Shown here: positions 1 to 64,000 of the stretch, one piece after another
Position numbering within the stretch: the stretch's first letter is position 1
How the letters are laid out: every line of letters begins with the position of its first letter
Source: Escherichia phage BF17
DNA: 64,000 nucleotides
Sequence record: MW822008.1
Reading direction: 5' to 3' (one strand)
Made by a program: the position numbers and the translations under genes
The notes under the pieces: generated by a model
What the model was told of the DNA's origin: nothing
The model's input: only the letters and a program-made list of their open reading frames with translations
Database searches by the model: none

Positions 1-364
1 AGTAGGCAGAGGAAGTCTGCCGTACTTTTTAGTTTCCAAGCTCCTTTTCCATTTTTCAAATTACATCAAATGTAATCAAAAGTAATCACGCAATGATTAG
101 TACTGAATTATTACTTTCACCTTAATTTCAATTACCCTTTTACCCGTCGGGGTAAAATTCAATTACCCCTTGAGGCTCCAGAAAAAAGTTGGTTAGTACT
201 CCATCCTAAATCTCGATCCTAAAAATTTTGGAGTACCTATGAAATAAAAGTTGGATCTTCGAAAGTTGAAATTTACGTTGGGACGTTTATGATTTGTGGG
301 ATATAATGATGTTTGTAGACGGGTAGTTCTCAAGAATATCAGTACTGAATAATGAAAGAAAGTT

Positions 365-393
365 ATTGACATTATGATTCAGTACTGTATAAT
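365..393 (+). promoter_or_regulatory. sigma70-like promoter in leader region (TTGACA-17-TATAAT)
   Basis: TTGACA 365-370, TATAAT 388-393, AGTACTG immediately upstream of -10. Confidence 0.5.
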
Positions 394-584
394 GTTCTAC
401 ATAGCTTCAAGGGTGATGAGTTGCTGCGAACAATTCATTTACTCTACCTCCTGTCGTGAGACAGTACAGAAAAGATAGTTCCTCCTGTGGTGGTACATCT
501 TTTTGAACCTCATATGAAAATCGTAATAACAGTACTGATATTAACAGAATGGTGTCAGTACTGATTTTAATCTAAAGCATTATG

Positions 585-604
585 CCACCAGCACAAGCTG
601 GTGG
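585..604. other. Inverted Chi pair CCACCAGC-acaa-GCTGGTGG
   Basis: CCACCAGC 585-592 and GCTGGTGG 597-604 read directly. Confidence 0.6.
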
Positions 605-729
605 ATTCCCTCTAACAGTATTCAGTACTACATGATAGTCTTCATCCTCCTAGGGTAACATAGTGAGGGCTATGATGGCAGTACTGAATACTCCCTTTCA
701 AAAGATAGATCTATGGTATAGTACTGACG

Positions 730-920
730 GATTTTGGGCGTAGTTACCCTGGATGGATTTTGGACGTAGATATGTCTAGCCCTCCAGAAGTCTGGAAGTA
801 AAGATGGCTATCCATCTAGACGGCTAAACGGCTAGATTTCTGGATGGCTAGATGGCTAGACGTTTGGACGGCTAAACGGCTAGATGGTTACACGTCTGGA
901 AGTATAGACGGCTAAATCAA
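730..920. repeat. Iteron-like short direct repeats (GGCTA[GA]A[TC]GG x8; GTCTGGAAGTA x2; GGATTTTGGRCGTAG x2)
   Basis: direct repeats visible at 731-770 and 790-915; candidate origin or packaging region. Confidence 0.65.
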
Positions 921-1085
921 AATTTTATTTTGTTTTTCCAATAGTTCCCCTACCGCGTGGGGATAGTTTCCCCGCAGTATCTGGAGTTAGATTTTTCTGA
1001 ATCTGGAATCATTATCTTATAAACTGGGGGCAATGTCAACGACCTGGACGGATATTTTTAAAAATTTTTTCAGTACTGAATTTTG

Positions 1086-1330
1086 GGCGTAACTATGCAC
1101 CCGGTGGGCTTGAGTCTTTCTCGACTTGATGGAACTATTATACAGTACTGAAAAAATAAAGCAATACCCTGGAAGCAAAAAAGTTTTAATTAATTTGCTT
1201 GCTATCCTGGGCCGGACTATGGTACTATATTTCAGTACTGAGAAAGTGCGTTTACCTGCTAGGGTGCGGGAGTGTATCCTTTTTTTATATCTTGAATTTT
1301 GGGCGTAATTTCGCACCCTCTGGGGTTTCC
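1086..1330. promoter_or_regulatory. Promoter-like sites with conserved downstream CCCACCGGGTGCATA-type elements in both orientations
   Basis: minus-strand TATAAT-like with element at about 1093-1108; plus-strand AGGGTGCGGGAGTGTATCC 1261-1280 then T-run; minus element about 1300-1320. Confidence 0.45.
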
Positions 1331-1673
1331 GCTTTCTCGCGTCTATGTAGTAATTATACGCTTTTTCAGGATCAAGTCAATACCTAAAAACAAAATAATT
1401 GAAAATAATTTAACGCGTTTAAACGGCCCGTAAAGCCCTGGAATGATTGGAATGGTGCAAATGTATAGCTTATGTGTATTAATGCGTTAGAATGCGTCTG
1501 AGGCCGTTTTACGGGGTATGGGGATGATTTGGTGGATTGATTCAGTACTGAATAATAGTACTACTATATAGAAAGATAGTTCCCCTGGATGGTTGCAGTA
1601 CTGAATGATAGTACTGAATAATAGTTCCCCTATATAGAAAGAAAACTATTTTAAAAGTATTTGTAGAAAGTAC

Positions 1674-1701
1674 TTGCAAACTAAGTTTAACGGCGTATAA
1701 T
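1674..1701 (+). promoter_or_regulatory. sigma70 promoter (TTGCAA-16-TATAAT) with 5' stem-loop
   Basis: TTGCAA 1674-1679, TATAAT 1696-1701; hairpin AGCGGGAAcactTTCCCGCT about 1714-1733. Confidence 0.7.
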
Positions 1702-1756
1702 GTTTTACATCGAGAGCGGGAACACTTCCCGCTACATATTACGAGAGATTAAAACG

Positions 1757-2119
1757 ATGGCGACTCAAATCACTAAAATTATTGCTAACCTGGTTAACTT
1801 TCGCGACGAGATGAAAGATCTTCCGGCAGAAACGGTAAAAATTCACATTTCAGCTTATCGGGAACTTATTGCAATGTTACCGCTTAAGCGTGAACAATAC
1901 GCCGCGACCGTGATGCTTGATGCGATGATCCATAAGATGATCGCCAGTGATTTAACGATGGTTTATCAGTATATGGGCGAAAATTTCGCGGTGTATAGTA
2001 AACCAGTACCAGGAATGGAAAGTACAGAAGTATTACACGGTTTAAATTTAAAACAAGATGCATGGGATAATATGCCTCGTTTCCTGGTATGGGCTGACAG
2101 TGGCAAAATTTACGAATAA
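1757..2119 (+). CDS. hypothetical protein (120 aa)
   Basis: internal ATG 1757 of ORF 1700; track start lies in promoter -10; promoter + stem-loop upstream. Confidence 0.7.
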   Translation: MATQITKIIANLVNFRDEMKDLPAETVKIHISAYRELIAMLPLKREQYAATVMLDAMIHKMIASDLTMVYQYMGENFAVYSKPVPGMESTEVLHGLNLKQDAWDNMPRFLVWADSGKIYE

Positions 2120-2133
2120 GTTTAATAAAGTAC

Positions 2134-2161
2134 TTGCAAACTAAGTTTAAAAGCGTATAAT
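2134..2161 (+). promoter_or_regulatory. sigma70 promoter with 5' stem-loop
   Basis: TTGCAA 2134-2139, TATAAT 2156-2161, hairpin GTGGGGAAtagtTCCCCAC 2173-2191. Confidence 0.7.
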
Positions 2162-2213
2162 ACTTTACATCAGGTGGGGAATAGTTCCCCACTATAATTA
2201 AGAGATTAATTTT

Positions 2214-2447
2214 ATGAGTACTATTTTAACTGTTTCTCAATCCGTTGCACTGACTGACCTATTAAACGCTTTAAGCCGTTGCACTGAGGTTGGCTTGTTT
2301 GATGTGGTTGACGTTGCACCGGACGTTATTAATCATTTTTGTGATGCGATGGAAGAATGTAAGGAAGATGATAGCCGTATGATGGCGGTCGCCTTTGAGG
2401 AAGTACAGCCGGGTGAGATCAAAGGTTTACCAGTACTGAAAAAATAG
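2214..2447 (+). CDS. hypothetical protein (77 aa)
   Basis: ORF track; promoter + stem-loop upstream; weak AAGAG RBS. Confidence 0.7.
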   Translation: MSTILTVSQSVALTDLLNALSRCTEVGLFDVVDVAPDVINHFCDAMEECKEDDSRMMAVAFEEVQPGEIKGLPVLKK

Positions 2448-2450
2448 TAC

Positions 2451-2478
2451 TTGCAAACTAAGTTTAAAAGCGTATAAT
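2451..2478 (+). promoter_or_regulatory. sigma70 promoter with 5' stem-loop
   Basis: TTGCAA 2451-2456, TATAAT 2473-2478. Confidence 0.7.
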
Positions 2479-2529
2479 ACTTTCTATCAGGTGGTGAATA
2501 GTTCCCCACTATATAAGAGGATTAAAAAA

Positions 2530-2769
2530 ATGGCTAAATCAAAAATGTTCTTAGGTCACAAAAACAAAACTCATTGGAATGTAAGCCTTTGGATTAATAA
2601 CGATGAGTCATTGTACCGGTTGGCCCAGGACTTTATTAATGATAGCACTAATCGCAATGATGCGGCCCGTCATATGATGCTATTTTTAGAACAGACTGGA
2701 CAAGATAAAACACCGGACGGATTCAAATATAGCACTACTGCGATCCGTGCGGCGATGGTTGGAATGTAA
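2530..2769 (+). CDS. hypothetical protein (79 aa); paralog of 4570..4809
   Basis: ATG 2530 with RBS AAGAGGA; shares HKNKT(H/Q)WNVSLWINN...TPDGFKYSTTAIRAAMVGM with 4570 gene. Confidence 0.75.
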   Translation: MAKSKMFLGHKNKTHWNVSLWINNDESLYRLAQDFINDSTNRNDAARHMMLFLEQTGQDKTPDGFKYSTTAIRAAMVGM

Positions 2770-2782
2770 TAGAATTTATTTA

Positions 2783-2819
2783 AAGTACTATCATTTTTTT
2801 GCGATAGTACTTTATAATA
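2783..2819 (+). promoter_or_regulatory. Promoter with palindromic operator-like site AAGTACTATC...GATAGTACTT
   Basis: inverted repeat 2783-2792 / 2803-2812 followed by TATAAT 2814-2819. Confidence 0.55.
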
Positions 2820-2855
2820 GTGTTTTATTCATACACCAACGATAAGGGTAACAGC

Positions 2856-3122
2856 ATGAATATTAAGTATTTTGCGACGCGTGAACAAGCTCGGATCGCC
2901 GCACGCCAGGACGGGGCAACGTTTAAAGATATGGGAGCGGGATCGGCAAGTGGTGAACGTTGGGCCATTGTAAAGCGTAGTACCGCCAGATCATTACAGT
3001 ACTGGTTAGCGGCGTTAAAAAGTCCCGATAGTGTATCGCGTCGAGTGGTAGAAATAAAGCTCGACCGAAAGGGCAACCGCGTGACCGTGTACCGTACTAA
3101 AAAGATTGCAGTACTTGAATAA
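2856..3122 (+). CDS. hypothetical protein (88 aa); paralog of 15228..15623
   Basis: ATG 2856; shares FATREQARIAAR...FKDMG...RKGNRVTVY with 15228 gene. Confidence 0.75.
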   Translation: MNIKYFATREQARIAARQDGATFKDMGAGSASGERWAIVKRSTARSLQYWLAALKSPDSVSRRVVEIKLDRKGNRVTVYRTKKIAVLE

Positions 3123-3129
3123 AAAGTAC

Positions 3130-3157
3130 TTGCAAACTATGTTTAATGGCGTATAAT
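3130..3157 (+). promoter_or_regulatory. sigma70 promoter with 5' stem-loop
   Basis: TTGCAA 3130-3135, TATAAT 3152-3157, hairpin AGCGGGAAcactTCCCGCC. Confidence 0.7.
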
Positions 3158-3209
3158 GTTTTACATCGAGAGCGGGAACACTTCCCGCCTATAACCTGGA
3201 GTAATAAAA

Positions 3210-3440
3210 ATGACTAATATGTATATGACTGAAGTTAAAACCGTAAAAGATACTACCACGAATAAAACTACTTACTTACAGCGGATCTGCGGTGTATGGC
3301 AACGTATCAGCAAATCAAAGTACTTTAAATTAACATCATATGCAAACCGTTCGGATTCATTCAGTACTGAAATAAAAGGTAATAAAGTACACCAATACGG
3401 CACTTATTATTATTATAGCCTGGACGCGATTGCAGTATAA
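3210..3440 (+). CDS. hypothetical protein (76 aa)
   Basis: ORF track; RBS GGAG 3198-3201. Confidence 0.7.
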   Translation: MTNMYMTEVKTVKDTTTNKTTYLQRICGVWQRISKSKYFKLTSYANRSDSFSTEIKGNKVHQYGTYYYYSLDAIAV

Positions 3441-3470
3441 GCAGTTTACAAATCTTTACAATTGCCGGTA

Positions 3471-3550
3471 TTGACTTATTTTGTCAGTACTGGCATAATG
3501 TATTCATTGGCAGATAAGCCGTAGCCCATAGGGTGCGGGAGTGTATCTAT
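3471..3550 (+). promoter_or_regulatory. Promoter (TTGACT-17-CATAAT) plus conserved transcribed element GCCCATAGGGTGCGGGAGTGTATC
   Basis: TTGACT 3471-3476, CATAAT 3494-3499, element about 3524-3550; no ORF downstream. Confidence 0.55.
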
Positions 3551-3563
3551 AGAAAAAGTAGTT

Positions 3564-3643
3564 TATTACAGTTACAATTGTGCACCCGGTGGGTTAGCTG
3601 TTGTCATGGGGTATATTATGCCAGTACTTGATAATGCTGTCAA
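3564..3643 (-). promoter_or_regulatory. Convergent minus-strand promoter (TTGACA-17-CATAAT) plus conserved element ACCCACCGGGTGCACAA
   Basis: minus-strand -35 at 3638-3643, -10 at 3615-3620, element about 3575-3595; faces the 3471 promoter. Confidence 0.55.
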
Positions 3644-3688
3644 TACTTTTTTTACTATTCAGTACTGAAAACTATTTTTAAAAAGTAC

Positions 3689-3716
3689 TTGCAAACTATG
3701 TTTAAAGGCGTATAAT
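3689..3716 (+). promoter_or_regulatory. sigma70 promoter P1 upstream of structured leader
   Basis: TTGCAA 3689-3694, TATAAT 3711-3716. Confidence 0.65.
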
Positions 3717-3721
3717 GTTTT

Positions 3722-3806
3722 ACATCAGGACGGGGAACGAAATAAGTAACTCCCCGTTAAGTAGCCCAGGAGTAAGGCACACGAAAAACTCCCCTGATAA
3801 AATAGT
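3722..3806 (+). ncRNA. Conserved structured leader / candidate small RNA between tandem promoters (copy 1)
   Basis: about 85% identical to 14031-14114; hairpin CGGGGA...TCCCCG with compensatory change in copy 2. Confidence 0.4.
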
Positions 3807-3834
3807 TTGACAAATGTTTTTAAAAGCGTATAAT
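3807..3834 (+). promoter_or_regulatory. sigma70 promoter P2 (TTGACA-16-TATAAT)
   Basis: TTGACA 3807-3812, TATAAT 3829-3834. Confidence 0.65.
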
Positions 3835-3866
3835 ACTTACATCAACTACTGAATGAGGGTTACAAA

Positions 3867-4478
3867 ATGAAAACTATCACTACTACTACTTTCGTTATGG
3901 ATTTTTCTGAATTGAACGCAGAACAAAAAACGTCAGCTATCGAACTGGTTCGGGAACGTGAAAAAAACTTAAACGATGATTATTTTTCTGAAAGTGAAAT
4001 TGAATACTATAAAGAAACAGTACTACCGGAATATGGCATTAATGACGCTGATTTACGTTTCAGTGGCTTTTGGTCCCAGGGTGACGGTGCATCAATCAGT
4101 ACTGACCACGTTGACGCAGTGAAGTTTTTACGCAAGGTAAGAGCATTAACTAAGTATCGCTCAATCCGTCACTTGCTGAATGAAGATGATTTGGCGATGA
4201 GTGTAAAGCGTTCTCACTCCCACTACTCGCATGAAAACACTGTAAGCGGGTACATTGAATCGGCTTACACTGATTTAACCGCAAAACAAGAAACGTTAGT
4301 TAATGAGCTTGAGGAACTACTCACTGAAACTATTCGTGAATTATCCCGCAAGTTGTACCGTGATTTAGAGAATGCATATGAGGATCAATTCACTACTGAA
4401 AACATTACGGCACTGATTGAGGGTAACGAATATCAATTCAATGTTATTGATGGCGTAGTAGAATCAATCGAATATTAA
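3867..4478 (+). CDS. hypothetical acidic protein (203 aa)
   Basis: ORF track; RBS GAGGG; largest module-1 ORF after the kinase-like gene. Confidence 0.75.
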   Translation: MKTITTTTFVMDFSELNAEQKTSAIELVREREKNLNDDYFSESEIEYYKETVLPEYGINDADLRFSGFWSQGDGASISTDHVDAVKFLRKVRALTKYRSIRHLLNEDDLAMSVKRSHSHYSHENTVSGYIESAYTDLTAKQETLVNELEELLTETIRELSRKLYRDLENAYEDQFTTENITALIEGNEYQFNVIDGVVESIEY

Positions 4479-4491
4479 TTTAAAAAAGTAC

Positions 4492-4519
4492 TTGCAAACT
4501 AAGTTTAAAAGCGTATAAT
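4492..4519 (+). promoter_or_regulatory. sigma70 promoter with 5' stem-loop
   Basis: TTGCAA 4492-4497, TATAAT 4514-4519, hairpin GCGGGGAgtggTTCCCCGC. Confidence 0.7.
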
Positions 4520-4569
4520 ACTTTATATCGAGGCGGGGAGTGGTTCCCCGCTCAAACGAGGATTTAAAA

Positions 4570-4809
4570 ATGGCTAGTTCTAAAACTTACAACGGGCACA
4601 AAAACAAAACTCAATGGAATGTAAGCCTTTGGATTAATAACGGTGAGTCATTGTATCGGCTTGCACAAAGTTGTATCGCACAAAGTAGAACTAAAGATAT
4701 TGCAGCGGAATGTATGTACCGCAGATTAAAAGCCAACGGTACTACTACAACGCCGGACGGTTTTAAGTATAGCACTACTGCGATCCGTGCTGCAATGGTT
4801 GGAATGTAA
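4570..4809 (+). CDS. hypothetical protein (79 aa); paralog of 2530..2769
   Basis: ATG 4570, RBS GAGGA. Confidence 0.75.
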   Translation: MASSKTYNGHKNKTQWNVSLWINNGESLYRLAQSCIAQSRTKDIAAECMYRRLKANGTTTTPDGFKYSTTAIRAAMVGM

Positions 4810-4866
4810 TATTCAGTACTGAGATAATGGCGGGTAATAGTTCCCGCCTTTACTGAGGGTTATCTA

Positions 4867-5127
4867 ATGAGTAAAGTAATAAAGTACAATGTGTTAAGCA
4901 AATCATTGTCTATCAGTGAATGCACCGATGGTTTTTGGATGTACGATGAAACGCGTGGCATGAATTTAGCTATGCGTGCAAAAACTGCTGAGGCGGCGTA
5001 TATTCAAGCACTGGAATACTACCAGGAACGTTTAAAGGAAGTAGAAGAAGATTATAAAAGCCTCAAAGCGAAAGTAGATCATTTCGTCGGTCAATTCATC
5101 GAGGAAGACGACGACAAACAATATTGA
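4867..5127 (+). CDS. hypothetical protein (86 aa)
   Basis: ORF track; RBS GAGGG; upstream stem-loop GGCGGGtaatagttCCCGCC. Confidence 0.7.
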   Translation: MSKVIKYNVLSKSLSISECTDGFWMYDETRGMNLAMRAKTAEAAYIQALEYYQERLKEVEEDYKSLKAKVDHFVGQFIEEDDDKQY

Positions 5128-5135
5128 AAAAGTAC

Positions 5136-5163
5136 TTGCAATTAGTTTTCAGTACTGTATAAT
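5136..5163 (+). promoter_or_regulatory. sigma70 promoter with 5' stem-loop
   Basis: TTGCAA 5136-5141, TATAAT 5158-5163, hairpin GGGAGAAatggTTCTCCC. Confidence 0.7.
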
Positions 5164-5213
5164 GGTTTACATCAAAGGGAGAAATGGTTCTCCCTGGTAA
5201 TGAGGAAAATAAA

Positions 5214-5435
5214 ATGGCTAATATCACTACTCTTTCCCAACTGGAAGCACTGGTTAAATCTATGCGGGAACATGCCGACAAAATCGGCGTACAAGATCCA
5301 GCCGTTTGCTTCTGCGACGAATTGAATGATGATACCCTGGTAATAGCAGAAGTCCAGGACGTTTCTAACTATTCATCGCGTTACACTGGCGGCGTAGCAA
5401 ATAAAGGTGACTTCTGTTTATACCTTACAAAATAA
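5214..5435 (+). CDS. hypothetical protein (73 aa)
   Basis: ATG 5214, RBS GAGG 5202-5205. Confidence 0.75.
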   Translation: MANITTLSQLEALVKSMREHADKIGVQDPAVCFCDELNDDTLVIAEVQDVSNYSSRYTGGVANKGDFCLYLTK

Positions 5436-5438
5436 CAA

Positions 5439-5471
5439 CGCGGGGAGATAATAACTCCCCGTTACTTTTTC
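5439..5471 (+). terminator. Rho-independent terminator
   Basis: hairpin CGGGGAGataataaCTCCCCG followed by T-run. Confidence 0.7.
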
Positions 5472-5502
5472 AGTACTGAATCATTTAATAGACGGATCTA
5501 TG

Positions 5503-5573
5503 CACCCGGTGGGTTAGTGACTGTTTCGTCTTGATGTAGTAATTATGCCAGTACTGGATGCACTTGTCAACAA
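5503..5573 (-). promoter_or_regulatory. Minus-strand promoter (TTGACA-17-CATAAT) plus conserved ACCCACCGGGTGCATAG element
   Basis: -35 at 5568-5573, -10 at 5545-5550, element about 5503-5518; no minus-strand ORF. Confidence 0.5.
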
Positions 5574-5603
5574 CTATTTTTCAAATACTTTTTATTAAAA
5601 TAC

Positions 5604-5631
5604 TTGCAATTAGTTTTTAAACGCGTATAAT
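5604..5631 (+). promoter_or_regulatory. sigma70 promoter with 5' stem-loop
   Basis: TTGCAA 5604-5609, TATAAT 5626-5631. Confidence 0.7.
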
Positions 5632-5678
5632 GTTTTGCATAGGGGGAGCGGTTCCCCTGGTAACTAAGGAATAATAAA

Positions 5679-5915
5679 ATGCTTGAACAAATCAAATCAA
5701 CGTCTTCGAATGTAACGGGAACGGTAGCACACTTTACTAGTGATGAATCGCGGGGCGTTCCCTATTGTGCTGTACATGTAAACACTGAGGGTAACTACTG
5801 GTTTACGGTTTACGGATCATATTCATTTGGACGGCCAGGGCATCAAAAAATTCTGGATAAAGTACAACCAACGGGTAAAAATATCACTGCTGAAATGTTT
5901 TATAAAAAATCATAA
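5679..5915 (+). CDS. hypothetical protein (78 aa)
   Basis: ORF track; RBS AAGGA. Confidence 0.75.
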   Translation: MLEQIKSTSSNVTGTVAHFTSDESRGVPYCAVHVNTEGNYWFTVYGSYSFGRPGHQKILDKVQPTGKNITAEMFYKKS

Positions 5916-5920
5916 AGTAC

Positions 5921-5948
5921 TTGATAATAGTTTTTAGTACTGTATAAT
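5921..5948 (+). promoter_or_regulatory. sigma70 promoter with 5' stem-loop
   Basis: TTGATA 5921-5926, TATAAT 5943-5948, hairpin GGGGGAGCGGTTCCCCC. Confidence 0.65.
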
Positions 5949-5999
5949 ATTTTACATCGCAAGGGGGAGCGGTTCCCCCTGGTAACTAAGGATAATCAA

Positions 6000-6299
6000 A
6001 TGAAAATTGCAATCATCGCCCTGGCTTTATCTGTTTCCTCTTTCGCTGTTAATGCGTCATTAGATGTAAGTAGTGAAAAATTCATTCAGTGCACTGTTGC
6101 AATGACCGATGAAAGTACTGGCGAGATTGTTTTAAAGGATTTAGAGATCCAGCCGGAAGCATTTAAAAACGGGCCGTTCCATGAAGAAGACGAAAAAGGT
6201 AGCACGACAATTTATTACGATGCAAGTACTAAACGCGGTTCGGTCACTGTTATGGATACTGAGAAAGTAACTCATACTGGCGTTATTAATTGCCGTTGA
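6000..6299 (+). CDS. secreted/periplasmic hypothetical protein (99 aa) with N-terminal signal peptide
   Basis: MKIAIIALALSVSSFAVNA-S: hydrophobic core plus AxA-like cleavage site. Confidence 0.75.
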   Translation: MKIAIIALALSVSSFAVNASLDVSSEKFIQCTVAMTDESTGEIVLKDLEIQPEAFKNGPFHEEDEKGSTTIYYDASTKRGSVTVMDTEKVTHTGVINCR

Positions 6300-6320
6300 T
6301 ATATACTACGGGGTAACATC

Positions 6321-6551
6321 ATGACTAAGCGAATTGTTTTACTTAACGAAAGCAGTACTACACAACTACTTAACGCCGTGCATTATGATATTGAAACGAG
6401 CGTTAATCTTATCAGTACTGTAGTACTGTTGGACACTGGAAAGGTCGCCAATGATAAAGCGATTGCAGGTATACTAACGGATCTTGAGCCTGGTAGCAGT
6501 GCATCAATAACGTTAAATGGTAAAGTGTTTAACATTTTACTTACTGATTAA
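6321..6551 (+). CDS. hypothetical protein (76 aa)
   Basis: ORF track; RBS GGGG; same operon as 6000 gene. Confidence 0.65.
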   Translation: MTKRIVLLNESSTTQLLNAVHYDIETSVNLISTVVLLDTGKVANDKAIAGILTDLEPGSSASITLNGKVFNILLTD

Positions 6552-6555
6552 GTAC

Positions 6556-6586
6556 ATAGCCCACCTGGTGGGCTTTTTTGTTTTTG
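6556..6586 (+). terminator. Rho-independent terminator
   Basis: hairpin AGCCCACCtGGTGGGCT then TTTTTTG. Confidence 0.7.
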
Positions 6587-6633
6587 TAGTATCGTAGTAC
6601 TGAGATACTTTGAAAATAGTTTTAAAAAAGTAG

Positions 6634-6661
6634 TTGACATTACCGCAGAAAAGCGTAGAAT
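6634..6661 (+). promoter_or_regulatory. sigma70-like promoter (TTGACA-16-TAGAAT) with long diverged leader
   Basis: TTGACA 6634-6639, TAGAAT 6656-6661; leader 6668-6770 related to the 3722/14031 leaders. Confidence 0.6.
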
Positions 6662-6784
6662 GTATTACATCAAGACGGGGAGCACTAAGTAGACCGCCAG
6701 TAAGTCGAACGAAAAACTGGACACGTCGAGAAAACTTTGATACACTAATAAACGTAAACTAAACTTTAATTGAGGATTTATAAA

Positions 6785-7267
6785 ATGGCTAATGTAAAAT
6801 CATTCATCAAAGCACTGGTAGCAAATGAAACTAACGTCGCGGCTGAGATCCTGGCTGAACTGGATAACGATACCATGAAAGCGGTACGCAATAATTTTAA
6901 CATCGCGTACAGTACTGCGAAAGAACTACAAGCAAATAAAGCGGCAGAAATTGAAGCGGCAAAGGCGGCCCGTGAAGCAGAACTACAAGCAACAATCGAA
7001 AGTATTCAGGCGGCAGTAGTTGGATTGGATCTGGAAGTAGTTACAGAGATGGCACAAAAAGCCCTGGCGGTTAAGTATGGGGAAGACAAGCCAGAAGTAA
7101 AAGCCAAAAAATGGATTCAGGAACGCGTAGCGGTAGTACTGGACAACGGGGAAGAATATCTGATTCCGGTGCGTGGTAACTGCATTGCGGTAGTACTGGA
7201 CGCGATTAACTCCAGTGGTATGACTCGCGAGGAATGGATCGAAGCTCATCGCAAAGTTGAAGCATAA
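6785..7267 (+). CDS. hypothetical protein (160 aa), Ala/Glu-rich helical N-terminal part
   Basis: ATG 6785 with RBS GAGG 6772-6775. Confidence 0.75.
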   Translation: MANVKSFIKALVANETNVAAEILAELDNDTMKAVRNNFNIAYSTAKELQANKAAEIEAAKAAREAELQATIESIQAAVVGLDLEVVTEMAQKALAVKYGEDKPEVKAKKWIQERVAVVLDNGEEYLIPVRGNCIAVVLDAINSSGMTREEWIEAHRKVEA

Positions 7268-7286
7268 CAATTAAAGTACTGAATCA

Positions 7287-7318
7287 CTAGCCCACTTATA
7301 CAGTGGGCTTTTTTGTGT
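7287..7318 (+). terminator. Rho-independent terminator
   Basis: hairpin AGCCCACTtatacAGTGGGCT then TTTTTTG. Confidence 0.75.
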
Positions 7319-7324
7319 TTATCG

Positions 7325-7440
7325 TTTACCAGGCCACCAGCACCGCCTAGAAACGATTCTAACGCATTAAACTGATTATCTGATGCATCACCCTAGCTGG
7401 TGGCGTTAAGGTCGTTAGAATGCGATTGAGTGCGTTTAAA
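7325..7440. repeat. Large imperfect palindrome with Chi octamers on both arms and TTAGAATGCG motifs
   Basis: CCACCAGC 7334-7341 and GCTGGTGG 7396-7403; ATTCTAACGCATT / CGTTAGAATGCG inside. Confidence 0.5.
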
Positions 7441-7468
7441 GTATTTTACAAAAAGTAATAAAAAGTAC

Positions 7469-7496
7469 TTGCACGATTAAGAGATTAGCGTATAAT
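7469..7496 (+). promoter_or_regulatory. sigma70 promoter with 5' stem-loop
   Basis: TTGCAC 7469-7474, TATAAT 7491-7496, hairpin GGGGGAAacggTTCTCC. Confidence 0.7.
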
Positions 7497-7551
7497 GTTT
7501 TACATCGAGAGGGGGAAACGGTTCTCCTTCCAAATCAAAGGAATCAAAACA

Positions 7552-7779
7552 ATGGCTATTATCATTACTCGCGTATCTGGTACTACTGGCAACGAACAAG
7601 TAGTTGCAGTCATTACCAACAAGGAAGGTGCGGAATTGCAAAATGCAATGAATACCTGGGCCGTTAATGAGTTCGGTCAGTGGGCAAGTGTAGCATACAT
7701 TGAAACCTATCAAGTGCCGTCGATTAGTTTAACTGATTTGGGCGTTGAGCGTATCCTTTGCCTTGATGAATTAAATTAA
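7552..7779 (+). CDS. hypothetical protein (75 aa)
   Basis: ATG 7552, RBS AGGA 7538-7541. Confidence 0.75.
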   Translation: MAIIITRVSGTTGNEQVVAVITNKEGAELQNAMNTWAVNEFGQWASVAYIETYQVPSISLTDLGVERILCLDELN

Positions 7780-7787
7780 AAAAGTAC

Positions 7788-7815
7788 TTGCAAAGTAAAT
7801 CGAATAAAGTATAAT
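7788..7815 (+). promoter_or_regulatory. sigma70 promoter with 5' stem-loop
   Basis: TTGCAA 7788-7793, TATAAT 7810-7815, hairpin GGGGAGAAaatgGTTCTCCCC. Confidence 0.7.
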
Positions 7816-7865
7816 ACATTACATCAAGGGGAGAAAATGGTTCTCCCCACTACAAGGAAACTAAA

Positions 7866-8009
7866 ATGAAAACTTGTCAATGTGGTCAGAAATCTATTAC
7901 GGGTTTAAAGCGGGGCGTTGCTCTTTGCCAGTACCATTATAATTTACAAGTATGGGGTAAAGAATGGGCCGACCAGGTGGAAGCAGCAAAGAAAGCAAAA
8001 AGTAAGTAA
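7866..8009 (+). CDS. small Cys-containing protein (47 aa; CQCG...CQYHY), below ORF-track cutoff
   Basis: translated by hand: MKTCQCGQKSITGLKRGVALCQYHYNLQVWGKEWADQVEAAKKAKSK; RBS AAGGAA; promoter upstream. Confidence 0.6.
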   Translation: MKTCQCGQKSITGLKRGVALCQYHYNLQVWGKEWADQVEAAKKAKSK

Positions 8010-8022
8010 AAATATTATCACA

Positions 8023-8057
8023 GTACTATTGACATAGTTTGATAGTACTGGCATAAT
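8023..8057 (+). promoter_or_regulatory. Palindromic promoter cassette AGTACTAT-TGACATAGTTTG-ATAGTACT (copy 1)
   Basis: TTGACA 8029-8034, CATAAT 8052-8057; about 60 nt (8007-8070) exactly repeated at 8299-8362. Confidence 0.7.
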
Positions 8058-8088
8058 AGATTTTATCAAGACGACTAAGGAAAACAAA

Positions 8089-8301
8089 ATGGCTATCATT
8101 ACAAAAATCAAAGTAAACAAATCACTGGTTAAACTTGAACAAGTGAAAGCAGGTTATAAAGTATCGTGGTGCGGTATGTATCGGATGTTCGCAGATATTG
8201 ATGAAGCGATCAATTATTACAGCGACACGGTTAAAAACTTTGTTCGTGCTGATGTGGTTATGGCAGTGGCAGCACATAAAGCAGCGAAAGAAAGTAAGTA
8301 A
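8089..8301 (+). CDS. hypothetical protein (70 aa); paralog of 11203..11382
   Basis: ORF track; RBS AAGGAA; MAII(T/A)K start shared with 11203 gene. Confidence 0.75.
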   Translation: MAIITKIKVNKSLVKLEQVKAGYKVSWCGMYRMFADIDEAINYYSDTVKNFVRADVVMAVAAHKAAKESK

Positions 8302-8314
8302 AAATATTATCACA

Positions 8315-8349
8315 GTACTATTGACATAGTTTGATAGTACTGGCATAAT
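8315..8349 (+). promoter_or_regulatory. Palindromic promoter cassette (copy 2, exact repeat of copy 1)
   Basis: TTGACA 8321-8326, CATAAT 8344-8349. Confidence 0.7.
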
Positions 8350-8390
8350 AGATTTTATCAAGACAACATATTAATTTAAGGAATACAAAA

Positions 8391-8714
8391 ATGGCTAAAA
8401 CTATCATTAACACCGTTTCCCTGGCTGCAATCCGTGCAATCAATGTTGACGGTAAACGTTGGACTGATTCATATGGCAATACTTATCATTCTTGTCATGT
8501 AAGCGTTGAACTGGATAACGGTTTGAATGATCTGGCGGTTGAATCATTTACTTATGGCTATGAAGATGCATATCAACAAACGGCGTTAGATCTCTTAAAG
8601 GAATCAGTAGACGGGCTTAATACTGATGAAACCTCCCTTACTCGTTTGTGCAATGATCTTAATATCCCGTTGCATTGTACTGTACAGAATGTTAAACGCA
8701 AAAAAGATCTTTAA
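8391..8714 (+). CDS. hypothetical protein (107 aa); paralog of 14809..15132
   Basis: shares RWTDS(Y/H)GNTYHSC(H/Y)VS and C-terminal RKKD(L/M) with 14809 gene. Confidence 0.75.
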   Translation: MAKTIINTVSLAAIRAINVDGKRWTDSYGNTYHSCHVSVELDNGLNDLAVESFTYGYEDAYQQTALDLLKESVDGLNTDETSLTRLCNDLNIPLHCTVQNVKRKKDL

Positions 8715-8794
8715 TTAGCTTTACTTTATGCAGATACTTTGATATAGTGTCTGCATAGGGGAAAGAAATTAAATTAACTTAAGAGGATCGTATA

Positions 8795-9064
8795 ATGAAA
8801 AATATCAGTACTTTAATCGATGCAGGTACACATGTTCGGCGGTCTATGGTTGCAACCAGTACTACAAAACAAGTAGCGAGCGGTTATCTTGTATTTGTGC
8901 ACGATGGTAAACTCCTGGAACGTTCAATCAATTTTGATGTTAAAAACAATTGCCGTTTTATTATCTTTAAGCGTGAACAATATAAAATTGATTTACCAGC
9001 GAAGCCCATAAGCGGGGCGTACAACGTGCAATCATTGTTTGAGCGTCAACCTTACACCTATTAA
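8795..9064 (+). CDS. hypothetical protein (89 aa)
   Basis: ORF track; strong RBS AAGAGGA; upstream inverted repeat ATGCAGATACT...AGTGTCTGCAT. Confidence 0.7.
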   Translation: MKNISTLIDAGTHVRRSMVATSTTKQVASGYLVFVHDGKLLERSINFDVKNNCRFIIFKREQYKIDLPAKPISGAYNVQSLFERQPYTY

Positions 9065-9115
9065 TCAAAACATCGTTAGCGGTCGTTTAAGGCCGCTTAT
9101 ATTGGGGATTATACC

Positions 9116-9388
9116 ATGAACGTTAATCAAGTACTGAATGAGATCGAAAGCATCATTAAACCGATGAAGCGTACTGATGCTATGTTAACACCGGAAGAAA
9201 GCCGCCTATATGAGCGTTACAGCGTCGAACAAGTCCAGGCAATGGCTATGGCTACGCCAGCCGTTAAACCGCCTGAGAATGCGTTACAGGACGTTACAGG
9301 GGATTATATCATTAATCCAGTACTAGGGAAGATGCCGCCAATCACCGAAGAACAAAAAGACTATTTGAGTCAGTACTTAAAAGGTTAA
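9116..9388 (+). CDS. hypothetical protein (90 aa)
   Basis: ORF track; RBS GGGG. Confidence 0.65.
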   Translation: MNVNQVLNEIESIIKPMKRTDAMLTPEESRLYERYSVEQVQAMAMATPAVKPPENALQDVTGDYIINPVLGKMPPITEEQKDYLSQYLKG

Positions 9389-9393
9389 TTAAT

Positions 9394-9603
9394 ATGCTTA
9401 CTGTACAGGATAAGATCGACATCTTAAAGGTTAATATGTATGTGATTGATGCCGTACCTGGTAAAGTATTTGCATACGATGATTCTAATCGCAGTCCTTT
9501 CTATTGTAGTCATGTAGTTGGATACGTGCCGTTGGCGTATGTTATCGAAAGAGTGGTTGATGCAGCATACAATCATTTTTTAGAAAATAATACTTGCAAT
9601 TAG
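9394..9603 (+). CDS. hypothetical protein (69 aa)
   Basis: ORF track; 5 nt after previous stop. Confidence 0.6.
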   Translation: MLTVQDKIDILKVNMYVIDAVPGKVFAYDDSNRSPFYCSHVVGYVPLAYVIERVVDAAYNHFLENNTCN

Positions 9604-9621
9604 TTTTTAAACGCGTATAAT
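9594..9621 (+). promoter_or_regulatory. sigma70 promoter with 5' stem-loop
   Basis: TTGCAA 9594-9599, TATAAT 9616-9621, hairpin GGGGAGAAatgaTTCTCCCC. Confidence 0.7.
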
Positions 9622-9672
9622 GTTTTACATGAAGGGGAGAAATGATTCTCCCCACTAATTAAGGAATATGAA

Positions 9673-9819
9673 ATGAAAGCATCAAAAAAGAGTAATACCA
9701 AGAAAGCATGTTCACCTTTCGCTGGGGTATTCCCTTTACGTTTCGTTGATGAAGTGGTTTCCTACCCGCTGGGCCTTACTCCTGAGATGGTAGAAAGTTT
9801 GCGTAAATCTAAAAAATAA
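9673..9819 (+). CDS. small basic protein (48 aa), below ORF-track cutoff
   Basis: hand-translated MKASKKSNTKKACSPFAGVFPLRFVDEVVSYPLGLTPEMVESLRKSKK; RBS AAGGAA. Confidence 0.55.
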   Translation: MKASKKSNTKKACSPFAGVFPLRFVDEVVSYPLGLTPEMVESLRKSKK

Positions 9820-9823
9820 TACT

Positions 9824-9850
9824 TGCAATTAGTTTTCAGTACTGTATAAT
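9824..9850 (+). promoter_or_regulatory. sigma70 promoter with 5' stem-loop
   Basis: TTGCAA 9824-9829, TATAAT 9845-9850. Confidence 0.7.
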
Positions 9851-9900
9851 AGTTTACATGAAGGGGAGAAATGATTCTCCCCAATAACAGGAGAAACAAA

Positions 9901-10053
9901 ATGAAACAATACAACGCTCGGTTTGATGTTACTATCGGCAACGGCAAAGGTCAATTCTCTTTCAGTACTCGCCGCAGTTATACAGAAAACTTCCTGCGAA
10001 ATTGTGCACTGACCGCCGCACAAATTAAACATTACTTCCAGGCTAAAAAATGA
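9901..10053 (+). CDS. hypothetical protein (50 aa)
   Basis: ATG 9901 with RBS CAGGAG; track start 9871 lies in leader. Confidence 0.6.
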   Translation: MKQYNARFDVTIGNGKGQFSFSTRRSYTENFLRNCALTAAQIKHYFQAKK

Positions 10054-10139
10054 AATCATTAGCTTATTACAGTTCGGCGGTGATCGGTGCATTGATCGCG
10101 GCATTGTTAGTAACCTATCTATTCTTTATGGTGATTTAA
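10050..10139 (+). CDS. tiny hydrophobic single-TM peptide (29 aa)
   Basis: ATGA overlap with upstream stop; MKSLAYYSSAVIGALIAALLVTYLFFMVI. Confidence 0.35.
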   Translation: MKSLAYYSSAVIGALIAALLVTYLFFMVI

Positions 10140-10259
10140 ATGAATCCTAACGGTTTAATTTACAGTACTACTAAAACGAAAGCAGATAAAGCGAAAGTAA
10201 AGGAGTACATTAAGCAAGGCATGACGCGAAAGGCGGCAGTACTGAAAGCTAAAAAATAA
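10140..10259 (+). CDS. small basic protein (39 aa)
   Basis: ATG adjacent to previous TAA; MNPNGLIYSTTKTKADKAKVKEYIKQGMTRKAAVLKAKK. Confidence 0.35.
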   Translation: MNPNGLIYSTTKTKADKAKVKEYIKQGMTRKAAVLKAKK

Positions 10260-10267
10260 ATGAAAAA

Positions 10268-10350
10268 AGTGGTTGACTTCGGTCAGCCATTTTGCTATTA
10301 TATATTCATTGAGAGATAGCTCACTAGCCCACCGGGTGCATAAGTGTATC
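10268..10350 (+). promoter_or_regulatory. Composite module: terminator-like hairpin overlapping promoter (TTGACT-17-TATTAT) plus conserved element GCCCACCGGGTGCATAAGTGTATC
   Basis: hairpin 10271-10288 with T-run; TTGACT 10273-10278; TATTAT 10296-10301; element 10327-10350. Confidence 0.55.
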
Positions 10351-10394
10351 TATTATATAAGTATTGAGTACTGAGAACTATTTTTAAAAAGTAC

Positions 10395-10422
10395 TTGCAA
10401 ACTATCTCAATTGGCGTATAAT
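10395..10422 (+). promoter_or_regulatory. sigma70 promoter with 5' stem-loop
   Basis: TTGCAA 10395-10400, TATAAT 10417-10422. Confidence 0.7.
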
Positions 10423-10473
10423 GTTTTACATCGAGAGGGGGAACGGTTTCCCCTGGTAATAAGGAAACGAATC

Positions 10474-10815
10474 ATGACTATCTCAATTGCTCAATCTAAC
10501 TTTGAAAATGAAATCATCGCCCAGGCACTGCGTTTAAATGATGGTCGGGCCGAAATTAATTACGGTTTCAATTCAGGCGGTTGTGAAAACTATCAGTACT
10601 TTGTAACTGCTGATGGCGGTGTCCTGGGCATCAATACCGTTATTGTAAACATTCAGAAAATTAATTTCAATGATCCAGACGATAGCCAGTTTTACATTGT
10701 AGGCGTAGACGTGAACTATGAGGATGACTCACTAACTGATGATCACACTGGCGAGAAGTTAGAAAGTGCATACGGTGAAGATGATTATCAGTCCGGTCCA
10801 GAAGATTTTGAATAA
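10474..10815 (+). CDS. hypothetical protein (113 aa), acidic C-terminus
   Basis: ATG 10474 with RBS AAGGAA. Confidence 0.75.
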   Translation: MTISIAQSNFENEIIAQALRLNDGRAEINYGFNSGGCENYQYFVTADGGVLGINTVIVNIQKINFNDPDDSQFYIVGVDVNYEDDSLTDDHTGEKLESAYGEDDYQSGPEDFE

Positions 10816-10828
10816 TATTAAAAAATAG

Positions 10829-10857
10829 TTTGACAATAGATTATAGTACTGTATAAT
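10829..10857 (+). promoter_or_regulatory. sigma70 promoter (TTGACA-17-TATAAT) with 5' stem-loop
   Basis: TTGACA 10829-10834, TATAAT 10852-10857. Confidence 0.7.
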
Positions 10858-10906
10858 AAGTTACATCAAGGGGAGAATAGTTCTCCCCACTAACAGAGAA
10901 AACAAA

Positions 10907-11119
10907 ATGGCTAATATCTGCACTGTACTGAAAAATGCAAAACAAGTTTTATTTTCTGACCACGATTATTTTAATAAAGATATTACAGGCGTTCGGAATA
11001 TCAAAGATGTAAAAAGTGTTATGGGTATCTATTGCAATATGAAACGTGTTGGAACGTTCGGCGACAAAGTACTATACCAGGCAGGGGATTACAATTTTAC
11101 ACTGACTATCATTAACTAA
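10907..11119 (+). CDS. hypothetical protein (70 aa)
   Basis: ORF track; RBS GAGAAAA. Confidence 0.7.
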   Translation: MANICTVLKNAKQVLFSDHDYFNKDITGVRNIKDVKSVMGIYCNMKRVGTFGDKVLYQAGDYNFTLTIIN

Positions 11120-11132
11120 AAATATTATCACA

Positions 11133-11167
11133 GTACTATTGACATAGTTTGATAGTACTGACATAAT
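11133..11167 (+). promoter_or_regulatory. Palindromic promoter cassette (copy 3)
   Basis: TTGACA 11139-11144, CATAAT 11162-11167, flanked by AGTACTAT / ATAGTACT. Confidence 0.7.
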
Positions 11168-11202
11168 AACTTTTATCAACTACACTACTAAGGAATTAAA
11201 AA

Positions 11203-11382
11203 ATGGCTATCATCGCAAAAACTGAAATCGTTGGTCTGGATTCTATCATCATGACGTTTGAAGATCAAAAAGGTATGTATGTAGTTTCATATGGTGATTA
11301 TGTTCGGGAGTATGAAACGGTAGACGAAGCCTTTGAAAGTTATATTCGCCAGGTGAATAAAGCATACGACGACTACCGCTAA
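11203..11382 (+). CDS. hypothetical protein (59 aa); paralog of 8089..8301
   Basis: hand-translated; RBS AAGGAA. Confidence 0.6.
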   Translation: MAIIAKTEIVGLDSIIMTFEDQKGMYVVSYGDYVREYETVDEAFESYIRQVNKAYDDYR

Positions 11383-11403
11383 AATATATTACCAGTACTA
11401 TTA

Positions 11404-11437
11404 AAGTTATTGACATAGTTTGATAGTACTGTATAAT
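11404..11437 (+). promoter_or_regulatory. Palindromic promoter cassette (copy 4)
   Basis: TTGACA 11410-11415, TATAAT 11432-11437. Confidence 0.7.
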
Positions 11438-11481
11438 AAGTTTTATAAACAGTAGTTAACTTAACCTAAGAGAGAAATAAA

Positions 11482-11625
11482 ATGATCGCACTGGATTCAT
11501 TCATCGACGCAGTACTGGCAAAAACTGGCGAGGATCTGACCGCAGAACAATACGCGATGATCGAGCAATGTCAGCAAAACGGTAAATCGGTGAAAGATAC
11601 TGTTAAGATTATCCGCAAGATGTAA
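11482..11625 (+). CDS. small protein (47 aa), below ORF-track cutoff
   Basis: hand-translated MIALDSFIDAVLAKTGEDLTAEQYAMIEQCQQNGKSVKDTVKIIRKM; RBS AGAGAAA. Confidence 0.55.
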   Translation: MIALDSFIDAVLAKTGEDLTAEQYAMIEQCQQNGKSVKDTVKIIRKM

Positions 11626-11631
11626 GATTAT

Positions 11632-11665
11632 AGCCCACTGGTTAACGCTGGTGGGCTTTAATCCT
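11632..11665 (+). terminator. Terminator-like hairpin containing a Chi octamer
   Basis: AGCCCAC...GTGGGCT stem; GCTGGTGG 11647-11654; weak T-run. Confidence 0.45.
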
Positions 11666-11730
11666 TTACCCTATACAATGTCAGTACTAAACCGTTTATC
11701 TCATTAGAATGCGTTACAGGACGTTTGACA

Positions 11731-11928
11731 ATGATTAGCATGAAATCAGTACAAAAACAAATAGAAACATTATCAAAAATTAAACGTAAACAGTACTCGT
11801 TAGAATATACAATCAATGGTAACTATCATCTAATGAAAGAGAATAATTTTATCGTCATTGATGAATCATTGCAAGTTATTAGTATAGTACTGAAAGCATT
11901 AATTAATGATAGAAAAAAATTAAAATAA
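11731..11928 (+). CDS. hypothetical protein (65 aa), AT-rich codon usage
   Basis: ATG 11731 (track start is TTG 11725); weak RBS; no promoter seen. Confidence 0.4.
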   Translation: MISMKSVQKQIETLSKIKRKQYSLEYTINGNYHLMKENNFIVIDESLQVISIVLKALINDRKKLK

Positions 11929-11932
11929 TCTA

Positions 11933-12013
11933 TTGACAATATCCTCCAGTACTGGCATAATACTTACATCAAGACGAGAACGTCACTAACCCATAGGGTG
12001 CACAAATGTAACT
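11933..12013 (+). promoter_or_regulatory. Promoter (TTGACA-17-CATAAT) plus conserved element ACCCATAGGGTGCACAAATGTAAC
   Basis: TTGACA 11933-11938, CATAAT 11956-11961, element 11988-12013. Confidence 0.55.
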
Positions 12014-12020
12014 GTATAAT

Positions 12021-12057
12021 ATTGATCAAAAAATGATCTGATCAATACTTGATCAAT
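12021..12057. promoter_or_regulatory. GATC cluster: 4 GATC sites in 31 bp, three as TGATCAA
   Basis: GATC at 12024, 12035, 12040, 12051 within the leader upstream of the TraR-like gene. Confidence 0.6.
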
Positions 12058-12259
12058 TTGCGTAAAGTAGTATAATTCTATGCAGTTGGTTAGACGAAAG
12101 GTTATGATTAGTAGTGCAAGTGTATAAAAATTTTCATGGTGTATCGTTCCGCACATATGGCAATGAATATGTGGTATCATGTGGATTGGAAAAAGTAAGA
12201 ACAAGTAATATTATTGTCGCATTACAGTACTATAGTATTTTTATAATGAGGTTAAAATA

Positions 12260-12517
12260 ATGGCTGTAGGATTCGCGAAAGATGGGGCCGAACAAGACGA
12301 GATTAACGCAGTGATTCAGGCCGCCGTTAACCACGCTAGAAAGCAAATTAACGCACAAATAGAATCACTGATACATTGCCTCGACTGCGGCGATATAATC
12401 CCTGAGAAACGACGCCAGGCCGTTAAGGGATGTAAGTACTGCATAACTTGCCAGGAGGATCATGATAGTACTTTTAAACGTCCCCCGCGTAATTGTTGGC
12501 ATAGATCTATGAGATAA
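12260..12517 (+). CDS. TraR/DksA-family C4 zinc-finger protein (85 aa)
   Basis: CLDCGDIIPEKRRQAVKGCKYCITCQ = C-x2-C-x13-C-x2-C-x2-C arrangement with IPE..RR typical of TraR; RBS GAGG. Confidence 0.75.
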   Translation: MAVGFAKDGAEQDEINAVIQAAVNHARKQINAQIESLIHCLDCGDIIPEKRRQAVKGCKYCITCQEDHDSTFKRPPRNCWHRSMR

Positions 12518-12523
12518 AAAGTA

Positions 12524-12552
12524 TTGACAGTACTATCCAGTAGTGTTATAGT
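12524..12552 (+). promoter_or_regulatory. sigma70 promoter (TTGACA-17-TATAGT) with 5' stem-loop
   Basis: TTGACA 12524-12529, TATAGT 12547-12552, hairpin AGGGGAAacatcTTCCCCT. Confidence 0.65.
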
Positions 12553-12598
12553 ACTTACATCAAGGGGAAACATCTTCCCCTACTAAGAGGAAATGAAA

Positions 12599-12787
12599 AT
12601 GGAAAACTTATCAAGTATTTTAGTACAAGATGATTTCGGTAATCCTGGAAGTGCTATCATTGTTCGGGGTAATAAAGCAACATTTGTTATTGCTGGTGGA
12701 CCTGTACAGCGTAGCATTAAAAACAATGCCGTTACTATTAATAATGTACGCTATCGCTTAGATAAAGAATTGATTCATAAACTGTAA
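12599..12787 (+). CDS. hypothetical protein (62 aa)
   Basis: ATG 12599 with RBS AGAGG (track start 12593 too close to RBS). Confidence 0.65.
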   Translation: MENLSSILVQDDFGNPGSAIIVRGNKATFVIAGGPVQRSIKNNAVTINNVRYRLDKELIHKL

Positions 12788-12814
12788 TATTAATTTAATA
12801 GAGGATAACAATAA

Positions 12815-13138
12815 ATGTACATTCATACTACTATCACAAAGGAAGTCCGTTGCCAGTTCGAAAGTATTCCGGGCGTATGTTTCATCACTGGTACGTTTTC
12901 CCCTGGTGATCGTGATAATCCAGTACTGTTACAATTACGCCATCCATCATGGGATAAAGCATTTGATCTACCGTTGAATGAATTCGCAACTACTGCTGAA
13001 AAGTACATTAAAAATATTCGCGAGAATGATCGACTATTCATTAATGCTTTCAGTGATTCCGCGTTAAGCGAGATCCACAGCGTATTGGTTGCAATCATGG
13101 AATCAATGGAGAAAACTAAATTCAAACAAGGTGAATAA
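12815..13138 (+). CDS. hypothetical protein (107 aa)
   Basis: ORF track; RBS AGAGGA. Confidence 0.7.
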   Translation: MYIHTTITKEVRCQFESIPGVCFITGTFSPGDRDNPVLLQLRHPSWDKAFDLPLNEFATTAEKYIKNIRENDRLFINAFSDSALSEIHSVLVAIMESMEKTKFKQGE

Positions 13139-13144
13139 AAACTA

Positions 13145-13172
13145 TTGACAAGATAATCTAGTACTGTATAAT
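13145..13172 (+). promoter_or_regulatory. sigma70 promoter (TTGACA-16-TATAAT) with 5' stem-loop
   Basis: TTGACA 13145-13150, TATAAT 13167-13172. Confidence 0.7.
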
Positions 13173-13221
13173 AAGTTACATGAAGGGGAGAAATGATTCT
13201 CCCCACTGAGAGGAAAGAAAA

Positions 13222-13434
13222 ATGCAAGGTCAACTAATCGTTCGTAAATGGTCTGATACTAACGCTAAACCGTGGGATGTACAATACATCGGACCGGATG
13301 GGGTATCACGTTATCAGCCTGGCGTAACGCATAGTACTGAGCAATATGCCGCCGCTCACCGCGAACGCCTGTTAGAATCCATGAAACAGGGATACGGTGA
13401 AAAATTCATTCAAGATCATTGGCTGAAAGATTAA
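13222..13434 (+). CDS. hypothetical protein (70 aa)
   Basis: ORF track; RBS GAGAGGAAA. Confidence 0.75.
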   Translation: MQGQLIVRKWSDTNAKPWDVQYIGPDGVSRYQPGVTHSTEQYAAAHRERLLESMKQGYGEKFIQDHWLKD

Positions 13435-13451
13435 TATAAGGAGTACAGCTT

Positions 13452-13544
13452 ATGCAAATGAATCCGATGATTATTGTGTTAGCTGTACTTATGATCATTC
13501 ATGCAATAGTAAAAGTATTAACGCAATCAGGAGTAATAAAATGA
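13452..13544 (+). CDS. tiny hydrophobic single-TM peptide (30 aa)
   Basis: RBS AAGGAG 13436-13441; MQMNPMIIVLAVLMIIHAIVKVLTQSGVIK. Confidence 0.4.
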   Translation: MQMNPMIIVLAVLMIIHAIVKVLTQSGVIK

Positions 13545-13714
13545 TTCAAGTAGAATTATCAGTACTGAAAGATCTGTTTTATCGGTTAGGTACTACTGGC
13601 GAGTATCCTAAAAGTGATACCGCAAAACTTTTTGTATCACTCGACTTATGGCAACGCGAACAATTAGTAATGTCCTGGCGTAAAGGTAAAGCAGATAGCG
13701 AGGTGAAAGCATGA
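13541..13714 (+). CDS. small protein (57 aa)
   Basis: ATGA overlap with upstream stop; RBS CAGGAG. Confidence 0.45.
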   Translation: MIQVELSVLKDLFYRLGTTGEYPKSDTAKLFVSLDLWQREQLVMSWRKGKADSEVKA

Positions 13715-13860
13715 AAGAATTCTTATTCGAAGTAGTGTTTCAAGGTGTCGGTAGTAACCAACTGATTCGCTCAAGTGGTTATAATGTTAACCAGGCATGG
13801 AATAACATTAAACAAATGTACCCGAACGCTATCACCTATCGCAACCCGAAAGAAGTTTAA
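13711..13860 (+). CDS. small protein (49 aa)
   Basis: ATGA overlap with upstream stop; RBS GAGG. Confidence 0.45.
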   Translation: MKEFLFEVVFQGVGSNQLIRSSGYNVNQAWNNIKQMYPNAITYRNPKEV

Positions 13861-13873
13861 AAATATTTGAAAA

Positions 13874-13952
13874 AGGGATTGACTCCGGTCAGTCCCTTTG
13901 CTATTATATACGCATAGAAACAAATCAGCCCACAGGGTGCATAAATGTATCT
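13874..13952 (+). promoter_or_regulatory. Composite module: bidirectional terminator-like hairpin overlapping promoter plus conserved element AGCCCACAGGGTGCATAAATGTATC
   Basis: hairpin GGGATTGACtccgGTCAGTCCC 13875-13896, TTGACT 13878-13883, element 13927-13952; Chi GCTGGTGG 13960-13967 just downstream. Confidence 0.55.
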
Positions 13953-13998
13953 ATTGTTTGCTGGTGGCTAGTACTGAAAACTATTTTTAAAAAAGTAC

Positions 13999-14026
13999 TT
14001 GCATTGTACTTAGAATCAAGTATAAT
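13999..14026 (+). promoter_or_regulatory. sigma70 promoter P1 (TTGCAT-16-TATAAT)
   Basis: TTGCAT 13999-14004, TATAAT 14021-14026. Confidence 0.65.
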
Positions 14027-14030
14027 GTTT

Positions 14031-14114
14031 TACATCAGGACGGGGAACGAAACAAGTAACCCCGTTAAGTAGTCCAGGAGTAAGACATAAGAAAACCTCC
14101 CCTGATAAAATAGT
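14031..14114 (+). ncRNA. Conserved structured leader / candidate small RNA (copy 2)
   Basis: about 85% identical to 3722-3806; stem CGGGG...CCCCG one base pair shorter on both arms. Confidence 0.4.
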
Positions 14115-14142
14115 TTGACAATAGAAAGTAAACGAGTATAAT
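14115..14142 (+). promoter_or_regulatory. sigma70 promoter P2 (TTGACA-16-TATAAT)
   Basis: TTGACA 14115-14120, TATAAT 14137-14142. Confidence 0.65.
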
Positions 14143-14175
14143 ACTTACATCAACCACTGATAAGGAAACATTAAA

Positions 14176-14451
14176 ATGCGGATTCTACTGACAGCTAACG
14201 AAATCGAACAAGTACTGACTACTAACCTGGAAGACTGGAAACGTGAAGCAGATATCCAGGCGGTTCAACTGCTTAACGATAAGTTAACGCCGGATGACTT
14301 AAGCAAGATTGTAGATCCTCAATTCTACGAAGATATCCACGACACCGCGTTAAGCGTCGAGGATGTACTAGATAAGCACTACATTGATATTGATTTGCAG
14401 GTTTACGGTCGTAAAAACTTTATCACTATTCACGACATTTATAATAATTAA
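14176..14451 (+). CDS. hypothetical acidic protein (91 aa)
   Basis: ORF track; RBS AAGGAAA. Confidence 0.75.
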   Translation: MRILLTANEIEQVLTTNLEDWKREADIQAVQLLNDKLTPDDLSKIVDPQFYEDIHDTALSVEDVLDKHYIDIDLQVYGRKNFITIHDIYNN

Positions 14452-14454
14452 GTA

Positions 14455-14482
14455 TTGACAAAGTATCTTAGTACTGTATAAT
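14455..14482 (+). promoter_or_regulatory. sigma70 promoter with 5' stem-loop
   Basis: TTGACA 14455-14460, TATAAT 14477-14482, hairpin GGGGGAAtggTTCCCCTCC. Confidence 0.7.
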
Positions 14483-14537
14483 AGTTTACATCGAGAGGGG
14501 GAATGGTTCCCCTCCTAACAAAGAGAGAGAAATAAAA

Positions 14538-14720
14538 ATGGCTAAATGCACTATCTGCAAGAAAGAAATAGTATTAGTTCCAAGTGCCCGTGAACGTGCC
14601 GCTCGGTTCGGTGGCAAAGCGTCAGACTATACAAAAATGTTTACTACCCATGCAGCTTGCCAGGTAGCAAAACGTTCACAAGAAAGCGTAGAATTAATGC
14701 GTAAACTTTCCAAAAAATAA
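14538..14720 (+). CDS. small Cys-containing basic protein (60 aa; CTIC...ACQ)
   Basis: ORF track; RBS AGAGAGAGAAA. Confidence 0.7.
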   Translation: MAKCTICKKEIVLVPSARERAARFGGKASDYTKMFTTHAACQVAKRSQESVELMRKLSKK

Positions 14721-14723
14721 GTA

Positions 14724-14751
14724 TTGACAAAGTATCTTAGTACTGTATAAT
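14724..14751 (+). promoter_or_regulatory. sigma70 promoter with 5' stem-loop
   Basis: TTGACA 14724-14729, TATAAT 14746-14751. Confidence 0.7.
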
Positions 14752-14808
14752 AGTTTACATCAAGTGAGGGGAAACGGTTCCCCTCCTAACAAAGAGAGAG
14801 AAATAAAA

Positions 14809-15132
14809 ATGGCTATGATCCTTGCCCAGAAAGTAGAACTGAAAATTGTAACCTCCTTTGACATTAAAGTTAATCGGTGGACTGATTCACACGGCAATAC
14901 TTACCACTCTTGCTACGTGTCCGCGTTAATTGGCGACCGCTGGGAAGACTTGGGACATGAAACCTTTACTTACGGTTACGGTACACAAGGAGAATACACG
15001 GGCTTGGAGATCATTAAAGAAACCGTTATAGGTTTCAACCCGAAAGAAAAAGTTATTCACCGCATCGAAAAAGAGATTAACAAAGAAATAACAGTTCGCT
15101 ACTACGATGTAAAACGTAAGAAAGACATGTAA
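14809..15132 (+). CDS. hypothetical protein (107 aa); paralog of 8391..8714
   Basis: ATG 14809; track start 14764 lies in leader. Confidence 0.75.
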   Translation: MAMILAQKVELKIVTSFDIKVNRWTDSHGNTYHSCYVSALIGDRWEDLGHETFTYGYGTQGEYTGLEIIKETVIGFNPKEKVIHRIEKEINKEITVRYYDVKRKKDM

Positions 15133-15146
15133 TAGAATCCATTTAA

Positions 15147-15183
15147 AGTACTATTTGACATTGCCCAGATAGTACTTTATAAT
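15147..15183 (+). promoter_or_regulatory. Promoter TTGACA-17-TATAAT enclosed by palindrome AAGTACTAT...ATAGTACTT
   Basis: TTGACA 15155-15160, TATAAT 15178-15183; same architecture as 2783-2819. Confidence 0.65.
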
Positions 15184-15227
15184 AGACTCTAACTTGTAGT
15201 ACTAACTCAACTAATAGGATGTATACC

Positions 15228-15623
15228 ATGATTACTAAATTCTACGCTACCCGTGAAGCTGCCCGTATTGTTGCACGCGAGGAAGGAGCAGCATTTAAAG
15301 ACATGGGCAAAGATGCACCGAAAGGTCAACGCTGGGCCGTACAGTTCAAAGAAATCTCTGATATTGTGAATTCACCTGAGCCAGTACTAACAGCAGCAGA
15401 ACTAAAACGAGCGGATTTACTGGCGGCAGTACTTAACGCACAAGATGAATTTATCGCTGATTCTGATATCAAAGTACAGACAAACCATACCGCTTGGACT
15501 CACGCGGATCACCTGGCAAACCTTAAGCGTCCAAGTGAACTGGTTCGCAACCAGAAAGAGATCCGACACGACCGTAAGGGTAATCGTGTAACAGTATACA
15601 GTAAACGCCGCCAGGTTATCTAA
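15228..15623 (+). CDS. hypothetical protein (131 aa); paralog of 2856..3122
   Basis: ATG 15228 with RBS AGGA 15215-15218. Confidence 0.75.
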   Translation: MITKFYATREAARIVAREEGAAFKDMGKDAPKGQRWAVQFKEISDIVNSPEPVLTAAELKRADLLAAVLNAQDEFIADSDIKVQTNHTAWTHADHLANLKRPSELVRNQKEIRHDRKGNRVTVYSKRRQVI

Positions 15624-15643
15624 TAACTTGCAGTACTAACAAC

Positions 15644-15671
15644 ACGGCGGGATCAGTTCCCGCCTTTTTTA
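15644..15671 (+). terminator. Rho-independent terminator
   Basis: hairpin GGCGGGatcagttCCCGCC then TTTTTT. Confidence 0.75.
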
Positions 15672-15685
15672 TAGGATAAACTAAA

Positions 15686-15940
15686 ATGATTAAGGTACAA
15701 CTATCTAAAGATAATATCTTGCGGGTACACTATAAAGCACCACAGAGAATCATCACAAAGGCCGTACAGCTTGCTAATGAGTTTATTAATGGTAACCTAT
15801 TACCAAGGAAGTTAAGCAACGGAAAACTGCGTGTAATCGATGTAGACACTAACAACAGAATAGTAATTGAGAACACAGGAAAGATAAACCTATATGAACA
15901 CCAACAATATAATAAGAAAATAAAACTAATATCACGTTGA
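15686..15940 (+). CDS. hypothetical basic protein (84 aa)
   Basis: ORF track; RBS AGGA. Confidence 0.65.
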   Translation: MIKVQLSKDNILRVHYKAPQRIITKAVQLANEFINGNLLPRKLSNGKLRVIDVDTNNRIVIENTGKINLYEHQQYNKKIKLISR

Positions 15941-15965
15941 CAGTACTCAATTGTTTTAGTATTAT
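15937..15965 (+). promoter_or_regulatory. sigma70 promoter (TTGACA-17-TATTAT); duplicated cassette with 16213-16241
   Basis: TTGACA 15937-15942, TATTAT 15960-15965; leader TACACATACCAACACGGG shared. Confidence 0.6.
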
Positions 15966-15993
15966 GTACACATACCAACACGGGAGAAACAAA

Positions 15994-16212
15994 ATGAAAT
16001 TATCTAAAATCGAAAAGAAAACTATTGATGAAGCAGTTAAGCACGGTTATACCTTTCGTAATGATTCACATTTTACCAATTTTCAACAAGGCCAAAGGAC
16101 TATTAAAAAACTAATTGACAAAGGTTTATTAGTTAAAGTAGATAACGGTAACGGCATTGAGTATCAGCCAACCCAAGACGCATTATCTTTAAAGAAATAT
16201 GCAATTATCTAA
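15994..16212 (+). CDS. hypothetical protein (72 aa)
   Basis: ATG 15994; track start 15937 is the TTG of the -35. Confidence 0.7.
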   Translation: MKLSKIEKKTIDEAVKHGYTFRNDSHFTNFQQGQRTIKKLIDKGLLVKVDNGNGIEYQPTQDALSLKKYAII

Positions 16213-16241
16213 TTGACAGTACTCAAATGTTTTAGTACTAT
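16213..16241 (+). promoter_or_regulatory. sigma70 promoter (TTGACA-17-TACTAT)
   Basis: TTGACA 16213-16218, TACTAT 16236-16241. Confidence 0.6.
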
Positions 16242-16269
16242 ATGTACATACCAACACGGGGAAAACAAA

Positions 16270-16512
16270 ATGATTACTTTAGAAAAACGTATCAAAGAAA
16301 CTACATCGCTGGTGGAACTGTTAACAGTACTGAAATGCCGTACTACTCGGTTTAGTACACCGGACTTTATTAATATGGTTGATGTTAACGGTCGTTATCG
16401 CATTGCAGTAGAACATGGAACAGCGAAAGTATTCAGTACTAAAAACACTAAGGAAGTGATTCACGCGGTTAGTGTGAAAAAAGTGGTTGCCATTGATAGT
16501 AAAGTACTGTAA
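16270..16512 (+). CDS. hypothetical protein (80 aa)
   Basis: ATG 16270, RBS GGGGAAAA. Confidence 0.7.
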   Translation: MITLEKRIKETTSLVELLTVLKCRTTRFSTPDFINMVDVNGRYRIAVEHGTAKVFSTKNTKEVIHAVSVKKVVAIDSKVL

Positions 16513-16543
16513 GATAGTTTCATTAACTCAAGGAGAACATGCA

Positions 16544-17128
16544 ATGCGTAATTATACTAAATTCATCCGTACCCTGTCAGAAATGGAAACCAACAAAGAG
16601 ATCCTTTCAGCTTGTCGGTTAGCTGGTCTGGAGATCATCGGTGCGGGTTCTTCCCGTATTGTATTCGCTTTAAATGATCGGTTAGTGATTAAGGTCGCCA
16701 ATTGTGATGCGGGTGTAGAACAAAATGAAACTGAATGTAAGGTATGGAATTTTTTAGACTATGACCGCCCTCAATTGAAACAGTACTTTGCAAAGGTGCA
16801 TATGCATTTATGCGATCCTGATAATATGTTTATCGTTATGGATCGGTTGAGTACTGCAAGCAAAGGCAGTGTAAAGCACGTTAACGCGTGCAACGAATTA
16901 AAGTACAATATTAAACGTAATGCCATTGAACGCCAGCACCGCTTTGCTGATGCACTACAACACGTCGATGATACATTATCAACACTAACGATAAGAGATA
17001 TCAGAAAACAGAATATCGGCCAGGATCGTAATGGACTTATTAAAGTACTTGATTACGGTTTAACCCGCAATATCTGGAATCAGTACTATAAAAAGCGTGA
17101 TGTGGCAGCAAGTAAAGTAACACGATAA
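16544..17128 (+). CDS. putative small atypical protein kinase (194 aa) with Hanks-like catalytic motifs
   Basis: IIGAGSSRIVF (Gly-rich loop), VIKV (Lys), IRDIRKQNIG (cf. HRDxKxxN), VLDYGL (cf. DFG); ATG 16544 with RBS AAGGAG. Confidence 0.55.
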   Translation: MRNYTKFIRTLSEMETNKEILSACRLAGLEIIGAGSSRIVFALNDRLVIKVANCDAGVEQNETECKVWNFLDYDRPQLKQYFAKVHMHLCDPDNMFIVMDRLSTASKGSVKHVNACNELKYNIKRNAIERQHRFADALQHVDDTLSTLTIRDIRKQNIGQDRNGLIKVLDYGLTRNIWNQYYKKRDVAASKVTR

Positions 17129-17141
17129 AAAAGATTAAAAA

Positions 17142-17225
17142 AGGGATTGATTTCGGTCAGTCCCTTTGCTATTATATATTCATTGAGAGATAGCTCACTG
17201 ACCCACAGGGTGCATAAATGTATCT
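17142..17225 (+). promoter_or_regulatory. Composite module: terminator-like hairpin overlapping promoter plus conserved element ACCCACAGGGTGCATAAATGTATC
   Basis: hairpin GGGATTGAtttcgGTCAGTCCC 17143-17165; element 17201-17225. Confidence 0.55.
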
Positions 17226-17268
17226 ATTATATAAGTATTCAGTACTGAAAACTATTTTTAAAAAGTAC

Positions 17269-17296
17269 TTGCATTGTACTTAGAATCAAGTATAAT
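17269..17296 (+). promoter_or_regulatory. sigma70 promoter with 5' stem-loop
   Basis: TTGCAT 17269-17274, TATAAT 17291-17296. Confidence 0.7.
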
Positions 17297-17351
17297 GTTT
17301 TATATCGAGAGGGGGGGAACGGTTCTCCCTCAAAGAATAAGGAATAAAATC

Positions 17352-17573
17352 ATGACTACAATGACTTGCATTTACGCTTCCAATCTTCTGAATGATGCGG
17401 CCTTTAATGTTGATTCAGAATATCAATGTTATCGGGATGAAAATAAAAAAGTTTTTGTAGTTGATAATAATGGTTTCCATATTGAAATACAATCCGGCTT
17501 CACTGGTGTTGATGGTAAATCAGTATGGGGCGTACAGGATGATAACGGTACATATCATTTTAAACGTAATTAA
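17352..17573 (+). CDS. hypothetical protein (73 aa)
   Basis: ATG 17352, RBS AAGGAA. Confidence 0.75.
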   Translation: MTTMTCIYASNLLNDAAFNVDSEYQCYRDENKKVFVVDNNGFHIEIQSGFTGVDGKSVWGVQDDNGTYHFKRN

Positions 17574-17576
17574 GTA

Positions 17577-17604
17577 TTGACAAAGTATCTTAGTACTGTA
17601 TAAT
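17577..17604 (+). promoter_or_regulatory. sigma70 promoter with 5' stem-loop
   Basis: TTGACA 17577-17582, TATAAT 17599-17604. Confidence 0.7.
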
Positions 17605-17657
17605 AGTTTACATCAAGGGGAGAATAGTTCTCCCCGATACTAAAAGGAAACAAAATT

Positions 17658-17930
17658 ATGTCCAGCTACTCCGCTACTATGATCATTAAAGATATGAACG
17701 GTAATCCTACTTCCGCTGGTGGATCATTTGGAAACATTAATTTAGATGGTCGGTTATCCATGCAATCAGCCATCGATGCAGCGAAAGAAGTTTTTAAGAA
17801 TGAATGCACTGTAAGCAAGCTGGATTATATGGGATTCGCTATCGAGAAAACTAATCGTTTTGTGAACTACAAAAATCCACTGATGATTGATACTAACCTG
17901 AAAGCTAACGAAGTGGAATACTTATTATGA
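17658..17930 (+). CDS. hypothetical protein (90 aa)
   Basis: ORF track; RBS AAGGAAA. Confidence 0.75.
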   Translation: MSSYSATMIIKDMNGNPTSAGGSFGNINLDGRLSMQSAIDAAKEVFKNECTVSKLDYMGFAIEKTNRFVNYKNPLMIDTNLKANEVEYLL

Positions 17931-18118
17931 CAGTTGAAGAAGTTAAAAAAGTACTGGCAGTACTACGCTATCATAATCATTGCAAGGTGAAGAATGATCC
18001 TGATTATGTTGATTCATCCCTGGAGGAAGACACATTAAACGCAATAAGCCATATGCAAACATTAGCAAAGCGTATGACCGAAAAGAATAGACCGGACTAT
18101 ATCGGAAATAAAATTTAA
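17927..18118 (+). CDS. hypothetical protein (63 aa)
   Basis: ATGA start/stop overlap with 17658 gene. Confidence 0.6.
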   Translation: MTVEEVKKVLAVLRYHNHCKVKNDPDYVDSSLEEDTLNAISHMQTLAKRMTEKNRPDYIGNKI

Positions 18119-18125
18119 AAAGTAC

Positions 18126-18153
18126 TTGCATTGTAGTTAGATTAACGTATAAT
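18126..18153 (+). promoter_or_regulatory. sigma70 promoter with 5' stem-loop
   Basis: TTGCAT 18126-18131, TATAAT 18148-18153, hairpin GCGGGGGAAtagtTCTCCCGCC. Confidence 0.7.
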
Positions 18154-18204
18154 GTTTTACATAGAGCGGGGGAATAGTTCTCCCGCCAGTCCAGGAGATA
18201 CACC

Positions 18205-18468
18205 ATGAACACTATCGAAATCACTATCAATGCACACGTATACGACAACGTAGTACTGCAAACTACTATGACCGCTAACGATACCAGTACTTTGCGGAAT
18301 ACTGTTATTAGTGCCGTATGTGCCGCTATCGGTGATGTCGCCCTGGAAAATGCAAAACACGTAAACGATGGTTTCACTATGTGCAAACGTGATAACGCAA
18401 AACATATCATCGTGGAAGGTTACGGCGGTGTAGAATTTAATGTTTATATGAAAAAAGTACTTGCATAA
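18205..18468 (+). CDS. hypothetical protein (87 aa)
   Basis: ORF track; RBS CAGGAG; 3' end overlaps next promoter -35. Confidence 0.7.
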   Translation: MNTIEITINAHVYDNVVLQTTMTANDTSTLRNTVISAVCAAIGDVALENAKHVNDGFTMCKRDNAKHIIVEGYGGVEFNVYMKKVLA

Positions 18469-18488
18469 TAACTAAAACAAAGTATAAT
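18461..18488 (+). promoter_or_regulatory. sigma70 promoter with 5' stem-loop
   Basis: TTGCAT 18461-18466, TATAAT 18483-18488. Confidence 0.7.
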
Positions 18489-18535
18489 GTTTTGCATAGG
18501 GGGAGATGTCCTCCCCCACTAAAAGGAGTAATAAA

Positions 18536-18760
18536 ATGGCTAACTTTGATGAACTGATGCGGGAAGTAGCTAACCTGGCAGAAGAGAAAAAATCATTCGA
18601 TTCTATCTATAACACCTCTTACCGTGATTCAGTACTGGCATGTAACCAGGATCAAAAAGATGAACTAATCGCCACCTATCATGAAGCATGGAAGTACTAC
18701 CGACAATGGGAGAAAGAAGAAAGAGAGTCTACCATTGACGGCCTCAATAATCTAATCTAA
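18536..18760 (+). CDS. hypothetical protein (75 aa)
   Basis: ATG 18536, RBS AAAGGAG. Confidence 0.75.
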   Translation: MANFDELMREVANLAEEKKSFDSIYNTSYRDSVLACNQDQKDELIATYHEAWKYYRQWEKEERESTIDGLNNLI

Positions 18761-18773
18761 AAGTTTTATTTCA

Positions 18774-18808
18774 GTACTATTGACATAGCTTGATAGTACT
18801 GATGTAAT
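18774..18808 (+). promoter_or_regulatory. Palindromic promoter cassette (copy 5, diverged -10)
   Basis: AGTACTAT-TGACATAGCTTG-ATAGTACT; TTGACA 18780-18785. Confidence 0.6.
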
Positions 18809-18836
18809 AACTTTACTAACTACAAGGGGAAACATC

Positions 18837-19094
18837 ATGGAACAATTCACACAATATCGGGTAAATCCTCAAGCTATGGCCTACGTAGAAGACCATAAAA
18901 CGTTACCAGTACTGCAACCAGTTAAAGGCCATATCTATCGTGCAATGTCGTGGAGTACGGCCCAGGATGGCTATAAAACCGTAGCCGTTGGTATGTACTG
19001 CGGTAATGGTGAATGGTTTGATCCAAATAATCCGGTAGCCATTGACAGTACTGAAAAAATGAAATGGGCCGACTACATCGAAGATATTTCATAA
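18837..19094 (+). CDS. hypothetical protein (85 aa)
   Basis: ORF track; RBS AAGGGGAAA. Confidence 0.7.
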   Translation: MEQFTQYRVNPQAMAYVEDHKTLPVLQPVKGHIYRAMSWSTAQDGYKTVAVGMYCGNGEWFDPNNPVAIDSTEKMKWADYIEDIS

Positions 19095-19107
19095 AAAGAA
19101 TAAAAAA

Positions 19108-19187
19108 AAGGAGTTGACTTCGGTCCGCTCCTTTAGTACTATATACGCATAGAAACAAATCAGCCCACAGGGTGCATAAGTGTATCC
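19108..19187 (+). promoter_or_regulatory. Composite module: terminator-like hairpin overlapping promoter plus conserved element AGCCCACAGGGTGCATAAGTGTATC
   Basis: hairpin about 19109-19133; element 19162-19187; Chi GCTGGTGG 19222-19229 downstream. Confidence 0.55.
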
Positions 19188-19254
19188 AAAATATATAGTT
19201 AATAACGGTGAGTAACTATCTGCTGGTGGAACTAAAACTATTAATAAAAAAGTA

Positions 19255-19283
19255 TTGACAAAGTATATCAGTACTGCAATAAT
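19255..19283 (+). promoter_or_regulatory. sigma70-like promoter (TTGACA-17-AATAAT)
   Basis: TTGACA 19255-19260; GC-rich leader hairpin. Confidence 0.55.
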
Positions 19284-19336
19284 GTATCTCGTAGGGCGGC
19301 AATGGTGCGACGGCCCACAAAGTTAGGAGATTCAAA

Positions 19337-19669
19337 ATGAGTACTTCAATCGCTATCGTTAAAGCTTTCATCCGTACCAATGTTTCATCTGTATTCATCG
19401 ACGGTCTGGATCGGGAAGTAGAATACTCAATCATTATCGCACAGACTGCAAACGGTGCTCGGTATATCCTTAATGATAGTGAAGCAAATCACTACTACTT
19501 CACTAAAGCTACTGGCTTTAAACGCATCGATGCTGATGTAGTATACGCTAAGATGAATAAGCTGGTAGACAAGATTAACGCTAAAGGTACTATAGATTTA
19601 CAGTACTGGACCGAAACCGATCCAGAATATGGATCTCACCGCTACCTGAATCCAGGTATTAAAATGTAA
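19337..19669 (+). CDS. hypothetical protein (110 aa)
   Basis: ORF track; RBS AGGAG. Confidence 0.75.
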   Translation: MSTSIAIVKAFIRTNVSSVFIDGLDREVEYSIIIAQTANGARYILNDSEANHYYFTKATGFKRIDADVVYAKMNKLVDKINAKGTIDLQYWTETDPEYGSHRYLNPGIKM

Positions 19670-19676
19670 AAAGTAC

Positions 19677-19704
19677 TTGCATAGTACTTAGAATCAAGTA
19701 TAAT
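19677..19704 (+). promoter_or_regulatory. sigma70 promoter with 5' stem-loop
   Basis: TTGCAT 19677-19682, TATAAT 19699-19704, hairpin GGGGGAAatggTTCTCCCTCC. Confidence 0.7.
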
Positions 19705-19758
19705 GTTTTACATAGAGAGGGGGAAATGGTTCTCCCTCCTAAATTAAGGAGTTTTATC

Positions 19759-20160
19759 ATGACCTTCTCAATCAATTCCTTCGCTGACGTTTTAGTACTG
19801 GCTCGGACTTTCGGTAAAGATGCACTGGAGTACGCTGTAAGTAATGGCACTATCCAACCGGAACAGTGCCGCATCATTGGAAACTGCAAACGTTGGGCGG
19901 TATCCAATACTATTGCACTGGAAAACTTCCACGATGGCAACAATGAATATTCTGTTGATGTAGTATTCGAAGCCGTTGATCTCGGCGGTATCTATAATAC
20001 TAACCTGAATGATGTGCGTATCGTTCGCACGGGGTTCGGTGCTTATGATGTATCTATCCGTGAAGCTATGGACAACGGATACATTAGCAAGGACTTACTT
20101 GCTCACATCATGCAGCTGTGTACGGAACGTAACGAAGCACGCACTATCTTAGGACTGTAA
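19759..20160 (+). CDS. hypothetical protein (133 aa)
   Basis: ATG 19759, RBS AAGGAG. Confidence 0.75.
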   Translation: MTFSINSFADVLVLARTFGKDALEYAVSNGTIQPEQCRIIGNCKRWAVSNTIALENFHDGNNEYSVDVVFEAVDLGGIYNTNLNDVRIVRTGFGAYDVSIREAMDNGYISKDLLAHIMQLCTERNEARTILGL

Positions 20161-20228
20161 GCGTTACACATCACCAAACATCATAGGCCGCCTTGTAGCG
20201 GCCTTAACTATATCAGGAGTACATACAT

Positions 20229-20438
20229 ATGTTCTATACAGTATACAGCGTTCTAGGTACTATTGCAGGCGTACATGATAACGTCAATGATGCTATGCGT
20301 ACAGTACTGCAACAGGTTCCACTAAAGCCTAAGACCATTAAGCAGATGACAGCACGACTAACCAGGGCGACCGATGGCGTGGAAGTATGGCAGGACTACG
20401 GGGATACACAGATAATCGTTAGCGTAACGAAGGATTAA
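20229..20438 (+). CDS. hypothetical protein (69 aa)
   Basis: ORF track; RBS CAGGAG; GC-rich hairpin upstream. Confidence 0.65.
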   Translation: MFYTVYSVLGTIAGVHDNVNDAMRTVLQQVPLKPKTIKQMTARLTRATDGVEVWQDYGDTQIIVSVTKD

Positions 20439-20439
20439 T

Positions 20440-20720
20440 GCGTAAAGGGATCTAGTACTGATTCAGAAAAAAGTCAAGGCGTTTTTAAAATTATGCGTTA
20501 AAAAAATGCATAGGTAATCCCTTGACTTTTTTGAAATAAAAGGGATTGGACTATGGCAAAATGCGTAGGGGGCTAAAGGGCGGGTAACCTTTAGCGACTT
20601 CGAAAAAAGGAGTGATAGGGGCTTGACTTTTTATATAATTCTGATAATATATAGTCTATATTATATTTCATTCATATTTTATATGTTAGTTACATTAACT
20701 CAACTTTAGAGGTCACCGAA
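20440..20720. other. Intergenic boundary between moderate-GC early module and AT-rich paralog-array module
   Basis: three YTTGACTTTTT copies in alternating orientation; GC-rich GGGGGCTAAAGGGCGGG; promoter/RBS style changes after this point. Confidence 0.5.
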
Positions 20721-20722
20721 CT

Positions 20723-21088
20723 ATGAATCCATCATCTAATAAATGTGGTACTTCCTTTAATGTAGAATGGTTGTTTTTTAAACCTACATCTACTATAAAA
20801 TCATTCATTGCTGATATCACTGAAGCACCTGACACCCTTGTATCAGTTGTTAGCAACAATAACGAAATGGTATTTTCTATTGATGAAAATCAATATGCAG
20901 ATATCTATTCATTGATTCGTATAAAAAACTTAGTTGTACTGTCCGAGAAAGCGTTCGCAAAAGAAGCGAAGAAATGGGATTTTAAACTTCCTATTGAATT
21001 GGTACGTGAAATACAAAAATTGGGATGTACTACTATTGAGAATTGTAAAGACTCACGTGCTACTGGGAATATTTCATTTGAAGTATAA
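20723..21088 (+). CDS. hypothetical protein (121 aa), first gene of AT-rich module
   Basis: ORF track; RBS AGAGG. Confidence 0.65.
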   Translation: MNPSSNKCGTSFNVEWLFFKPTSTIKSFIADITEAPDTLVSVVSNNNEMVFSIDENQYADIYSLIRIKNLVVLSEKAFAKEAKKWDFKLPIELVREIQKLGCTTIENCKDSRATGNISFEV

Positions 21089-21111
21089 TGCATTTATATG
21101 AACAAAACATC

Positions 21112-21140
21112 TTGACATCATGCCTCACATGGGGTATGAT
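21112..21140 (+). promoter_or_regulatory. sigma70-like promoter (TTGACA-17-TATGAT) at head of family A array
   Basis: TTGACA 21112-21117, TATGAT 21135-21140. Confidence 0.6.
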
Positions 21141-21174
21141 GTTTTTTCACATATGAACCTATGGATTTTATCCT

Positions 21175-21372
21175 ATGCGTATTTTAACTAAAGAACAGCA
21201 CCACGAAAGACTTATCAATAACATGGCTATGATAATGTATAAGTCCCATGACCGTGGTATTGCCTATAAGCGTGAATTAATTATGGCACTATTCATTGGA
21301 ACTAACTTTCAGGAAAGGTATGTCAACGATTGGATTTGGTATTTAATTGAAGATATAACGAGTAAACTATGA
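21175..21372 (+). CDS. family A paralog (motif FIGTNFQE)
   Basis: ORF track; about 65 aa; conserved LGTNYQE-type core. Confidence 0.65.
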   Translation: MRILTKEQHHERLINNMAMIMYKSHDRGIAYKRELIMALFIGTNFQERYVNDWIWYLIEDITSKL

Positions 21373-21569
21373 AAATGCGTATTTTAAATAAAGAAGAATA
21401 TCAATCACTGTTACGTAAAAACTTCACAAAGATTTATAATACAGACACACACGTAGAACGAATGGAGTTATACCTTTTGATTACTTTGGGAACTAACTAT
21501 CAGGAAAGATGGGTGATTCAATATATGGATACATTGAAAAATAAAATATTGTCCACGAGGAAACAATGA
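21369..21569 (+). CDS. family A paralog (TLGTNYQE)
   Basis: ATGA overlap with upstream gene. Confidence 0.65.
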   Translation: MKMRILNKEEYQSLLRKNFTKIYNTDTHVERMELYLLITLGTNYQERWVIQYMDTLKNKILSTRKQ

Positions 21570-21775
21570 AAACTATAACACGAACCCAATCATACGGTCT
21601 TATCTTGAAATACATGGACTTAATGGTGGATATCAGCAAAGACCTTCCTAAAACTGAAATTGAAGTTGCAAGAGCAGAGATCCGCATGTTGGCTGTACTG
21701 AACACAAACCATCAGGAAGATTATGTTGAAGAATGGATTCGATTTTTAATAGAAGATATAAAGAGTAAATTATGA
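21566..21775 (+). CDS. family A paralog (VLNTNHQE)
   Basis: ATGA overlap. Confidence 0.65.
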   Translation: MKTITRTQSYGLILKYMDLMVDISKDLPKTEIEVARAEIRMLAVLNTNHQEDYVEEWIRFLIEDIKSKL

Positions 21776-21987
21776 TTATTATAGAAAACTCATATCAATA
21801 TACTGAACGCATCGCTGCCAGACAACTTGAAATCCTCATAATATACGAAGAGACTTCTGATTTAAACTTAGCCGAGGTATTGGAAAATGATATACTATTG
21901 GGTGCATTCTTAGGAACAGACTATCAGAAGTATTATGAGGAAAAGTATTTGTCATCTCTTGAGAAATATATCAGGAGCAAATTATGA
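21772..21987 (+). CDS. family A paralog (FLGTDYQK)
   Basis: ATGA overlap. Confidence 0.65.
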   Translation: MIIIENSYQYTERIAARQLEILIIYEETSDLNLAEVLENDILLGAFLGTDYQKYYEEKYLSSLEKYIRSKL

Positions 21988-22196
21988 TTTTTTTAACACC
22001 AGAAGAATATAAGAAACGTTTCAATTCCGCACAGGGTGAAATCTTACTTATATACCTTTCAAATGCAGACCTTAACTTATCAAGGGTATTAGAAAAAGAT
22101 TTACTTATGGGTGCATTCCTTGATACAGACTTTCAGGTGTATTATGTAGGGGAATACTTAATTGCACTCCAGAAATACATTAAGAGCAAACTATGA
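21984..22196 (+). CDS. family A paralog (FLDTDFQV)
   Basis: ATGA overlap. Confidence 0.65.
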   Translation: MIFLTPEEYKKRFNSAQGEILLIYLSNADLNLSRVLEKDLLMGAFLDTDFQVYYVGEYLIALQKYIKSKL

Positions 22197-22411
22197 AACA
22201 TTTAAGTAATTACGAGAAGAATAAAATTATCGTTGCTGCAATAAACAAATATTTTACACTTCCTCACACAGAAGGTTTATGTGTAAGGGAACACAGGATA
22301 AACACCACCGATATACGCATGATGGCTGTACTGGGGACGAACTTTCAGGAAGAGTATGTTGTTGCACACATAGTTGCCCTCACTGATTTAATAAGGGACA
22401 AATGCAAATGA
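22193..22411 (+). CDS. family A paralog (VLGTNFQE)
   Basis: ATGA overlap. Confidence 0.65.
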   Translation: MKHLSNYEKNKIIVAAINKYFTLPHTEGLCVREHRINTTDIRMMAVLGTNFQEEYVVAHIVALTDLIRDKCK

Positions 22412-22716
22412 AACACTTAACTGATGATGAATTTGAAACTATAATTCGTAAACTAACCCCCATCACAAGGATAGTCTACGGTGACCCCAGCCTTACATGG
22501 AACCAAATGCGAGCTAAAGTTAATGAGCTATGGTTGCTGTACTTTATGGGGACTCAATATCAAGATAAGTTTTGCACAGAATATATCGAACAATTAACGA
22601 ATGTTATACAGGATAAACTAGATGATTATTTGCTCACAAAACATGAAGATTTTATCAGGAGTGGAGTATCAGACTGCCCTCTTCTCTCTTCTAAACACCC
22701 TCCGCACGAACAATAA
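22402..22716 (+). CDS. family A paralog (FMGTQYQD) with C-terminal extension
   Basis: 104 aa; 3' end overlaps next paralog by about 74 nt. Confidence 0.55.
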   Translation: MQMKHLTDDEFETIIRKLTPITRIVYGDPSLTWNQMRAKVNELWLLYFMGTQYQDKFCTEYIEQLTNVIQDKLDDYLLTKHEDFIRSGVSDCPLLSSKHPPHEQ

Positions 22717-22894
22717 ACTTTATAATTCCCGTGAAGCTGATATCGTCAACGCTGATGTATATCTTAATAAATTCATAGGGACTAACTATCAAGAACTGTT
22801 CACTCTACGATATATCGCTGCATTGAGAAACGAAATATCAGATAAAACCCGTCAAGCCAGAAGAGAATGGAATAAACAATGCGACACAGACTAA
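22643..22894 (+). CDS. family A paralog (FIGTNYQE)
   Basis: internal ATG 22643 of ORF 22622. Confidence 0.55.
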   Translation: MKILSGVEYQTALFSLLNTLRTNNKLYNSREADIVNADVYLNKFIGTNYQELFTLRYIAALRNEISDKTRQARREWNKQCDTD

Positions 22895-23130
22895 ATCACA
22901 AAATGTATTGTAAACTATTACAGACACTGGCACAGAAACACTATGACACTGTATCTGAAATATTACCCTATGATATCATGCGTTTAATTCATAGTGAGGC
23001 AGAGATGCTTGTACTGATGACAGGCACTGATAAAAAAGCAATTGCCAAATCAATAGATATGTTCATCGAAGCACAATGTCAACACATTAGAACCGAGATA
23101 TGGAGACGAGAGAATGATAACACTAAATGA
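22879..23130 (+). CDS. family A paralog, divergent (LMTGTDKK)
   Basis: ORF track; position in array. Confidence 0.55.
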   Translation: MRHRLNHKMYCKLLQTLAQKHYDTVSEILPYDIMRLIHSEAEMLVLMTGTDKKAIAKSIDMFIEAQCQHIRTEIWRRENDNTK

Positions 23131-23329
23131 GTTTCAGTATCATTGGAGGTTACAAACTATCAAATCAAAAGTGTATAGTATTGTGTTAAACAAATCTATT
23201 GCACAAGAGGACAAATGTGTTATAATAGCTGAAATGAAGTTGGGTGCTTTCGTAGGGACAAACTATCAAAACATCTACACTGACGTATTGTTAAGTGCCT
23301 TACGTAACAAGGTGGTATCCAAAATATGA
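23114..23329 (+). CDS. family A paralog (FVGTNYQN)
   Basis: ORF track. Confidence 0.65.
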   Translation: MITLNEFQYHWRLQTIKSKVYSIVLNKSIAQEDKCVIIAEMKLGAFVGTNYQNIYTDVLLSALRNKVVSKI

Positions 23330-23544
23330 GAAATTTACAAGGCTTTGAATACATCAGACTCCTGAAAACATGCACCAGCAGAAGGAAAATCTTATCAAGC
23401 GATAAGAGCATCCAAGCTAACCTTAAGCACGCACTAGTAACTGAACTCTATGTAGGTGCACTCTTAGGCACAAACTATCAACAAATGTATGTAGATCTAT
23501 GGATTGACGCTCTACAGAAAGAGGTTAAAAGTAAATGCAAATGA
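23326..23544 (+). CDS. family A paralog (LLGTNYQQ)
   Basis: ATGA overlap. Confidence 0.65.
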   Translation: MRNLQGFEYIRLLKTCTSRRKILSSDKSIQANLKHALVTELYVGALLGTNYQQMYVDLWIDALQKEVKSKCK

Positions 23545-23753
23545 TTAATTTAAGTAAAGACGAATTTTATGTTATACTGGCGAAAACTTATCCAGCACGT
23601 AAGGCCGTTTATGATAGTCACATTATTGAACCCTCAAAGAAGTTGATTTTAGTAAATGAGATAAAGATGCTTTCAGTCTTAGGAACAAACTATCAAGAGA
23701 ATGCTGTACTGATGTTAATTGATGCCCTCCAGCGAGAGGTTAAACGTAAATGA
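23535..23753 (+). CDS. family A paralog (VLGTNYQE)
   Basis: ORF track. Confidence 0.65.
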   Translation: MQMINLSKDEFYVILAKTYPARKAVYDSHIIEPSKKLILVNEIKMLSVLGTNYQENAVLMLIDALQREVKRK

Positions 23754-23980
23754 AAATGATTAATTTAACTTACCATGAATATCAAAAACGTTTAAATGCA
23801 TCCAGAGATATAAGGATTCAAATATTCAATAACAAAAGATTGAAGCCTGATATCAGGAAAATCAAAATCATAGAAGCCGTGTTGTGCAACTTCCTAGGGA
23901 CTAACTATCAGGAAGGTAAGGTAGAAAACTATCTTATAGAACTCATGAATAGTATTGAAAATAAATGTAAGGGTAATTAA
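23750..23980 (+). CDS. family A paralog (FLGTNYQE)
   Basis: ATGA overlap. Confidence 0.65.
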   Translation: MKMINLTYHEYQKRLNASRDIRIQIFNNKRLKPDIRKIKIIEAVLCNFLGTNYQEGKVENYLIELMNSIENKCKGN

Positions 23981-23981
23981 C

Positions 23982-24221
23982 ATGAAAATGATTAAATTAT
24001 CTCAAGCAAAATATAAAGAACGCCTGGTAAAAATTGCACCTGGACTTAATGAAATCCATCACGGAGAAGTCATTAAACACGGAAATAAGATGATTATGAA
24101 ACTTGAGTTAAAGGTGGGTGCATTCATAGGAACAAACTATCAGGAGTATTATGTAGATGAATACATAATCGCACTTAAGAGATACATTGGAAGAAAACTA
24201 TATCTACAAACTAAAGAATAG
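23982..24221 (+). CDS. family A paralog (FIGTNYQE)
   Basis: internal ATG of ORF 23955; junction AAATGTAAGGGTAATTAACATG repeated at next gene. Confidence 0.6.
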   Translation: MKMIKLSQAKYKERLVKIAPGLNEIHHGEVIKHGNKMIMKLELKVGAFIGTNYQEYYVDEYIIALKRYIGRKLYLQTKE

Positions 24222-24250
24222 TATTGAAAATAAATGTAAGGGTAATTAAC

Positions 24251-24514
24251 ATGCAAATGATCAATTTAAGTAAAGATGAATATACCGAGCGTATGACAAA
24301 AATTACGCACAAACGTAATACAATCTATCACAACCCAGAAATTCAACACAGTAAGAAAATGATTATGATGCGTGAGTTAAAGATGGGTGTATTCTTAGGA
24401 ACAAACTATCAAGATACAGAAGTAAATCGCTTAATCGCGGAGTTGCTACTGGAAATCAGAGGTAAGCTGTACTTTCATCAAATGACCCAACCACTGAGGT
24501 GTACTAAGAAATGA
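24251..24514 (+). CDS. family A paralog (FLGTNYQD)
   Basis: internal ATG of ORF 24224; duplicated junction. Confidence 0.6.
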   Translation: MQMINLSKDEYTERMTKITHKRNTIYHNPEIQHSKKMIMMRELKMGVFLGTNYQDTEVNRLIAELLLEIRGKLYFHQMTQPLRCTKK

Positions 24515-24726
24515 TCAACATCACATTGCAAGAAAGATTCATCCGAATCAACTATGCAATTACCAAATTAGATGCTACTATAGGATTCCAAAGTCTACCA
24601 TACAAAACCAGATTGTTATTAGAGTGTGAAGCTAAGTTGGGTGTACTATTAGGGACGCAACACCAACAACGATATGTGGAAATCTGGATTGATCTTTTAA
24701 CCCAGGATGTACATGAGAGAATGTAA
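24511..24726 (+). CDS. family A paralog (LLGTQHQQ)
   Basis: ATGA overlap. Confidence 0.65.
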   Translation: MINITLQERFIRINYAITKLDATIGFQSLPYKTRLLLECEAKLGVLLGTQHQQRYVEIWIDLLTQDVHERM

Positions 24727-24981
24727 ATGCAAAATGAAATGATATACTTAACCTATAATGAATACGTCGAGAGATTAGTTCGTGCCAAGAGATATACCAA
24801 TAAACGTCCAATTGACCTAAACCAAACCCCTGCCGAAAGGAGTGCAGAAGTTTTATTCCAATCACTACCATACCTTCTTGGAACTGATAGACAAGAGGAA
24901 TATGTTGCACGTATGATTAGATATCTTAAAATCACTATTAAGGAAAAAGTAAATGCAAATGAAATACTTAACAGACGATGA
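24727..24981 (+). CDS. family A paralog (LLGTDRQE)
   Basis: ORF track. Confidence 0.65.
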   Translation: MQNEMIYLTYNEYVERLVRAKRYTNKRPIDLNQTPAERSAEVLFQSLPYLLGTDRQEEYVARMIRYLKITIKEKVNANEILNRR

Positions 24982-25204
24982 GTTAAAAGAACGACTAATT
25001 AAATCCAGAAAACTTACAAATCAACTTCCAAACGACACAAACAAGTCACATGCCGAAAGGAGTGCAGAAGTTTTATACATTCAACTCATGTACTTTCTTG
25101 GCACTGACAGACAAGAGTATTACATTGAAAGTATGCTTCGATATCTTAAATTCTCTATAAAGGAAAAGATACATGCTCAAGAATTTAAAAATCCTAACAG
25201 TTAA
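24953..25204 (+). CDS. family A paralog (FLGTDRQE)
   Basis: ORF track; close paralog of 24727 gene (HAERSAEVL shared). Confidence 0.65.
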   Translation: MQMKYLTDDELKERLIKSRKLTNQLPNDTNKSHAERSAEVLYIQLMYFLGTDRQEYYIESMLRYLKFSIKEKIHAQEFKNPNS

Positions 25205-25415
25205 TGAATATCATACGATTGTAATGAAAACTAATAGTGCAATTTCTAAAAAATCAAACCCCAAGTACATACTGGAACACACATTCGAAGAACGTCAATT
25301 AGCTTTAGTTGAAGCAAAACTTCTTGCACTCCTAGGAACAAACTATCAGGAAGAATACATCAGAAAACTAATATACCTTTTAACTAAACATATAAGAAAA
25401 AGAAAAAATGCATGA
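25173..25415 (+). CDS. family A paralog (LLGTNYQE)
   Basis: ORF track. Confidence 0.65.
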   Translation: MLKNLKILTVNEYHTIVMKTNSAISKKSNPKYILEHTFEERQLALVEAKLLALLGTNYQEEYIRKLIYLLTKHIRKRKNA

Positions 25416-25642
25416 AACACTTGACAGATGATGAACATGGACTTATAGTAATGGATGTAATCAACATCGAATACAAAAAGTTGATACGCTACCGTTGTTA
25501 TGAAGATAAGCAACTCGTTCTAGCAGAACAGAAGTTGTTTCGACTCTTAAACACAAACTTCCAAGCACAATACGAAGAATCGTATATGTACCTTTTGGCG
25601 AGGAAAGCAAAAAGAGATTATGAAAATTTTAAGCAAAGGTGA
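25412..25642 (+). CDS. family A paralog (LLNTNFQA)
   Basis: ATGA overlap. Confidence 0.65.
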   Translation: MKHLTDDEHGLIVMDVINIEYKKLIRYRCYEDKQLVLAEQKLFRLLNTNFQAQYEESYMYLLARKAKRDYENFKQR

Positions 25643-25841
25643 TTCAGTAATATTACTTATAGAGAGTTCAAGTAAATTCTTAAACATAACACTGTCTGAT
25701 ATAGATGAAGATGACAAAGAAGTACTGAGAGCAGATTTAAGAGTACTGTTACATATCGGAACAAACCTACAAGAAGAATATGTAGAGTGCTACATTAATG
25801 AACTTAAAGAATCAGTACTGAGAAAATGCAAATGCAAATGA
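25620..25841 (+). CDS. family A paralog (HIGTNLQE)
   Basis: ORF track. Confidence 0.65.
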   Translation: MKILSKGDSVILLIESSSKFLNITLSDIDEDDKEVLRADLRVLLHIGTNLQEEYVECYINELKESVLRKCKCK

Positions 25842-26065
25842 AAATCATTTCACCCACAGAATACAACCAACTATTAAGTAGTTTAATTCTAAAGCTGTTT
25901 ATAACAAAAAGCATGAAATTACCAGATGATGAAATAAGTATTCTAGTAAGTGAAATCTATGTTCAAGCTACACTAGGGACTAACTATCAAGAATGCAATA
26001 TTAATGATTACATCAATGAACTAAAAAGGTTTATCCAATGCAAATGCGAATCATTACCGAAGTAG
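25826..26065 (+). CDS. family A paralog (TLGTNYQE)
   Basis: ORF track. Confidence 0.65.
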   Translation: MQMQMKIISPTEYNQLLSSLILKLFITKSMKLPDDEISILVSEIYVQATLGTNYQECNINDYINELKRFIQCKCESLPK

Positions 26066-26280
26066 AATACCTAACAATCATAAATGGACTGTTTTCGAAG
26101 TTATTTGCCATTAACACATCAAAACTTCCAGATTCTGATAAAATTATTAAGTTAAATGAAATCTACGTTCAAGCTACTCTAGGAACAAACTATCAAGAAG
26201 CCAATGTGTATAATTACATTAATACACTCAAAAGGGTAATACAATTAAAATGCACAGACAGCACACACACAAACCCCTAG
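26038..26280 (+). CDS. family A paralog (TLGTNYQE)
   Basis: close paralog of 25826 gene. Confidence 0.65.
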   Translation: MQMRIITEVEYLTIINGLFSKLFAINTSKLPDSDKIIKLNEIYVQATLGTNYQEANVYNYINTLKRVIQLKCTDSTHTNP

Positions 26281-26480
26281 GAACAGCAGAATACATTGAA
26301 CTAATGGCTGCAAACTTCTCATCCTTTAAGAAACTGATGCAAGAATCAAAGAATGATTTAGAATATCACATCAAAAGTTCAGATTTAAGATTGCTACTCA
26401 CTCTAGGAACAGATTCCCAAGAGCGATTTGTCAATGAGCATATTAGAGCACTTTTAAATGGCATCAGGAATAAACTATGA
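26250..26480 (+). CDS. family A paralog (TLGTDSQE)
   Basis: ORF track. Confidence 0.6.
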   Translation: MHRQHTHKPLGTAEYIELMAANFSSFKKLMQESKNDLEYHIKSSDLRLLLTLGTDSQERFVNEHIRALLNGIRNKL

Positions 26481-26693
26481 AGGAAATATCAAATCAAGAG
26501 TACTTGGCACTATTCAGGAAGAATAATCACAAATATATGGCACTTGATTCAAGAACTGATATAAGTGAACTTGAAAAAAAATCTTTTGCGTTCAGAGATG
26601 ATAGTACTGACACTCTTAGGAACACAGCATCAAGAGAGAACTGTTAATTCACACATAGGGATTCTTATGCAGATAGTTCAGGAAAAGATATGA
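26477..26693 (+). pseudogene. family A paralog disrupted by +1 frameshift at an A8 homopolymer
   Basis: N-terminal frame MKEISNQEYLALF... stops at 26645-26647; the C-terminal ...MIVLTLLGTQHQERTVNSHIGILMQIVQEKI is in the +1 frame; A-run 26574-26581. Confidence 0.6.
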
Positions 26694-26911
26694 GAATCAT
26701 AACACAACAAGATATTCTTAAGTTCACAAGGGTTCATGCATCTGAATTTGATGCTATATTATCAAAAAGTTACAACAACCCTTATACACAAGATGTACAT
26801 TACAGTGAATTATGGATGTATATACTTTTAGGTACAAATAAGCAAGAGCAAGCCGTACAGAAGTATTTGACAGCTTTACGTGATGCTACTGCTAATGGAG
26901 TATGTGTTTAA
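26690..26911 (+). CDS. family A paralog (LLGTNKQE)
   Basis: ORF track. Confidence 0.65.
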   Translation: MRIITQQDILKFTRVHASEFDAILSKSYNNPYTQDVHYSELWMYILLGTNKQEQAVQKYLTALRDATANGVCV

Positions 26912-26912
26912 T

Positions 26913-27155
26913 ATGAAAGTACTGACAGAAATAGAAATGTATCATAGATTTAATAAGTACTATCATTTACTTAAGCCTATACAGAGGATTAAATGTCCAT
27001 TTGAAGAGAAACAGGTTTTAATCTATGAGCACAAGTTCTTTGTATCATTAGGTACAGATCAACAAGAGTACTATTTGACGTTGTACTTGATTACATTAAT
27101 AGATTTAATTCACTATAAAACCAAACAAGCTAATAAAGAGAAATATGAAAACTAA
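26913..27155 (+). CDS. family A paralog (SLGTDQQE)
   Basis: internal ATG of ORF 26880. Confidence 0.6.
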   Translation: MKVLTEIEMYHRFNKYYHLLKPIQRIKCPFEEKQVLIYEHKFFVSLGTDQQEYYLTLYLITLIDLIHYKTKQANKEKYEN

Positions 27156-27489
27156 TATACAACTCAAGGTATATAAATCATTTGAACATACATATATCAA
27201 AAGTAGTCTATGTAGAGATGTAATGGATTACAAGGGTAAGCCATTCACAATTACCTATGATTCTTATGTTAGTGATTTATATATATCATTTGTTAATTAC
27301 GAAAATAAAATATACAAGCACGTTGATATTAAAGATTTAAGTACTTTATCACCAGAGGAATACTTTCAGGAATCATTAGTATGGGATTTAGAGTTTCCTA
27401 TGCCATTAGTACATAAGATGATAGTACTAATGAAAGAATCTAAACAGGAGCCTAATGGTGATTATGAAGAACACACAGTTGAGTACTGA
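27145..27489 (+). CDS. family B paralog (PEEYFQESLVWD)
   Basis: ORF track; conserved acidic-aromatic FQ motif in C-terminal third. Confidence 0.65.
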   Translation: MKTNIQLKVYKSFEHTYIKSSLCRDVMDYKGKPFTITYDSYVSDLYISFVNYENKIYKHVDIKDLSTLSPEEYFQESLVWDLEFPMPLVHKMIVLMKESKQEPNGDYEEHTVEY

Positions 27490-27850
27490 TAATATTAAGA
27501 GTTATACAAGCTCAAGTACTGTGACAATCGAAGTGAATTCTATTAATGCTGGTAATGCAGTAGATAAGTTCTTTATTGCTCAAGGGTACAGGAAAGATAT
27601 TCATCAATATTGTTCAGTATATGGGGAGTACAATAGTACTGAAGATATAATTTATTGGTCAACACATCAAGATTATCTAACTAAAATTGGCGTTCCAGAT
27701 GTTAGTACTTTATCTGAAGAAGAATACTTTCAGTACAGCTTAGTACATGATGTACCTATACCTTTAGGGTTAATCAAGGGTATACAGGAAGAGGTTCATA
27801 AGCTTAAATCCATGAGTAAAGGTACTTTCATTAGAACAGTGCAATACTAG
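27455..27850 (+). CDS. family B paralog (EEEYFQYSLVHD)
   Basis: ORF track; RBS AGGAG. Confidence 0.65.
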   Translation: MVIMKNTQLSTDNIKSYTSSSTVTIEVNSINAGNAVDKFFIAQGYRKDIHQYCSVYGEYNSTEDIIYWSTHQDYLTKIGVPDVSTLSEEEYFQYSLVHDVPIPLGLIKGIQEEVHKLKSMSKGTFIRTVQY

Positions 27851-27851
27851 C

Positions 27852-27880
27852 TTGACAGTACTTTTCATTACTGATATAGT
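27852..27880 (+). promoter_or_regulatory. sigma70-like promoter (TTGACA-17-TATAGT)
   Basis: TTGACA 27852-27857, TATAGT 27875-27880. Confidence 0.55.
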
Positions 27881-27911
27881 ACCTGTACGTTAATCATTAG
27901 GGTAGAAAATT

Positions 27912-28157
27912 ATGTTAAATTTTTTAAATTTCCTTATCGTCTTGTGTATTGTTCTTGGGATTGCACCATTTGTATTGTATTTCATGGATTCAGATGAAAT
28001 GCAGAAGATGAATTGCACAAGGACAGGACAGAGTAGAGTAGAGACGATTCTTATGCCTGTTACGGTTATTGTTAACAACATGCCCATTACGAACATGGTC
28101 CCTACCCTAACGACAACGTACCAGTACTCTTGTGCTGACGGAGAGAGGTGGAGATGA
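27912..28157 (+). CDS. small membrane protein (81 aa) with N-terminal TM helix
   Basis: MLNFLNFLIVLCIVLGIAPFVLYF hydrophobic segment. Confidence 0.6.
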   Translation: MLNFLNFLIVLCIVLGIAPFVLYFMDSDEMQKMNCTRTGQSRVETILMPVTVIVNNMPITNMVPTLTTTYQYSCADGERWR

Positions 28158-28465
28158 AATTTAATATAGCAAAAACATCTAATATATGTATATTTGGTTA
28201 TGCCGAAGAGTTGGGTGATATTGACATTCTTTTGTACAAAAAGGATGGTGTTATGCATTTCAAGTACCAGGATGAAGAGGCAGACAATTATCTTTTACCT
28301 AATTTAGTACAAATGCAGGAAGATGAATTATTCCAGTACAGCTTAGTATACGACATTGATATTTGCACGATGCCAGTACTAATTAGTATTCAAAAAGTGA
28401 TGCTCGATATGTATGATAAGCTAATACAAGGTATGTCAGGGAGGATCATTGAAATTGACATATAA
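28148..28465 (+). CDS. family B paralog (EDELFQYSLVYD)
   Basis: ORF track. Confidence 0.65.
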   Translation: MEMKFNIAKTSNICIFGYAEELGDIDILLYKKDGVMHFKYQDEEADNYLLPNLVQMQEDELFQYSLVYDIDICTMPVLISIQKVMLDMYDKLIQGMSGRIIEIDI

Positions 28466-28661
28466 GAATATACCTAATGCATATGAAATGAAGTACAGGG
28501 AGTTTATTAAAAATGTACACACCGATCCTTTTAATATCAAAATATCAGATTTTGATGTATTATTTTATCTAGGGACAATAGCACAGGATCAATGCGTTGA
28601 TAAGCTCATATGGTCCTTGAAAATGGAGATACAATGCAGACCCAAATATATAAAAAGGTAG
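28449..28661 (+). CDS. family A-like paralog (YLGTIAQD)
   Basis: ORF track. Confidence 0.55.
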   Translation: MKLTYKNIPNAYEMKYREFIKNVHTDPFNIKISDFDVLFYLGTIAQDQCVDKLIWSLKMEIQCRPKYIKR

Positions 28662-28897
28662 ATTCTTTATTGTACGCTTCAAAGTACAGGGATTTTTGTT
28701 TACGAGGGGGAGAGGAAGATTTCTCTCTGAGATTATCTGAATTTAATATGTTATTTTATCTTGGTACAAAAGATCAAGAAGATACAGTACAGAAATTTAT
28801 CAAGCACCTTGAACAAAAAATTCATATGCAAATTTTTATGCTTAAGGTACATAATGAGATAAACAAATATGAACCCAACAATAGTACAGGATCTTAA
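28634..28897 (+). CDS. family A-like paralog (YLGTKDQE)
   Basis: internal ATG of ORF 28610. Confidence 0.55.
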   Translation: MQTQIYKKVDSLLYASKYRDFCLRGGEEDFSLRLSEFNMLFYLGTKDQEDTVQKFIKHLEQKIHMQIFMLKVHNEINKYEPNNSTGS

Positions 28898-29255
28898 ACA
28901 AGTAATATTCCTTTTGAATACCAGAAGTGAATTGTATACAGAGTTAAAAGAGATTAATGCATTTTATCAGAATTTTGTAATCCAAGAGTTCAGTGATTTA
29001 ATTACAGATGCATTATTTGAATTCTCGGAGAAATACAAAGGAACAGAGTTCAGTGTTAAGAATGTTATTCGTCCAAGTACAAGGAAAATTATATTATCAC
29101 ATTTTACATTTGACAATAAAGATTTATTCAGTCATAATCCAAGTACAGCTTTATATTTTATTCCTGATTCAGATAAAAATCATCCTATTCATTACGGATG
29201 GATTTTGTCATATATAGTACAAGGAAAGGAGTATCCTATTAAATGGAAAGATTAG
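28869..29255 (+). CDS. hypothetical protein (128 aa)
   Basis: ORF track. Confidence 0.55.
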   Translation: MNPTIVQDLKQVIFLLNTRSELYTELKEINAFYQNFVIQEFSDLITDALFEFSEKYKGTEFSVKNVIRPSTRKIILSHFTFDNKDLFSHNPSTALYFIPDSDKNHPIHYGWILSYIVQGKEYPIKWKD

Positions 29256-29403
29256 GGCGATTAGATTATTACACAATTAATACAAATTATTTGTTGCGTA
29301 ATATAAAATCCGATTACAAAATATGGATAAAGAACAGAGATAGCATGTGTTATGAATTTTATTTAGATTATGCTATCAAACGATTTTTAAGAGAAGAACA
29401 TTA

Positions 29404-29607
29404 ATGCAAAAGATTAATACGATAACATTAAATGCATTACAGGATTCATTATTAGATAGTATTAAGATGTATTACAATATACATTTGAAGGGTGGTATTG
29501 ATGATTACGATTATTATTTGAGTTTAATTACATTTGAGCACCTTTCAGTACAGGACAGGATTTTACATCCTACAAATCCTAGGTATCCATCGATAGGTAA
29601 ATTATGA
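29404..29607 (+). CDS. hypothetical protein (67 aa)
   Basis: ORF track. Confidence 0.5.
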   Translation: MQKINTITLNALQDSLLDSIKMYYNIHLKGGIDDYDYYLSLITFEHLSVQDRILHPTNPRYPSIGKL

Positions 29608-30158
29608 ATGAGATAGAGTTATTAGCACACAAGATAAGTACAATAATGCTTATCCTCAATAACAACCATCCTATATCGCAGATAGATGGAATCCTGAGTC
29701 AGAGGACAGGTGGTAGTTTATATTTGTCCATAAACGCAGATATCGCAAGGAAATACATTGATATTGACATTGATGTTGAAATCGAATATGATACAACGGG
29801 GATTGTTGGTGTAGGTGCATTAATCAGTTCAAATCCAGTATCAGCATCCCCATTGACCAAAGATGTTAGTACAGGATTCGAAGGGTATTTGTGGTACAAT
29901 ACCAATGATGATTATTTTATATATCAGCATTCCAATACAAATTATGATGAAGACAAATTTCAGTTCATAGACCCTTATGATGAAGCTGAAGTATTTCAAA
30001 AATCATTAATCACAAAACCGCATGAGATGATGTATCTAATTTTATTCAGTACAATGCATTTGAATCCATTAATTAAAGGTTTAAAATTTTATATTCAATT
30101 AAATTTAGTCCATGTAGTTTATGATTTATTAATGCAAGGATATAGTTATGAAGTATAA
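29604..30158 (+). CDS. family B-like paralog (EAEVFQKSLIT; C-terminal LIKGLKFYIQ)
   Basis: ATGA overlap; copy 1 of a tandem segmental duplication. Confidence 0.65.
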   Translation: MNEIELLAHKISTIMLILNNNHPISQIDGILSQRTGGSLYLSINADIARKYIDIDIDVEIEYDTTGIVGVGALISSNPVSASPLTKDVSTGFEGYLWYNTNDDYFIYQHSNTNYDEDKFQFIDPYDEAEVFQKSLITKPHEMMYLILFSTMHLNPLIKGLKFYIQLNLVHVVYDLLMQGYSYEV

Positions 30159-30230
30159 AATGAAGTATAAAATGATGTATACCCCAAGATATGATTTATG
30201 TTGAATTAGAAGATGATGCATCCATCAATA
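30148..30230 (+). pseudogene. truncated remnant of the 5' end of gene 30738 created by segmental duplication
   Basis: GGATATAGTTATGAAGTATAAAATGA...CCCCAAGATATGATTTATGTTGAATTAGAAGATGATG nearly identical to 30728-30800 with 1-nt insertion. Confidence 0.6.
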
Positions 30231-30241
30231 GGTAATAATAT

Positions 30242-30748
30242 ATGAATGAGATAGAATTATTAGCACACAAGATTAGTACAGTAATGCTTATGCTCAAGAA
30301 TAATCATTCTATGCATAAGTACATTTATATAGGTGATTTACGCATAGAAGATAGATATGATAAATTATCGTTTTTGTTTAAAGATGAAAGTAATGCAAAA
30401 GTTTGTTTTGCAGCATTTGCCCAAGGCAATCCAGAACAAGCATCTCCTGTTATATACGAAAATAGTGAAGGGTATTTGTGGGTCAACACAAACGATTATT
30501 TCTTTTATGATTTGAAACAAAATGATGAAGTAGAAGCACGAATTGATTTAATTGATATTAGTTCAGATTGTAGTTCTGAATTATTTCAGAAATCGTTATT
30601 ATACAGTCCTCGTCAAATACATTATCTAAAGTTATTCAGTTCATTGTACGCGAATCCTTTAATTAAGGGTTTTAAATTTTATATCAAAATTCCGTACCTT
30701 TCAAACGTTTATGATATTTTGATGCAAGGATATAGTTATGAAGTATAA
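30242..30748 (+). CDS. family B-like paralog (SSELFQKSLLY); copy 2 of duplication
   Basis: N-terminus MNEIELLAHKIST shared with 29604 gene. Confidence 0.65.
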   Translation: MNEIELLAHKISTVMLMLKNNHSMHKYIYIGDLRIEDRYDKLSFLFKDESNAKVCFAAFAQGNPEQASPVIYENSEGYLWVNTNDYFFYDLKQNDEVEARIDLIDISSDCSSELFQKSLLYSPRQIHYLKLFSSLYANPLIKGFKFYIKIPYLSNVYDILMQGYSYEV

Positions 30749-31049
30749 AATGATGTATACCCCAGATATGATTTATGTTGAATTAGAAGATGATGACGAT
30801 GGGTGGAATTTGATTTATTCAAGAAGTTCAGGTTGGTACATGGCACATTTAAATGATTCGATAGTTACAGATTATTTTGTAGATTTCAATACATTATCCG
30901 ATGAAGAATTGTTCCAACAGCAATTAGTGATTGACACGGGTGGTTATGATGTCTTATTATTAAAAAAGATACAGAAAGCTGTTATTGATTTTAAGCCCAT
31001 GATATGGCAAAGGAAATATTATGACCTCGAAGTACCGTACCAGCAATGA
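30738..31049 (+). CDS. family B paralog (DEELFQQQLVID)
   Basis: ORF track. Confidence 0.65.
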   Translation: MKYKMMYTPDMIYVELEDDDDGWNLIYSRSSGWYMAHLNDSIVTDYFVDFNTLSDEELFQQQLVIDTGGYDVLLLKKIQKAVIDFKPMIWQRKYYDLEVPYQQ

Positions 31050-31587
31050 TATTCAGTACACCTACGCTAATGCAATCCTTATGGGACAAAAGTTAGCTTG
31101 TATTGTTGCAGCCTTATATAATGCACAGAAAGATTACAAGCGTCACATCCACAAATGTATTGGTATTATTCCATCGAAGTACAATACATATATTACGTGC
31201 ACGAGTCATTTTGATAAACGATTCAATACACCTGATAACCCAAATGCCCGTAGTGTTATTGGTCTTTTGGATTTTGCCCCTGGGGCTGTTATTGGAAAGA
31301 ATGATTTAGAGTACGCATGGTATAATAAAAATTCCCCATTAGTAATGGTAACATATAATAAAGAAACGAACAAAACAATAGAGTACAATACATATAAATC
31401 AGAGGAAGAATTTTTCCAAGGTTCAATGCTTGTACCAGTGCGTTTGTTATTTTATAATGTCATAATGAGTACAGTACACAATAGTCCATTACACAAGAAT
31501 CACAAAATTAATTTCAATTTTTGTGCTTATGCGATTGATGGTGTTTATGAGTGCTTAATGGAGATATTGAGTTATGAAGCTGAATAA
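31021..31587 (+). CDS. family B paralog (EEEFFQGSMLV)
   Basis: ORF track. Confidence 0.6.
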   Translation: MTSKYRTSNDIQYTYANAILMGQKLACIVAALYNAQKDYKRHIHKCIGIIPSKYNTYITCTSHFDKRFNTPDNPNARSVIGLLDFAPGAVIGKNDLEYAWYNKNSPLVMVTYNKETNKTIEYNTYKSEEEFFQGSMLVPVRLLFYNVIMSTVHNSPLHKNHKINFNFCAYAIDGVYECLMEILSYEAE

Positions 31588-31915
31588 TACATTTGATATT
31601 AATAAGTTAAGAGAATGGTTTTATAGTATTGAAATTGAAGCCATCCCGTATCATAGATATGAACAATATAATTTAACCAGTATTGATATCAGTGAGTTGT
31701 ACGCGTATTATCAAAGTGCATTAGAGATGCATAAGTTATTTTTGAGTACAGATTTTGTTCTAAATTACAATTTTGAGGAATTTAAAAATTATAATTTAGT
31801 ACAGAAATATGTAGTAGCAAAGTACATGTACAATCAAGGAATCAAAGGTTGCATCGAATTCAATACCGTTCTTGTTTTAGTTGAGGTAATTTTATGCACC
31901 GCATGTCTGATTTAG
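31574..31915 (+). CDS. hypothetical protein (113 aa)
   Basis: ORF track. Confidence 0.5.
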   Translation: MKLNNTFDINKLREWFYSIEIEAIPYHRYEQYNLTSIDISELYAYYQSALEMHKLFLSTDFVLNYNFEEFKNYNLVQKYVVAKYMYNQGIKGCIEFNTVLVLVEVILCTACLI

Positions 31916-32400
31916 AGTTCAGTTTAGATGCAGCATTTAAATTTGTTCACAAAATAGAAACAATATACAGTACATTATGTGCAATAACATCAGTATCAAA
32001 AGAGCTTGATGTTGGTGAAAGGTATCAGGTGTGGAATAATTCATTTTTTAATAAAGAACATTCTTCGACGGCATTTTATATTTTAGCATTTAATCCCACC
32101 AATTGTTACCCAGAGAAGCATGAACGTTATCCGAATGACGACATGTGGTTTGAGTACAAAGAAGATTCTTATATGTCGTCAATTGTAGTTCCTGATGATT
32201 TTAATGCACAAGATTTAACAGAAGAGTGGTGGTTCCAGCAGAATTTAGTACATGATGATATTGATTTATTTTTCTATATTGCATTTAAAATGCTTTATCA
32301 CAACAATATAGTTAAAGAAAGTGTATCGTTTTCATGTCTATATATTGATGATTTGTACAATGAAATTCAAATAAACATGCCCAGAACGCCTGTATCGTAA
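31894..32400 (+). CDS. family B paralog (EEWWFQQNLVHD)
   Basis: ORF track. Confidence 0.65.
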   Translation: MHRMSDLEFSLDAAFKFVHKIETIYSTLCAITSVSKELDVGERYQVWNNSFFNKEHSSTAFYILAFNPTNCYPEKHERYPNDDMWFEYKEDSYMSSIVVPDDFNAQDLTEEWWFQQNLVHDDIDLFFYIAFKMLYHNNIVKESVSFSCLYIDDLYNEIQINMPRTPVS

Positions 32401-32425
32401 GATATGGGCTTTTTTCGTTTTGGTA

Positions 32426-32454
32426 TTGACATAGAAGACCAAAGCTGTTATCAT
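32426..32454 (+). promoter_or_regulatory. sigma70-like promoter (TTGACA-17-TATCAT)
   Basis: TTGACA 32426-32431, TATCAT 32449-32454. Confidence 0.55.
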
Positions 32455-32482
32455 GTGTAATCATTTTAAAGGAGAACATATA

Positions 32483-32995
32483 GTGAGTTTCATAATCCCA
32501 AGTACATACGAAGATGCATCAAGTGCAGTTCATAAGATTCATTATATTTTTAATTTAATTATTAGATCTGCAAAAATTAAAATGTATGCACCTCTTGTGA
32601 CAAATAATCGAAATGAAGAAATTTTTATTAGCACAGACAAAATTATTTTTCCATCTTTCCATGAAGATAGATTGTGGTTCATGCATTTAGCTGCATTACA
32701 AAAATATAAAATGTCAATTCGTAATAATTTGGATATACCGTTATATCATCCTGATATTGGAGAGGATGAATATTTTCAGTACAGTACAGTACACCGCCAT
32801 GAAGATATCTTTGTTGCTATGCTTATTGCTAAATTGAATACCGTTGATTTGGAGCAGCACAAATATAATAATACATCATGTAAGATCATAATCCCTGCAT
32901 TCATAGCTCTTTATGATTATGTGGTGCATAACATAAAAGATGATACATATGCTTTCAATGAAGAGTATTTGGATTTTTTTAAGGAGAACATATGA
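32483..32995 (+). CDS. family B paralog (EDEYFQYSTVH)
   Basis: GTG 32483 with RBS AAAGGAG; track start 32453 lies in promoter. Confidence 0.6.
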   Translation: MSFIIPSTYEDASSAVHKIHYIFNLIIRSAKIKMYAPLVTNNRNEEIFISTDKIIFPSFHEDRLWFMHLAALQKYKMSIRNNLDIPLYHPDIGEDEYFQYSTVHRHEDIFVAMLIAKLNTVDLEQHKYNNTSCKIIIPAFIALYDYVVHNIKDDTYAFNEEYLDFFKENI

Positions 32996-33522
32996 GCAGT
33001 ACAACAGTACAGAAAGCAATGTCATTCAATGAAATTGGTACATTTAAAGATAAGATCATTGATTGCCTTGAATACATGATTTGTAGTAATATCGAAAGTA
33101 TCGAGATATTTAACAAGACAAATCGCTCTTACCATATGATGTACATTGCAAACAATAATGGTATCATTCCATTTATTTCGGATAGTACAATATGGTACGC
33201 ATGTGATACGAAAAAAACCACAATAGGTTTACATTTATTTGAGACACATTATGATCTAATTATTCCTGAACATTGTATGCAAGAAGAAGAATATTTTCAA
33301 ATGCAATGTATACATTCACCATTAGTGTTGTTTAGTTTATATATTATACCTTATATCACCAAATGTGTTCATGAGAATAAAGCTCCGTGGAATCATGAAT
33401 TTGTATCGTTGAAGTTATTGTATAATGTATTAGTAGAATATTATGATTACAGGCACAATGGTACAATCAGTGATGTATGGGATTTTGAATCGCTAAGGGT
33501 GAAAACATACACAGGTGAATGA
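32992..33522 (+). CDS. family B paralog (EEEYFQMQCIH)
   Basis: RBS AAGGAG; ATGA overlap. Confidence 0.65.
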   Translation: MSSTTVQKAMSFNEIGTFKDKIIDCLEYMICSNIESIEIFNKTNRSYHMMYIANNNGIIPFISDSTIWYACDTKKTTIGLHLFETHYDLIIPEHCMQEEEYFQMQCIHSPLVLFSLYIIPYITKCVHENKAPWNHEFVSLKLLYNVLVEYYDYRHNGTISDVWDFESLRVKTYTGE

Positions 33523-34138
33523 TATGACCAGAATTAAAATGTATGATTTGATGCAGTACAGTAAAATTGCCATTCCAGTGCTTAATAAAGTGCTGGATGC
33601 ATTCATTGCCAAATACCCTGAGAATTCAGTGTTATGTATTCCATTTAGCGTTCCAGATAAAGATGATATATTCCAAGTGAATGTCAGTACACGTGGTATT
33701 ACATTACAGCAGAAATACATGGATACGGAATATTATGGAATAAAGTTGGATTCAGTACAGGGTTCAAAATCAGCCTATGATTTTTTTGTTCCTAATAATA
33801 TAGAGTCATGGGAAACAAACATTTCAAAGAAAGATGAAAATGATGTTCCTATTAGTGGTGTGTTCAACAATAAAGTTTTTTATTATTACGAAACCGACAA
33901 ATTCCCTGAAGAGTTATATTACAATTCAGAAATGAATGAAGATGTAGATGCATTCATGTTTCAATTATCTTTAGTACATGATATCATTGATGTTCAAGAG
34001 TTAAGAGCAGAAATCAATTTAGCTAAAGAGTTATCGGACATGCTGCCACCGTTTAGTATGCTTTTTTGTGAAGGTGGTTATTTTTCAAAAGAAGTGTTTG
34101 AACATTTCGTAGATGTTGTAAAAGGGTTGGATATATAG
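33515..34138 (+). CDS. family B paralog (DAFMFQLSLVHD)
   Basis: ORF track. Confidence 0.65.
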   Translation: MNDMTRIKMYDLMQYSKIAIPVLNKVLDAFIAKYPENSVLCIPFSVPDKDDIFQVNVSTRGITLQQKYMDTEYYGIKLDSVQGSKSAYDFFVPNNIESWETNISKKDENDVPISGVFNNKVFYYYETDKFPEELYYNSEMNEDVDAFMFQLSLVHDIIDVQELRAEINLAKELSDMLPPFSMLFCEGGYFSKEVFEHFVDVVKGLDI

Positions 34139-34139
34139 T

Positions 34140-34334
34140 ATGCTTACAGTTGATGTTAAACAAAAATACCGTAAGTTTGATTGGTTCACCGATAGTTTCC
34201 AGCTTGAATTATTACATATGAATATCAGTGAAACATTATGTGCAGAAACACAAGATGAATTTGATGATAGAGTGATGAACATAGTAATGCTTTCTTGCTT
34301 TAAACATTTTGGTTATTTTTTCGGACAGAATTGA
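34140..34334 (+). CDS. hypothetical protein (64 aa)
   Basis: ORF track. Confidence 0.45.
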   Translation: MLTVDVKQKYRKFDWFTDSFQLELLHMNISETLCAETQDEFDDRVMNIVMLSCFKHFGYFFGQN

Positions 34335-34342
34335 GGTAAAAA

Positions 34343-34858
34343 ATGCATCAACACAAGCATCATTCATATGATTTTGCAATTAACATTATGAAGTTCATTC
34401 GAGCGTTGGAGGATGGGAAGCTTAGTCATAAGTACAGGAAAGAGGGTAACAATTGGTTCAGAAATGATTCCGAGTTCAGTTGTCATAAAATCGTGTATAG
34501 TAATCAGTACAGTGCCAATTACCTACAAGATGTAGTGATGTGTTTTGAATACGTGTTGCAGTTCAGGGGTTCAATCCAAGATGAGTTGATGGAGAACATG
34601 TACATCCGATACCTTCCAATGCTCAAAGATGAAAATGTATTATTAAATTCAATATACCAACGAGTTCGTGAAATTGAGTGCAGGGATATATTAGATACAG
34701 AAGAATCGTATTTCCAGCAATCCCTGATTTATTCACCTGATTTATTACAGGTACATAATTTGTTTAATACATTACGTCAGAACATCAGTACAGACATATT
34801 TTTGTCATTATCGGATTATGATACATTTGTCAAAGATTTAGAGGAAATAGGATTATGA
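34343..34858 (+). CDS. family B paralog (EESYFQQSLIY)
   Basis: ORF track; RBS GAGG. Confidence 0.65.
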   Translation: MHQHKHHSYDFAINIMKFIRALEDGKLSHKYRKEGNNWFRNDSEFSCHKIVYSNQYSANYLQDVVMCFEYVLQFRGSIQDELMENMYIRYLPMLKDENVLLNSIYQRVREIECRDILDTEESYFQQSLIYSPDLLQVHNLFNTLRQNISTDIFLSLSDYDTFVKDLEEIGL

Positions 34859-35196
34859 GTAGATTTTCGGTTTGTGTGGTAAACATAAAAAGTGATGGTA
34901 GTTTAATTGAATTAGATGTATATGATGATGATAATGCATATGGTATTAAAGTACAGGACAATGATGTGCAGTTCAGTTCAAGAACAAATTTTGAAAATCC
35001 AGTCCAAGTTCCTAATTTCATAGAAGATGAAGCAGCACGTTTCCAATACGAAACGGCATATGACAATGTACATATGCATATTATTATGCAACAAAGTTTA
35101 GTTCAATTAGTTCCTTTGTTCAGACAAAATATATATGTACATGAATTGTCGATCAATGACGTTCGCAGTTCCGTATTGTTCGATACAAATATGTAA
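34855..35196 (+). CDS. family B-like paralog (EAARFQYETAYD)
   Basis: ATGA overlap. Confidence 0.6.
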   Translation: MSRFSVCVVNIKSDGSLIELDVYDDDNAYGIKVQDNDVQFSSRTNFENPVQVPNFIEDEAARFQYETAYDNVHMHIIMQQSLVQLVPLFRQNIYVHELSINDVRSSVLFDTNM

Positions 35197-35206
35197 GGAA
35201 AGTACA

Positions 35207-35749
35207 ATGAGTTTATTAGATACATTAGAAAAAGACAGAAGTGCAATTAAGCGTTTAAAAGAGCAAGTACAAAAGATTGTATACAACGTTGATAAGTTTG
35301 AGGTTCCCGGAAGATTTGGTGATATTTCCCATACGGAGATCAAATCCCTTAAGTCAGATTTGTTGATTAAAAATAAAAATGGGTTGATTTTAGTTTTGAG
35401 TTCAGATATGATGGGGGCAACACATAGTTATAATGCAGTATCGGTGCGTTCAGAGTGTGAAGGTATATATCTATCACAGGGTTTCAATAGCGAGACACAG
35501 GTTTGTTTTTGTGATGCAGTACATGACCCTATGAAGTTCACGAGAAGTGAAGCCCAAGCGTTATTAGAGCTATCAGACGAGAGTTTGTTTCAGTACAGTA
35601 CAATGTATGACAATGATAAGCTTCGTTGTATGTACGCTGTAAAGCATTATACACAGGAGTTCTCTGGATTTGCATACCTTTTAGTTAGAACCAATACCAG
35701 ATATATTGATATGTTAGAAGATTACATCGATAAAGTTGTTAATGTATGA
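35207..35749 (+). CDS. family B paralog (DESLFQYSTMYD)
   Basis: ATG 35207 with RBS AAGGAAA; track start 35135 overlaps upstream gene. Confidence 0.6.
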   Translation: MSLLDTLEKDRSAIKRLKEQVQKIVYNVDKFEVPGRFGDISHTEIKSLKSDLLIKNKNGLILVLSSDMMGATHSYNAVSVRSECEGIYLSQGFNSETQVCFCDAVHDPMKFTRSEAQALLELSDESLFQYSTMYDNDKLRCMYAVKHYTQEFSGFAYLLVRTNTRYIDMLEDYIDKVVNV

Positions 35750-35770
35750 TTTTGTGATGGGATGATGCTA

Positions 35771-35941
35771 ATGAAAGAGTTATTTGAAGATCAGTTCAAT
35801 ACATATGTGGATAATATTCTTTATTCCAGTCGTGCCAGTCAACGAGGAAATCGTGCTTACAATATTGATTACCTATTGGTGGTGCTGAGTTCACAGTACA
35901 CCAATGCGGTACAAAGGGTTTATTATGAAAAGTGCAAGTAA
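35771..35941 (+). CDS. small hypothetical protein (56 aa), below ORF-track cutoff
   Basis: hand-translated MKELFEDQFNTYVDNILYSS...; fills gap in array. Confidence 0.35.
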   Translation: MKELFEDQFNTYVDNILYSSRASQRGNRAYNIDYLLVVLSSQYTNAVQRVYYEKCK

Positions 35942-36134
35942 TAGTGATATTGCAAAGGAGAAGTTTAAGTGCAGTTTAGATTACGGTTTAAATGATTTTC
36001 TTACATGCACAATGTACAGGGATGATGATTATGAACAATCCGTAATTTCGTTGCACAGATATTTAGAAATAATTTACGCAAGATATCTTAGAAGGTTAGA
36101 GGGAATAGGGGATTGGTATAATGATTACGTTTGA
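35925..36134 (+). CDS. hypothetical protein (about 69 aa)
   Basis: internal ATG of ORF 35904. Confidence 0.4.
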   Translation: MKSASNSDIAKEKFKCSLDYGLNDFLTCTMYRDDDYEQSVISLHRYLEIIYARYLRRLEGIGDWYNDYV

Positions 36135-36357
36135 AGAACCAGAAACAATGAGTCCATATACGATGAAAGGTTTTGAATTCATGATGGATTCGATTTTGAA
36201 GAGTTCGTGTTTAGTACACAATCCTGAGCGTGCAACAGTGAGGGAATATCAGGACAATGCATTACAGCGTGTAATGAATATGTACAGGAATACGAGTCGC
36301 AAGCTTTGTGCGTTGAAAAGGATTGAAGAAATCAAGGTTTCTAGGCTGAATAAATAG
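36121..36357 (+). CDS. hypothetical protein (78 aa)
   Basis: ORF track. Confidence 0.5.
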   Translation: MITFEEPETMSPYTMKGFEFMMDSILKSSCLVHNPERATVREYQDNALQRVMNMYRNTSRKLCALKRIEEIKVSRLNK

Positions 36358-36369
36358 AGACGTTTCATT

Positions 36370-36400
36370 TTGACAGGCCGCTGGAGGGGGTCAAAAAAAT
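36370..36400. repeat. GC-rich palindromic island TTGACAGGCCGCTGGAGGGGGTCAA in AT-rich array
   Basis: TTGAC / GTCAA arms flanking a 15-nt GC-rich core, followed by A-run. Confidence 0.45.
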
Positions 36401-36556
36401 TTCCGCTGAAAAACATGCTAAGGTATATGTTTAATATAAAGTTTTATATTGTGTTTTTTCAGAGTACAGTTCATGTTTCTTGAAACAAAAAATACCCCGC
36501 CGCCGAACGTTCTCCTTATATTGGAGTTTACCTTATTAATTATAGTAGAGATTAAG

Positions 36557-36934
36557 ATGGAAATAAAATATAATGAATTTTGTGCAAGGACATGGATGTA
36601 CACTGGTGAGTTAGTTACGCACTCTAACTTATACAAGGGTGATTTAAACTACGCTAGGGACAAGATTTTAAAGTACTGGAATGCTGACTTTTATTTGATG
36701 GATTTTAGTACTGGGTTTAGGGGTAAAGCAACCGAGATGTTGGACTATACAGTACTTGATGATTCTGCACTGTTTCAGGCGGCATTAGTATTTGATAAGA
36801 AGTACATCTGTACATTAGAAGAGATGATTGAATTACAGCGTAGAATTAAATGTATTCACAGGGAATGTATAGATATCTGGTGCAGTACTGGTGAAGATGA
36901 TTTTTGTAATCATTTCAATCTAGGGGAAGTGTGA
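36557..36934 (+). CDS. family B paralog (DSALFQAALVFD)
   Basis: internal ATG 36557 of ORF 36449; start uncertain. Confidence 0.55.
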   Translation: MEIKYNEFCARTWMYTGELVTHSNLYKGDLNYARDKILKYWNADFYLMDFSTGFRGKATEMLDYTVLDDSALFQAALVFDKKYICTLEEMIELQRRIKCIHRECIDIWCSTGEDDFCNHFNLGEV

Positions 36935-36936
36935 TG

Positions 36937-37095
36937 GAATTTGATTTTTTAATATCAGTACATTCTTTTAAGCACAGTTATCAGTACTTTTGTAATTTAA
37001 ACAAAGGTGATTTGATTATGGATACAGATACAGAGGCTGTATACAGTTCTAATATTCTGTACAAATTCAGTACTAATCTGAAGGAGATTTTATGA
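36937..37095 (+). pseudogene. duplicated 5' fragment of gene 37463 (truncated copy, 52 aa ORF)
   Basis: 36937-37030 nearly identical to 37463-37550 (ATGGAATTTGATTTTTTAATATCAGTACAT...). Confidence 0.55.
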
Positions 37096-37463
37096 AAAAA
37101 GAAATTAGAATTCAATTCGGTATGAGGAAAAGAGAGGTCATCTGTACACTGAATCATGCGGTCGTGGAAAGCCTTGGTGGTGCATTACAAAAATTCTCCC
37201 ATTTTGTTCTTGTACTATATGAAAATGGGTCTTTTAAAATCTTCACATATGATGATTCAAAAAATTACCGTAATGATTTTGTAAATCTGACAGTACTGTC
37301 AGAAGAGGAATTCTTTCAGGAAAGTACTGTCTGGAATTTACCAGGAGCACCAATTGAATACGTCCGTGCTACACAGGCAGAAATGATCAAAGTAATGCAG
37401 AACTATCCAGAAGATTATATGACTAAGTTTCCTGAATCTATTTATGTAGAGGTTGAGTACTGA
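37092..37463 (+). CDS. family B paralog (EEEFFQESTVWN)
   Basis: RBS AAGGAG. Confidence 0.65.
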   Translation: MKKEIRIQFGMRKREVICTLNHAVVESLGGALQKFSHFVLVLYENGSFKIFTYDDSKNYRNDFVNLTVLSEEEFFQESTVWNLPGAPIEYVRATQAEMIKVMQNYPEDYMTKFPESIYVEVEY

Positions 37464-37819
37464 TGGAATTTGATTTTTTAATATCAGTACATACTTTCAA
37501 GCACAGTTATCAGTACTTTTGTAATTTAAACAAAGGTGATTTAATGCACAGTGCAAATGAGTATATTCATTACACTCAGGGTAAATTTACATTCATTGAT
37601 TACAGTTCATTACAGTATCCACACCAAGATATGCCGGACTATACATTAATGGATACCGCAGAACTATTCCAAGAATCATTAGTATTTGATAAGAAGTACT
37701 TGTGTACATTTGAAGAAGTTATTGCAATACAAAATGAAATGAAAGAGTATGCTGCTTTGCATAAACCCAATGCAAGTATTAATCAAGAATACAAATTCAA
37801 TTTAGGAATTCAAGAATGA
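37463..37819 (+). CDS. family B paralog (TAELFQESLVFD)
   Basis: ORF track. Confidence 0.65.
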   Translation: MEFDFLISVHTFKHSYQYFCNLNKGDLMHSANEYIHYTQGKFTFIDYSSLQYPHQDMPDYTLMDTAELFQESLVFDKKYLCTFEEVIAIQNEMKEYAALHKPNASINQEYKFNLGIQE

Positions 37820-38175
37820 CATATGATTATTCTATGTACTATTATAAGTTACCTAAAGGATGGGACTTGTGCTGTAATCTTATTAAGGGCGACTCGGAAC
37901 ATGAGTTGAGTTTATATATGCATTACAAAGATTCTTGTTTTAAATTTATTCATGTATCACATGACGACTATGACTATGAATCTGAGAGTCTTATAGATTA
38001 TACAGTACTGGACGATGGTGAACTATTTCAGGCTGCATTAGTGTTTGATAAGAATAAGTACTCCTGTACATTTGAAGAAATGGTTTCTTTGCAAAATGAA
38101 ATGAAGAGATTTGAAAAAGAAAACGTATTTAATCCATCCCCATCAAGAACGAATAATTATTATTTCAATATATGA
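37816..38175 (+). CDS. family B paralog (DGELFQAALVFD)
   Basis: ATGA overlap. Confidence 0.65.
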   Translation: MTYDYSMYYYKLPKGWDLCCNLIKGDSEHELSLYMHYKDSCFKFIHVSHDDYDYESESLIDYTVLDDGELFQAALVFDKNKYSCTFEEMVSLQNEMKRFEKENVFNPSPSRTNNYYFNI

Positions 38176-38184
38176 GATTATAAA

Positions 38185-38676
38185 ATGACATTACAGAGTT
38201 CATTGGAAAAAGCAAAGAAGATTCATGAGTACATGAATATGGCAAAAGAAGGTTCAGTTTACGGTGTTTTCAAAGACACAAGTACTCAATATTATGTACC
38301 GGATAACCTCCTTTATAATGACTGCTCAGATACAGAAACGTGCGTACTGGATACAGAAACGTGCATACTAGATACCGACCCTAATGATTATGAATGCTTC
38401 ATTAATATGCATAATGAGTACATGGTCTATATTAATGATACAGATACCATCAACAGTACTGACAGCGATTCCAATGACATTATAATTCCGAGTGAAGTAC
38501 TGGAAGGTCCGTGGGATAGTGAAGAGTATTACTTCCAACAAAGTACTGTATATGATAATGAAGTACTTGATGTTATTATAATTATGTGGTACTTTAAAAG
38601 TATTGGTTCTGGGAACTTCTATTTCGATTACAAATACGTAAAGAAAACTGTAGATAACGGTATTAACAGGGGTTGA
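38185..38676 (+). CDS. family B2 paralog (SEEYYFQQSTVYD); contains 21-bp internal tandem repeat
   Basis: GATACAGAAACGTGC(G/A)TACT(G/A) x2 at about 38322-38363. Confidence 0.65.
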   Translation: MTLQSSLEKAKKIHEYMNMAKEGSVYGVFKDTSTQYYVPDNLLYNDCSDTETCVLDTETCILDTDPNDYECFINMHNEYMVYINDTDTINSTDSDSNDIIIPSEVLEGPWDSEEYYFQQSTVYDNEVLDVIIIMWYFKSIGSGNFYFDYKYVKKTVDNGINRG

Positions 38677-38677
38677 A

Positions 38678-39148
38678 ATGAGTTTAGAAAGAGCATTAGA
38701 GATTGCGAAGTTAATTGATTTATGCAGCAAAGAAATTGTAGCAAATTGTCTTAATGGATATCTATTCAAGGAAGGTAAATCATATTGTCGAATGAGATAC
38801 GATGACAGTAGTGAGTACATTCACATGTATGAAGAAAACTTAGATTCTTCTGAAACAACACTCAATGGGTGTGATGTTAATTTGGAAGATAATTACATGT
38901 ACTTCTGTCGTGATGCTGATATTTTAATACAAGATTCTGACATTATATCTGGTGCAGCAGAGAAACATCTTCCGTATTCAGTACTGGATAATGACTGGGG
39001 AAGTGAAGAGTACTACTTCCAGCAGAATACTATCTACGAGGAAGATGTACTTGACAAGCTTGTCATTCTGTGGTACTTTAATAATACAGATTGTCCTAGC
39101 TTCTATTTGGACTTGGATCTACTACGAGTTATTAAAGAGGATATATGA
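38678..39148 (+). CDS. family B2 paralog (SEEYYFQQNTIYE)
   Basis: N-terminus MSLERALEIAK. Confidence 0.65.
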   Translation: MSLERALEIAKLIDLCSKEIVANCLNGYLFKEGKSYCRMRYDDSSEYIHMYEENLDSSETTLNGCDVNLEDNYMYFCRDADILIQDSDIISGAAEKHLPYSVLDNDWGSEEYYFQQNTIYEEDVLDKLVILWYFNNTDCPSFYLDLDLLRVIKEDI

Positions 39149-39588
39149 GTTTAGCAAGTGCACTTGAACTAGCACACAGAATACATCACTTCCACGATAA
39201 CATAAAAAGTGGGTTCTATGGTGATAAAGTAAGTGCATTTGGTGATGAGTATTATCTATCAGGTATAAAGACATACTCTGATGATATTTTACTTATGGGA
39301 CAGGATAAAGACAATACTATACAGTACTCTTCATGTAGTCAATATACTAATTTTTTTGTATATATTCCAGGTACTAAGATTACTTTTGACACAACAAATA
39401 CACCTGTTGACTTCGGGGTACTTGATGGCCAGTGGGGTACTGAAGAGTATTACTTCCAACAGAGTCTCATTTTTAACCAAGAAATTCTTGATTCCTTGGT
39501 TGTGTTGTGGTACTTTAAGGAATTGAATTTTGAACCATTCTTTCTTGACTGGGGAGCATGTGAATATTTAAGTACAGGGGATTTGTAA
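39145..39588 (+). CDS. family B2 paralog (TEEYYFQQSLIFN)
   Basis: ATGA overlap. Confidence 0.65.
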   Translation: MSLASALELAHRIHHFHDNIKSGFYGDKVSAFGDEYYLSGIKTYSDDILLMGQDKDNTIQYSSCSQYTNFFVYIPGTKITFDTTNTPVDFGVLDGQWGTEEYYFQQSLIFNQEILDSLVVLWYFKELNFEPFFLDWGACEYLSTGDL

Positions 39589-40076
39589 TGTCATTACAAA
39601 GTGCATTGAAAGAAGCAAAGAAGATTCATGAGTACATGATTATGGTACAGGAAGGTTCAGTACCAGGTGTATATAAAACATCTGATACTGAATTTTTTGT
39701 AAAAGACCGTGACGATTATGACGAGTCCGAGATATGTGCAGAAACATTAGTACTGCACACTGATACTGGTGACAGTGATAACTGTGAATATCATATGTAC
39801 AATCAGTACATTAGTTATTGTCGTAATGAAGATATTACCATCTACAACACAGATAGTGATGCTGATGACACTATCATTCCTTATTCAGTACTGGAAGGAC
39901 CGTGGGATAGTGAAGAATATTACTTCCAGAATAGTACGTTGTACAATGAAGAAGAATTAGATGTTATTGTAATTATGTGGTATTTCAAAAGTATTGACTC
40001 CAGTAGTTTCTATTTTGATTATGAATATGTAGAGAATACTGTAGGAGAAGGTAATGTCATTACAAAGTGCTCTTGA
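39588..40076 (+). CDS. family B2 paralog (SEEYYFQNSTLYN)
   Basis: close paralog of 38185 gene. Confidence 0.65.
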   Translation: MSLQSALKEAKKIHEYMIMVQEGSVPGVYKTSDTEFFVKDRDDYDESEICAETLVLHTDTGDSDNCEYHMYNQYISYCRNEDITIYNTDSDADDTIIPYSVLEGPWDSEEYYFQNSTLYNEEELDVIVIMWYFKSIDSSSFYFDYEYVENTVGEGNVITKCS

Positions 40077-40506
40077 AAAAGCAAAAGAACTACATGGATA
40101 CTTTGACGATATAAAGGCAGGAAAGTTCAAAGAAGTGTACAAAGCCGAGAACGGCAACTACTACAAGGATGAAATGTATAATAACTCCGTTGGTGTAAGG
40201 GTTATTCTTGGGTTGAATTCCAATAGTCCTATATCGTTTTCTGAATACAATAGAGATGCAGAATTTATTAGTTATGTTGAAAATGGTAGCATTCGTTTTA
40301 TTAATCGCAAAAAACCATTAATTTTGAATTATGAAGTACTGGAAGGTCCGTGGGATAGTGAAGAGTATTACTTCCAAAACAGTACTGTTTACGATGATGA
40401 AGTACTTGAAGCATTAGTTATTATGTGGTACTTAAAGAGTGTTAACTGTCCTCGATTTTATTTGGATTTCGAAGAACTTCGTAAAGATCCAGAAGGTATA
40501 GAATGA
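40054..40506 (+). CDS. family B2 paralog (SEEYYFQNSTVYD)
   Basis: ORF track. Confidence 0.65.
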   Translation: MSLQSALEKAKELHGYFDDIKAGKFKEVYKAENGNYYKDEMYNNSVGVRVILGLNSNSPISFSEYNRDAEFISYVENGSIRFINRKKPLILNYEVLEGPWDSEEYYFQNSTVYDDEVLEALVIMWYLKSVNCPRFYLDFEELRKDPEGIE

Positions 40507-40817
40507 AAAACTTATTCAGTGTTCAGTACGTCCCTGGTGAAATTAGTTTATTGTATCTGTTTGATCATGATAATTCATTATTACTAGTAGTAAAGAAATG
40601 CCAAGCTAGTTCATTTGTTGAATACATTCACGATAGTGAATATATACCTGATTTTTTAGAGTGTGATTATTACGATGAACATGAATCATTTATTTTCCAG
40701 GAATCGCTCGTGTGGGATAAATCGATCAACTTCTTTACGTTAATTGAATTACAAAAGCAGGTGAAGTATCATTGGAATTACTTAATCACACAGGATTACA
40801 TTGAGATAGAAATATAA
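40503..40817 (+). CDS. family B paralog (ESFIFQESLVWD)
   Basis: ATGA overlap. Confidence 0.65.
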   Translation: MKNLFSVQYVPGEISLLYLFDHDNSLLLVVKKCQASSFVEYIHDSEYIPDFLECDYYDEHESFIFQESLVWDKSINFFTLIELQKQVKYHWNYLITQDYIEIEI

Positions 40818-41125
40818 TGACTAAAAATGAATTTGATTCACTTTGTACGGTTTATAATTCATTAACAGAAATACCTGACTTTATTAATTACATTTCAGCT
40901 TTAAATCAAATTATGCATAGTTTTGAACAATCGTTTGAAGAGAAATATGCTGGTAGAAAAGTTCTATGTCATATGTCAATGTACTTAGGAGATGGTGAGC
41001 CTTACACTACAAGTACTACATGTGAAATAAAAAAATATAATATATTATTGGGGACAATAGAATTCACAGTATCCAATGGTGGTAGTTATATGTACTTTAG
41101 AGATGGAGTGGTTGAATTATTATGA
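40817..41125 (+). CDS. hypothetical protein (102 aa)
   Basis: ORF track. Confidence 0.5.
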   Translation: MTKNEFDSLCTVYNSLTEIPDFINYISALNQIMHSFEQSFEEKYAGRKVLCHMSMYLGDGEPYTTSTTCEIKKYNILLGTIEFTVSNGGSYMYFRDGVVELL

Positions 41126-41571
41126 GTTACGAAAGTGCAATCAAGAAAGCAAATGATATTCTACGCGTCGTTAAATTCTTCAAAGAAAATCCTGAATACT
41201 TAGCTGATGAAAACCATGATCACGATGAGAGATTGAGACGAAAAATTGTCGCTTTATTTGACACTAATGCGGATAATTATAGTCTAATTGAGTTAGCATA
41301 CGATTATATTTCATTGAACCGAAACGGCAATATAGTTAATATAGAAAGACATGCAACTGAAGAATCTTTTAAAATTTCAGATATTTTATCCCTGAGTACT
41401 GAAGAAGGGTACTTCCAGGGTAGTACTGTTTATGAACAAGGGACACTTGACAATCTATGCACATTCAGTGTAATATATCAGAAATCTGTACTAGATGTAT
41501 TTTATCTTGACACTGCTGAACTGGATACACTAACCAATTTTGTTACTACTGAAGAGGCTACATTCGAGTGA
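41122..41571 (+). CDS. family B2-like paralog (TEEGYFQGSTVYE)
   Basis: ATGA overlap. Confidence 0.65.
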   Translation: MSYESAIKKANDILRVVKFFKENPEYLADENHDHDERLRRKIVALFDTNADNYSLIELAYDYISLNRNGNIVNIERHATEESFKISDILSLSTEEGYFQGSTVYEQGTLDNLCTFSVIYQKSVLDVFYLDTAELDTLTNFVTTEEATFE

Positions 41572-42104
41572 TGAAAGTTAACATCAATGACTTTGATGCA
41601 TTACAAGATTTATCAAAAAAGATTCGCACCATTGTACCAGTACTCAAAAAATGCAGTACTGGTTTAATCGATCCTAGTACTGTTGTTAATGAGAAGTACA
41701 ATTTTCATTATGTATTACAGGGTACTGGGGCATTCCAGAAGTGTGAGGTGCGTGAGACACACGTAATTGATACATCATTGTTTTCTATTGGTGCACCTGT
41801 GTCGAATAATACTATTTTCCTAGACAACGCTGGAAATATTCAACAATTAACATTTAAGAAAAGGAAAAAGAACAATAACATTGGTGTGTATGCGATGAAG
41901 TGGGGGCAACCTGATTTGAAGCGTGAAATTCACATCCCTAAGTACAATTACAATGCATTTGACGAACAGTGTTTTCAACTATCGTGTACTGACCCTGACT
42001 ATGCTATCATTCAGTTCTATATGGAATTGCAGATTGCATTTAACAGTAATTTGTATATTAACTTATTGGCGATGAACATCGATGAAGTATTCAAAAACAT
42101 TTAA
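41568..42104 (+). CDS. family B-like paralog (DEQCFQLSCTD)
   Basis: ATGA overlap. Confidence 0.55.
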   Translation: MMKVNINDFDALQDLSKKIRTIVPVLKKCSTGLIDPSTVVNEKYNFHYVLQGTGAFQKCEVRETHVIDTSLFSIGAPVSNNTIFLDNAGNIQQLTFKKRKKNNNIGVYAMKWGQPDLKREIHIPKYNYNAFDEQCFQLSCTDPDYAIIQFYMELQIAFNSNLYINLLAMNIDEVFKNI

Positions 42105-42300
42105 TCGAATTGAATACATGAGAACTGTGAGTGCAGTGTGGGACATATGGTTCACTACTAAACCAAAAATGGATTACCATGACTTTAAGCTCTTGTTCTT
42201 CGTTGGCTCTAACAAACAGGATGTTGCAATGAAGGGTTATATTCAGCACTTACAGGAACTAATCCAGAAGAGAATATATGAAAATAATAGACCAAAATGA
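42082..42300 (+). CDS. family A-like paralog (FVGSNKQD)
   Basis: ORF track. Confidence 0.55.
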   Translation: MKYSKTFNRIEYMRTVSAVWDIWFTTKPKMDYHDFKLLFFVGSNKQDVAMKGYIQHLQELIQKRIYENNRPK

Positions 42301-42469
42301 CATTGCTAAACTATTCAATATATATTCTACTAGAATGATGCAAACAGACTCATATAGTACTGAATTCAAAGAGTTGAAAGTACTGATGTACTTAGGAACC
42401 CAATACCAAGAACAAGTTATTTTAGAATATATTAATTCGTTGAAGAAGGATATCCGTTATGTACGATGA
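42278..42469 (+). CDS. family A-like paralog (YLGTQYQE)
   Basis: ORF track. Confidence 0.6.
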   Translation: MKIIDQNDIAKLFNIYSTRMMQTDSYSTEFKELKVLMYLGTQYQEQVILEYINSLKKDIRYVR

Positions 42470-43019
42470 TTTAGATCTTGCGTTTGAACGTATGGTAATT
42501 TTAATGCAATGTGCAGAAATGCATGAAACAATCCGTCGCACCAAAGGGATTGAATATACAAGTAAACTATTCTCATACGAAAGTCGTCGAGGGATGGATC
42601 ATTTTTACTGCACTGATTGTTCAAAGTTTTCAGTACTGAAATATTATCATCCTACTGTTTCCAATAATAGTTTAATATCCACATATGACGGTGTTCTGTT
42701 TAGTGTAATGTATGACACATTACATCCATCAATTTCAATCTATAAAGATTGCGATAGTAGTTTATCGTATATAATTGAAGATTACTTATCTCCTAATACT
42801 GAAGAGAATATTTTTCAGAACAGTGTGTTGCATGATGAATTAAGCATAAAATGCATCTATATGTTCAATAAGTTAAAAGAGTACGCCGATAATAATTACT
42901 TAATTGATAAGTTAGCAGTATTGTCTGTTTCCGTTTTTAATACAAATGACATTGATATGAAATACTATAATGAGATTTGTAAAGTACATCATATGTATAA
43001 GGAACTATTATGTCAATAA
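42459..43019 (+). CDS. family B paralog (EENIFQNSVLHD)
   Basis: ORF track. Confidence 0.6.
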   Translation: MYDDLDLAFERMVILMQCAEMHETIRRTKGIEYTSKLFSYESRRGMDHFYCTDCSKFSVLKYYHPTVSNNSLISTYDGVLFSVMYDTLHPSISIYKDCDSSLSYIIEDYLSPNTEENIFQNSVLHDELSIKCIYMFNKLKEYADNNYLIDKLAVLSVSVFNTNDIDMKYYNEICKVHHMYKELLCQ

Positions 43020-43612
43020 ATGCAAATAAATGTTGTAGTGCAGATGTGCATTTGTTTTTTAAGAAATTAGCAAATGATATTATATATATGCAGGAAATGA
43101 TTTATCACAAACGAGCGGATTTAGAAAAAGCATTAGTACAGTTCTCATTTATGCTTGATGGTGATATATTTCTAGAGAGTGATGCATTGCGAATAGTATT
43201 AGACAAAAATGCTAAAAGATTTTTATTTCATATAGATAATAAATTATGTTCCTCCGTATGTCGTACTTTTTATAATCGTGATTCGGACTTATATCAATTC
43301 CTTTATTCTAAAGGTGCAGTAGAAGCATCATATGGTGATGGTTATGCCCTAGGAAAGAGTATTCCATTTATGAAATCATTTAAAATAGAACACATCAGTA
43401 CTGATGAAGATGCAATGTTCACAAATGATATAACTATGGGACGTGAAGATGCAATGCGATATATTACAAATTCTATGCATACATTCTTTCAACGAACAGA
43501 ATTTGATAATGTATATATATCAAATGTAAATATTTTCAATGACCTGTGTCAGTACTTGAGAAGTGTTTGTGATTTTGATGAAAGCTATTGTAAGCTTTAT
43601 ACTGAGGTATAA
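43010..43612 (+). CDS. hypothetical protein (200 aa), weak family B resemblance
   Basis: ORF track. Confidence 0.55.
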   Translation: MSINANKCCSADVHLFFKKLANDIIYMQEMIYHKRADLEKALVQFSFMLDGDIFLESDALRIVLDKNAKRFLFHIDNKLCSSVCRTFYNRDSDLYQFLYSKGAVEASYGDGYALGKSIPFMKSFKIEHISTDEDAMFTNDITMGREDAMRYITNSMHTFFQRTEFDNVYISNVNIFNDLCQYLRSVCDFDESYCKLYTEV

Positions 43613-43617
43613 AACAA

Positions 43618-43980
43618 ATGAACACATTAAGTATTACATACTATACAACTAAAAAATTAGTTACTTGTTTAATATCATTGAAGACAAATCATGATGATAT
43701 GTTTGATATGGCTGCATATGAATTAGAATTATCAGAAGATGGCTTCAAGAGCTATGAAGTATATAGCTATGTTCGTGAAGATGTAATTGACACTACACTA
43801 ATGCAAGAGGATGAGTTATTCCAAGAAAGTTTAGTATGGGATAATAAGTACGATTGTAACTTTGATTTCTTATGTTTAATCCAGAAAGAAATGAAAAGAA
43901 TCTTTGATAATTATCCAGTGAAGAGATTGAGTACTGGACCGGAGCAGTACAGGAGAATTTTATTCCGTTATGAAGACTGA
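43618..43980 (+). CDS. family B paralog (EDELFQESLVWD)
   Basis: ORF track. Confidence 0.65.
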   Translation: MNTLSITYYTTKKLVTCLISLKTNHDDMFDMAAYELELSEDGFKSYEVYSYVREDVIDTTLMQEDELFQESLVWDNKYDCNFDFLCLIQKEMKRIFDNYPVKRLSTGPEQYRRILFRYED

Positions 43981-44305
43981 ATTAGTGAAAGTAATGTACG
44001 CTACTCATATTAAACTACTACTTGTGAAATTTGATTATAATAAAAAACATAATGATTTCTATACTTTAATTCGTGATGAAAATACATTCTCCTTGCGATG
44101 CAACAATATACCGTTGAAGATAAATGATTTTACTTCACTTGACGAGGGTGAATTATTTCAAGAATCATTAGTTTTTAATAGTAATATAAAAATTGATATA
44201 GAAGTTATTAAAAAATACCAGATTTTATTGAACAAAATTATGAATTGTTATCCATGTGAAATAGGTGGTCATATGCAGTTCAAATCAAAAATGTATGAAT
44301 TATGA
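43970..44305 (+). CDS. family B paralog (EGELFQESLVFN)
   Basis: ORF track. Confidence 0.65.
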   Translation: MKTELVKVMYATHIKLLLVKFDYNKKHNDFYTLIRDENTFSLRCNNIPLKINDFTSLDEGELFQESLVFNSNIKIDIEVIKKYQILLNKIMNCYPCEIGGHMQFKSKMYEL

Positions 44306-44312
44306 GGTTTAT

Positions 44313-44849
44313 ATGTTAGATGAAAAAATGAACAATGGAACACAATATAATCATCTTAAGTTAGATACATTCGAATCAGCTATCAGTACTGCACAAGATA
44401 TAATTGATATTATCAAGTTCATTAAAGAAAATAAGTTCAAATGTTTGAAAATACTAAATCGTTCAATGTACCGTGATAACAATATTCATGTATCAGTACG
44501 TAGACCGAAAGATAAAGAAAGTGGGAGAGATTTCTATAACAACAGTGAGCAGTTCGAATGTGAATATGATCCAGAATTCAGAGGCGGTTTCATGTGTTAC
44601 TGTATAAAGGATACCTCACACATTGAGATACGTTCATCGAAAGGTGGCATACGTACATTAGAGTTCATTGATATAGTTTTAAATCAGGAATACTACTTTC
44701 AACTATCATTGTTGTTTCCTGCATACGATTTAGGAGTTCTATTCATGTATAAGTACTTTTATGAGCACTGGAATGAAGACTTCTATCTGGACTTAGAAGA
44801 TTACCAATTAGTTTGGAAAGAAATGGTAGAACTTCGCAACCCATCTTGA
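44313..44849 (+). CDS. family B2-like paralog (NQEYYFQLSLLF)
   Basis: ATG 44313 with RBS GAGG 44304-44307; track start 44265 overlaps upstream gene. Confidence 0.6.
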   Translation: MLDEKMNNGTQYNHLKLDTFESAISTAQDIIDIIKFIKENKFKCLKILNRSMYRDNNIHVSVRRPKDKESGRDFYNNSEQFECEYDPEFRGGFMCYCIKDTSHIEIRSSKGGIRTLEFIDIVLNQEYYFQLSLLFPAYDLGVLFMYKYFYEHWNEDFYLDLEDYQLVWKEMVELRNPS

Positions 44850-44855
44850 CACCCT

Positions 44856-44909
44856 CCGATTCTTTGTGATATAATCTCTTTATATTAATTGTAAAGGGTT
44901 ATATCACAA
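44856..44909 (+). promoter_or_regulatory. Promoter with extended -10 (TGaTATAAT) inside inverted repeat TTGTGATATAA...TTATATCACAA
   Basis: TTGACA 44856-44861, TATAAT 44880-44885; 11-bp arms; GATTCTT(T)GTGATATAAT motif recurs at 57905. Confidence 0.55.
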
Positions 44910-45385
44910 TGTCCAAAGACCTATCATTTAGCAATGCACAAAAAATAGCAAAAGACATTATCAGGGTTTATAAATTCCTTGCGAATGTTACTGAAGATTT
45001 TTTCGTGGGGGAACATAAAGTTATTAAACGAAATGGATACCTTTCCTTTATGGATGGGTTACTCTATAGTTCAGATGAATCAACTTGTAGCATTAGAGTA
45101 CTTGATGAAGTACCAAGTGGTGATTTTATTTCATACCATTTTCCAAGTTCAGATAATTTCAAATACTACAATCATCTTCTTATAAATGAAGCATTTGATA
45201 CGATTGTAATTAACACTGAAGAAGAGTTCTTCCAGTACAGTACTGTGTATCCAGAGAGGATTGTTTTCAGTTCAGTGATTTACACTGCCCTTAAAAATGA
45301 ACTAAATTCCGATAGTGATCATTACTACTTGGACCTGAACAATGTCGATTGTATTATTGAGTACATGGAGAAAAATGGTTTATGA
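44909..45385 (+). CDS. family B2-like paralog (EEEFFQYSTVYP)
   Basis: ORF track. Confidence 0.65.
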   Translation: MSKDLSFSNAQKIAKDIIRVYKFLANVTEDFFVGEHKVIKRNGYLSFMDGLLYSSDESTCSIRVLDEVPSGDFISYHFPSSDNFKYYNHLLINEAFDTIVINTEEEFFQYSTVYPERIVFSSVIYTALKNELNSDSDHYYLDLNNVDCIIEYMEKNGL

Positions 45386-45876
45386 TTACTACAGAATATG
45401 ATTACTATGGTGTTTTAGAATTTACAGAAAATATCTATCGCATTGCAAAGGAGTTCAGAAGTCCTAAGCCTTTTGGTGGTATGTTTCAATACGATGAGTT
45501 CAGTTCATCTAAAGGAAGACTAGCATTTACTAATGTTAGAGGTAATCAAATCTACGCGGAGTACTTTGATGATAATGACTTTCATTACAAAGCCGAATAC
45601 ATTTCATATTGCCCTGGGTCTGATTTGAAGATTAATATTGATACCTTTAGAGATTCAGTGCTTGTCCCTTATAGTGAGTTAGTTTTCATGACAGAAGAAA
45701 TGTACTTTCAAGAGTCTTGTATTCATGATGTAAAAGTACTTAATGCTATGTTATTTTATGGTGCACTACTTCATCATTACAAATACAAACAACGATTCTT
45801 TTTAGATTTAGTAGTATACTATAAATGCGTGGATTATTTGAATGCAAAATACGACAACAATTCAGTACATGACTGA
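45382..45876 (+). CDS. family B paralog (EEMYFQESCIHD)
   Basis: ATGA overlap. Confidence 0.65.
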   Translation: MITTEYDYYGVLEFTENIYRIAKEFRSPKPFGGMFQYDEFSSSKGRLAFTNVRGNQIYAEYFDDNDFHYKAEYISYCPGSDLKINIDTFRDSVLVPYSELVFMTEEMYFQESCIHDVKVLNAMLFYGALLHHYKYKQRFFLDLVVYYKCVDYLNAKYDNNSVHD

Positions 45877-46204
45877 TGGTACTGAATACTTTGTTTCAAG
45901 ATATGTAATCAACCACAACCATTATGTAACCTATATTCCAGAGTACAATCAATTTTATATCCAGATTTATCAAAATAATGGAAAGATAAATGATATATAT
46001 TCAGAAATAAAAATCCCTGATTATAGTACTTTATCAGAAGAGGAATTATTTCAGGAGAGCACTATCAGTACTGAAGATGTGTACGAAATAATGGAATACC
46101 AGAAGGTACTTAAACATTTTCATGAAGCAAATGATATACAAATCGATATTGTTAAACCGTGGTGTTACAATACATATGAGGTAAATTATGTTAGAAATGA
46201 TTAA
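45842..46204 (+). CDS. family B paralog (EEELFQESTIS)
   Basis: ORF track; true start may be ATG 45869. Confidence 0.6.
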   Translation: MQNTTTIQYMTDGTEYFVSRYVINHNHYVTYIPEYNQFYIQIYQNNGKINDIYSEIKIPDYSTLSEEELFQESTISTEDVYEIMEYQKVLKHFHEANDIQIDIVKPWCYNTYEVNYVRND

Positions 46205-46601
46205 AATTATGCAACGCTGTCTTGTTGATCAACACGGGGTATATGGATATCGTTTAAGTGCTCCTATTGACAAAAATAAAACAACCTATGTAAGCTATAA
46301 TGCTGTACAAGGATTTGATATATTCATTAGTACTAATTATCAAATCAAACAAGCGAAAGATGTGTCTATAATGACCCCTGATGAGTTATTTCAGTACAGC
46401 TTAGTCTTTCCTACATGTATCGATTTACAACGTCTAGGAGCGATACAGAAGGTTTTACGCGAACATAAAGTACAACCCAATAAAGTCACACACATTCCAG
46501 AAACAATCTTCAAAACCATAGAAGTAGAAACTCCTGATTATATGTTAAGTGATGATGAGTACTACGAGAAACACTTCCCTGGTAAAGTTTGGAGAGACTA
46601 A
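46188..46601 (+). CDS. family B paralog (PDELFQYSLVFP)
   Basis: ORF track. Confidence 0.65.
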   Translation: MLEMIKIMQRCLVDQHGVYGYRLSAPIDKNKTTYVSYNAVQGFDIFISTNYQIKQAKDVSIMTPDELFQYSLVFPTCIDLQRLGAIQKVLREHKVQPNKVTHIPETIFKTIEVETPDYMLSDDEYYEKHFPGKVWRD

Positions 46602-47083
46602 TGAACCGAAAGTACAGAGAAACTATGAAGTTCGCTAAGGAGTGTTTAGAGACAGTTGATTTCATTTTCGATAACAAAGACTCACTGGGTCATCACTTCG
46701 TAATTACAAAGAAAGAAGATAAGAGATACAAGTGTGAAAGATTAGGATACAGTATTGAGTTCTCCTTAATGATTGATGGAATGATAAACTCCTTATATGA
46801 ATGTGGTAAGACTGATTACCTTTCATTTAGATCATGGAGTGAAGGTATCATGTTCTTGAGAACAAATGGAGTTTTATATCCGTTTCTTGATGATTTATCA
46901 GAAGAAAGTTACTTTCAAAATAGTTTAATTTACACAGAAAAAGAACTCAAAATGCTATTCATTATGTCGTACTTTAAAAAGTACTGCAAATTTAATACAT
47001 TATCTTTTGAGATTTCTGCAATGAAAGTATTCATTAAAAATGTAAAAGAATTAAAGAGGGCTTTTAATGTACATAGAAAATGA
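46589..47083 (+). CDS. family B2 paralog (EESYFQNSLIYT)
   Basis: ORF track. Confidence 0.65.
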   Translation: MERLMNRKYRETMKFAKECLETVDFIFDNKDSLGHHFVITKKEDKRYKCERLGYSIEFSLMIDGMINSLYECGKTDYLSFRSWSEGIMFLRTNGVLYPFLDDLSEESYFQNSLIYTEKELKMLFIMSYFKKYCKFNTLSFEISAMKVFIKNVKELKRAFNVHRK

Positions 47084-47609
47084 GAATGTAAAATGCATTA
47101 CTGACATTTGTATAAAATTAATGAAAATTTTCATTAACCCAAAATACAAGACTCGTTCTTTACGTCATAATATTGATGAGCATTGTACCATTAATATACT
47201 AGGTAGTATTCTTGATGTAAAATATGATGGTAAAATGTTATTCGGTATAAGAGAAGAGAAGATAGATGATGCATTCTTTTCTTCTAAAGATAAATTTGAA
47301 CCTTCTGATTATAAAGTGATTATTCGTGATGATAGCATCTATATTAGTAGTGATTATTCAAATTACTTCGATAAAATATACACTGAAAACGTTGACTACC
47401 ATTATGAAATGATAGATTTACCAGTAACAGACATTGATATGGAGAGAATCAAATTTTCATTATCAGATAATGAGTACTTAGGTATACAAACATATTATTC
47501 ACTACAAGGAAAGATTCCACCTGCTATGTATATAAGGATTGAGATTGGTAATGTATTCAATGATAAGGTTATATCAATTGCTGATAAAATATTGGGGGTT
47601 GAATTATGA
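47067..47609 (+). CDS. hypothetical protein (180 aa)
   Basis: ORF track. Confidence 0.55.
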   Translation: MYIENENVKCITDICIKLMKIFINPKYKTRSLRHNIDEHCTINILGSILDVKYDGKMLFGIREEKIDDAFFSSKDKFEPSDYKVIIRDDSIYISSDYSNYFDKIYTENVDYHYEMIDLPVTDIDMERIKFSLSDNEYLGIQTYYSLQGKIPPAMYIRIEIGNVFNDKVISIADKILGVEL

Positions 47610-48169
47610 ATATCAATGATTACCAATTTCATAGGCTTGAATTTCGTCATTGTGTTGCATTTGCAAAAACATTGATGTGCATCATTGACACTCTTTCATC
47701 CAAACAATTTCGTAAGGATAATGATTTATTTCTGAAAAAAGGTCGTGTAACATCAACCGATATCGGTATTGAACTATTTGTTGATATCAGTGTTGATACC
47801 GGAGACAGTACAAGGGTTGGTTGTATAGGTCATATTGGTACACATTGCTTCACATGGAATCCAAATACAAGTCAAGTACGAATTGATTATAGAAATTCAC
47901 GTTGGGTTGATCTTAGTACTGAATCAGATTTAGAATCAGCTATGTTCCAGCTAAGTTTAATTCACAATCCTAATGAACTTCTTTACATTATTACTTTCAG
48001 TTATCTGTTACAAAACTACAATAAACCATCAGGTTTTTTTATAGAATCAGATATAGATGAAATTATGGAAGAGATTCCCAGTTTAAAGGATATTCTGGAA
48101 GAAAAAGATTTCTATGAAGACTTAAGAGATTTATACGACATGCACTTGGAGTTATTTAAGAATGGATAA
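47606..48169 (+). CDS. family B paralog (ESAMFQLSLIHN)
   Basis: ATGA overlap. Confidence 0.65.
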   Translation: MNINDYQFHRLEFRHCVAFAKTLMCIIDTLSSKQFRKDNDLFLKKGRVTSTDIGIELFVDISVDTGDSTRVGCIGHIGTHCFTWNPNTSQVRIDYRNSRWVDLSTESDLESAMFQLSLIHNPNELLYIITFSYLLQNYNKPSGFFIESDIDEIMEEIPSLKDILEEKDFYEDLRDLYDMHLELFKNG

Positions 48170-48680
48170 AGATGATATTCTAATTAGACTAATTAATAGT
48201 TTAATAAAGTTCTCAAATAATGATGTCGATACATACAAAGTAGGGGATATTGAATACAAATCATTTGGTATGTACGGTGAGGATAAAACATATTATGCGT
48301 CAATGAAATTTCAAGATTTTCACGAGATGTTAATATCGTTATCATATGAAGATGTTGATCCAAGATGGAGTTCCAGTATTTCACTATCGAGAATGGTAAT
48401 TCGTAGTAAGCATCGTTATATTTCGTCAAAGAATACTCCTAACTTGATTAATATTGTGTTGAATGAAAATACAAATCCCCTATCTAAACATGATATCGTA
48501 CCGTTAACCGATGAAGTTCTTTTTCAATTGAGTACCATTTGTGATGAAGATGTGATATCATGTATGAAAATTTATGAGAAGGTTGGGAGTGATATTCCTA
48601 TGAACTATTACCTAACTATAGATGGAACGTACCTTCGAGATGATGTTTTAGCGTACATTGACAGTGTTTTACCAAAATAA
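48162..48680 (+). CDS. family B paralog (DEVLFQLSTICD)
   Basis: ORF track. Confidence 0.65.
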   Translation: MDKDDILIRLINSLIKFSNNDVDTYKVGDIEYKSFGMYGEDKTYYASMKFQDFHEMLISLSYEDVDPRWSSSISLSRMVIRSKHRYISSKNTPNLINIVLNENTNPLSKHDIVPLTDEVLFQLSTICDEDVISCMKIYEKVGSDIPMNYYLTIDGTYLRDDVLAYIDSVLPK

Positions 48681-48703
48681 AGACCCGTATGGGTCTTTTT
48701 GTG
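48680..48703 (+). terminator. Rho-independent terminator
   Basis: hairpin AGACCCgtatGGGTCT then TTTTTG. Confidence 0.7.
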
Positions 48704-48755
48704 TTTATGGCTTTACAAGAGCATTCAGGTGTGTTATACTTGATTTTAACTAGAG

Positions 48756-49334
48756 TTGGAGGAATCTATGAGTACTGAATTAATTAAAGAAGTCACATTA
48801 CTTCTGAAGCATTGTTTTAAGTTCATTCCTGATACTGGCTCACGCCAGTACATTAAAGTTAATGAGAAATATAACATCAATATCCTTGTATCTGAAACTG
48901 CGAGCAGTTATGCAAACATTGAGTTGGATTCTGAAGAAAAATATACAGTATTACAAATCATAGCAGATGTACAACGTAAACAAGATTATCGTTCTTCATT
49001 TTACAACGATCATCTGTGTGTTTGCTCAAACTTCAGTGAGAATAAAATTGTGTATAAGAATTTATACACACATGAAGTGATTGATACATATAATTATAAA
49101 ATTTCATCTGATGAATACAATGTTCTAATGTTCAACGCAAACCTTTTGTATGATGCCAGTACTGTACGCTGTTTAGAGTTAGCATATAAAATTCCAAAGA
49201 TCATGGAAAGAAAAGATTTGATTCACTTTAAAACTATTTTAAAATACAGTACAAAAGAATTAGAGGATTTAGTACAGGCTCTTAAGAATTTCATTAATGA
49301 ACATGTACCTGTTAAATTCGAGGATGCACAATGA
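48756..49334 (+). CDS. hypothetical protein (192 aa), family B-like
   Basis: RBS GGAGG. Confidence 0.65.
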   Translation: MEESMSTELIKEVTLLLKHCFKFIPDTGSRQYIKVNEKYNINILVSETASSYANIELDSEEKYTVLQIIADVQRKQDYRSSFYNDHLCVCSNFSENKIVYKNLYTHEVIDTYNYKISSDEYNVLMFNANLLYDASTVRCLELAYKIPKIMERKDLIHFKTILKYSTKELEDLVQALKNFINEHVPVKFEDAQ

Positions 49335-49915
49335 ACCATATCAGAACTAAAATTTTGAGACTCATGCATGACATTGCAGAACTTTCAGAGATTCATGACA
49401 TTACAGAAATTGTTGAATTTGATAATTATCGACTGAAAATTGAAAACAAATCCAAACATCGTTTTGGTTCAGTTCAGTTGGATGTATATAAAACTTATGA
49501 ATTTTCTAAAAAAATTAAAAGTTCATGGGATACGATTACTATGTACATTCGCACATCCAGAAATCGTGAACGTATTGGTTCTATTTCTTCTAATATGGTA
49601 TTTGCGAATGCATTACATGAAAAAATGAATAAAATTGTAGAATCTGATTTCAGTGAAGATGATGGTTTTATTGGGTTGGATGTTCCACCAGAATTAGACC
49701 AAAGTGAAGATATTCGAGATGCATTCATTTTCCAGAAATCATTGTTGGACAATTACAAAGAATTCGAGTACTTAATGCTTTGTTACGATACTGCAAAAGT
49801 TCTTGATTGTGGTGAACTAGTTATGTACAATGATTTTATCAATTACAAGACTGATGTTCTGAATACACTACTTCAAAATATAGAATCGGTTAAGGAAAAA
49901 TATGAACGCTTATAG
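49331..49915 (+). CDS. family B paralog (DAFIFQKSLLDN)
   Basis: ATGA overlap. Confidence 0.65.
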   Translation: MNHIRTKILRLMHDIAELSEIHDITEIVEFDNYRLKIENKSKHRFGSVQLDVYKTYEFSKKIKSSWDTITMYIRTSRNRERIGSISSNMVFANALHEKMNKIVESDFSEDDGFIGLDVPPELDQSEDIRDAFIFQKSLLDNYKEFEYLMLCYDTAKVLDCGELVMYNDFINYKTDVLNTLLQNIESVKEKYERL

Positions 49916-50483
49916 TTATATGACAGAACGCCATCAGTTATTATATGATATCAGTAAAAAAATGCTATCAATTGTTGGTAGTGCGAAAGAAATTGAAAAA
50001 CAATATCTCATCCGTGATGTATCAATTTCATCCAAATGTTGGTCAAATGAATATTACGACCACGGTATTCTTACTATTTCTGGGGCCAGAAATATTTGTA
50101 TTGTAAAAAATAAAAGTAAAAGTAATGAAGAGTGTGAGATTAGAACCGATATACAAATTAAGGATGATGGAAGTTTTTCACATCACCCATTCCATATTAG
50201 TACTATTGGTGTTTTATATAATATTAAAGTACTATTCGGTGATGAAGAGTATGTGTTAAAAGCTATCAATCCAGATTCAAGTACAGTTGAAGAAGAACTG
50301 TTCCAGATGAGCACTGTTATACCTGAAGAGGTTCTTAGTACTGTTGTTTTTTGTAGTTTAATTTATCATACATACAAAAAGAACCAATTCGATTTCCACA
50401 TTTTAGGAACGTACATCTTCAATACTTTGAATGTTGATCGTTTAAAAGCATTAAATGCAGCAATGGATAAGGTGCTACAATGA
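49902..50483 (+). CDS. family B paralog (EEELFQMSTVIP)
   Basis: ORF track. Confidence 0.65.
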   Translation: MNAYSYMTERHQLLYDISKKMLSIVGSAKEIEKQYLIRDVSISSKCWSNEYYDHGILTISGARNICIVKNKSKSNEECEIRTDIQIKDDGSFSHHPFHISTIGVLYNIKVLFGDEEYVLKAINPDSSTVEEELFQMSTVIPEEVLSTVVFCSLIYHTYKKNQFDFHILGTYIFNTLNVDRLKALNAAMDKVLQ

Positions 50484-50908
50484 CAAGAGATGATTGTTTG
50501 TACATATGGGATATAATTGAAACTACACTTTCAAATCCAGAAAATTATAAAACAAAAAAAAGACAACGACACAAAATATGGATAGATTTGTTCGTTGAGG
50601 GCATACACGCAGTGACTATTTGGGATTCACCGAGGGCATCAGCATCTACTCTATTGGACAATGAATGCATTGATTGCATTAATTCCACTTTTCATCTCTA
50701 CGGTACTACATTTTTCGGTACATTTCTGGATATTGAAAGTAAAGATGATATTGATTCACTTGCGTTACAATACCAAGTACTGTATAATACTAAATTAATT
50801 TACGATTTAGTACTAGCTTCTTATGTGTATAAATTAATGATGAAATATAATCATATTTCTGTTTCAGTTTATACTAAGGATATTCTTTCATTAAGAGACA
50901 AAACATGA
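50480..50908 (+). CDS. family B-like paralog (SLALQYQVLYN)
   Basis: ATGA overlap. Confidence 0.55.
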   Translation: MTRDDCLYIWDIIETTLSNPENYKTKKRQRHKIWIDLFVEGIHAVTIWDSPRASASTLLDNECIDCINSTFHLYGTTFFGTFLDIESKDDIDSLALQYQVLYNTKLIYDLVLASYVYKLMMKYNHISVSVYTKDILSLRDKT

Positions 50909-51414
50909 GTTTATTAAATGCACGCGAATTAGTTGAGATGTATGAGATTTTGTCTTCATATAAAAATTCTCATGGAGATGTGATTCTCGACAAAAAGTTC
51001 CATGTCAGTGTTGAACATATATCAAATATAGATATGATTTCTTTGGTGGAAAGTGATAAGTCAGGTCTTGAACGCGATATCATGCGTTTGATTTATATTC
51101 CCAAACCATCATATACTAATGATAGTTCAATTAGTAATGAGACATTCATGTATAGTCCTGGTACGGATTCTACTATAGTATCGCTGTCCAATAAATCAAT
51201 GGGTACTTTCCAATTCATCTATACCAGTACTGATAACATTGAAGAAATTGAATTTCAAAACAATACATTAAGTCCATGTAGTAGTGTTATAACCTTTATG
51301 TCATATCTATGGTCAACTAAAACAAGTGCTGTTGTATATAGTTCAAATTATACACAAGATAGTATTGTTGAATCATATAAAGTTCTAAAGGAATACTATG
51401 AAAATAACAAATGA
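50905..51414 (+). CDS. family B-like paralog (EEIEFQNNTLSP)
   Basis: ATGA overlap. Confidence 0.55.
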   Translation: MSLLNARELVEMYEILSSYKNSHGDVILDKKFHVSVEHISNIDMISLVESDKSGLERDIMRLIYIPKPSYTNDSSISNETFMYSPGTDSTIVSLSNKSMGTFQFIYTSTDNIEEIEFQNNTLSPCSSVITFMSYLWSTKTSAVVYSSNYTQDSIVESYKVLKEYYENNK

Positions 51415-51979
51415 TTTTATTAAAAGTGTAGTACACCCTATGCTTAGTATTATGAAAAAAATACAGAATCTACCGGAAGATAACGATTACAAGTTTAATC
51501 GTTTTGATTCAGATGTGTTTTGTATTGAAATTGAAATTAATAACAATCGCAATTTACATTTAAAATTCAAAGAATCGTCAAGTCCGTACTACAACTTTGA
51601 TATGAATTTTAAAATAGATACTGACATTGAAGAAAACGTAATATCAAATCATACTAGCAAAAATGGTTTTATGCATAGAACTACTATGTACAATAATAAA
51701 AATAGTATTATATCTAAATGGAATCATCAATTCACTAAAATTTGTGAAATTGAATATAGTGATTTTGGTGAAGAGAATTACTTTCAGTTAAGTACAATTC
51801 ATGAACTTCCACCGTATGATTATGTTAAAACATGGTTTGATATTCATAATATAATTGATGATGCAATCAAACTTCCATTTGGTGTGTCAATATCATATAC
51901 TGCTCCTAAAACATTTGTTTTTACTGAAGATATGATTATGAAAAAGATATGGGCAATTATCCCACTTATGATGGATTAA
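51398..51979 (+). CDS. family B paralog (EENYFQLSTIHE)
   Basis: ORF track. Confidence 0.65.
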   Translation: MKITNDFIKSVVHPMLSIMKKIQNLPEDNDYKFNRFDSDVFCIEIEINNNRNLHLKFKESSSPYYNFDMNFKIDTDIEENVISNHTSKNGFMHRTTMYNNKNSIISKWNHQFTKICEIEYSDFGEENYFQLSTIHELPPYDYVKTWFDIHNIIDDAIKLPFGVSISYTAPKTFVFTEDMIMKKIWAIIPLMMD

Positions 51980-51983
51980 ATTC

Positions 51984-52011
51984 GTACCAGGGGTTGACTC
52001 TGGTATTTTTG
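51984..52011 (+). terminator. Terminator hairpin overlapping a TTGACT -35 box
   Basis: ACCAGgggttgactCTGGT then T-run; RBS AAAGGAG downstream. Confidence 0.55.
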
Positions 52012-52040
52012 TATGATACATTGTCCTAAAGGAGAATTTT

Positions 52041-52592
52041 ATGAACTACAATCATGATCTTTTTACATTATGTGCATCCAAATGTGTTGATGGATGGACA
52101 GATAAAATCAATACCATAATTCATCGATATCTGGTCTTTAGTTCTCGTGCACGAAGTGAGGGGGCTATGGATTTCAAATATACACTATCTATTGATGGTG
52201 TAACTATCCATGCAGACGAAGAACGTCTGAGCATTAATTTGTATGATTCCTGTGTATTTGCTATTCACCAAAAGATGGGGAAAGGATGGGGTTGTAATAA
52301 CATTAACTCAAAAGCTATCTTTTGGGTTGGTCACCACCAGACAGTACTTGATCCTTCAATCAAATCTAATCTTTTATCCGATAATATGGTTTATGATTTA
52401 TTGTACTCCGAAGAACAACATTTTCAGTTAAGTACATTACATGATCTGGCACAGTACGAGGATTGTTACAAAACATTAGAACTATGCCATTCCCTTGAAC
52501 TTAAAGATAAATTGATACAAGTTTACCCTTCATTCTTTCATGAAGAAGTACAAAGTACACTAGATCATATTTTATATGGATACGATAAATGA
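52041..52592 (+). CDS. family B paralog (EEQHFQLSTLHD)
   Basis: RBS AAAGGAG. Confidence 0.65.
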   Translation: MNYNHDLFTLCASKCVDGWTDKINTIIHRYLVFSSRARSEGAMDFKYTLSIDGVTIHADEERLSINLYDSCVFAIHQKMGKGWGCNNINSKAIFWVGHHQTVLDPSIKSNLLSDNMVYDLLYSEEQHFQLSTLHDLAQYEDCYKTLELCHSLELKDKLIQVYPSFFHEEVQSTLDHILYGYDK

Positions 52593-53191
52593 GAAAAAGT
52601 TATCAAGAAGCTATTGACTTAATTCGTGAAGTTATCAAGGTGGCTCCTGCTGCTATTGAGTTCAAGAAGTCCATATACAAGAAGTATGGTTCAATGTCGA
52701 GTATGTGCTTTCAAAAGAAACGTAGAGCATTCACTACCCAGTACTGGAATGATTCTATCATCCTGAGCAATGAGACTCAGCGTATTTTAACACTAGAATC
52801 TGAACCTAATGAGTACGGGGAAGGGAACATTTGTGTACCTGATTATGATGAAATTAACTTCAACTGCGGTGATTTTGAAACAACATTATTACTTCATGAG
52901 GGTTATCCAGAAGGTGATGTATTAGCTGAGTACAATCCAAAAACTAAAATTCTCAAAAGAGGAATCCAGTTCACTATTAATAACAAAGATGATGTTCAAG
53001 CAGCACTGATGCAACTGAGTACAAGTGAACCTATCACTATTAGTGTAGAAGAGTTATGGGGAATTATTTCAGTACTCAATGAGTGCTACAAAGTAAAATC
53101 ATTGCGTAAACACAGCATTATATTACATACCAATATGGCAAATATAAAATGTAAGCACATTCAAGAAATGGTGGTTCCAGATGGACTTTAA
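52589..53191 (+). CDS. family B-like paralog (QAALMQLSTSEP)
   Basis: ATGA overlap. Confidence 0.55.
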   Translation: MRKSYQEAIDLIREVIKVAPAAIEFKKSIYKKYGSMSSMCFQKKRRAFTTQYWNDSIILSNETQRILTLESEPNEYGEGNICVPDYDEINFNCGDFETTLLLHEGYPEGDVLAEYNPKTKILKRGIQFTINNKDDVQAALMQLSTSEPITISVEELWGIISVLNECYKVKSLRKHSIILHTNMANIKCKHIQEMVVPDGL

Positions 53192-53765
53192 AGAAATTGA
53201 AAGTAAATTAAAGTACTTCAAAGATATCAAACTTCTTTGGAAAAAGTATAAAGTTGATTACAATTTCAGTGATGATGAGACAATAAAATACATTGAGATT
53301 AATATCAAAATCAAGTTCAAGAATAATAATTATGGTGAAGTAACCTTAAATCATACTGGTATATCACTCAAGGACTATGATGGTACAACACTCGCATATT
53401 TTGACTTCACACCAGAACCAGGTGAAACACTACTTAGTGAGATAAATTCCTATGACATGGAAGTGTTCGGCGGGAATCCGTTACTGTTCCGACTTTCTGA
53501 AGAGTGGAGTGAAGAGTACTACACTTACAAAGATGGTGTAGTACTTGATATTCATGGAGAAGTTGTGAATGACTTGGAAGAACGTTTGTTCCAAGAATTG
53601 TGTGTTTCAAATACTTCATATGCATACAATCATATCCTTGACATGTTTGATTTATATAGTAAAATAGATGCTGAAATGAAGGCACATGGTATTCATTACC
53701 TTACAATTAACGACTATGCTCAACTCGAAACCGCTGTGAAAGCATTGACTAAAGTACTGAAATAG
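53181..53765 (+). CDS. family B-like paralog (EERLFQELCVSN)
   Basis: ORF track. Confidence 0.55.
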   Translation: MDFKEIESKLKYFKDIKLLWKKYKVDYNFSDDETIKYIEINIKIKFKNNNYGEVTLNHTGISLKDYDGTTLAYFDFTPEPGETLLSEINSYDMEVFGGNPLLFRLSEEWSEEYYTYKDGVVLDIHGEVVNDLEERLFQELCVSNTSYAYNHILDMFDLYSKIDAEMKAHGIHYLTINDYAQLETAVKALTKVLK

Positions 53766-53774
53766 GAATGAAAT

Positions 53775-54188
53775 ATGAAACTGTATCATGCGAGTACTGT
53801 AAAAATTGATAACTTTTATATCCCGTATGGTGGTCTTCATATGGGAGGTAAACACAGTGCTTTGGAAGCTGCATTACGCAAGCTGAGAAGCCCACTGAAC
53901 GTAGTAGACGCATGTACAGTATACTTGCATACCTTAGAAGTTGATGTTGATAACGTGCTTCTGTGTGAAGATTTAGGCAGTGATGATGAGTGGCGTTCAC
54001 TTATTGAGAATTGCACTGCTCAAGGTTATGATGCTGTTCAGTACAAAAATGATTACGAGCCAGACAATGTTCCTAGCTTTATGATTTGGGATGCATCTAA
54101 AGTTCGCATCATTGAAGTTGATGCTATGCATATGGATGAAGCTGAAATGATTATCGAAGATTTTCTTGATGAATATGAAGGTGTATAA
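53775..54188 (+). CDS. hypothetical protein (137 aa), not a family A/B member
   Basis: ORF track; RBS AGGAA. Confidence 0.6.
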   Translation: MKLYHASTVKIDNFYIPYGGLHMGGKHSALEAALRKLRSPLNVVDACTVYLHTLEVDVDNVLLCEDLGSDDEWRSLIENCTAQGYDAVQYKNDYEPDNVPSFMIWDASKVRIIEVDAMHMDEAEMIIEDFLDEYEGV

Positions 54189-54724
54189 TGTCTGAACCGA
54201 TGGTAGCACTGGCACGTACAAAATTACTATTAAAGATTGGTGAGATTTTTACGGTTCTTCTGTCCAATAATATTGATATCACTGAGCTAGATATTAAGCA
54301 ACCGTGGGAAGTGACTATGTTCTCGGCGTTCCACCGATTGTCATATAAAGGTGAAAGTGTTCTTGATTTTAACCCTAAAGCAAAATTCATAGATTATGCT
54401 GCGTTGTACAGAGAGTTGCACAGAAATATTTATTCCGGTTGTATAACCAATAACTTCAAAGAAATTAAAGTTCAAACTGCATCACATGAGTTCAATGATT
54501 TACTTTATCCAGAATTTAATCTAACGGAAGAATTACTCTTTCAGTACTCGTTAATTCTCACAAATCTCGAAACACTAGAGTTCTACAAAGAGTTAGTAGA
54601 TATTTTTATGAATACACGACTTTCAAAAGATATTGTGATATTCTGGTATACAGAGCATGTTACGGAGGAATTGCTTACTGAATTTCTTCTAAATATGACA
54701 GCTATAAAGGAGAAGTTATGTTAG
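54188..54724 (+). CDS. family B paralog (EELLFQYSLILT)
   Basis: ORF track. Confidence 0.65.
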   Translation: MSEPMVALARTKLLLKIGEIFTVLLSNNIDITELDIKQPWEVTMFSAFHRLSYKGESVLDFNPKAKFIDYAALYRELHRNIYSGCITNNFKEIKVQTASHEFNDLLYPEFNLTEELLFQYSLILTNLETLEFYKELVDIFMNTRLSKDIVIFWYTEHVTEELLTEFLLNMTAIKEKLC

Positions 54725-55191
54725 ATATTTTAGGAAACATCGATACTGCAAATTATTTTATCCAGGACGCACTGTTCAATACAGTTCAACAAGGATTAGA
54801 AGTTCGTCATAACGTTTACCAAGGTGATGGTTATTTCGTTGATATTGTTGAGGCACGAAAGAATACGTTTAATGTTAACATTACAACACTGGGTAGACAG
54901 AACATTGCACGAATTTTAGTAAGTAAAGATGAAATTGTATTGAGATACAGTGCTAAGTTTATGTTGACTTATAAGAAAAAAACTGATATGTTCAGTACTA
55001 ATTTATTTGATGAGCCATTTGACCTTGAAGATATTGAAGCTACTTTCTTTACTCAAAGTACTATGGTAAAATACACTGATGTTCAATTTTCTGCTGATGT
55101 AATGTCAGAAACATTACAAATGATCAAGGTATTATTTTATGCATTTGAGCAATTTAGAGAAGAAAGAAACAAGGTTAACAACCACAGATGA
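54718..55191 (+). CDS. family B-like paralog (EATFFTQSTMV)
   Basis: ORF track. Confidence 0.55.
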   Translation: MLDILGNIDTANYFIQDALFNTVQQGLEVRHNVYQGDGYFVDIVEARKNTFNVNITTLGRQNIARILVSKDEIVLRYSAKFMLTYKKKTDMFSTNLFDEPFDLEDIEATFFTQSTMVKYTDVQFSADVMSETLQMIKVLFYAFEQFREERNKVNNHR

Positions 55192-55552
55192 ACTAATAGA
55201 GGCGATGACTAAGGAGTCAAAATACCACAAAGGGATTCGTCTATATTTTATAGATATTGGTTCAATGGAAGGCATATACATTTATGGTTCACAATCTTTA
55301 TCTTATGATGTAATGCCAAAAAAACATGTAAAAATCTTTTTAGGTTCAAATAAAAAAACTTTCTTGACAATTAATGATAAAAACGTTATTATGAATTCGT
55401 TGGGTCATGATAAGGTGGAAATTGATCTAAACACACTGGAGGATATTGATTTTTTTCAATACGAGTGTTTAGGTGTTGACTTACATGGCATTAGTAGCGA
55501 TATGATAAAATCATTAATCAAATATTTCGAAGGTGTTCATAAATGTATCTAA
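55139..55552 (+). CDS. family B-like paralog (IDFFQYECLGVD)
   Basis: ORF track; true start may be ATG 55205. Confidence 0.5.
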   Translation: MHLSNLEKKETRLTTTDELIEAMTKESKYHKGIRLYFIDIGSMEGIYIYGSQSLSYDVMPKKHVKIFLGSNKKTFLTINDKNVIMNSLGHDKVEIDLNTLEDIDFFQYECLGVDLHGISSDMIKSLIKYFEGVHKCI

Positions 55553-56040
55553 CTAAATCAATGAAAAATTCATTTGATAAAATCAAGAGTTGTCTTGATG
55601 GGGAAAATATTACAAGTGTTACACAAACTGCTGACCAAATTCAAAGCAGTTCAAGTGATTGTACTGTTATTTTAGGTTTACATAGTCTACGTTTATCAAT
55701 AGTAAATAATATTGACAACACTGCTATTGTAATCACACCATGCCATATTCAAAATGAGAATGGTGTATATCTTCATCACATGGGAACAGTATTTCATATT
55801 TTCAATACAAACGAAAACATTGTTAAGGAATACAATACTCTTAATATTGATTCAGGTGAATTATTTCAAATGAGTACTTTGTACTCATGTAATTTTACAG
55901 ATACTTCATGTATTTTGCCATTTTTCTTGGAAATTATTAAGAAAATGGAAAATTTAAAACGTGAATACAATAAAGAAATGGTTCCTGAAGCTATATTAAA
56001 TATTACTAATGCTATAGAGAAGTATAATGCAGTGACTTAA
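55543..56040 (+). CDS. family B paralog (SGELFQMSTLYS)
   Basis: ORF track. Confidence 0.65.
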   Translation: MYLTKSMKNSFDKIKSCLDGENITSVTQTADQIQSSSSDCTVILGLHSLRLSIVNNIDNTAIVITPCHIQNENGVYLHHMGTVFHIFNTNENIVKEYNTLNIDSGELFQMSTLYSCNFTDTSCILPFFLEIIKKMENLKREYNKEMVPEAILNITNAIEKYNAVT

Positions 56041-56082
56041 TAAAAACGCACATGGAGTGCATTAGAAGATCAAGGATAGATC

Positions 56083-56556
56083 ATGGAGATTAAAACTGTT
56101 GAAAATGGGAAAATTGATGACATTTTAGAGTTGGACGCATTCAAAGTTCATGATATAATGTTTAATGTGAAGGACATTATTCAATGTCTATTTTTGTGTA
56201 GCAAGACAATGCATGATTTTTTTCACAACCCAAATACTAACGTTTTTATACTAACAATCAGTACTGAAAACTCGTTTATCATGGGTATGCCTATGAGTAC
56301 AAATGAACAATATATTGATTGTGTTATTCGTAATAACGATAGTATTACGCCACAATCTGAAGTACGTAAAAAGAAAAACACCTACACAATCAAAGATGAT
56401 AAAATTATGATGTGCTGTAGTAAAGGGTTTATATTAGATAATTTTATCGTAAAAGACAGTTATCACGACTTTAAAGTATCTGAAAATCAATCCAATGTAG
56501 TTCTTTATGCGAGTGACATAGAAAGTCTAACAGTTAAAGATCCTAGTTTGGAGTAA
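56083..56556 (+). CDS. hypothetical protein (157 aa)
   Basis: ORF track. Confidence 0.6.
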   Translation: MEIKTVENGKIDDILELDAFKVHDIMFNVKDIIQCLFLCSKTMHDFFHNPNTNVFILTISTENSFIMGMPMSTNEQYIDCVIRNNDSITPQSEVRKKKNTYTIKDDKIMMCCSKGFILDNFIVKDSYHDFKVSENQSNVVLYASDIESLTVKDPSLE

Positions 56557-56558
56557 TT

Positions 56559-56690
56559 ATGTCGAAGAAAGTTAACAATTTCGTACAGAAACACATGAAT
56601 GAGTTTAATAAACCTCAGACACATGTGGATCGTAAAAAAGAAATGAAAAATGGTAAAGTAAAACACAAGTCGAGATTTATTCTCGACTAA
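56559..56690 (+). CDS. small basic protein (43 aa), below ORF-track cutoff
   Basis: hand-translated MSKKVNNFVQKHMNEFNKPQTHVDRKKEMKNGKVKHKSRFILD; RBS GGAG; terminator overlaps 3' end. Confidence 0.4.
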   Translation: MSKKVNNFVQKHMNEFNKPQTHVDRKKEMKNGKVKHKSRFILD

Positions 56691-56697
56691 TTTTTTG
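56668..56697 (+). terminator. Rho-independent terminator
   Basis: hairpin GTCGAGAtttatTCTCGAC then TTTTTTG. Confidence 0.7.
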
Positions 56698-56719
56698 TCT
56701 AAATTTATGAGGATTGTAT

Positions 56720-57568
56720 ATGTTAGACATTTCAGATTTTCTTAATTTTAAAAAGTATTCAGTACTTGAACATATCAACGAATTTCTGAATTCTACTACA
56801 CCATTTGGTATCAGTACATCAGATGCATACGATGGATATACAATCTTCCCATACAATGACTTTCAAATTTCCGTCAAAAAAGGTATTACAAAAGAAGTTG
56901 CAATTCGTGATGTAGTAATGTATAGCGATTCTTCTATTTCTTACTGTCATGATGTGAACAAGTTTGAATCTCTTGCAACACCTAATTGTTCATACTACAA
57001 ATCCCATGACACGATGATGTATAAAGAACAACATATCAATGGTGTTTCGTTCTATAAAACTAGCAGTGATAAATCATATACATCTAGAGATGATTTTGGA
57101 AAATACACATGTACTATGCACACGGATAATGAAAAAACAAATTACACTCATTCATTCGAGTCCAAATTCCAAGAGAGTGAAGTTTCAAATATCACTATAC
57201 AAGAACAGGTTTCAGAAGGCATTGTATATCGTAGCACTGCATTCTTTCGCATGAAAGATATTGCCACAGGCAGACCAATGATGTACAATATTGATATATA
57301 CATGAAAGGTGATATATCCGAAGTAGTGATTAGTACTGGTTATCGTGAAAAATATACAGTTACAATGGAATCACCAGATGCATCATTAGTTCACCTCTTT
57401 AACAATTTATATACATTCCAATTCGAACTTAGTTTCGATCCAAATGAATATCAAATATTTGATATATTAAAAAGTAATATTATTAATAAGTTAGAATATT
57501 ACTACAAGTTAGGTGGTAAGATGTGCATAGTTAATACTATGTTACATAACATAAAAGAAACATTATAA
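56720..57568 (+). CDS. hypothetical protein (282 aa)
   Basis: ATG 56720 with RBS GAGGA; track start 56714 is TTG. Confidence 0.7.
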   Translation: MLDISDFLNFKKYSVLEHINEFLNSTTPFGISTSDAYDGYTIFPYNDFQISVKKGITKEVAIRDVVMYSDSSISYCHDVNKFESLATPNCSYYKSHDTMMYKEQHINGVSFYKTSSDKSYTSRDDFGKYTCTMHTDNEKTNYTHSFESKFQESEVSNITIQEQVSEGIVYRSTAFFRMKDIATGRPMMYNIDIYMKGDISEVVISTGYREKYTVTMESPDASLVHLFNNLYTFQFELSFDPNEYQIFDILKSNIINKLEYYYKLGGKMCIVNTMLHNIKETL

Positions 57569-57584
57569 ATCTGGAGGATTTGGT

Positions 57585-57878
57585 ATGGATACTAAATTCA
57601 AAATTATTTTTAAAACTAAGCCGTATATTCCACATACAGCAGAACGTTTTATACCACATGGTGCTGAGGAAATTATTCACCAAGATGGTACTAAGTTATA
57701 CCTTGTTCCTTGTTCTTATGAACGTGCAGTAGAAATGTTACTAATGAATGCTAGACTATGCAAAAACAAGTACATTAGTTACCTATACAATGAACATATT
57801 TTAGATTTCAATGATGAAAATATGTTCATTCTAGCAATCGAGGATTTTGATAACTGGTACAATATTATTAAAATCTAA
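57585..57878 (+). CDS. hypothetical protein (97 aa)
   Basis: RBS GGAGGA. Confidence 0.7.
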   Translation: MDTKFKIIFKTKPYIPHTAERFIPHGAEEIIHQDGTKLYLVPCSYERAVEMLLMNARLCKNKYISYLYNEHILDFNDENMFILAIEDFDNWYNIIKI

Positions 57879-57888
57879 TGAAAATAAT

Positions 57889-57935
57889 GTGAACATATTA
57901 GATTCTTGTGATATAATGTTCACATCTTTTTTTGA
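57889..57935 (+). promoter_or_regulatory. Inverted repeat GTGAACAT...ATGTTCAC with T-run, enclosing extended -10 promoter motif GATTCTTGTGATATAAT
   Basis: TATAAT 57913-57918; same motif as 44868-44885. Confidence 0.55.
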
Positions 57936-57949
57936 TAACGGAGATATAG

Positions 57950-58336
57950 ATGAATACAAGTTCAATCCTAAAAGCAATTGGTGGTGTTTTACTCATTGAA
58001 GTAAAAGGTGAGCCAAAGCTATGCTGTTTAGAAGATATGAAGAATACAAAACACTTCAGTACTGGTCAGATTTTCAATGCCATTCGTATTCTAAATGACA
58101 AATCCATTGCTGATTATGGAAAAGTTTGGCCTGTATATCAAAATGCTGATGGTGATATCAGTACTGATTGGAAAACAATTGAGGCGGTACGACAAAGTTG
58201 TGAGAGTGATTGGGACTTCATTGTTGAAGTTTGTGATCAACTACAAGAAGATGTTCCAGAAATTGTCGAACGAAAAGAAGTCCTAGCACGACTTGAAAAA
58301 TTCCGTCACGGAACACTACAGTATAACACAATCTAA
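57950..58336 (+). CDS. hypothetical protein (128 aa)
   Basis: ORF track; RBS GGAG. Confidence 0.7.
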   Translation: MNTSSILKAIGGVLLIEVKGEPKLCCLEDMKNTKHFSTGQIFNAIRILNDKSIADYGKVWPVYQNADGDISTDWKTIEAVRQSCESDWDFIVEVCDQLQEDVPEIVERKEVLARLEKFRHGTLQYNTI

Positions 58337-58385
58337 TCTGCTTATTAAAAATATCTAATTAACATTATATAAAAGGAATTTAAAA

Positions 58386-58691
58386 ATGGAAGACAATGGA
58401 ATGAAATTTGATATGTTTGAAGGTGTACCAGAGTTCGATTTCAACAAACTTGAAGAAGGTGAGGAATCAGAACTAGTCAGTGTTACACTTAAAGCAGATT
58501 CTAAGAAGAAATATTCATCAGCAGTACGTTCACGTTCACAAGAAGAATACGAAACATTTATTGAAAGTATTCATTATGAAACATTCCATCATGCAGATGG
58601 AACTCCATATGAAGTACGTGTAACAGTACTGAAGCCTGAAGTAAATCCAATGGAAAATCTACGTCCTGTTTACTGCTGGGCAAGTCACTAA
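58386..58691 (+). CDS. hypothetical acidic protein (101 aa)
   Basis: RBS AAAGGAA. Confidence 0.7.
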   Translation: MEDNGMKFDMFEGVPEFDFNKLEEGEESELVSVTLKADSKKKYSSAVRSRSQEEYETFIESIHYETFHHADGTPYEVRVTVLKPEVNPMENLRPVYCWASH

Positions 58692-58696
58692 TAAAC

Positions 58697-58733
58697 CAAA
58701 GGACGGGATTTGTTATCTCGTCCTTTTTTTGTC
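58697..58733 (+). terminator. Rho-independent terminator
   Basis: hairpin AAAGGACGggatttgttatctCGTCCTTT then TTTTTT. Confidence 0.7.
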
Positions 58734-58742
58734 TGGAGATGT

Positions 58743-59597
58743 ATGAAACTTTATCTAATCGTTGACTACAATAAGGATTATGCTGGTAACTTCACCGAAG
58801 ATTCGGATGGATATTGCACATCGACTAATGTCAATGTACGTAGCAGTAGTGCTCATGAACATGAATCTTGTAAAAATCTAAAAGATTTTATCGCATACCG
58901 AGCATTTGAAAAGAACTTCTGCCGCAGTAGATATTCGAAGTTTGAGTACCCGTTAATTGATGTTCCTGATGATTTAATGTTCCAGTTAATGCTAACTGGA
59001 GTTCAAGATTATGATTACATAGCATATAATCATATTACTAAGAAAATTTATATTGGTACATCATCACATGACACTTCTATGTATGCATCATGCCCAGATG
59101 ATCGAATGAATGATAGAAAATCATACTATAGTGGATCAGTTGGTTTAAATGATTCATTAAATGAAAATTTATTCTTTGAGTATGTTTATGATTACCATCA
59201 TGAGAAAAAAGAACGTGAAGATTACTGTATAGCAATTGATAGTACTAATGGGTATGAAGACGTGAAAGAAGCACTTATGCCGTACATTATTGAAAAGTAC
59301 TACAAAGATTTTCAGTACTGTAGTAATTTTCTAATCAGAAATTCTATTATAATCGGTCGCCAATCTAGTGCATACTCTCAGTACTATAATGATTCACCAG
59401 TAGCATCGGCAAATGAAATGTGTGATATTTTACAAATTCCACGTGAAGATATGGCATTCATTTTTACATCTTTTATTGAAGATGATGAGTTGTATATTAA
59501 AAATAAACACCGTTTCATGCCAAGCAAGATTGAGGTTATTCGAAGTTTTAGTGTTGATATACTAACAAATTTCACAGAAAAAACCGAATATAACTGA
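58743..59597 (+). CDS. hypothetical protein (284 aa)
   Basis: ATG 58743 with RBS GGAG; track start 58710 lies in terminator. Confidence 0.7.
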   Translation: MKLYLIVDYNKDYAGNFTEDSDGYCTSTNVNVRSSSAHEHESCKNLKDFIAYRAFEKNFCRSRYSKFEYPLIDVPDDLMFQLMLTGVQDYDYIAYNHITKKIYIGTSSHDTSMYASCPDDRMNDRKSYYSGSVGLNDSLNENLFFEYVYDYHHEKKEREDYCIAIDSTNGYEDVKEALMPYIIEKYYKDFQYCSNFLIRNSIIIGRQSSAYSQYYNDSPVASANEMCDILQIPREDMAFIFTSFIEDDELYIKNKHRFMPSKIEVIRSFSVDILTNFTEKTEYN

Positions 59598-59625
59598 GAC
59601 AAATGATAAGTTAATGATATAATAT

Positions 59626-59661
59626 AAGGTGACAACATAATATGTTAGTCACCTTTTTTTA
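59626..59661 (+). terminator. Rho-independent terminator
   Basis: hairpin AGGTGACaacataatatgttAGTCACCT then TTTTTTT. Confidence 0.75.
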
Positions 59662-60200
59662 ATCCTGAAAGGTTCCCATAAGGAAATGATTAAAAGCCTA
59701 ATCCACTCGAAAATGTAGAGGGTAGATGAGTAGTCCTTTCAGTACGAACAGCAGATGAAACCCGTTAGATGATGGCATAGTTTGAACCACTCACGGCAAT
59801 GCGGCTGTATAAAGAACTCCAATAGGATAAAGAGAGTTCCTCGATAGACATATAAGGATCGCACCTTACCAATTATCTAAGGGAGATTTCATAAGAAATA
59901 TGCGGTCGGAATTATACAATATAGTTGCGTCCAAATTTTGTGAAATCAAATACAAGTACTGGTCATATGGTATTTGTATTATGTGTCGGGATGTTTAAGA
60001 CCGACGACCGTTGCTACAAGAACCGCGATAGAGAGAAACAGAGCAACCCGCTTTCGTCTCGTAAGAGAATTCGTGATATGAACTATGTGAAGGCCACCAG
60101 CGTCAAACTTTTTTGTTCTTTCCCCTGCGGGGGGGATGAAATATGCTCAAGCAAACCCCGTCAATATTAATTAAAAGAAAATAGTACTTGTAGAATTAGA
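59662..60200. other. ORF-poor, relatively GC-rich intergenic region; candidate structured RNA or replication/recombination site
   Basis: no ORF with RBS; long-range complementary segments (GACGACCGTTGC / GCAACCCGCTTTCGTC); CCACCAGC 60094-60101; CCCCTGCGGGGGGG hairpin. Confidence 0.35.
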
Positions 60201-60279
60201 CATGCGTAGCATGGTAATTCTACTGATGTTGATGAAATCAACGTCACGTATATTCATTGATGTTTCCATAGGAATAATG

Positions 60280-60822
60280 ATGGCATTTATTAGAAAAGAA
60301 AAAACTGTTACTTATAAAACTTTGAATTTTGATGATTGCATTAATCAATCACAAGACGAAGATATCTTTACTGGATATGTGGTTATTAAAGAAAAAGGAT
60401 GCATTTCTTATATAAAGGAATTGCAAAATGGAATTGAAGTGACTTCAGTTAAATTACTTCCTACTCAAAAACCAACAATATCAAAAGCCCAGTATGGTAA
60501 TTATTTTGAAGAAAGATATAGTAATAATTCAATAAGTGTTAAGGCTCATATTATTAAAGGAGAACTAGAAGGAGAATATAGAAAATACAACCCACAAGGA
60601 AAATGTGTTTGGGTTAAATACTTCAATTCAGGATATGATGTAACATCTGAAATTATAGAGTTCTTAGGTTTAAAATGTACCCCTGAGACTATTCACGATT
60701 ATAAGTTCAATACTGAAGAAGAGTTTAATCTGATGATGCGTTACGGTTCACATTTTAAATTTTTATATGAATATAACATTGACAGTAGTACTTTTGATAA
60801 GATAGTACACAACTGTCTCTAA
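60280..60822 (+). CDS. hypothetical protein (about 180 aa)
   Basis: ATG 60280 (or 60277) with RBS AGGA; track start 60202 lacks RBS. Confidence 0.6.
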   Translation: MAFIRKEKTVTYKTLNFDDCINQSQDEDIFTGYVVIKEKGCISYIKELQNGIEVTSVKLLPTQKPTISKAQYGNYFEERYSNNSISVKAHIIKGELEGEYRKYNPQGKCVWVKYFNSGYDVTSEIIEFLGLKCTPETIHDYKFNTEEEFNLMMRYGSHFKFLYEYNIDSSTFDKIVHNCL

Positions 60823-60838
60823 CAAAAGGAATTATATA

Positions 60839-61360
60839 ATGTCGAAGAAGGATGCTTCGAAAAAACATTCAGTACATTTTAGTACTGGAAAAGATAACTG
60901 GACAACTCCAAAGGATTTCTTTGAAGATTTGGATGAACTCTGGGAATTTACACTAGATGCAGCATGTGTCAAAGAAACTGCATTGTGTGATAATTTTTTC
61001 ACTCCAGAAGATGATTCACTGTCACAGGATTGGGGAAATAATATAGTTTGGTTGAATCCACCATATAGTGACTTGAAAACTTGGTTATCTAAAGCAGTAG
61101 ATGCATATAATAACGGGGCAACTGTAGTTATTCTTGTACCCTCAAGAACCGATACAATTGCTTTTCAGGATTATGCTGCTAAAATATGTGATTGTATTTG
61201 TTTTATTAAGGGAAGATTGAGATTTGGTATACCAGAAGAACCCGATAAGAAAACAGATTCAGCACCATTTCCTTCGTGTCTGATAGTACTGGATAAGTAC
61301 TTAACCACTGCTAAAATCAATTATCTTAAATCTCTTGGGTTGGTGATGAAGAATTTATGA
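60839..61360 (+). CDS. phage Dam-family DNA N6-adenine methyltransferase (173 aa)
   Basis: WTTPKDFF...LDAAC...WLNPPYS: NPPY catalytic motif plus overall pattern of the small phage Dam family; RBS AAAGGAA. Confidence 0.75.
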   Translation: MSKKDASKKHSVHFSTGKDNWTTPKDFFEDLDELWEFTLDAACVKETALCDNFFTPEDDSLSQDWGNNIVWLNPPYSDLKTWLSKAVDAYNNGATVVILVPSRTDTIAFQDYAAKICDCICFIKGRLRFGIPEEPDKKTDSAPFPSCLIVLDKYLTTAKINYLKSLGLVMKNL

Positions 61361-61890
61361 AAGAAACATGCGTATTAACTTTTGGACGTGTTAATCCCGT
61401 ACATCGTGGACATGGTTTAGTTTTTGAAAAGGCCAAAACATTACAAGAACAGTACAATGCTGATTTAAAAATATATCTAAGCACCAGTACTGACAATATA
61501 AAAAACCCACTCCCACCTGAACTAAAAATGTATTATACAGAGGGATTCTATCCTTCAGTGCAAGAGAACATCTACACAGAAGACAATCTATTTGATATAA
61601 TGAGAGAACTGGATGGAAAGTACTTAGATGTTCTTTTCATATGTGGTTCTGACCGTATTGATTCTTTTCAAAAAACTCTTGACATGTACAATGGTAAGTT
61701 GTATAATTTTTGTAGTATAAAAGCAATTCAAGCAGGTATTGACCGTAATGTAAGTCAATATAGCTCAACACAAATGCGTAACTTCGCAAAAAATGAAGAT
61801 TTTGATAGTTTTCGTGAGTTTTTACCTGGAAATGACGAGGACTTAAAAATACAATTATTTGAAGACGTTATAAAATACATGAGGAAATAA
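61357..61890 (+). CDS. nucleotidyltransferase with HxGH motif, NMN adenylyltransferase-like (177 aa)
   Basis: N-terminal TFGRVNPVHRGH matches the G(R/K)FxPxHxGH signature of NadM/NadR-type adenylyltransferases; ATGA overlap with methyltransferase gene. Confidence 0.55.
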   Translation: MKETCVLTFGRVNPVHRGHGLVFEKAKTLQEQYNADLKIYLSTSTDNIKNPLPPELKMYYTEGFYPSVQENIYTEDNLFDIMRELDGKYLDVLFICGSDRIDSFQKTLDMYNGKLYNFCSIKAIQAGIDRNVSQYSSTQMRNFAKNEDFDSFREFLPGNDEDLKIQLFEDVIKYMRK

Positions 61891-61892
61891 TT

Positions 61893-62186
61893 ATGTCAGT
61901 ACTGTTCAAAACCAATCCAGTACTTTGGGATCAAAATGAGCAATCAGGATTTCGTTCCATCCATGTTGAATACAAAGGTAATACTGTAGTTGCAATTATT
62001 GCTAACAAAACTCTAGGAAACTGGACTGCACAGGTTGTTCCTATGGGATATTCTTACACATCTGATGAGGTTCAATTCCTGGCTGAACTATATCGTCAAG
62101 TGCCGTTTATCATTAATGTACTAGAAGGTAATGATACATTATCACATGCAGATGTGATTAATTTTCTTGGAAACTTGCATGTGTGA
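61893..62186 (+). CDS. hypothetical protein (97 aa)
   Basis: RBS GAGGAAA. Confidence 0.7.
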   Translation: MSVLFKTNPVLWDQNEQSGFRSIHVEYKGNTVVAIIANKTLGNWTAQVVPMGYSYTSDEVQFLAELYRQVPFIINVLEGNDTLSHADVINFLGNLHV

Positions 62187-62466
62187 TGAAATAAATCTTA
62201 CAGGATATTTTTTACAAGAATCAATGATTAAATTTAGTGATAAATTTTCAGTACTGGATGGTATCGAAATGTGGCATGTCAAACCACTGTTCCACACTTT
62301 CAGTAAAGAGCACAAAATGTTATTGACTGAAGCCAGTAAATCAAATAACATATGTGAAATCAAAATTGGTGTAAATGTCTATAAAGGGATGGTTATCTTT
62401 TTTGACAATAACAGCAACTACTTTTATATTGTTAAGGAGCATTACGTTGACAAATACAAATACTAA
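62179..62466 (+). CDS. hypothetical protein (95 aa)
   Basis: ATG 62179; track start 62167 is TTG. Confidence 0.6.
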   Translation: MCDEINLTGYFLQESMIKFSDKFSVLDGIEMWHVKPLFHTFSKEHKMLLTEASKSNNICEIKIGVNVYKGMVIFFDNNSNYFYIVKEHYVDKYKY

Positions 62467-63067
62467 TACATATTTCCGTTATCTTCGATTAGGTCTTTCC
62501 CTACGTCCGATCCGTGGAAAGTGCGATTCACTCGCTGACCTTGACTATGCATATGCATTACATCATGAAGGTGTACAGTATGTATTGGGTGATTATGGTG
62601 AATTTGAAGAAACAAATGACAGTACTGGAATTAATGCTGGTGTAGAAAATCTTAACAACATTGCTAACAGTTCTCGCCATGACATTGTGTTACAGATTCA
62701 AAACTTTATTGAGCAACACACAGGCAAACGTGTTTGGTGCTATGTCGGTACTGATGCACAAATGTCAATTTCATTCGGTAACGATGAAGGATATGTTGCA
62801 CAGCTTATTATGGATTTTGAATCTGAAGAGAAGTTTTTAGAATTCAAAGAAAAGATTATTCAGTCACTTGTTGATATGGGTATCCCCGAAGATAAAATGC
62901 CAGAAGTTCAAAACATTGATGAATTTGTTTTGATTCCATCTGATGAGAAATATGATGCAATGTTTACTGCTCTTAATATTCCAGGAGTTATTGTGGAGTA
63001 CTTTGATGATGGTGATGATAGTATCTATATCGATCTAGATGACGATGACGATGACGACGATGAATAA
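62447..63067 (+). CDS. hypothetical acidic protein with poly-Asp C-terminal tail
   Basis: TTG 62447 preceded by RBS AAGGAG 62434-62439 (start uncertain; track gives 62375); C-terminus DLDDDDDDDDE. Confidence 0.5.
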   Translation: MTNTNTNTYFRYLRLGLSLRPIRGKCDSLADLDYAYALHHEGVQYVLGDYGEFEETNDSTGINAGVENLNNIANSSRHDIVLQIQNFIEQHTGKRVWCYVGTDAQMSISFGNDEGYVAQLIMDFESEEKFLEFKEKIIQSLVDMGIPEDKMPEVQNIDEFVLIPSDEKYDAMFTALNIPGVIVEYFDDGDDSIYIDLDDDDDDDDE

Positions 63068-63073
63068 TGTACA

Positions 63074-63102
63074 TAGCCCGACATAAGTTCGGGCTATTTT
63101 TG
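63074..63102 (+). terminator. Rho-independent terminator
   Basis: hairpin AGCCCGAcataagtTCGGGCT then ATTTTTG. Confidence 0.75.
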
Positions 63103-63113
63103 TAAGGGGATAT

Positions 63114-63389
63114 ATGAATTATAAAGTTCTACAATATACATACAGTGTTTTGTTTGATTTACATCACAATGGAAGATATCTCAATACAATACGAGAAAAC
63201 ACATTCACTCATACTATCTGGATTAATCACTTAATAATGATACGTGAATATTTTGTTAATAGTGAGATAATCATTCGTGGTAAAAAACAGAAGATAGAAC
63301 AAGTTAATAGTTTTGGTGGTAAATTAGTACTATCATTTATAGATAGTAATACTAATGAAAGATATAGTATAGATTTGGTGGACATATGA
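63114..63389 (+). CDS. family C paralog (MNYKVLQYTYSVLFDL...)
   Basis: RBS AAGGGGA; N-terminal motif shared with following genes. Confidence 0.65.
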   Translation: MNYKVLQYTYSVLFDLHHNGRYLNTIRENTFTHTIWINHLIMIREYFVNSEIIIRGKKQKIEQVNSFGGKLVLSFIDSNTNERYSIDLVDI

Positions 63390-63652
63390 ATTATAAAGAT
63401 TTCCTACTAACATACAAGATTATTCGAGATTTAGCACACGACAATGATAGCCCTAGTCTAGAAGACACATGCACTGAAATGATTCATACGATTCGTGGTA
63501 AGATTAAAAAAAAATTCAGTACTGTTATTATTGGTGATGACCATGCAGAATTTTCTGATATAATCATTAGACGTGATGGTAAAGTTGAGGTTCAGTACTA
63601 CACTGATTTTGGATTTACCAGTATTCCGTTGGAGATATTCCCTTGGGATTAA
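63386..63652 (+). CDS. family C paralog (MNYKDFLLTYKIIRDL...)
   Basis: ATGA overlap. Confidence 0.65.
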   Translation: MNYKDFLLTYKIIRDLAHDNDSPSLEDTCTEMIHTIRGKIKKKFSTVIIGDDHAEFSDIIIRRDGKVEVQYYTDFGFTSIPLEIFPWD

Positions 63653-63954
63653 ATTTAAATGATATACAATTCACTTATAAGATCCTATATGATTTGTATG
63701 ATGTATACCTTGTTAGTAACAACATAGGTTCACATAACCGATCCAAAGAACAACCATTTATTGATTTATATATTGAGTACTTAGATTCAGTAGGTGAATA
63801 TATAAAAAAGAATTACAGTACTTTTATCGATGGAAATGATAAATTCGATTTCTATGGTGTACAATCATATAATGGTATAATCCATGTTCAATTTCAGGAA
63901 ATAACCGATAGGGGATTTATCGAGATTAAAGTTGTGAAGTTGGTGAATTTATAA
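63643..63954 (+). CDS. family C paralog (LNDIQFTYKILYDL...)
   Basis: ORF track. Confidence 0.6.
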   Translation: MGLNLNDIQFTYKILYDLYDVYLVSNNIGSHNRSKEQPFIDLYIEYLDSVGEYIKKNYSTFIDGNDKFDFYGVQSYNGIIHVQFQEITDRGFIEIKVVKLVNL

Positions 63955-63964
63955 GAGGTTACAT

Positions 63965-64000
63965 ATGTTATTAAATGATATACAATTCACATACAAATTT
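63965..64000 (+). CDS. family C paralog, 5' partial (MLLNDIQFTYKF...), runs off window
   Basis: ATG 63965 with RBS AGAGG; same N-terminal motif. Confidence 0.5.
   Translation, partial: MLLNDIQFTYKF

Follow-up and report, generated by a model that had tools for sequence, protein, structure and literature searches.

What is made from a stretch of phage DNA in which two promoters face each other with almost nothing encoded between them, and why does the same short element follow both? The question is raised by positions 3471 to 3643 of the window (the whole 64,000-nucleotide stretch of Escherichia phage BF17, MW822008.1, that was analyzed), where the initial annotation described a convergent promoter pair giving overlapping short transcripts. 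Both promoters were confirmed at the positions described (3471 to 3499, plus strand; 3615 to 3643, minus strand). They lie 115 bp apart, and the claim that no ORF separates them needs a small amendment, as the interval holds one 32-codon GTG frame and no other. The parts of the two units are as follows.

3471–3499, plus strand: sigma-70 promoter of the plus unit, TTGACT (3471–3476), 17-nt spacer, TGgCATAAT (3494–3499)
3508–3521, plus strand: 5′ hairpin of the plus unit, UGGC-AGAUAA-GCCG
3525–3536, plus strand: invariant box of the plus unit, CCCAUAGGGUGC (CCCATAGGGTGC)
3531–3548, plus strand: hairpin 2 of the plus unit, GGGUG C-N5-U-G UAUCU, overlapping the box
3524–3534, plus strand: alternative mini-hairpin of the plus unit, G-CCC-AUA-GGG-U
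3615–3643, minus strand: sigma-70 promoter of the minus unit, TTGACA (3643–3638), 17-nt spacer, TGgCATAAT (3620–3615)
3570–3593, minus strand: box of the minus unit, CCCACCGGGUGC (CCCACCGGGTGC), at 3593–3582, with hairpin 2 running to 3570
3506–3612, no strand assigned: inverted repeat formed by the tail-to-tail units, with 17 nt between the two covariance-model matches

The plus promoter is a 10/12 match with an extended −10, holds CAGTACTG in its spacer and has a predicted start near 3506; the minus promoter is an 11/12 match, also with an extended −10, and its start is predicted near 3608. The predicted primary transcripts would be complementary over ∼70 nt. The UGGC-AGAUAA-GCCG hairpin type of the plus unit is also found in RaK2, CBB and GAP32, while in 121Q and A4 this hairpin is swapped as a block for AUUG-AAACGAA-CAAU. 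The leader of the minus unit, CAUGACAACAGCUAA, is unstructured in the window and folds as a GAC-GAGAAA-GUC hairpin in phage EJP2.

Window bases 3000 to 5000 are 93 to 98% identical to the Asteriusvirus jumbo coliphages SP27, PBECO4, 121Q and G17, and on this identity the source genome is an Asteriusvirus of the 121Q/PBECO4 group. Base 1 of the window aligns with base 1 of the vB_Ec-M-J, CRJP21, fEgEco12 and E9.1 records, all of which were deposited from the left end of the direct terminal repeat. By this alignment the window begins at the left genome end, so that it would represent the first 64 kb of virion DNA and its first ∼21 kb the terminal repeat, which is annotated at 1 to 21525 in vB_Ec-M-J and was measured at 20,668 bp in Sharanji (PMC11895373). 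The first 20 kb form an early-type region made of repeated promoter-hairpin modules, with dense near-consensus sigma-70 promoters that each precede a 5′ leader hairpin and a small ORF, and with many terminators.

The element had been reported at a series of further sites in both orientations. A search with CCCAYMGGGTGC, allowing at most one mismatch, returned 10 matches in the 64-kb window against 0.14 expected, a number reached in 0/100 shuffles, and their positions agree with those reported. The ten copies share the box pattern CCCA-YM-GGGTGC, and their boxes start at 1097, 1313, 3582 and 5502 on the minus strand and at 3525, 10328, 11990, 13929, 17202 and 19164 on the plus strand. R1, a covariance model trained on 50 copies and run over the window with filters off, found 11 sites, the ten copies plus one decayed copy, all within the ∼21-kb terminal repeat and none in the remaining 43 kb. 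The decayed copy is the member that had been listed at 1261: it is recognized by the model at 1260 to 1281 on the plus strand, where GGGTGCGGGAGTGTATCC and a T7 run are retained, but CCCA is missing. The units outside the 3471/3643 pair, together with two Chi sites that lie near them, are listed below; Chi sites are strongly enriched in the terminal repeat that holds the box units.

1085–1164, minus strand: box unit, promoter 1164–1137, box 1108–1097, facing the left genome end
1240–1287, plus strand: decayed plus partner of a second convergent pair, CCCA missing, GGGUGCGGGAGUGUAUCC kept, then a terminator-like U7
1301–1380, minus strand: box unit, minus partner of the second convergent pair, promoter 1380–1353, box 1324–1313, variant CCCAGAGGGUGC
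5432–5570, minus strand: antisense box unit with a well-defined end, promoter 5570–5542, start near 5535, box 5513–5502, CAGUACUG
10266–10351, plus strand: sense box unit, −35 inside a terminator hairpin (10266–10293), box 10328–10339
11933–12013, plus strand: sense box unit, 5′ hairpin GACG-AGAA-CGUC, box 11990–12001, next promoter at 12049–12076
13872–13952, plus strand: sense box unit, terminator-embedded −35, unstructured A/C-rich leader, box 13929–13940
13960–13967: Chi site near the unit at 13872–13952
17140–17225, plus strand: sense box unit, box 17202–17213, a paralogue of the 10266 unit (86% identity over 189 nt)
19114–19187, plus strand: sense box unit, box 19164–19175, next promoter at 19255–19283
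19222–19229: Chi site near the unit at 19114–19187

The position of the element relative to promoters is close to constant. All ten window copies have a co-oriented −35/−10 pair upstream (9 to 11 of 12 matched, with TG before the −10 in 7/10), as had been claimed, the distance from the end of the −10 to the box is 21 to 28 nt, and the start is predicted at a conserved CAT. Among the 109 distinct related copies with enough flanking sequence, a promoter of at least 9/12 lies 19 to 30 nt upstream in 97%, compared to 6.8% of random positions drawn from the same loci. Across copies, the box falls at +15 to +33 of the predicted transcript. In three window units (10266, 13872 and 17140) the −35 lies inside a terminator hairpin, and transcription arriving from upstream would therefore stop where the unit starts, which would give its RNA a defined 5′ end. 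The alternative suggestion that the element is a DNA site recruiting transcription is not needed, since each unit has its own canonical sigma-70 promoter.

Conservation of the unit in related phages, which the initial annotation had made a check of its proposal, was found in RaK2, GAP32, CBB, 121Q and uncultured relatives. Window positions 3445 to 3552, which begin ∼25 nt before the −35 and extend through hairpin 2, show ∼84% identity to Klebsiella RaK2-group phages; GAP32, CBB and Munch match the part running from the −10 to hairpin 2 at 83 to 86%, and homology ends right after hairpin 2. Proteins encoded around the units are 25 to 55% identical between genera, and the non-coding unit is thus under stronger constraint than its neighbors. 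Pattern scans recovered copies from RaK2, GAP32, CBB, 121Q and uncultured ∼350-kb contigs, and R1 returned 141 matches, 110 of them distinct, across 336 kb of these loci. Within the box, C7, C8, G14, G15 and T16 are unchanged in all 110 distinct copies and the other positions are close to fixed (C9 in 107, A10 in 109, G13 in 109, G17 in 109 and C18 in 102), with the exception of two variable central positions (CA in 46, TA in 35, others in 29), to give the consensus YURR-CCCAYAGGGUGC. Single-copy matches in viral contigs outside the jumbo phages are mostly chance matches inside coding sequence, a 32-kb contig (L057) being a possible exception.

The element matched nothing catalogued. Rfam 15 at gathering score gave no matches in the 64 kb, and in permissive scans of 900 to 20000, 3440 to 3870 and 5420 to 5580 the box units remained unmatched, the best chance matches scoring 14 to 18 bits where 36 to 75 are needed. 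ARAGORN found no tRNA or tmRNA genes in the window. A search for CCCAYAGGGTGC-N5-TGTATC, i.e., the full consensus only, in 185,579 bacterial and archaeal species genomes returned 12 scattered chance matches, none of them in Enterobacteriaceae; a host-derived mimic (a CRISPR-repeat-like RNA anti-CRISPR or a copy of another host RNA) was rejected on the absence of the full-consensus motif from Enterobacteriaceae genomes. No description of the element was found in the searched literature on Asteriusvirus, RaK2, phAPEC6 and jumbo-phage non-coding RNA, and the RNA motif as such seems not to have been described before. By kind, the unit would be classed as a phage early promoter cassette or a small RNA, without an ORF and with an invariant box.

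Aligned for covariation, the copies gave a divided answer: the hairpin upstream of the box covaries, while in hairpin 2 the 5′ strand does not vary, which leaves no room for double-sided covariation. A 5′ hairpin ending 3 to 6 nt before the box is present in 41/50 copies with at least 14 different stem sequences (including UGGC/GCCG, UGAG/CUCA, GACG/CGUC, AGCA/UGCU, AGACA/UGUCU and ACCAC/GUGGU), and it scores 4.22 on average, compared to 2.01 ± 0.29 for shuffles. The loops are purine/A-rich and 4 to 8 nt long (AGAUAA, GAGAAA, GCGAAA, AGAACAA); the remaining 9/50 copies have an unstructured A/C-rich leader. Hairpin subtypes are kept across genera and are exchanged as blocks at orthologous sites, the box being retained, and the linker between hairpin and box ends in UAG, UAA or UGA in 71% of copies. 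Hairpin 2 is formed by the GGGUG of the box with a YRYCY tract 8 nt downstream; these are paired in 95% of cells, compared to 42 to 65% for slid partners. Among copies that are related to one another, variation in its 3′ strand favors pair-preserving transitions (42:10 versus 152:123 in other variable columns; P = 6 × 10−4), with changes that keep G-C/G.U or U-A/U.G pairs. As G.U pairs work on one strand only, this variation favors an RNA over a DNA reading. The alternative mini-hairpin, R-CCC/GGG-U with a 3-nt loop, is paired in 98.6% of cells of the same related copies; all three changes at C9 are to U, one of them with a matching G-to-A that makes a U-A double change. Mini-hairpin and hairpin 2 are mutually exclusive, and the data favor neither. 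Single units are thermodynamically ordinary (z scores of −1.2 and +0.6), and RNAalifold returned the CCC/GGG mini-hairpin alone from a 74-column alignment. Long-range pairing between leader and tail, though suggestive in some single copies, was dropped (−3.56 kcal/mol for matched and −3.32 for mismatched partners; permutation P = 0.12), and hairpin 2 was rejected as an intrinsic terminator, being weak and G.U-rich and followed by a U tract in few copies (1261+, L069:8966 and L040:3188). Taken as a whole, variation in the 5′ hairpin, hairpin 2 and the mini-hairpin favors reading the element as RNA rather than DNA.

The units behave as autonomous cassettes that occupy intergenic gaps in either direction. 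Six of the window units are co-oriented with the genes and four are opposite, and across the family about one-third of units are antisense to the genes that flank them. Sense units run into an AU-rich tract, usually CAGTACTG, and then the ordinary promoter of the next gene (the 10266 unit, for instance, is followed by CAGTACTG and a gene promoter at 10395 to 10422). No terminator was found in the window between sense units and the next gene promoter, so their RNA may be only a leader. The six genes that follow them are mutually unrelated, with no shared family, on which ground cis-regulation of one gene family was rejected. Antisense units (5570 to 5432 in the window, and others in RaK2 and an uncultured relative) reach a bidirectional terminator of the neighboring gene 90 to 110 nt after their start. 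In the 5570-to-5432 unit, CAGUACUG is followed by the bidirectional terminator (5462 to 5440) of the upstream plus-strand gene, and the predicted RNA is ∼100 nt; the 1085-to-1164 unit is followed by another leftward promoter at 1039 to 1011. Termination of antisense units at such sites makes an autonomous RNA product preferable to a role in antitermination or as a gene leader. A defined promoter together with a terminator, as befits a trans-acting base-pairing small RNA, is found in antisense units such as 5570 to 5432 and not in sense units. The proposed family of short non-coding RNAs is supported in part: the pattern of variation favors an element read as RNA, and short transcripts are evident from the anatomy of antisense units only.

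The arrangement is not peculiar to the 3471/3643 pair: the window has a second convergent pair at 1240 to 1345, and others were found in CBB, GAP32, 121Q and at least nine uncultured contigs. Most pairs leave 17 nt between the 3′ ends of their model matches, the remainder 28 or 35 nt; both window pairs have the 17-nt gap, with unrelated spacer sequences. Because the arms are similar, each pair forms an inverted repeat of ∼100 nt, and read-through RNA from either strand folds as an extended, imperfectly paired hairpin (for the 3471/3643 pair, −38.5 and −28.7 kcal/mol with z scores of −3.9 and −4.3; for the second, −39.3 and −26.3 kcal/mol with z scores of −3.9 and −3.0). The geometry may serve mutual termination by collision, RNase III processing or a DNA-level role. 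The fixed gap is the least explained feature of the units, and a simple small-RNA model does not account for it.

The nearest described system is the promoter-early stem-loop (PeSL) cassette of T4-like phages, a module of terminator and early sigma-70 promoter found between small ORFans (PMC2839356, PMC4122927). Shared with PeSLs are near-consensus sigma-70 promoter modules lying among ORFans in a plastic early region and the swapping of module parts between related genomes. An upstream stem-loop/terminator of PeSL type is present at 10266, 13872 and 17140 and in many RaK2, CBB and GAP32 copies, but is absent from the 3471/3643 pair and from the 5570 and 11933 units. A PeSL also finishes with a gene's Shine-Dalgarno sequence and start codon, whereas no ORF follows the box here, and the box units differ further in their invariant 12-nt box and hairpins, their two orientations and their convergent pairs. 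Resemblance to lambda OOP, as to nut, put and ops (considered below), would be a functional analogy only, the defining sequences or contexts being absent: OOP likewise has a strong orphan promoter facing the 3′ end of a gene and an RNA of ∼80 to 100 nt ending in a terminator, but the box units are multi-copy, carry an invariant box, are mostly sense and overlap the neighboring gene only at its terminator. The Pseudomonas jumbo phage PA5oct has two highly expressed RNAs of 236 to 451 nt (ncRNA001 and ncRNA002) in its terminal repeat (PMC7318152). Like the box units these are ORF-less RNAs from a long terminal repeat, in a distant jumbo relative that uses host polymerase, but the box was not found in the PA5oct terminal repeat or its non-coding RNAs, and no sequence is shared. 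Several further identities were considered and rejected. A Xer dif site consists of an 11-bp XerC arm, a 6- to 8-bp center and a conserved XerD arm, TTATGTTAAAT; here GGTGC...ATAA...TGTAT fits only with a 2-nt deletion, and the position of the XerD arm is not conserved among copies. A type III toxin-antitoxin RNA (ToxI-like) would form a tandem array, but the units are dispersed at 0.2 to 5 kb, each with its own promoter. CsrA-type GGA loops or Shine-Dalgarno-like GGAGG loops occur in only about half of copies (1/10 in the window), and a MazF ACA in the loop of the mini-hairpin occurs in only 42%.

The feature is real, well supported and conserved. The units are probably transcribed, and from sequence we infer their expression, the ends of their RNAs, a binding partner and a biological role. 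In the explanation that we put forward, to which we give slightly less than an even chance, the units yield short RNAs that would be made abundantly by host polymerase right after DNA entry, and a factor acting in trans, probably a protein, would recognize their box. In the terminal repeat of Rak2-like jumbo phages, each unit would then work as an immediate-early module of transcription complete in itself. Initiation by host sigma-70 RNA polymerase would take place at the near-consensus promoter, and the first ∼50 nt of RNA would comprise the 5′ stem-loop, a short linker, the box CCCA-YM-GGGUGC and a pyrimidine-purine tract able to pair with GGGUG, so that the box could fold either as the R-CCC/GGG-U hairpin or as the 5′ strand of a 5-bp G.U-rich hairpin. 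The product would be the short RNA itself, its invariant box serving as a sequence-specific site for the factor, while the variable 5′ hairpin might stabilize the 5′ end or add subtype specificity. RNA from antisense units would end at the neighbor's terminator after ∼100 nt; from sense units, transcription would run into the next gene, with possible trimming in the AU-rich tract after hairpin 2. With about ten units (twenty per virion genome) and very strong promoters, the first minutes could yield abundant RNA that binds, titrates or recruits the factor. In the window, the only sites complementary to the box are partner copies, and Pfam searches of ten ORFs of the repeat conserved across genera, made for a conserved RNA-binding protein, yielded nothing beyond a ParE-like domain and a DksA/TraR zinc finger. 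A bolder form of the idea, which we consider unlikely, is that the box RNA represents a new, protein-acting, multi-copy class of immediate-early phage RNA, either a decoy that neutralizes a conserved enterobacterial factor or a handle that reprograms host RNA polymerase. Synthesis of such RNA could follow seconds after the DNA enters, the terminal repeat being injected first, and a decoy could be aimed at a defense nuclease, an RNA chaperone or an RNase.

The box might instead act in cis, as a leader signal for promoter-proximal pausing, for loading of an elongation or antitermination factor in the manner of nut, put or ops, or for processing or stability of early mRNA. Its narrow range of positions, at +15 to +33 in each copy, speaks for such a role, as does the start of several units right after a terminator hairpin that carries their own −35, so that only freshly initiated polymerases would read the box; the early region is also rich in terminators. 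The layout of hairpin and linear box recalls boxB and boxA, lambda nut (boxA plus boxB) and HK022 put likewise being short RNA elements just after early promoters, with a purine-rich-loop stem-loop beside a linear box. The boxA consensus is CGCUCUUA / UGCUCUUUAACAA, and neither boxA nor the put or ops sequences were found in the 110-copy consensus YURR-CCCAYAGGGUGC. The order of hairpin and box is also unlike lambda, the units number at least ten rather than two, and, compared with the GNRA-like pentaloop of boxB, the 5′ loops are purine/A-rich but 4 to 8 nt long and the hairpin is missing from 9/50 copies. The RfaH ops element (GGCGGTAGNNTG) is likewise a 12-nt invariant element of an early transcribed region, with a GG-N8-YG pause register and a possible tiny hairpin. 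Here G14 G15-N8-U24 (93%) G25 (57%) would fit the elemental pause, with the mini-hairpin just upstream, but the match carries little information, the box sequence differs and antisense copies exist. A tblastn search of Rak2-like phages with E. coli RfaH (E ≤ 1; query validated by 87% matches to Salmonella RfaH) detected no RfaH/NusG-like gene. Above all, about one-third of units are oriented opposite to the genes and encounter a terminator no more than ∼100 nt on, which would be senseless for an antiterminator or a gene leader, and the downstream genes share no family. On this balance a cis-acting leader signal is unlikely.

Ten invariant positions resemble a protein site, and the box might then be a double-stranded DNA site for a phage regulator, either an activator box of a middle promoter (at the MotA-box position) or a site for an early-promoter repressor or roadblock. 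A TAT... hexamer stands exactly 17 nt beyond CCCAYA, which would place the box at −35 to −24 of a possible second promoter, and the fixed 17-nt gap of convergent pairs could reflect DNA geometry. The middle-promoter form was rejected, as TANNNT keeps the −10 register in only about one-third of copies, and neither the G.U-compatible, strand-specific flank variation nor 5′ hairpin covariation is predicted by a DNA site, while a co-oriented upstream promoter accompanies the box in 97% of 109 copies; we regard a DNA site as decidedly improbable. A part in replication or recombination of the terminal repeat, through primer RNAs or R-loops by the AT-rich tract (on the model of T4 oriF/oriG and the T7 primary origin) or through recombination between repeats, would account for promoters without ORFs, the AT-rich sequence after hairpin 2, confinement to the terminal repeat, both orientations and convergent pairs, three leftward promoters within 1.4 kb of the physical end and the enrichment of Chi sites. 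Ten or more origins in 20 kb would be unlike known phage origins, though, iterons and DnaA boxes are absent beside the units, and neither an invariant box nor a covarying 5′ hairpin is known as a feature of T4 or T7 origins, which leaves this part very unlikely. That the units are selfish or neutral PeSL-like promoter-terminator cassettes, with the box a functionless hitch-hiking remnant, agrees with an early region of repeated promoter-hairpin modules, with leaders swapped as blocks at orthologous sites and with units in both orientations. It is nonetheless hard to credit when 110 distinct copies, from genera with proteins 25 to 55% identical, share an invariant box and each distinct leader subtype is conserved across genera, whereas neutral repeats would decay as the copy at 1260 to 1281 did. 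Least credible of all, to the point of being nearly discounted, is a ribosome-binding site with a mini-ORF (GGGUG, 5 nt, then NUG UAU CUA ...), like the tRNA-sequestering lambda bar minigenes. AUG, GUG or UUG does stand 5 nt after GGGUG in 52% of copies, several frames read Met-Tyr-Leu-stop and CUA is a rare codon in E. coli, but 48% of copies have no start codon there, frame lengths range from 3 to >20 codons, and hairpin 2 accounts for the conserved UAUCU and would bury both putative ribosome-binding site and start codon.

Rak2-like jumbo phages (121Q, PBECO4, RaK2, GAP32 and CBB) are candidates for phage therapy whose early program is almost unknown. The unit is the most conserved non-coding sequence in the DNA that enters first, with at least ten copies per repeat, and the family, with 110 distinct copies and a covariance model, is defined well enough for submission as a new RNA motif. 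Should the box act solely as a leader signal, a new regulatory element close to the promoter would have been defined for E. coli RNA polymerase. If the preferred reading of an abundant early RNA with a protein partner is correct, the units would constitute a new device for host takeover or anti-defense, and also a ready-made, very strong and compact expression module.

Downstream of a second orphan promoter, the predicted product is an RNA of about 80 nt with a closed fold of two hairpins (−22.3 kcal/mol, z −3.0), and a further promoter lies 3′ of it, ahead of the ORF at 3867:

3689-3716, second orphan promoter
3722-3800, candidate RNA
3807-3834, third promoter

The segment from 3689 to 3834 is duplicated at about 13994-14142 (86% repeat at 14060-14160) and shares 84 to 90% identity with the unrelated rV5-like coliphages A73, W70, muut, outra and EmilieFrey. 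It is possibly a second non-coding RNA that has been horizontally shared.

Over the whole window, the palindrome CAGTACTG occurs 63 times versus 0.49 expected, examples being:

340, 380, 530, 556, 1071, 1143, 3485, 3660, 5471 and 5549, copies of CAGTACTG

Promoter spacers hold the palindrome adjoining the −10, in the “AAAAAGTACTTGCA” promoter class it overlaps the −35 as AGTACT, and most box units (a promoter plus a short non-coding RNA with an invariant 12-nt box) are followed by a copy 12 to 35 nt downstream. It is not limited to the terminal repeat, being found also at 36 to 63 kb. The palindrome looks like an operator for a phage DNA-binding regulator.

At three loci, the promoter that follows a terminator hairpin (AAAGGGATTGACTCCGGTCAGTCCCTTT) has its −35 hexamer inside that hairpin:

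10266-10301, hairpin enclosing −35
13872-13907, hairpin enclosing −35
17140-17175, hairpin enclosing −35

Hairpin and promoter form a compact terminator-promoter junction, and the same fusion is kept in RaK2, CBB and GAP32. The T-run of the hairpin falls within the spacer of the next promoter.

The ordinary early mRNAs of the region open with ACAUCRAG and continue into a G-rich hairpin (GGGGGA-loop-UCCCC), a layout repeated about 20 times, for example:

1711-1735, early mRNA leader
2171-2195, early mRNA leader
4529-4553, early mRNA leader
10432-10456, early mRNA leader

This leader is a conserved, 5′ stabiliser-like element, separate from the box units; its hairpin sits directly 5′ of the ribosome-binding site. 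Two small early ORFs (15686-15940 and 12260-12517) encode recognisable domains, one a ParE-like toxin domain (E = 6e-11), the other a C4 zinc finger of the DksA/TraR type (E = 1.6e-10), and the ParE-like protein is kept across Rak2-like genera at 39 to 67% identity.

A box unit with its promoter and CGC-UCAAG-GCG leader hairpin was also found at 4302-4333 of L057, a 32-kb viral contig (IMG/VR 2663762836_000005) sourced from an isolate-genome project. This contig either is a jumbo-phage fragment or carries the only member of the box family outside the Rak2-like phages.

The leftmost 1.7 kb of the genome (1-1700) is non-coding; in the related record vB_Ec-M-J, the first annotated gene starts from 1760. 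Ten CAGTACTG sites fall here, together with:

806-914, array of twelve 8-bp units (CTAGACGG)
1039-1011, 1164-1137 and 1380-1353, leftward promoters aimed at the DNA end

This region may play a part in recognising the end, in packaging or in replication. There are 11 copies of E. coli Chi (GCTGGTGG) where 0.42 would be expected, and 10 of them fall within the terminal repeat:

585-592, 7334 and 60094, minus strand, Chi
597-604, 7396, 11647, 12692, 13960, 16308, 17715 and 19222, plus strand, Chi

Two Chi sites are arranged back to back at 0.6 kb from the left genome end, and two further sites have a box unit directly 5′ of them. In other Rak2-like phages, CCACCAGC is found inside the box-unit promoter spacer. 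The Chi enrichment suggests that the genome ends are shielded from RecBCD, that Chi stimulates recombination between the repeats, or both.

Follow-up and report, generated by a model that had tools for sequence, protein, structure and literature searches.

Two genes in the early region of Escherichia phage BF17 are each preceded by the same arrangement, in which a promoter (P1), a leader of about 80 nt, a second promoter (P2), and a ribosome-binding site (RBS) follow one another (3689-3869 and 13999-14178 of the 64,000-nt stretch that we analyzed, hereafter the window). This raises the question of what the leader is: a regulator of the gene behind it, a piece of promoter DNA, a site of recombination, or an RNA with a role of its own. 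The reading that we favor, as probable but not assured, is that the leader is a structured RNA module, conserved and passed horizontally between phages, which forms the 5' end of immediate-early transcripts and probably binds a host factor. Sequence comparison makes us confident in one part of this reading, namely that the module is very probably a real conserved structured element, homologous to the A1-A2 element of phage T7 and mobile via promoter recombination. That it acts as a host-factor-binding RNA is a more tentative proposition, which we consider quite possible.

Two leaders between tandem promoters and a diverged third copy

All features of the three copies described here are on the plus strand. 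In copy 1, P1 was identified by a consensus scan at 3689-3716 (TTGCAA-16 nt-TATAAT, with an A-rich stretch upstream). It belongs to a set of at least 24 near-identical early promoters between 1 and 20 kb, and its transcript would start near A3722. The leader module extends from 3722 to 3798, as delimited by sequence, folds, covariation, and the match to a covariance model of T7-like sequences described below. It comprises a closing helix (AUCAGG 3724-3729 with CCUGAU 3793-3798), hairpin 1 (ACGGGGA 3730-3736 with UCCCCGU 3751-3757), the conserved linker UAAGUAG (3758-3764), hairpin 2, which we call hairpin B (GGAG 3769-3772 with CUCC 3789-3792, loop UAAGGCACACGAAAAA), and a tentative pseudoknot (GCC 3764-3766 with GGC 3776-3778). 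P2 (3807-3834, TTGACA-16 nt-TATAAT) matches the consensus at 12 of 12 positions, and its predicted transcript lacks a 5' hairpin. The gene that follows (3867-4478; Shine-Dalgarno (SD) sequence GAGGG, 3855-3859) encodes a 203-aa protein of phrog_5162, to which no function is assigned.

Copy 2 has the same layout, with P1 at 13999-14026 (TTGCAT-16 nt-TATAAT), the module at 14032-14106, delimited by sequence, folds, and the match to the same model, and P2 at 14115-14142 (TTGACA-16 nt-TATAAT, again 12/12). Within the module we find the closing helix (14034-14039 with 14101-14106), hairpin 1 (ACGGGG 14040-14045 with CCCCGU 14060-14065), the linker UAAGUAG (14066-14072), and hairpin B (GGAG 14077-14080 with CUCC 14097-14100); the gene behind it (14176-14451) encodes 91 aa (phrog_14947, function not assigned). 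The promoters thus bear out the duplicated arrangement reported in a preliminary description of the locus, as does a 22-nt probe from the leader start, which has exactly two sites in the window, copies 1 and 2, versus 0 expected by chance. The leaders (3722-3806 and 14032-14114) are near-identical, as had been described, but at 90% (74/82 columns) and not about 85%. A difference in hairpin 1 had been taken for a compensatory change, but is a single one-sided indel that removes one A-U pair: both copies share the 5' arm ACGGGGA, and copy 2 only lacks two nucleotides (TC) beside the 3' arm.

The SD and ATG of both genes (3867 and 14176) come after P2. On inspection, neither 3722-3806 nor the leader of copy 2 contains an ATG or GTG, which rules out a small ORF in 3722-3806. 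No terminator-like hairpin followed by a T-run is present in or after the leaders of copies 1 and 2, whose stems lead into UAAGUAG or AUAAAAUAG instead of a T-run.

The diverged third copy that had been suspected in this region is real, and lies at 6667-6741 behind a P1 at 6634-6661 (TTGACA-16 nt-TAGAAT). It aligns to copies 1 and 2 via UAAGUAG...AGUAAG...ACGAAAAAC, with CCAG...CUGG replacing GGAG...CUCC. It has no separate hairpin 1, its ACGG arm pairing 3' of hairpin B rather than forming a hairpin of its own. The predicted elements are UAAGUAG (6686-6692), hairpin B (CCAG 6697-6700 with CUGG 6717-6720), and two enclosing helices (GACG 6674-6677 with CGUC 6724-6727, and AUCAAG 6669-6674 with CUUUGAU 6735-6741). 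Downstream, inspection of the sequence reveals only a weak P2-like site (TTGATA-17-TAAACT). The gene behind copy 3 (6785-7267, 160 aa, phrog_27871) has orthologs behind the module in phages Munch and Hallingskeid. The RBS region 5' of ATG 6785 (AAACUUUAAUUGAGGAUUUAUAAAAUG, window 6755-6787) is closely similar to the T7 gene 10 leader and 'epsilon' enhancer region, as is its counterpart in Munch (AAACUUUAAGAGGAAAUAUACAAUG, about 3130-3160 of the Munch locus).

Promoters and hairpins of the early region

The window is the early, terminal-repeat region of a jumbo coliphage of the genus Asteriusvirus (PBECO4/121Q-like). The surroundings of the leaders are 93-99% identical to other PBECO4/121Q-type phages of this genus, and in the Asteriusvirus records that annotate repeats the matching positions lie inside the long direct terminal repeat. 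The terminal repeat of phage Sharanji has a measured length of 20.7 kb (Sharanji paper); that paper mentions neither promoters nor hairpins.

The first ~20 kb of the window contain at least 24 near-identical sigma70-type promoters (AAAAAGTACTTGCA-N17-TATAAT), whose predicted transcripts begin with ACAUC(R)AG and form a G-run/C-run hairpin of 7-9 bp (dG -10 to -16 kcal/mol) from about +8 on; an SD and then a small ORF come next. Examples of such promoter and hairpin cassettes are at 1674-1730, 2134-2190, 5136-5190, 7788-7845, and 18126-18180. The stems of these hairpins vary from copy to copy with complementarity kept, and the initial transcribed sequence of the cassettes, AUCGAGAGGG, is similar to that of T7 A1. 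To weigh RNA against DNA structure, sense and antisense folding were compared for this wider family of 5' hairpins, and the asymmetry proved weak (p = 0.047, with a biased filter applied beforehand). Taken as a whole, positions 1-20000 have an architecture of cassettes like the promoter-early stem-loops (PeSLs) discussed below, here in a jumbo phage, and these cassettes recur with their small genes (DUF7249, MAKSKMFLGHKNK...) in Justusliebigvirus.

A minority of the early promoters give 5' ends without a hairpin, namely the P2 promoters (start CAUCAAC) and a 'UUAUCAAGAC' class (3807-3834, 14115-14142, 8029-8057, 8321-8349, 11139-11167, and 11410-11437), so that the 5' ends of early transcripts fall into two classes. 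We also observe a motif, CCCAYAGGGTGC / CCCACCGGGTGC, which occurs 10 times on either strand in the first 20 kb, versus 0.2 expected (3525-3536, 13929-13940, 11990-12001, 17202-17213, 19164-19175, and five more). Each focal P1 has one such motif upstream, followed by a shared ...AATGTATCTAT stretch. Terminator-like hairpins are found just 5' of promoter clusters at 13872-13899, where the stem includes a -35-like hexamer (TTGACT), and at 6556-6580.

Homologs of the leader in T7-like and other phages

BLAST searches with copy 3 and with the version found in rV5-like phages matched T7-like phages at about nt 550-600. In the loci inspected, the T7-like core lies directly after the first host-polymerase promoter and directly before the second, and consists of a short hairpin, (U/A)UAAGUAGACAG, and then CCUG-(A)UAAGUC..ACGAAAAA-CAGG. 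The EcoDS1 element, for example (394-455 of its locus), is placed between the first two annotated host-RNAP promoters. A 69-nt T7 query detected the element in 491 Autographiviridae records, including T7, T3, phiYeO3-12, Kayfunavirus, Drulisvirus KpV71, GAP227, and Aeromonas T7-like phages. The core spans Studiervirinae, Slopekvirinae, and Melnykvirinae, as well as several myovirus lineages.

We built a covariance model from 12 T7-like sequences only and ran it over the 64 kb of the window, on both strands with filters off. Its top three hits were the three leaders, the rest being noise. Copy 3 gave the best hit (6673-6725, 27.2 bits, E 1e-4), followed by copy 1 (3728-3797, 14.9 bits, E 0.11) and copy 2 (14048-14105, 12.5 bits, E 0.44). 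Applied to 26 phage loci, this T7-only model recovered all copies, every myovirus copy included, and gave no hit in the two leader-less relatives (loci L242 and L243).

Outside Autographiviridae the spread is sporadic. The core is present in other Rak2-like jumbo phages (Munch, Hallingskeid, and one IMG/VR contig), in a few Vequintavirinae, which are rV5-like (A7_1, A5-4, A73, W70, LTH01, and UPEC06), and in a few Justusliebigvirus, which are phAPEC8-like (outra, muut, and EmilieFrey). Exact-pattern scans of IMG/VR returned 2 loci each, both known phages. A loose 17-base pattern matched metagenome and genome contigs mostly by chance, leaving about 20 true phage copies after a stem filter; its matches in bacterial genomes were chance, except for one T7-like copy in a metagenome bin (L178).

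A host-derived or host-mimicking RNA was considered and rejected, as a search of 5,426 complete E. coli genomes (E up to 10), which short mimicry would escape, gave no match to the 49-nt core. Rfam gave 0 hits over the window at the gathering threshold, chance-level hits only around copy 1 at E up to 10, and no hits over the element in phiA1122, T3, and LTH01, that is, in T7-like and rV5-like loci. No description of the element as an RNA motif was found in Rfam or in the searchable literature, which does not extend to old subscription T7 papers, and in the literature on the T7 A1-A3 leader we met the promoters only as templates.

Conserved pairing in the leader RNA

The leaders of copies 1 and 2 fold better than shuffled sequences (z = -3.0 and -2.4). 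The two hairpins of the preliminary description are present, but the minimum free energy (MFE) structure is a three-way junction and not a pair of free hairpins: hairpin 1 (ACGGGG(A)/(U)CCCCGU) and hairpin 2 (GGAG/CUCC) both lie within the closing helix AUCAGG/CCUGAU. The same junction is predicted for the single sequences and for an alignment of 11 close relatives. Among these relatives, variation avoids the paired columns, of which 3/32 vary, versus 21/45 of the unpaired ones (p = 0.0005). The sole substitution at a paired column changes G-C to a G.U wobble in 121Q, and the other departures are differences in the length of homopolymer runs in CMSTMSU and muut. In the muut leader (2506-2586 of the muut locus), the 5' arm of hairpin 1 is longer by one G (ACGGGGG) and CUCCCCCUG by one C; these could be paired homopolymer changes that hint at alternative G-run/C-run pairing, or could reflect sequencing slippage. 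There is no covariation within the GGAG subfamily, and its closing helix is a predicted element whose support consists of invariance and folding energy.

Covariation appears when distant homologs are compared. Depending on the phage, hairpin B is found as GGAG/CUCC, CCAG/CUGG, CCUG/CAGG, or CUUG/CAAG, preceded by UAAGUAG and with the conserved loop (A)UAAGNC..ACGAAAAA. In 25 distinct sequences, paralogs and homologs together, the four core pairs are 100% paired and three of the four covary (CG/GC; CG/GC/UA; UA/AU), giving a covariation score that was reached by 0 of 500 shuffles. Sliding the partner columns leaves 15-47% paired, versus 93-95% for the proposed structure. Hairpin A is likewise 100% paired in the 12 T7-like sequences, with covariation at 3/4 pairs, one of which occurs in four types (GC, AU, CG, and UA). 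These counts stem from few independent compensatory events, about 4 in hairpin B, 4-5 in hairpin A, and ~2 in the pseudoknot pair introduced next.

The base after UAAGUAG is complementary to the base after the second UAAG in 24/25 sequences (A:U in 18, C:G in 3, U:A in 3, and one C:A), and each side of this putative pair is flanked by an invariant G and C, which suggests a 3-bp helix across hairpin B. This pseudoknot is only tentative because about two events lie behind it. Copies of the myovirus type have an extra helix joining the RNA start to the segment just after hairpin B, in a form that differs by lineage (GACG/CGUC, GACGG/CCGUC, CGGC/GCCG, or GCGGC/GUCGC). In addition, ~25 unpaired loop and linker nucleotides are strictly conserved across phages.

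The covariation in hairpin B and the avoidance of paired columns uphold the earlier proposal of selection on the structure of the leader RNA. Stem-breaking mutations without compensation, which the preliminary description had named as evidence to the contrary, were looked for in the homologs; no stem-breaking substitution was seen, only the wobble and run-length departures above, so the proposal stands on this point.

Probable transfer of the module by recombination within promoters

Two leader-less relatives of the Justusliebigvirus phage outra, VivaForever and phiWec187, have a single promoter (TTGACA-N15-ATATAAT) at the position of the module. Compared with them, outra and muut have 116 extra nt. 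These begin at the -10 box of P1, take in the leader, and stop where the P2 spacer ends, so that the inserted unit is "-10, leader, -35, spacer". From this comparison, the resident promoter appears to have been split in two by recombination inside promoter sequence. Such an insertion would account for the tandem promoters, and for the module lying nearly always between them and before unrelated genes. There are further signs of cassette exchange. In each family, the promoters on either side of the module are of the type that the resident phage has elsewhere.

In a clade of Vequintavirinae (A7_1, LTH01, A73, and UPEC06), the same locus holds either a GGAG-type or a CUUG-type variant, behind a shared conserved upstream gene and before differing downstream genes. 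To judge from these sequences, this site looks like a hotspot of cassette replacement. The genes 3' of the module are unrelated between phages, and a tie to a particular downstream gene family was rejected for this reason; the muut leader, in another sign of exchange, precedes the same 91-aa gene as that at 14176 in the window.

Possible function of the module

We propose that, with the start given above, transcription by the host RNA polymerase from P1 opens with the module, which would make up the first ~75 nt of the transcript. Its core consists of a hairpin, a single-stranded UAAGUAGNC, and another hairpin, whose stem of 4-5 bp carries a loop of 16-17 nt, (A)UAAGN'C..ACGAAAAA; pairing of G-N-C with G-N'-C may form a small pseudoknot; in the subfamily of the window, the helix AUCAGG/CCUGAU would join the 5' and 3' ends of the module. 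Transfer very probably occurs by recombination within the flanking near-consensus sigma70 promoters, between unrelated phages of E. coli and, more broadly, virulent enterobacterial phages. The module would function as RNA and not as a regulator of its particular downstream gene, its strictly conserved loops most likely binding a host factor that is conserved across Enterobacterales. Pairing has been kept, together with ~25 conserved unpaired nucleotides, in phages that share the RNAP but few proteins, and we therefore infer that a host component recognizes the RNA. Binding might act on the carrier polymerase or transcript, or else the module might be an abundant immediate-early decoy RNA.

Regulation of the downstream gene, with hairpin 2 sequestering an SD-like sequence or the leader acting as an attenuator, seems very improbable to us. 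CAGGAG and CUCCCCUG do occur in copies 1 and 2, as the preliminary description pointed out, but this SD-like sequence is specific to the subfamily, homologs having CCUG, CCAG, or CUUG in its place, and the proposed sequestration finds no support. In one MFE fold the linker of copy 1 (GUAGCCC) pairs with the true SD region, yet copy 2 shows no such long-range pairing, and the extended folds do not reach significance (z = -2.0 and -1.2). Since, moreover, the downstream genes are unrelated, the leader has no start codon, the true SD is downstream of P2, and a terminator-like hairpin with a T-run is missing, the comparative data largely refute both variants. A generic protection of the 5' end, by which an elaborate hairpin would shield P1 transcripts from 5'-end-dependent decay, is in line with the position of hairpin 1. 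Counting from A3722, the predicted start, the closing helix would begin at +3, where it would tuck in the 5' end, and hairpin 1 at about +8 to +9, close to the place of the 7-9 bp hairpins behind 24 other promoters, with which it shares an ACGGGG-type 5' arm. A stabilizer requires only a stem, however, so that the conservation of UAAGUAG and (A)UAAGNC..ACGAAAAA is left unexplained, and transcripts of the same gene from P2 have no hairpin at all. In T7, cleavage at the RNase III site R0.3 upstream of gene 0.3 separates the leader from the gene 0.3 mRNA, which the leader then could not protect; a simple role in mRNA stability is thus disfavored there, leaving co-transcriptional action or a released abundant early RNA. 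We therefore regard general protection as unlikely.

The remaining alternatives place the function in the DNA. If the module were upstream DNA of P2 or A2 (an A-tract UP element, a wrapped or curved segment, or a spacer between two polymerases), its RNA would be incidental. A second promoter does follow the module in almost every case, and in T7-like phages the ACGAAAAAC of the loop ends 6 nt before the -35 of A2, at the position of a UP element. The A-rich loop could at the same time be promoter DNA upstream of P2, and it may contribute to P2 in the T7-like phages. A purely promoter-based role is nevertheless weak, because the spacing between hairpin B and the following -35 varies between 2 and 42 nt, without fixed phasing, and because copy 3 retains the motif although the P2-like site after it is weak. 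Nor would a protein-binding or curvature element be expected to undergo the complementary double substitutions seen in two stems, and the insertion mechanism already accounts for the tandem promoters; we hold this explanation to be rather improbable. We give similarly little credence to a pure recombination cassette, in which promoter-flanked stem-loop DNA would spread as a hotspot of homologous exchange through hairpins in single-stranded DNA and the RNA would be functionless. The insertion boundaries inside promoters, the allelic replacement at one Vequintavirinae locus, and the sporadic occurrence in two phage subfamilies are in line with it, as is the composition of the whole 1-20 kb from promoter and G-run/C-run hairpin cassettes, as in the PeSLs of T4-type phages (PMC2839356). 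But recombination needs promoter homology only, which leaves at least 25 conserved loop and linker nucleotides unexplained, together with the pairing kept through different stem sequences.

A structured RNA recognized by the host thus remains the reading that we prefer. We see no obvious processing site or terminator after the module, and a discrete small RNA is therefore only a possibility. A bolder version, which we regard as speculative and somewhat unlikely, is that the module is a pseudoknotted aptamer, representing a new class of phage immediate-early non-coding RNA, made abundantly from the strongest early promoters of T7-like, jumbo, rV5-like, and phAPEC8-like phages to capture or disarm a conserved host factor, e.g. 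a component of RNA decay, transcription termination, or defense. The aptamer would then have spread between unrelated phages as a promoter-bounded cassette, like anti-defense genes.

Relation to known systems

T7 is among the best-studied phages, yet neither a function nor an Rfam family turned up for its A1-A2 stretch, and the searchable literature yielded no description of it. The stretch bears an RNA fold supported by covariation, conserved in at least three subfamilies of Autographiviridae and exchanged between this family and jumbo and mid-sized myoviruses. This conservation points to an unrecognized function in the first minute of infection. The insertion that splits a promoter offers a concrete route to tandem early promoters, and shows how non-coding modules may cross between phages that share only host-type promoters. 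It also widens the PeSL idea beyond T4-like phages, as the module is common to podoviruses and several myovirus groups.

The nearest relative of the window module is the A1-A2 region of T7-like phages (about nt 534-602 in T7; also T3, phiA1122, phiYeO3-12, Kayfunavirus, Drulisvirus, and GAP227). Both have a hairpin, (U/A)UAAGUAGAC, and a hairpin with the loop (A)UAAGUC..ACGAAAAA, in sense orientation, with a strong early or host-type promoter before them and another after. The hairpin immediately 5' of UAAGUAG is present in window copies 1 and 2 (ending at 3757 and 14065) but not in copy 3. The T7-like phages have one copy, which is preceded by about 55 nt of additional leader and whose CCUG/CAGG stem abuts the -35 of A2, whereas the window has three copies, with GGAG/CUCC or CCAG/CUGG stems, 19-38 nt from the start, and closing helices specific to the lineage.

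Among structured leaders, the put antitermination RNAs of phage HK022 are promoter-proximal, about 70 nt long, formed by two stem-loops, and made by host polymerase at the start of an early operon. The layout of the module is similar, with two stem-loops close to the promoter in ~70 nt. The action of a put RNA is confined to the polymerase that transcribed it, and an action of this type would not cover polymerases starting at P2; no sequence similarity between put RNAs and the window module is known. Another small pseudoknotted 5' structure, that of the T4 gene 32 mRNA, is autoregulatory, gene-specific, and bound by a phage protein. The module resembles it as a 5' leader structure and possible protein-binding site, but the genes behind it are unrelated to one another, and the phages that have it lack a common protein of this kind.

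The closest parallel for its mobility is given by the PeSL cassettes of T4-type phages, which are recombination sites that shuffle modules between phages and whose stem-loops, variably positioned around the promoter, were shown to be terminators or attenuators (PMC2839356, PMC4122927). As with PeSLs, we observe a strong sigma70-like early promoter, AT-rich upstream DNA, and an adjacent G-run/C-run stem-loop, placed before small ORFans in a plastic region. Insertion and replacement of the PeSL kind are indicated here by comparison alone, from the 116-nt indel within promoters and the variant swap at one locus. Unlike PeSLs, the structure in the window lies inside the transcript and has no T-run, so it does not qualify as a terminator or attenuator, and it has a long sequence-conserved core of two hairpins that is common to unrelated phage families, including podoviruses. 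The module is akin to two known kinds of elements, the mobile promoter/stem-loop regulatory cassettes and the structured phage leaders.

Follow-up and report, generated by a model that had tools for sequence, protein, structure and literature searches.

RecBCD degrades DNA from double-strand ends until it meets the octamer GCTGGTGG from the 3' side; at this site, Chi, the enzyme nicks the DNA, turns down its nuclease activity, and begins to load RecA onto the 3' tail (PMC12315714; bioRxiv 10.1101/2021.07.08.451572). Recognition of the octamer by E. coli RecBCD is reviewed in PMC12315714. Phage P1 carries 50 Chi, or 1 per 1.9 kb, and its growth requires RecA and RecBCD (bioRxiv 10.1101/2021.07.08.451572). 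In P1 and its relatives P7, D6, and NGUA22, these sites are concentrated in and near the terminal repeats (Subramaniam & Smith, bioRxiv 10.1101/2021.07.08.451572), and a bias of Chi toward non-coding DNA is the signature behind the argument that the octamer is selected in P1 (bioRxiv 10.1101/2021.07.08.451572). The lambdoid phage LLS has 23 Chi, 1 per 1.86 kb, and its growth is enhanced by RecBCD (Zheng, Casjens, Davidson, Amundsen & Smith, Genome Res 2025, PMC12315714). For lambdoid phages a rule has been formulated according to which Chi-rich phages lack a recombination module of their own (PMC12315714). Here we compare with these systems a short non-coding locus near the left end of a jumbo phage genome, which had been read as a palindrome, and the direct terminal repeat (DTR) in which it lies.

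Results

The locus is a spacer between early-gene cassettes in a long terminal repeat

The DNA analysed here is a 64-kb stretch (hereafter the window; Escherichia phage BF17, MW822008.1) that forms the left end of the genome of an Asteriusvirus jumbo phage of the 121Q/PBECO4 group. Positions 6800-8000 matched 45 phage records at 86-99% identity, all of them from Asteriusvirus jumbo myoviruses and including 121Q, PBECO4, G17, phAPEC6, and vB_Ec-M-J; E. coli and Salmonella are the isolation hosts of these relatives. Alignment places window position 1 at position 1 of vB_Ec-M-J, a physical terminus. The vB_Ec-M-J record has an annotated DTR of 21,525 bp, from which we took the right boundary of the repeat in the window (Table 1). 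PhageTerm analyses put Asteriusvirus DTRs at 20.7-21.5 kb, with restriction mapping in addition for fEgEco12 (PMC13070987, PMC11895373). The DTR is built as a run of small monocistronic cassettes, in which a strong sigma-70-type promoter, a 5' GC hairpin, a Shine-Dalgarno sequence, a small open reading frame (ORF), and a terminator follow one another. Roughly 50 small proteins are encoded in it. Its G+C content is 38%, versus 31-35% elsewhere, and its GC skew is positive, with a G-rich + strand. Scans of the whole window with Rfam (gathering threshold) and for tRNAs gave no matches.

The locus under study, 7325-7440, is a non-coding spacer between two of these early-gene cassettes. The sequence-only reading had placed it between a terminator and the next promoter, and both elements are indeed where it put them (Table 1). 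The terminator belongs to the upstream gene (6770-7267), and one is annotated at the homologous place in G17. The promoter belongs to the repeated families D1, D3, D4, and D6; it drives the downstream gene (7552-7779), and the 5' GC hairpin typical of the family comes next. The genes that flank the spacer match only PHROG families of unknown function, and the sole Pfam match is below threshold. Three relatives' records annotate a 30-aa minus-strand ORF at the locus. We rejected it as a gene: in the window its frame is interrupted by a stop at the second codon, and the ORF list shows nothing of 20 aa or longer at this place.

Table 1. Coordinates of the features discussed in the text (window numbering).
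Feature	Position	Strand	Details
Left direct terminal repeat (DTR)	1..20590	.	vB_Ec-M-J annotated DTR end (21,525) aligns to window 20,590
Inverted Chi pair, CCACCAGC-acaa-GCTGGTGG	585..604	.	0.6 kb from left terminus; - site 585, + site 597
Dispersed repeat, copy 1	1466..1510	+	GCTTATGTG where copy 2 has Chi
Intrinsic terminator of upstream gene (6770-7267)	7289..7315	+	AGCCCACT-loop-AGTGGGCT stem, then T run
Chi	7334..7341	-	exact octamer; faces left genome end; lineage-specific
Dispersed repeat, copy 2 (TAGCT..TGG..TTAAgG.CGTTAGAATGCGaTTGAGnnCGTTT)	7394..7438	+	contains TTAGAATGCG 7415-7424; overlaps Chi
Chi	7396..7403	+	exact octamer; faces right genome end; invariant
Early sigma-70-type promoter	7469..7496	+	-35 TTGCAC 7469-7474, 16-nt spacer, -10 TATAAT 7491-7496
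Dispersed repeat, partial copy 4 (TGAGAATGCGTTACAGGACGTT)	9261..9324	+	inside coding region
Chi inside terminator hairpin	11647..11654	+	exact octamer
Dispersed repeat, copy 3 (ATTAGAATGCGTTACAGGACGTTT)	11693..11727	+	overlaps ribosome-binding site of gene starting 11731
Chi, coding DNA	12692..12699	+	exact octamer
Chi, non-coding	13960..13967	+	exact octamer; ~30 bp upstream of early promoter
Chi, coding DNA	16308..16315	+	exact octamer
Chi, coding DNA	17715..17722	+	exact octamer
Chi upstream of early promoter	19222..19229	+	right-facing site nearest DTR right end (~1.4 kb)

The apparent palindrome is a pair of Chi sites pointing opposite ways

The locus had been described as a roughly 100-bp imperfect palindrome with Chi on both outer arms. 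The repeats that make it up are real. The outer arms, GCCACCAGC (7333-7341) and GCTGGTGGC (7396-7404), are perfect 9-bp inverted repeats of each other, 54 nt apart, and the inner arms, ATTCTAACG (7356-7364) and CGTTAGAAT (7413-7421), make up a second such pair; the two spacers are 48-54 nt long. The arms cross, however, in the order L1-L2-R1-R2 without nesting. Because the arm pairs are interleaved, they cannot be joined in one hairpin or cruciform, and the description as a palindrome fails.

We considered whether the inverted arms could still pair, as a DNA cruciform or as a pseudoknotted RNA, to make a structure for protein binding or recombination. Besides the two perfect repeats themselves, a + strand RNA fold of the spacer that is mildly more stable than its shuffles (z -2.09) speaks for such a structure. 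The crossing arms and their long spacers speak against it, as does the folding of the spacer: minimum-energy folds, computed as DNA and as RNA of both strands, use neither arm pair, and stability is unremarkable for DNA (z -0.84), with a z of -0.96 for the - strand RNA. Little RNA is expected at the locus in any case, because a terminator precedes it and the next transcription start comes only after it. Perfect inverted repeats (at least 9 bp, spacer at most 60 nt) number 55 in the window against ~24 in composition-matched random sequence, and two of them in one 200-bp bin are expected ~0.75 times per 64 kb. Comparison among 16 related phages likewise disfavours pairing. Covariation of the arm pairs did not exceed that of column shuffles (338 of 500 shuffles were as good), and the left outer arm has changed, to CCACTAGC or CCGTCAGC, in 6/16 phages without compensation, with the right arm staying fixed. 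On covariation, DNA folding, and inverted-repeat frequency, then, cruciform or palindrome behaviour is unsupported, and a structural role for the paired arms is hardly credible. There is no palindrome or cruciform element here, and the arrangement is not a real structural feature. For annotation, neither the "palindrome" nor the small ORF called here in some records should be carried forward as a real feature.

What had looked like a palindrome is two copies of Chi pointing opposite ways. That both outer arms carry Chi was correctly seen: the exact octamer occupies 7334-7341 on the - strand, where it reads CCACCAGC on the + strand, and 7396-7403 on the + strand. The two copies differ in their history. 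The site at 7334 is intact in 10 of the 16 aligned phages and is replaced by CCACTAGC in five and by CCGTCAGC in 121Q; its region is unalignable in EJP2. The site at 7396-7403 is unchanged in 16/16, EJP2 included; only two other stretches of 8 or more columns are fully invariant in the 16-phage alignment of the spacer. In EJP2 the sequence to the left of ~7376 is unrelated to that of the other phages, yet Chi 7396 is kept.

Chi is in excess in the DTR and is conserved there

The pair at the locus is part of a larger array. Eleven Chi occur in the window, compared with 0.42 in dinucleotide-preserving shuffles, of which 0/100 reached 3. Ten of the 11 lie inside the DTR (585-19,229), at ~1 per 2 kb, eight of them on the + strand and two on the - strand; the next 43 kb holds one. 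An order-3 Markov model of the first 21.5 kb predicts 0.37 Chi where 10 are present, which ranks it in the top ten octamers by over-representation, together with pieces of promoters and the ubiquitous CAGTACTG. Strand-specific Markov models of order 0-3 give expectations of 0.11-0.27 sites for the + strand and 0.04-0.11 for the - strand, so that each orientation is 20- to 50-fold enriched. The + orientation prevails 8:2 in the window and 41:9 across the five phage lineages compared below, and strand composition alone predicts ~2.5-3.5:1. We had considered this bias as a sign of direction-specific selection and rejected it, because the strand-specific expectations nearly match.

The surroundings of the sites vary, from DNA upstream of promoters to a terminator hairpin, coding DNA, and the inverted pair. 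Since these contexts differ, the octamer is not the passenger of a larger repeat, and it stands outside the promoter and repeat families of the DTR. Nine of the ten DTR sites are intact in both vB_Ec-M-J and 121Q, where their flanks are 81-97% identical to the window; the exception is the - strand site at 7334. By our own arithmetic (identity^8 multiplied over sites), the survival of all nine in 121Q would have a probability of ~0.002 under uniform neutral divergence. Two positions can be followed still further: the pair at 585-604 is kept in vB_Ec-M-J, in 121Q, and at 484-503 of the Klebsiella phage fENko-Kae01, which belongs to a different genus, and Chi 11647 is kept in the same two relatives and in the homologous hairpin of fENko-Kae01. 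An exact scan of IMG/VR for CCACCAGC-N4-GCTGGTGG returned 46 matches, mostly to short unrelated contigs and at about chance level, plus 121Q.

These observations bear on the proposal that the locus is a protein-binding or recombination site. Its recombination part gains support because of a 25- to 50-fold Chi excess across the whole DTR and the conservation of the sites; the palindromic arrangement, which had been the reason given, contributes nothing to it.

The array recurs in other genera and favours non-coding DNA

We examined the complete genome of vB_Ec-M-J (357 kb), joined from eight pieces, in which both DTR copies are identical. Each copy has 11 Chi (9+, 2-), versus 0.39 expected, or 1 per 1.96 kb. 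The unique part of the genome (335.5 kb) has 23, versus 10.1 expected, or 1 per 14.6 kb. We then compared four phages with a mapped DTR from other lineages. The Klebsiella phage fENko-Kae01 (Munch/SE_PL group) has 12+/2- Chi in a DTR of 19.7 kb and 2 in the next 25 kb, and here Chi is the most enriched octamer of all. In the Klebsiella phage Muenster (Alcyoneusvirus) the counts are 7+/1- in 20.0 kb and 0 in the next 30 kb; in the Pectobacterium phage CBB (Mimasvirus), 7+/2- in 22.5 kb and 3 in the next 27.5 kb; and in the Xanthomonas phage XbC2, 7+/2- in 17.6 kb and 3 in the next 32 kb. Taken together, the five lineages have 50 Chi in 100 kb of DTR versus 9 in 159 kb of adjacent unique DNA. 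We had fetched XbC2 as a negative control with a mismatched host; it shows the same enrichment, and the Chi sequence of Xanthomonas is not established in the open-access literature searched.

Positions of Chi can almost never be aligned between genera: Asteriusvirus and fENko-Kae01 have only the terminal inverted pair and one site within a terminator in common, and CBB and XbC2 only two sites. Sites at mostly non-homologous positions indicate that their number is maintained while individual sites turn over. Chi also favours non-coding DNA: 7/11 sites in vB_Ec-M-J, where 35% of the DNA is non-coding (p = 0.05), and 8/14 in fENko-Kae01, where the share is 26% (p = 0.014), fall outside genes, several of the latter in promoter spacers. 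In 5/5 lineages a properly oriented Chi is found at a distance of 0.4-1.4 kb from the DTR's right end, and one lies ~0.5 kb from the left end in Asteriusvirus and fENko-Kae01. We found no mention of Chi in these jumbo phages in the open-access literature, nor a published RecBCD growth test; as far as that literature was searched, a Chi cluster in a jumbo-phage DTR has apparently not been described before.

Composition, codon usage, or ancestry of the DTR might produce such an excess passively, with Chi itself unselected. The higher G+C content and positive GC skew of the repeat point in this direction, as does the agreement between the skew and the strand bias of Chi. Yet Markov models of order 0-3 of the DTR itself predict 0.1-0.4 sites where 10 are observed, and octamers that share 7/8 bases with Chi are not comparably enriched in the window. 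Most sites are non-coding, they are kept while their flanks diverge, and other genera reach equal density at unrelated positions. A passive origin is already strongly disfavoured by these data, and we regard it as highly improbable.

A different possibility is that GCTGGTGG is read by a phage-encoded protein common to RaK2-like jumbo phages, serving packaging, replication initiation, or early regulation, and that its identity with Chi is incidental. Such a reader would accommodate the enrichment in the DTR of XbC2, whose host has no established Chi sequence, and the 7/9 XbC2 sites that cannot be aligned with the relative CBB; the confinement of the enrichment to a repeat that also carries the early genes would suit it as well. 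On the other side, the octamer is one of ~33,000 octamer/complement pairs, and its coincidence with Chi is a priori very unlikely. RecBCD of Enterobacterales reads GCTGGTGG, and the known hosts of 4/5 lineages are Enterobacterales. No extended motif is common to the flanks of the sites, and their density and non-coding bias mirror those of P1 and LLS. We therefore consider a reader of the phage's own quite unlikely.

A dispersed repeat overlaps Chi at the locus

The sequence-only reading had also pointed to a motif that recurs in non-coding DNA elsewhere. In its 11-nt form, GTTAGAATGCG, the motif occurs exactly at 1486 and 7414 and with a single mismatch, as ATTAGAATGCG, at 11703, so that recurrence in non-coding DNA holds for all three places and identity for two. 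Two exact copies of an 11-mer in 64 kb are unremarkable alone. The similarity extends further, however: local alignment of 1466-1510 with 7394-7438 scores 19, compared with a maximum of 15 in 300 shuffles. TTAGAATGCG thus recurs beyond chance within a dispersed repeat of ~45 bp, and its TAGAAT core varies among relatives. All copies of the repeat are on the + strand and in the DTR (Table 1). vB_Ec-M-J and 121Q both keep the three non-coding copies of the motif (1487, 7415, 11704); the partial copy at 9274 is found again in vB_Ec-M-J but has no match in the stretch of 121Q examined. The other 336 kb of vB_Ec-M-J hold no copies, and neither does fENko-Kae01, a phage of another genus.

Within the copy at the locus, GCGATTGAG (7422-7430) and AAAGTATTTT, downstream of TAGAAT, are invariant in 16 phages, and the core itself appears in relatives as TTGTAAT, TAAGAAC, TTAGAAA, and TTAGAAC. 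This pattern makes a conserved -10 element unlikely and argues against a tight protein site at the variable bases. We also rejected TAGAAT as a sigma-70 -10 on direct inspection: the promoter scan made no call at 7416, the final T is replaced in 4/16 relatives, and there is no -35, the upstream hexamer being CTAGCT.

It could nonetheless be that the functional element of the locus is the ~45-bp repeat (TTAGAATGCG...GAG..CGTTT), as a weak alternative promoter or a regulator-binding site, and that Chi merely overlaps it. Three or four copies, all on the + strand in the DTR and similar beyond shuffles, are consistent with this, and so are the invariance of GCGATTGAG and AAAGTATTTT and the placement of copy 3 where a gene (start 11731) lacks the usual promoter cassette. 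The candidate -10, however, has become TAAGAAC, TAGAAC, or TAGAAA in 4/16 phages and has no -35 partner, and copies are absent from fENko-Kae01 and from the 357-kb relative outside its DTR. Copy 1 is without Chi and another copy lies in a coding region, as fits shuffled paralogous intergenic DNA. We judge such an element to be unlikely as the explanation of the locus; it is compatible with a role of Chi as a target of RecBCD and does not exclude it. The simplest reading of the dispersed repeat is that it is paralogous intergenic DNA, spread by the recombination that shuffles early-gene cassettes (families D12, D19, D20). It may still have a regulatory role.

Discussion

The Chi excess described here, which is confined to the DTR, conserved, biased toward non-coding DNA, and repeated in other genera, is probably best explained by the host enzyme that reads this octamer. 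Specifically, we propose, with a probability of roughly 0.65, that the array of ten Chi confined to the DTR makes RecBCD that enters from a genome end stop degrading and start RecA-dependent recombination between the repeats, a role also put forward for the terminal Chi of P1 and LLS. The geometry of the sites suits this proposal. The window starts at the left terminus, so the - strand sites (585 and 7334) face RecBCD entering the left end. The + strand sites (597, 7396, 11647, 12692, 13960, 16308, 17715, and 19222) face the right end, in the second DTR copy.

We infer the following course of events. Once the linear genome enters the cell, host RecBCD would load on its double-strand ends. From the right end, the enzyme would unwind leftward through the right copy of the DTR and meet the eight + strand Chi, 7396 among them; from the left end, it would meet the - strand Chi at 585 and, in this lineage, also that at 7334. 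Recognition of Chi would attenuate degradation, and the enzyme would load RecA onto a 3' tail within the repeat. The RecA-coated tail could then invade the other copy of the repeat, on the same or a sister genome, to yield a circle or a concatemer, possibly with a recombination-primed replication fork, rather than a destroyed genome. As a by-product, less phage DNA near the ends would be degraded by RecBCD. At the inverted pairs (7334/7396 and 585/597), RecBCD arriving from either side would meet its active site first.

Other features of the genome bear on this proposal. No RecBCD inhibitor or DNA-end protector is named in the full annotation of vB_Ec-M-J, which is weak evidence because most genes are without an assigned function. 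The same annotation does name a UvsX-like recombinase, UvsY, an SbcCD-like nuclease, and exonucleases. Possession of UvsX/UvsY and of SbcCD-like and other nucleases is a misfit with the rule that Chi-rich phages lack a recombination module. The two can possibly be reconciled if the phage's later recombination proteins are absent when the ends first appear in the cell. More broadly, and tentatively, we suggest that in RaK2-like jumbo phages (Asteriusvirus, Alcyoneusvirus, Mimasvirus, and the Munch/Kae01 group) the ~20-kb repeats have evolved into dedicated Chi arrays, and that the first minutes of infection may depend on host RecBCD and RecA to rescue and join the ends, despite a T4-like recombination system that is expressed later.

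If the array works as proposed, it would account for the survival of a 350-kb linear genome whose exposed ends are open to RecBCD, and for the joining of its terminal repeats at a time when the phage has yet to make recombination proteins of its own. The recBCD/recA status of the host would then be a simple determinant of host range and resistance for phages that are candidates for therapy, and, if RaK2-like jumbo phages share this reliance, a whole group of therapeutic-candidate phages would have a newly recognised host dependency and vulnerability. The rule that Chi-rich phages lack Rec genes would have an exception and would need refining. Borrowing of host recombination through Chi, so far a matter of temperate P1 and of lambdoid phages, would extend to virulent jumbo phages that have recombinases of their own.

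Among phages with a similar layout of the genome ends, T5 also has a long exact direct terminal repeat with pre-early genes and strong host-type promoters. T5 is an unrelated phage, and its repeat carries an injection stop signal and nicks, none of which we identified in the Asteriusvirus DTR. The first 50 kb of T5 has only two Chi, both in its 10.2-kb repeat, too few for statistics.

The lambdoid phage LLS also has a large Chi excess, which gathers toward one end of the genome with most sites oriented for RecBCD arriving from the right, and its authors infer use of host RecBCD. It differs in having cohesive ends, no recombination genes, and Chi spread over the genome, whereas the Asteriusvirus excess is confined to the DTR, recombination genes are present, and the strand bias is not clearly beyond the compositional skew.

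P1 resembles the Asteriusvirus phages in several respects: (i) a linear, terminally redundant genome whose repeats must recombine; (ii) Chi at ~1 per 1.9-2 kb where the ends lie, and among the most frequent octamers; (iii) Chi as dense or denser in non-coding DNA; and (iv) a proposed role for Chi in recombining the repeats through RecBCD and RecA once the DNA has been injected. P1 differs in being temperate, in its headful packaging from a pac site, which leaves variable, permuted ends, and in its known need for RecA and RecBCD. In contrast, the phage studied here is a virulent 350-kb myovirus with its own UvsX/UvsY and fixed ends, early genes fill its exact 20-kb repeat, and its use of RecBCD is a prediction. 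The density of about 1 per 2 kb in the DTR equals that of P1 and LLS. The Asteriusvirus array thus has the terminal Chi density and the non-coding density of the P1/LLS type and lacks one of its traits, the missing recombination module. On these sequence features, it appears to belong with the known terminal Chi clusters of phages such as P1 and LLS.

A conserved Chi pair and the left-terminal leader

We observed an inverted Chi pair, CCACCAGC-N4-GCTGGTGG, near the left terminus of the genome, at a distance of approximately 0.5-0.6 kb. The pair is common to Asteriusvirus and to Klebsiella phage fENko-Kae01, which belongs to a different genus, and the stretch surrounding it is otherwise 81% identical. 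The coordinates of this and other features are listed in the table.

Coordinates of features in the window and their counterparts in other genomes
Feature	Window	Other genome	Strand
Inverted Chi pair	585-604	fENko-Kae01 (L025) 484-503	
Near-consensus promoter	353-402		
Array of 8-bp units	750-914		
CAGTACTG, example sites	340-350, 377-386, 1591-1625		
Region with the mosaic junction	7270-7560	EJP2 (L006) 1400-1790	
Frame of the 30-aa "hypothetical protein"	7359-7451	L001 644-736	-

The 1.7-kb non-coding leader adjoining the left terminus carries two further elements. A near-consensus promoter (TTGACA, a 17-nt spacer and TATAAT) lies about 360 bp from the terminus, with no obvious ORF between it and the first gene near 1.7 kb. 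This promoter could give rise to a leader or non-coding transcript running over the Chi pair and an array of 8-bp units. This array consists of about 12 imperfect units (CTAGACGG / CTGGATGG), with super-periods of 24 and 32 bp. The array resembles iterons and is a possible packaging or replication site.

A mosaic junction beside a Chi site in EJP2

Comparison of the window with EJP2, a fellow Asteriusvirus, shows that homology to other members of the genus begins in EJP2 some 20 bp left of the Chi site conserved at 7396. The upstream gene in EJP2 differs from that in other Asteriusviruses, and the mosaic junction directly adjoins the Chi site. A 30-aa "hypothetical protein" annotated in ELP-22, SD-2_S15 and SHEFM2K has a stop at codon 2 in BF17, and this ORF is probably an annotation artefact.

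A palindromic octamer and the end of the DTR

The top over-represented word was CAGTACTG, a palindromic octamer with the ScaI site AGTACT as its core, which is spread throughout the window: the initial 21.5 kb holds 36 copies, where about 4 would be expected, and a further 27 lie beyond it. At early promoters it adjoins the -35 (AGTACTTGCA) and -10 (CAGTACTGTATAAT) elements, and it is also found on its own. It is likewise the top over-represented word in jumbo phages of other genera (Muenster, 61 copies; XbC2, 28; CBB, 21). The octamer is possibly a regulator site kept across these phage genera.

At the end of the direct terminal repeat (DTR; ~20,590), spaced monocistronic cassettes give way to tightly overlapping small ORFs. 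G+C content drops from about 38% to 31-33% past this point, and the step in Muenster is sharper still (35.8% to 27.3%).

Chi sites in other phages

The DTR of XbC2 (1-17,581) contains nine E. coli-type Chi sites versus 0.47 expected; the isolation host of this phage is Xanthomonas vesicatoria. Its enrichment may reflect (i) the same Chi in the host, (ii) a recent host switch by the phage, or (iii) another reader of the octamer. In T5, the only two Chi sites of the first 50 kb, at 8127 and 8689 and both on the + strand, fall within the 10.2-kb terminal repeat.
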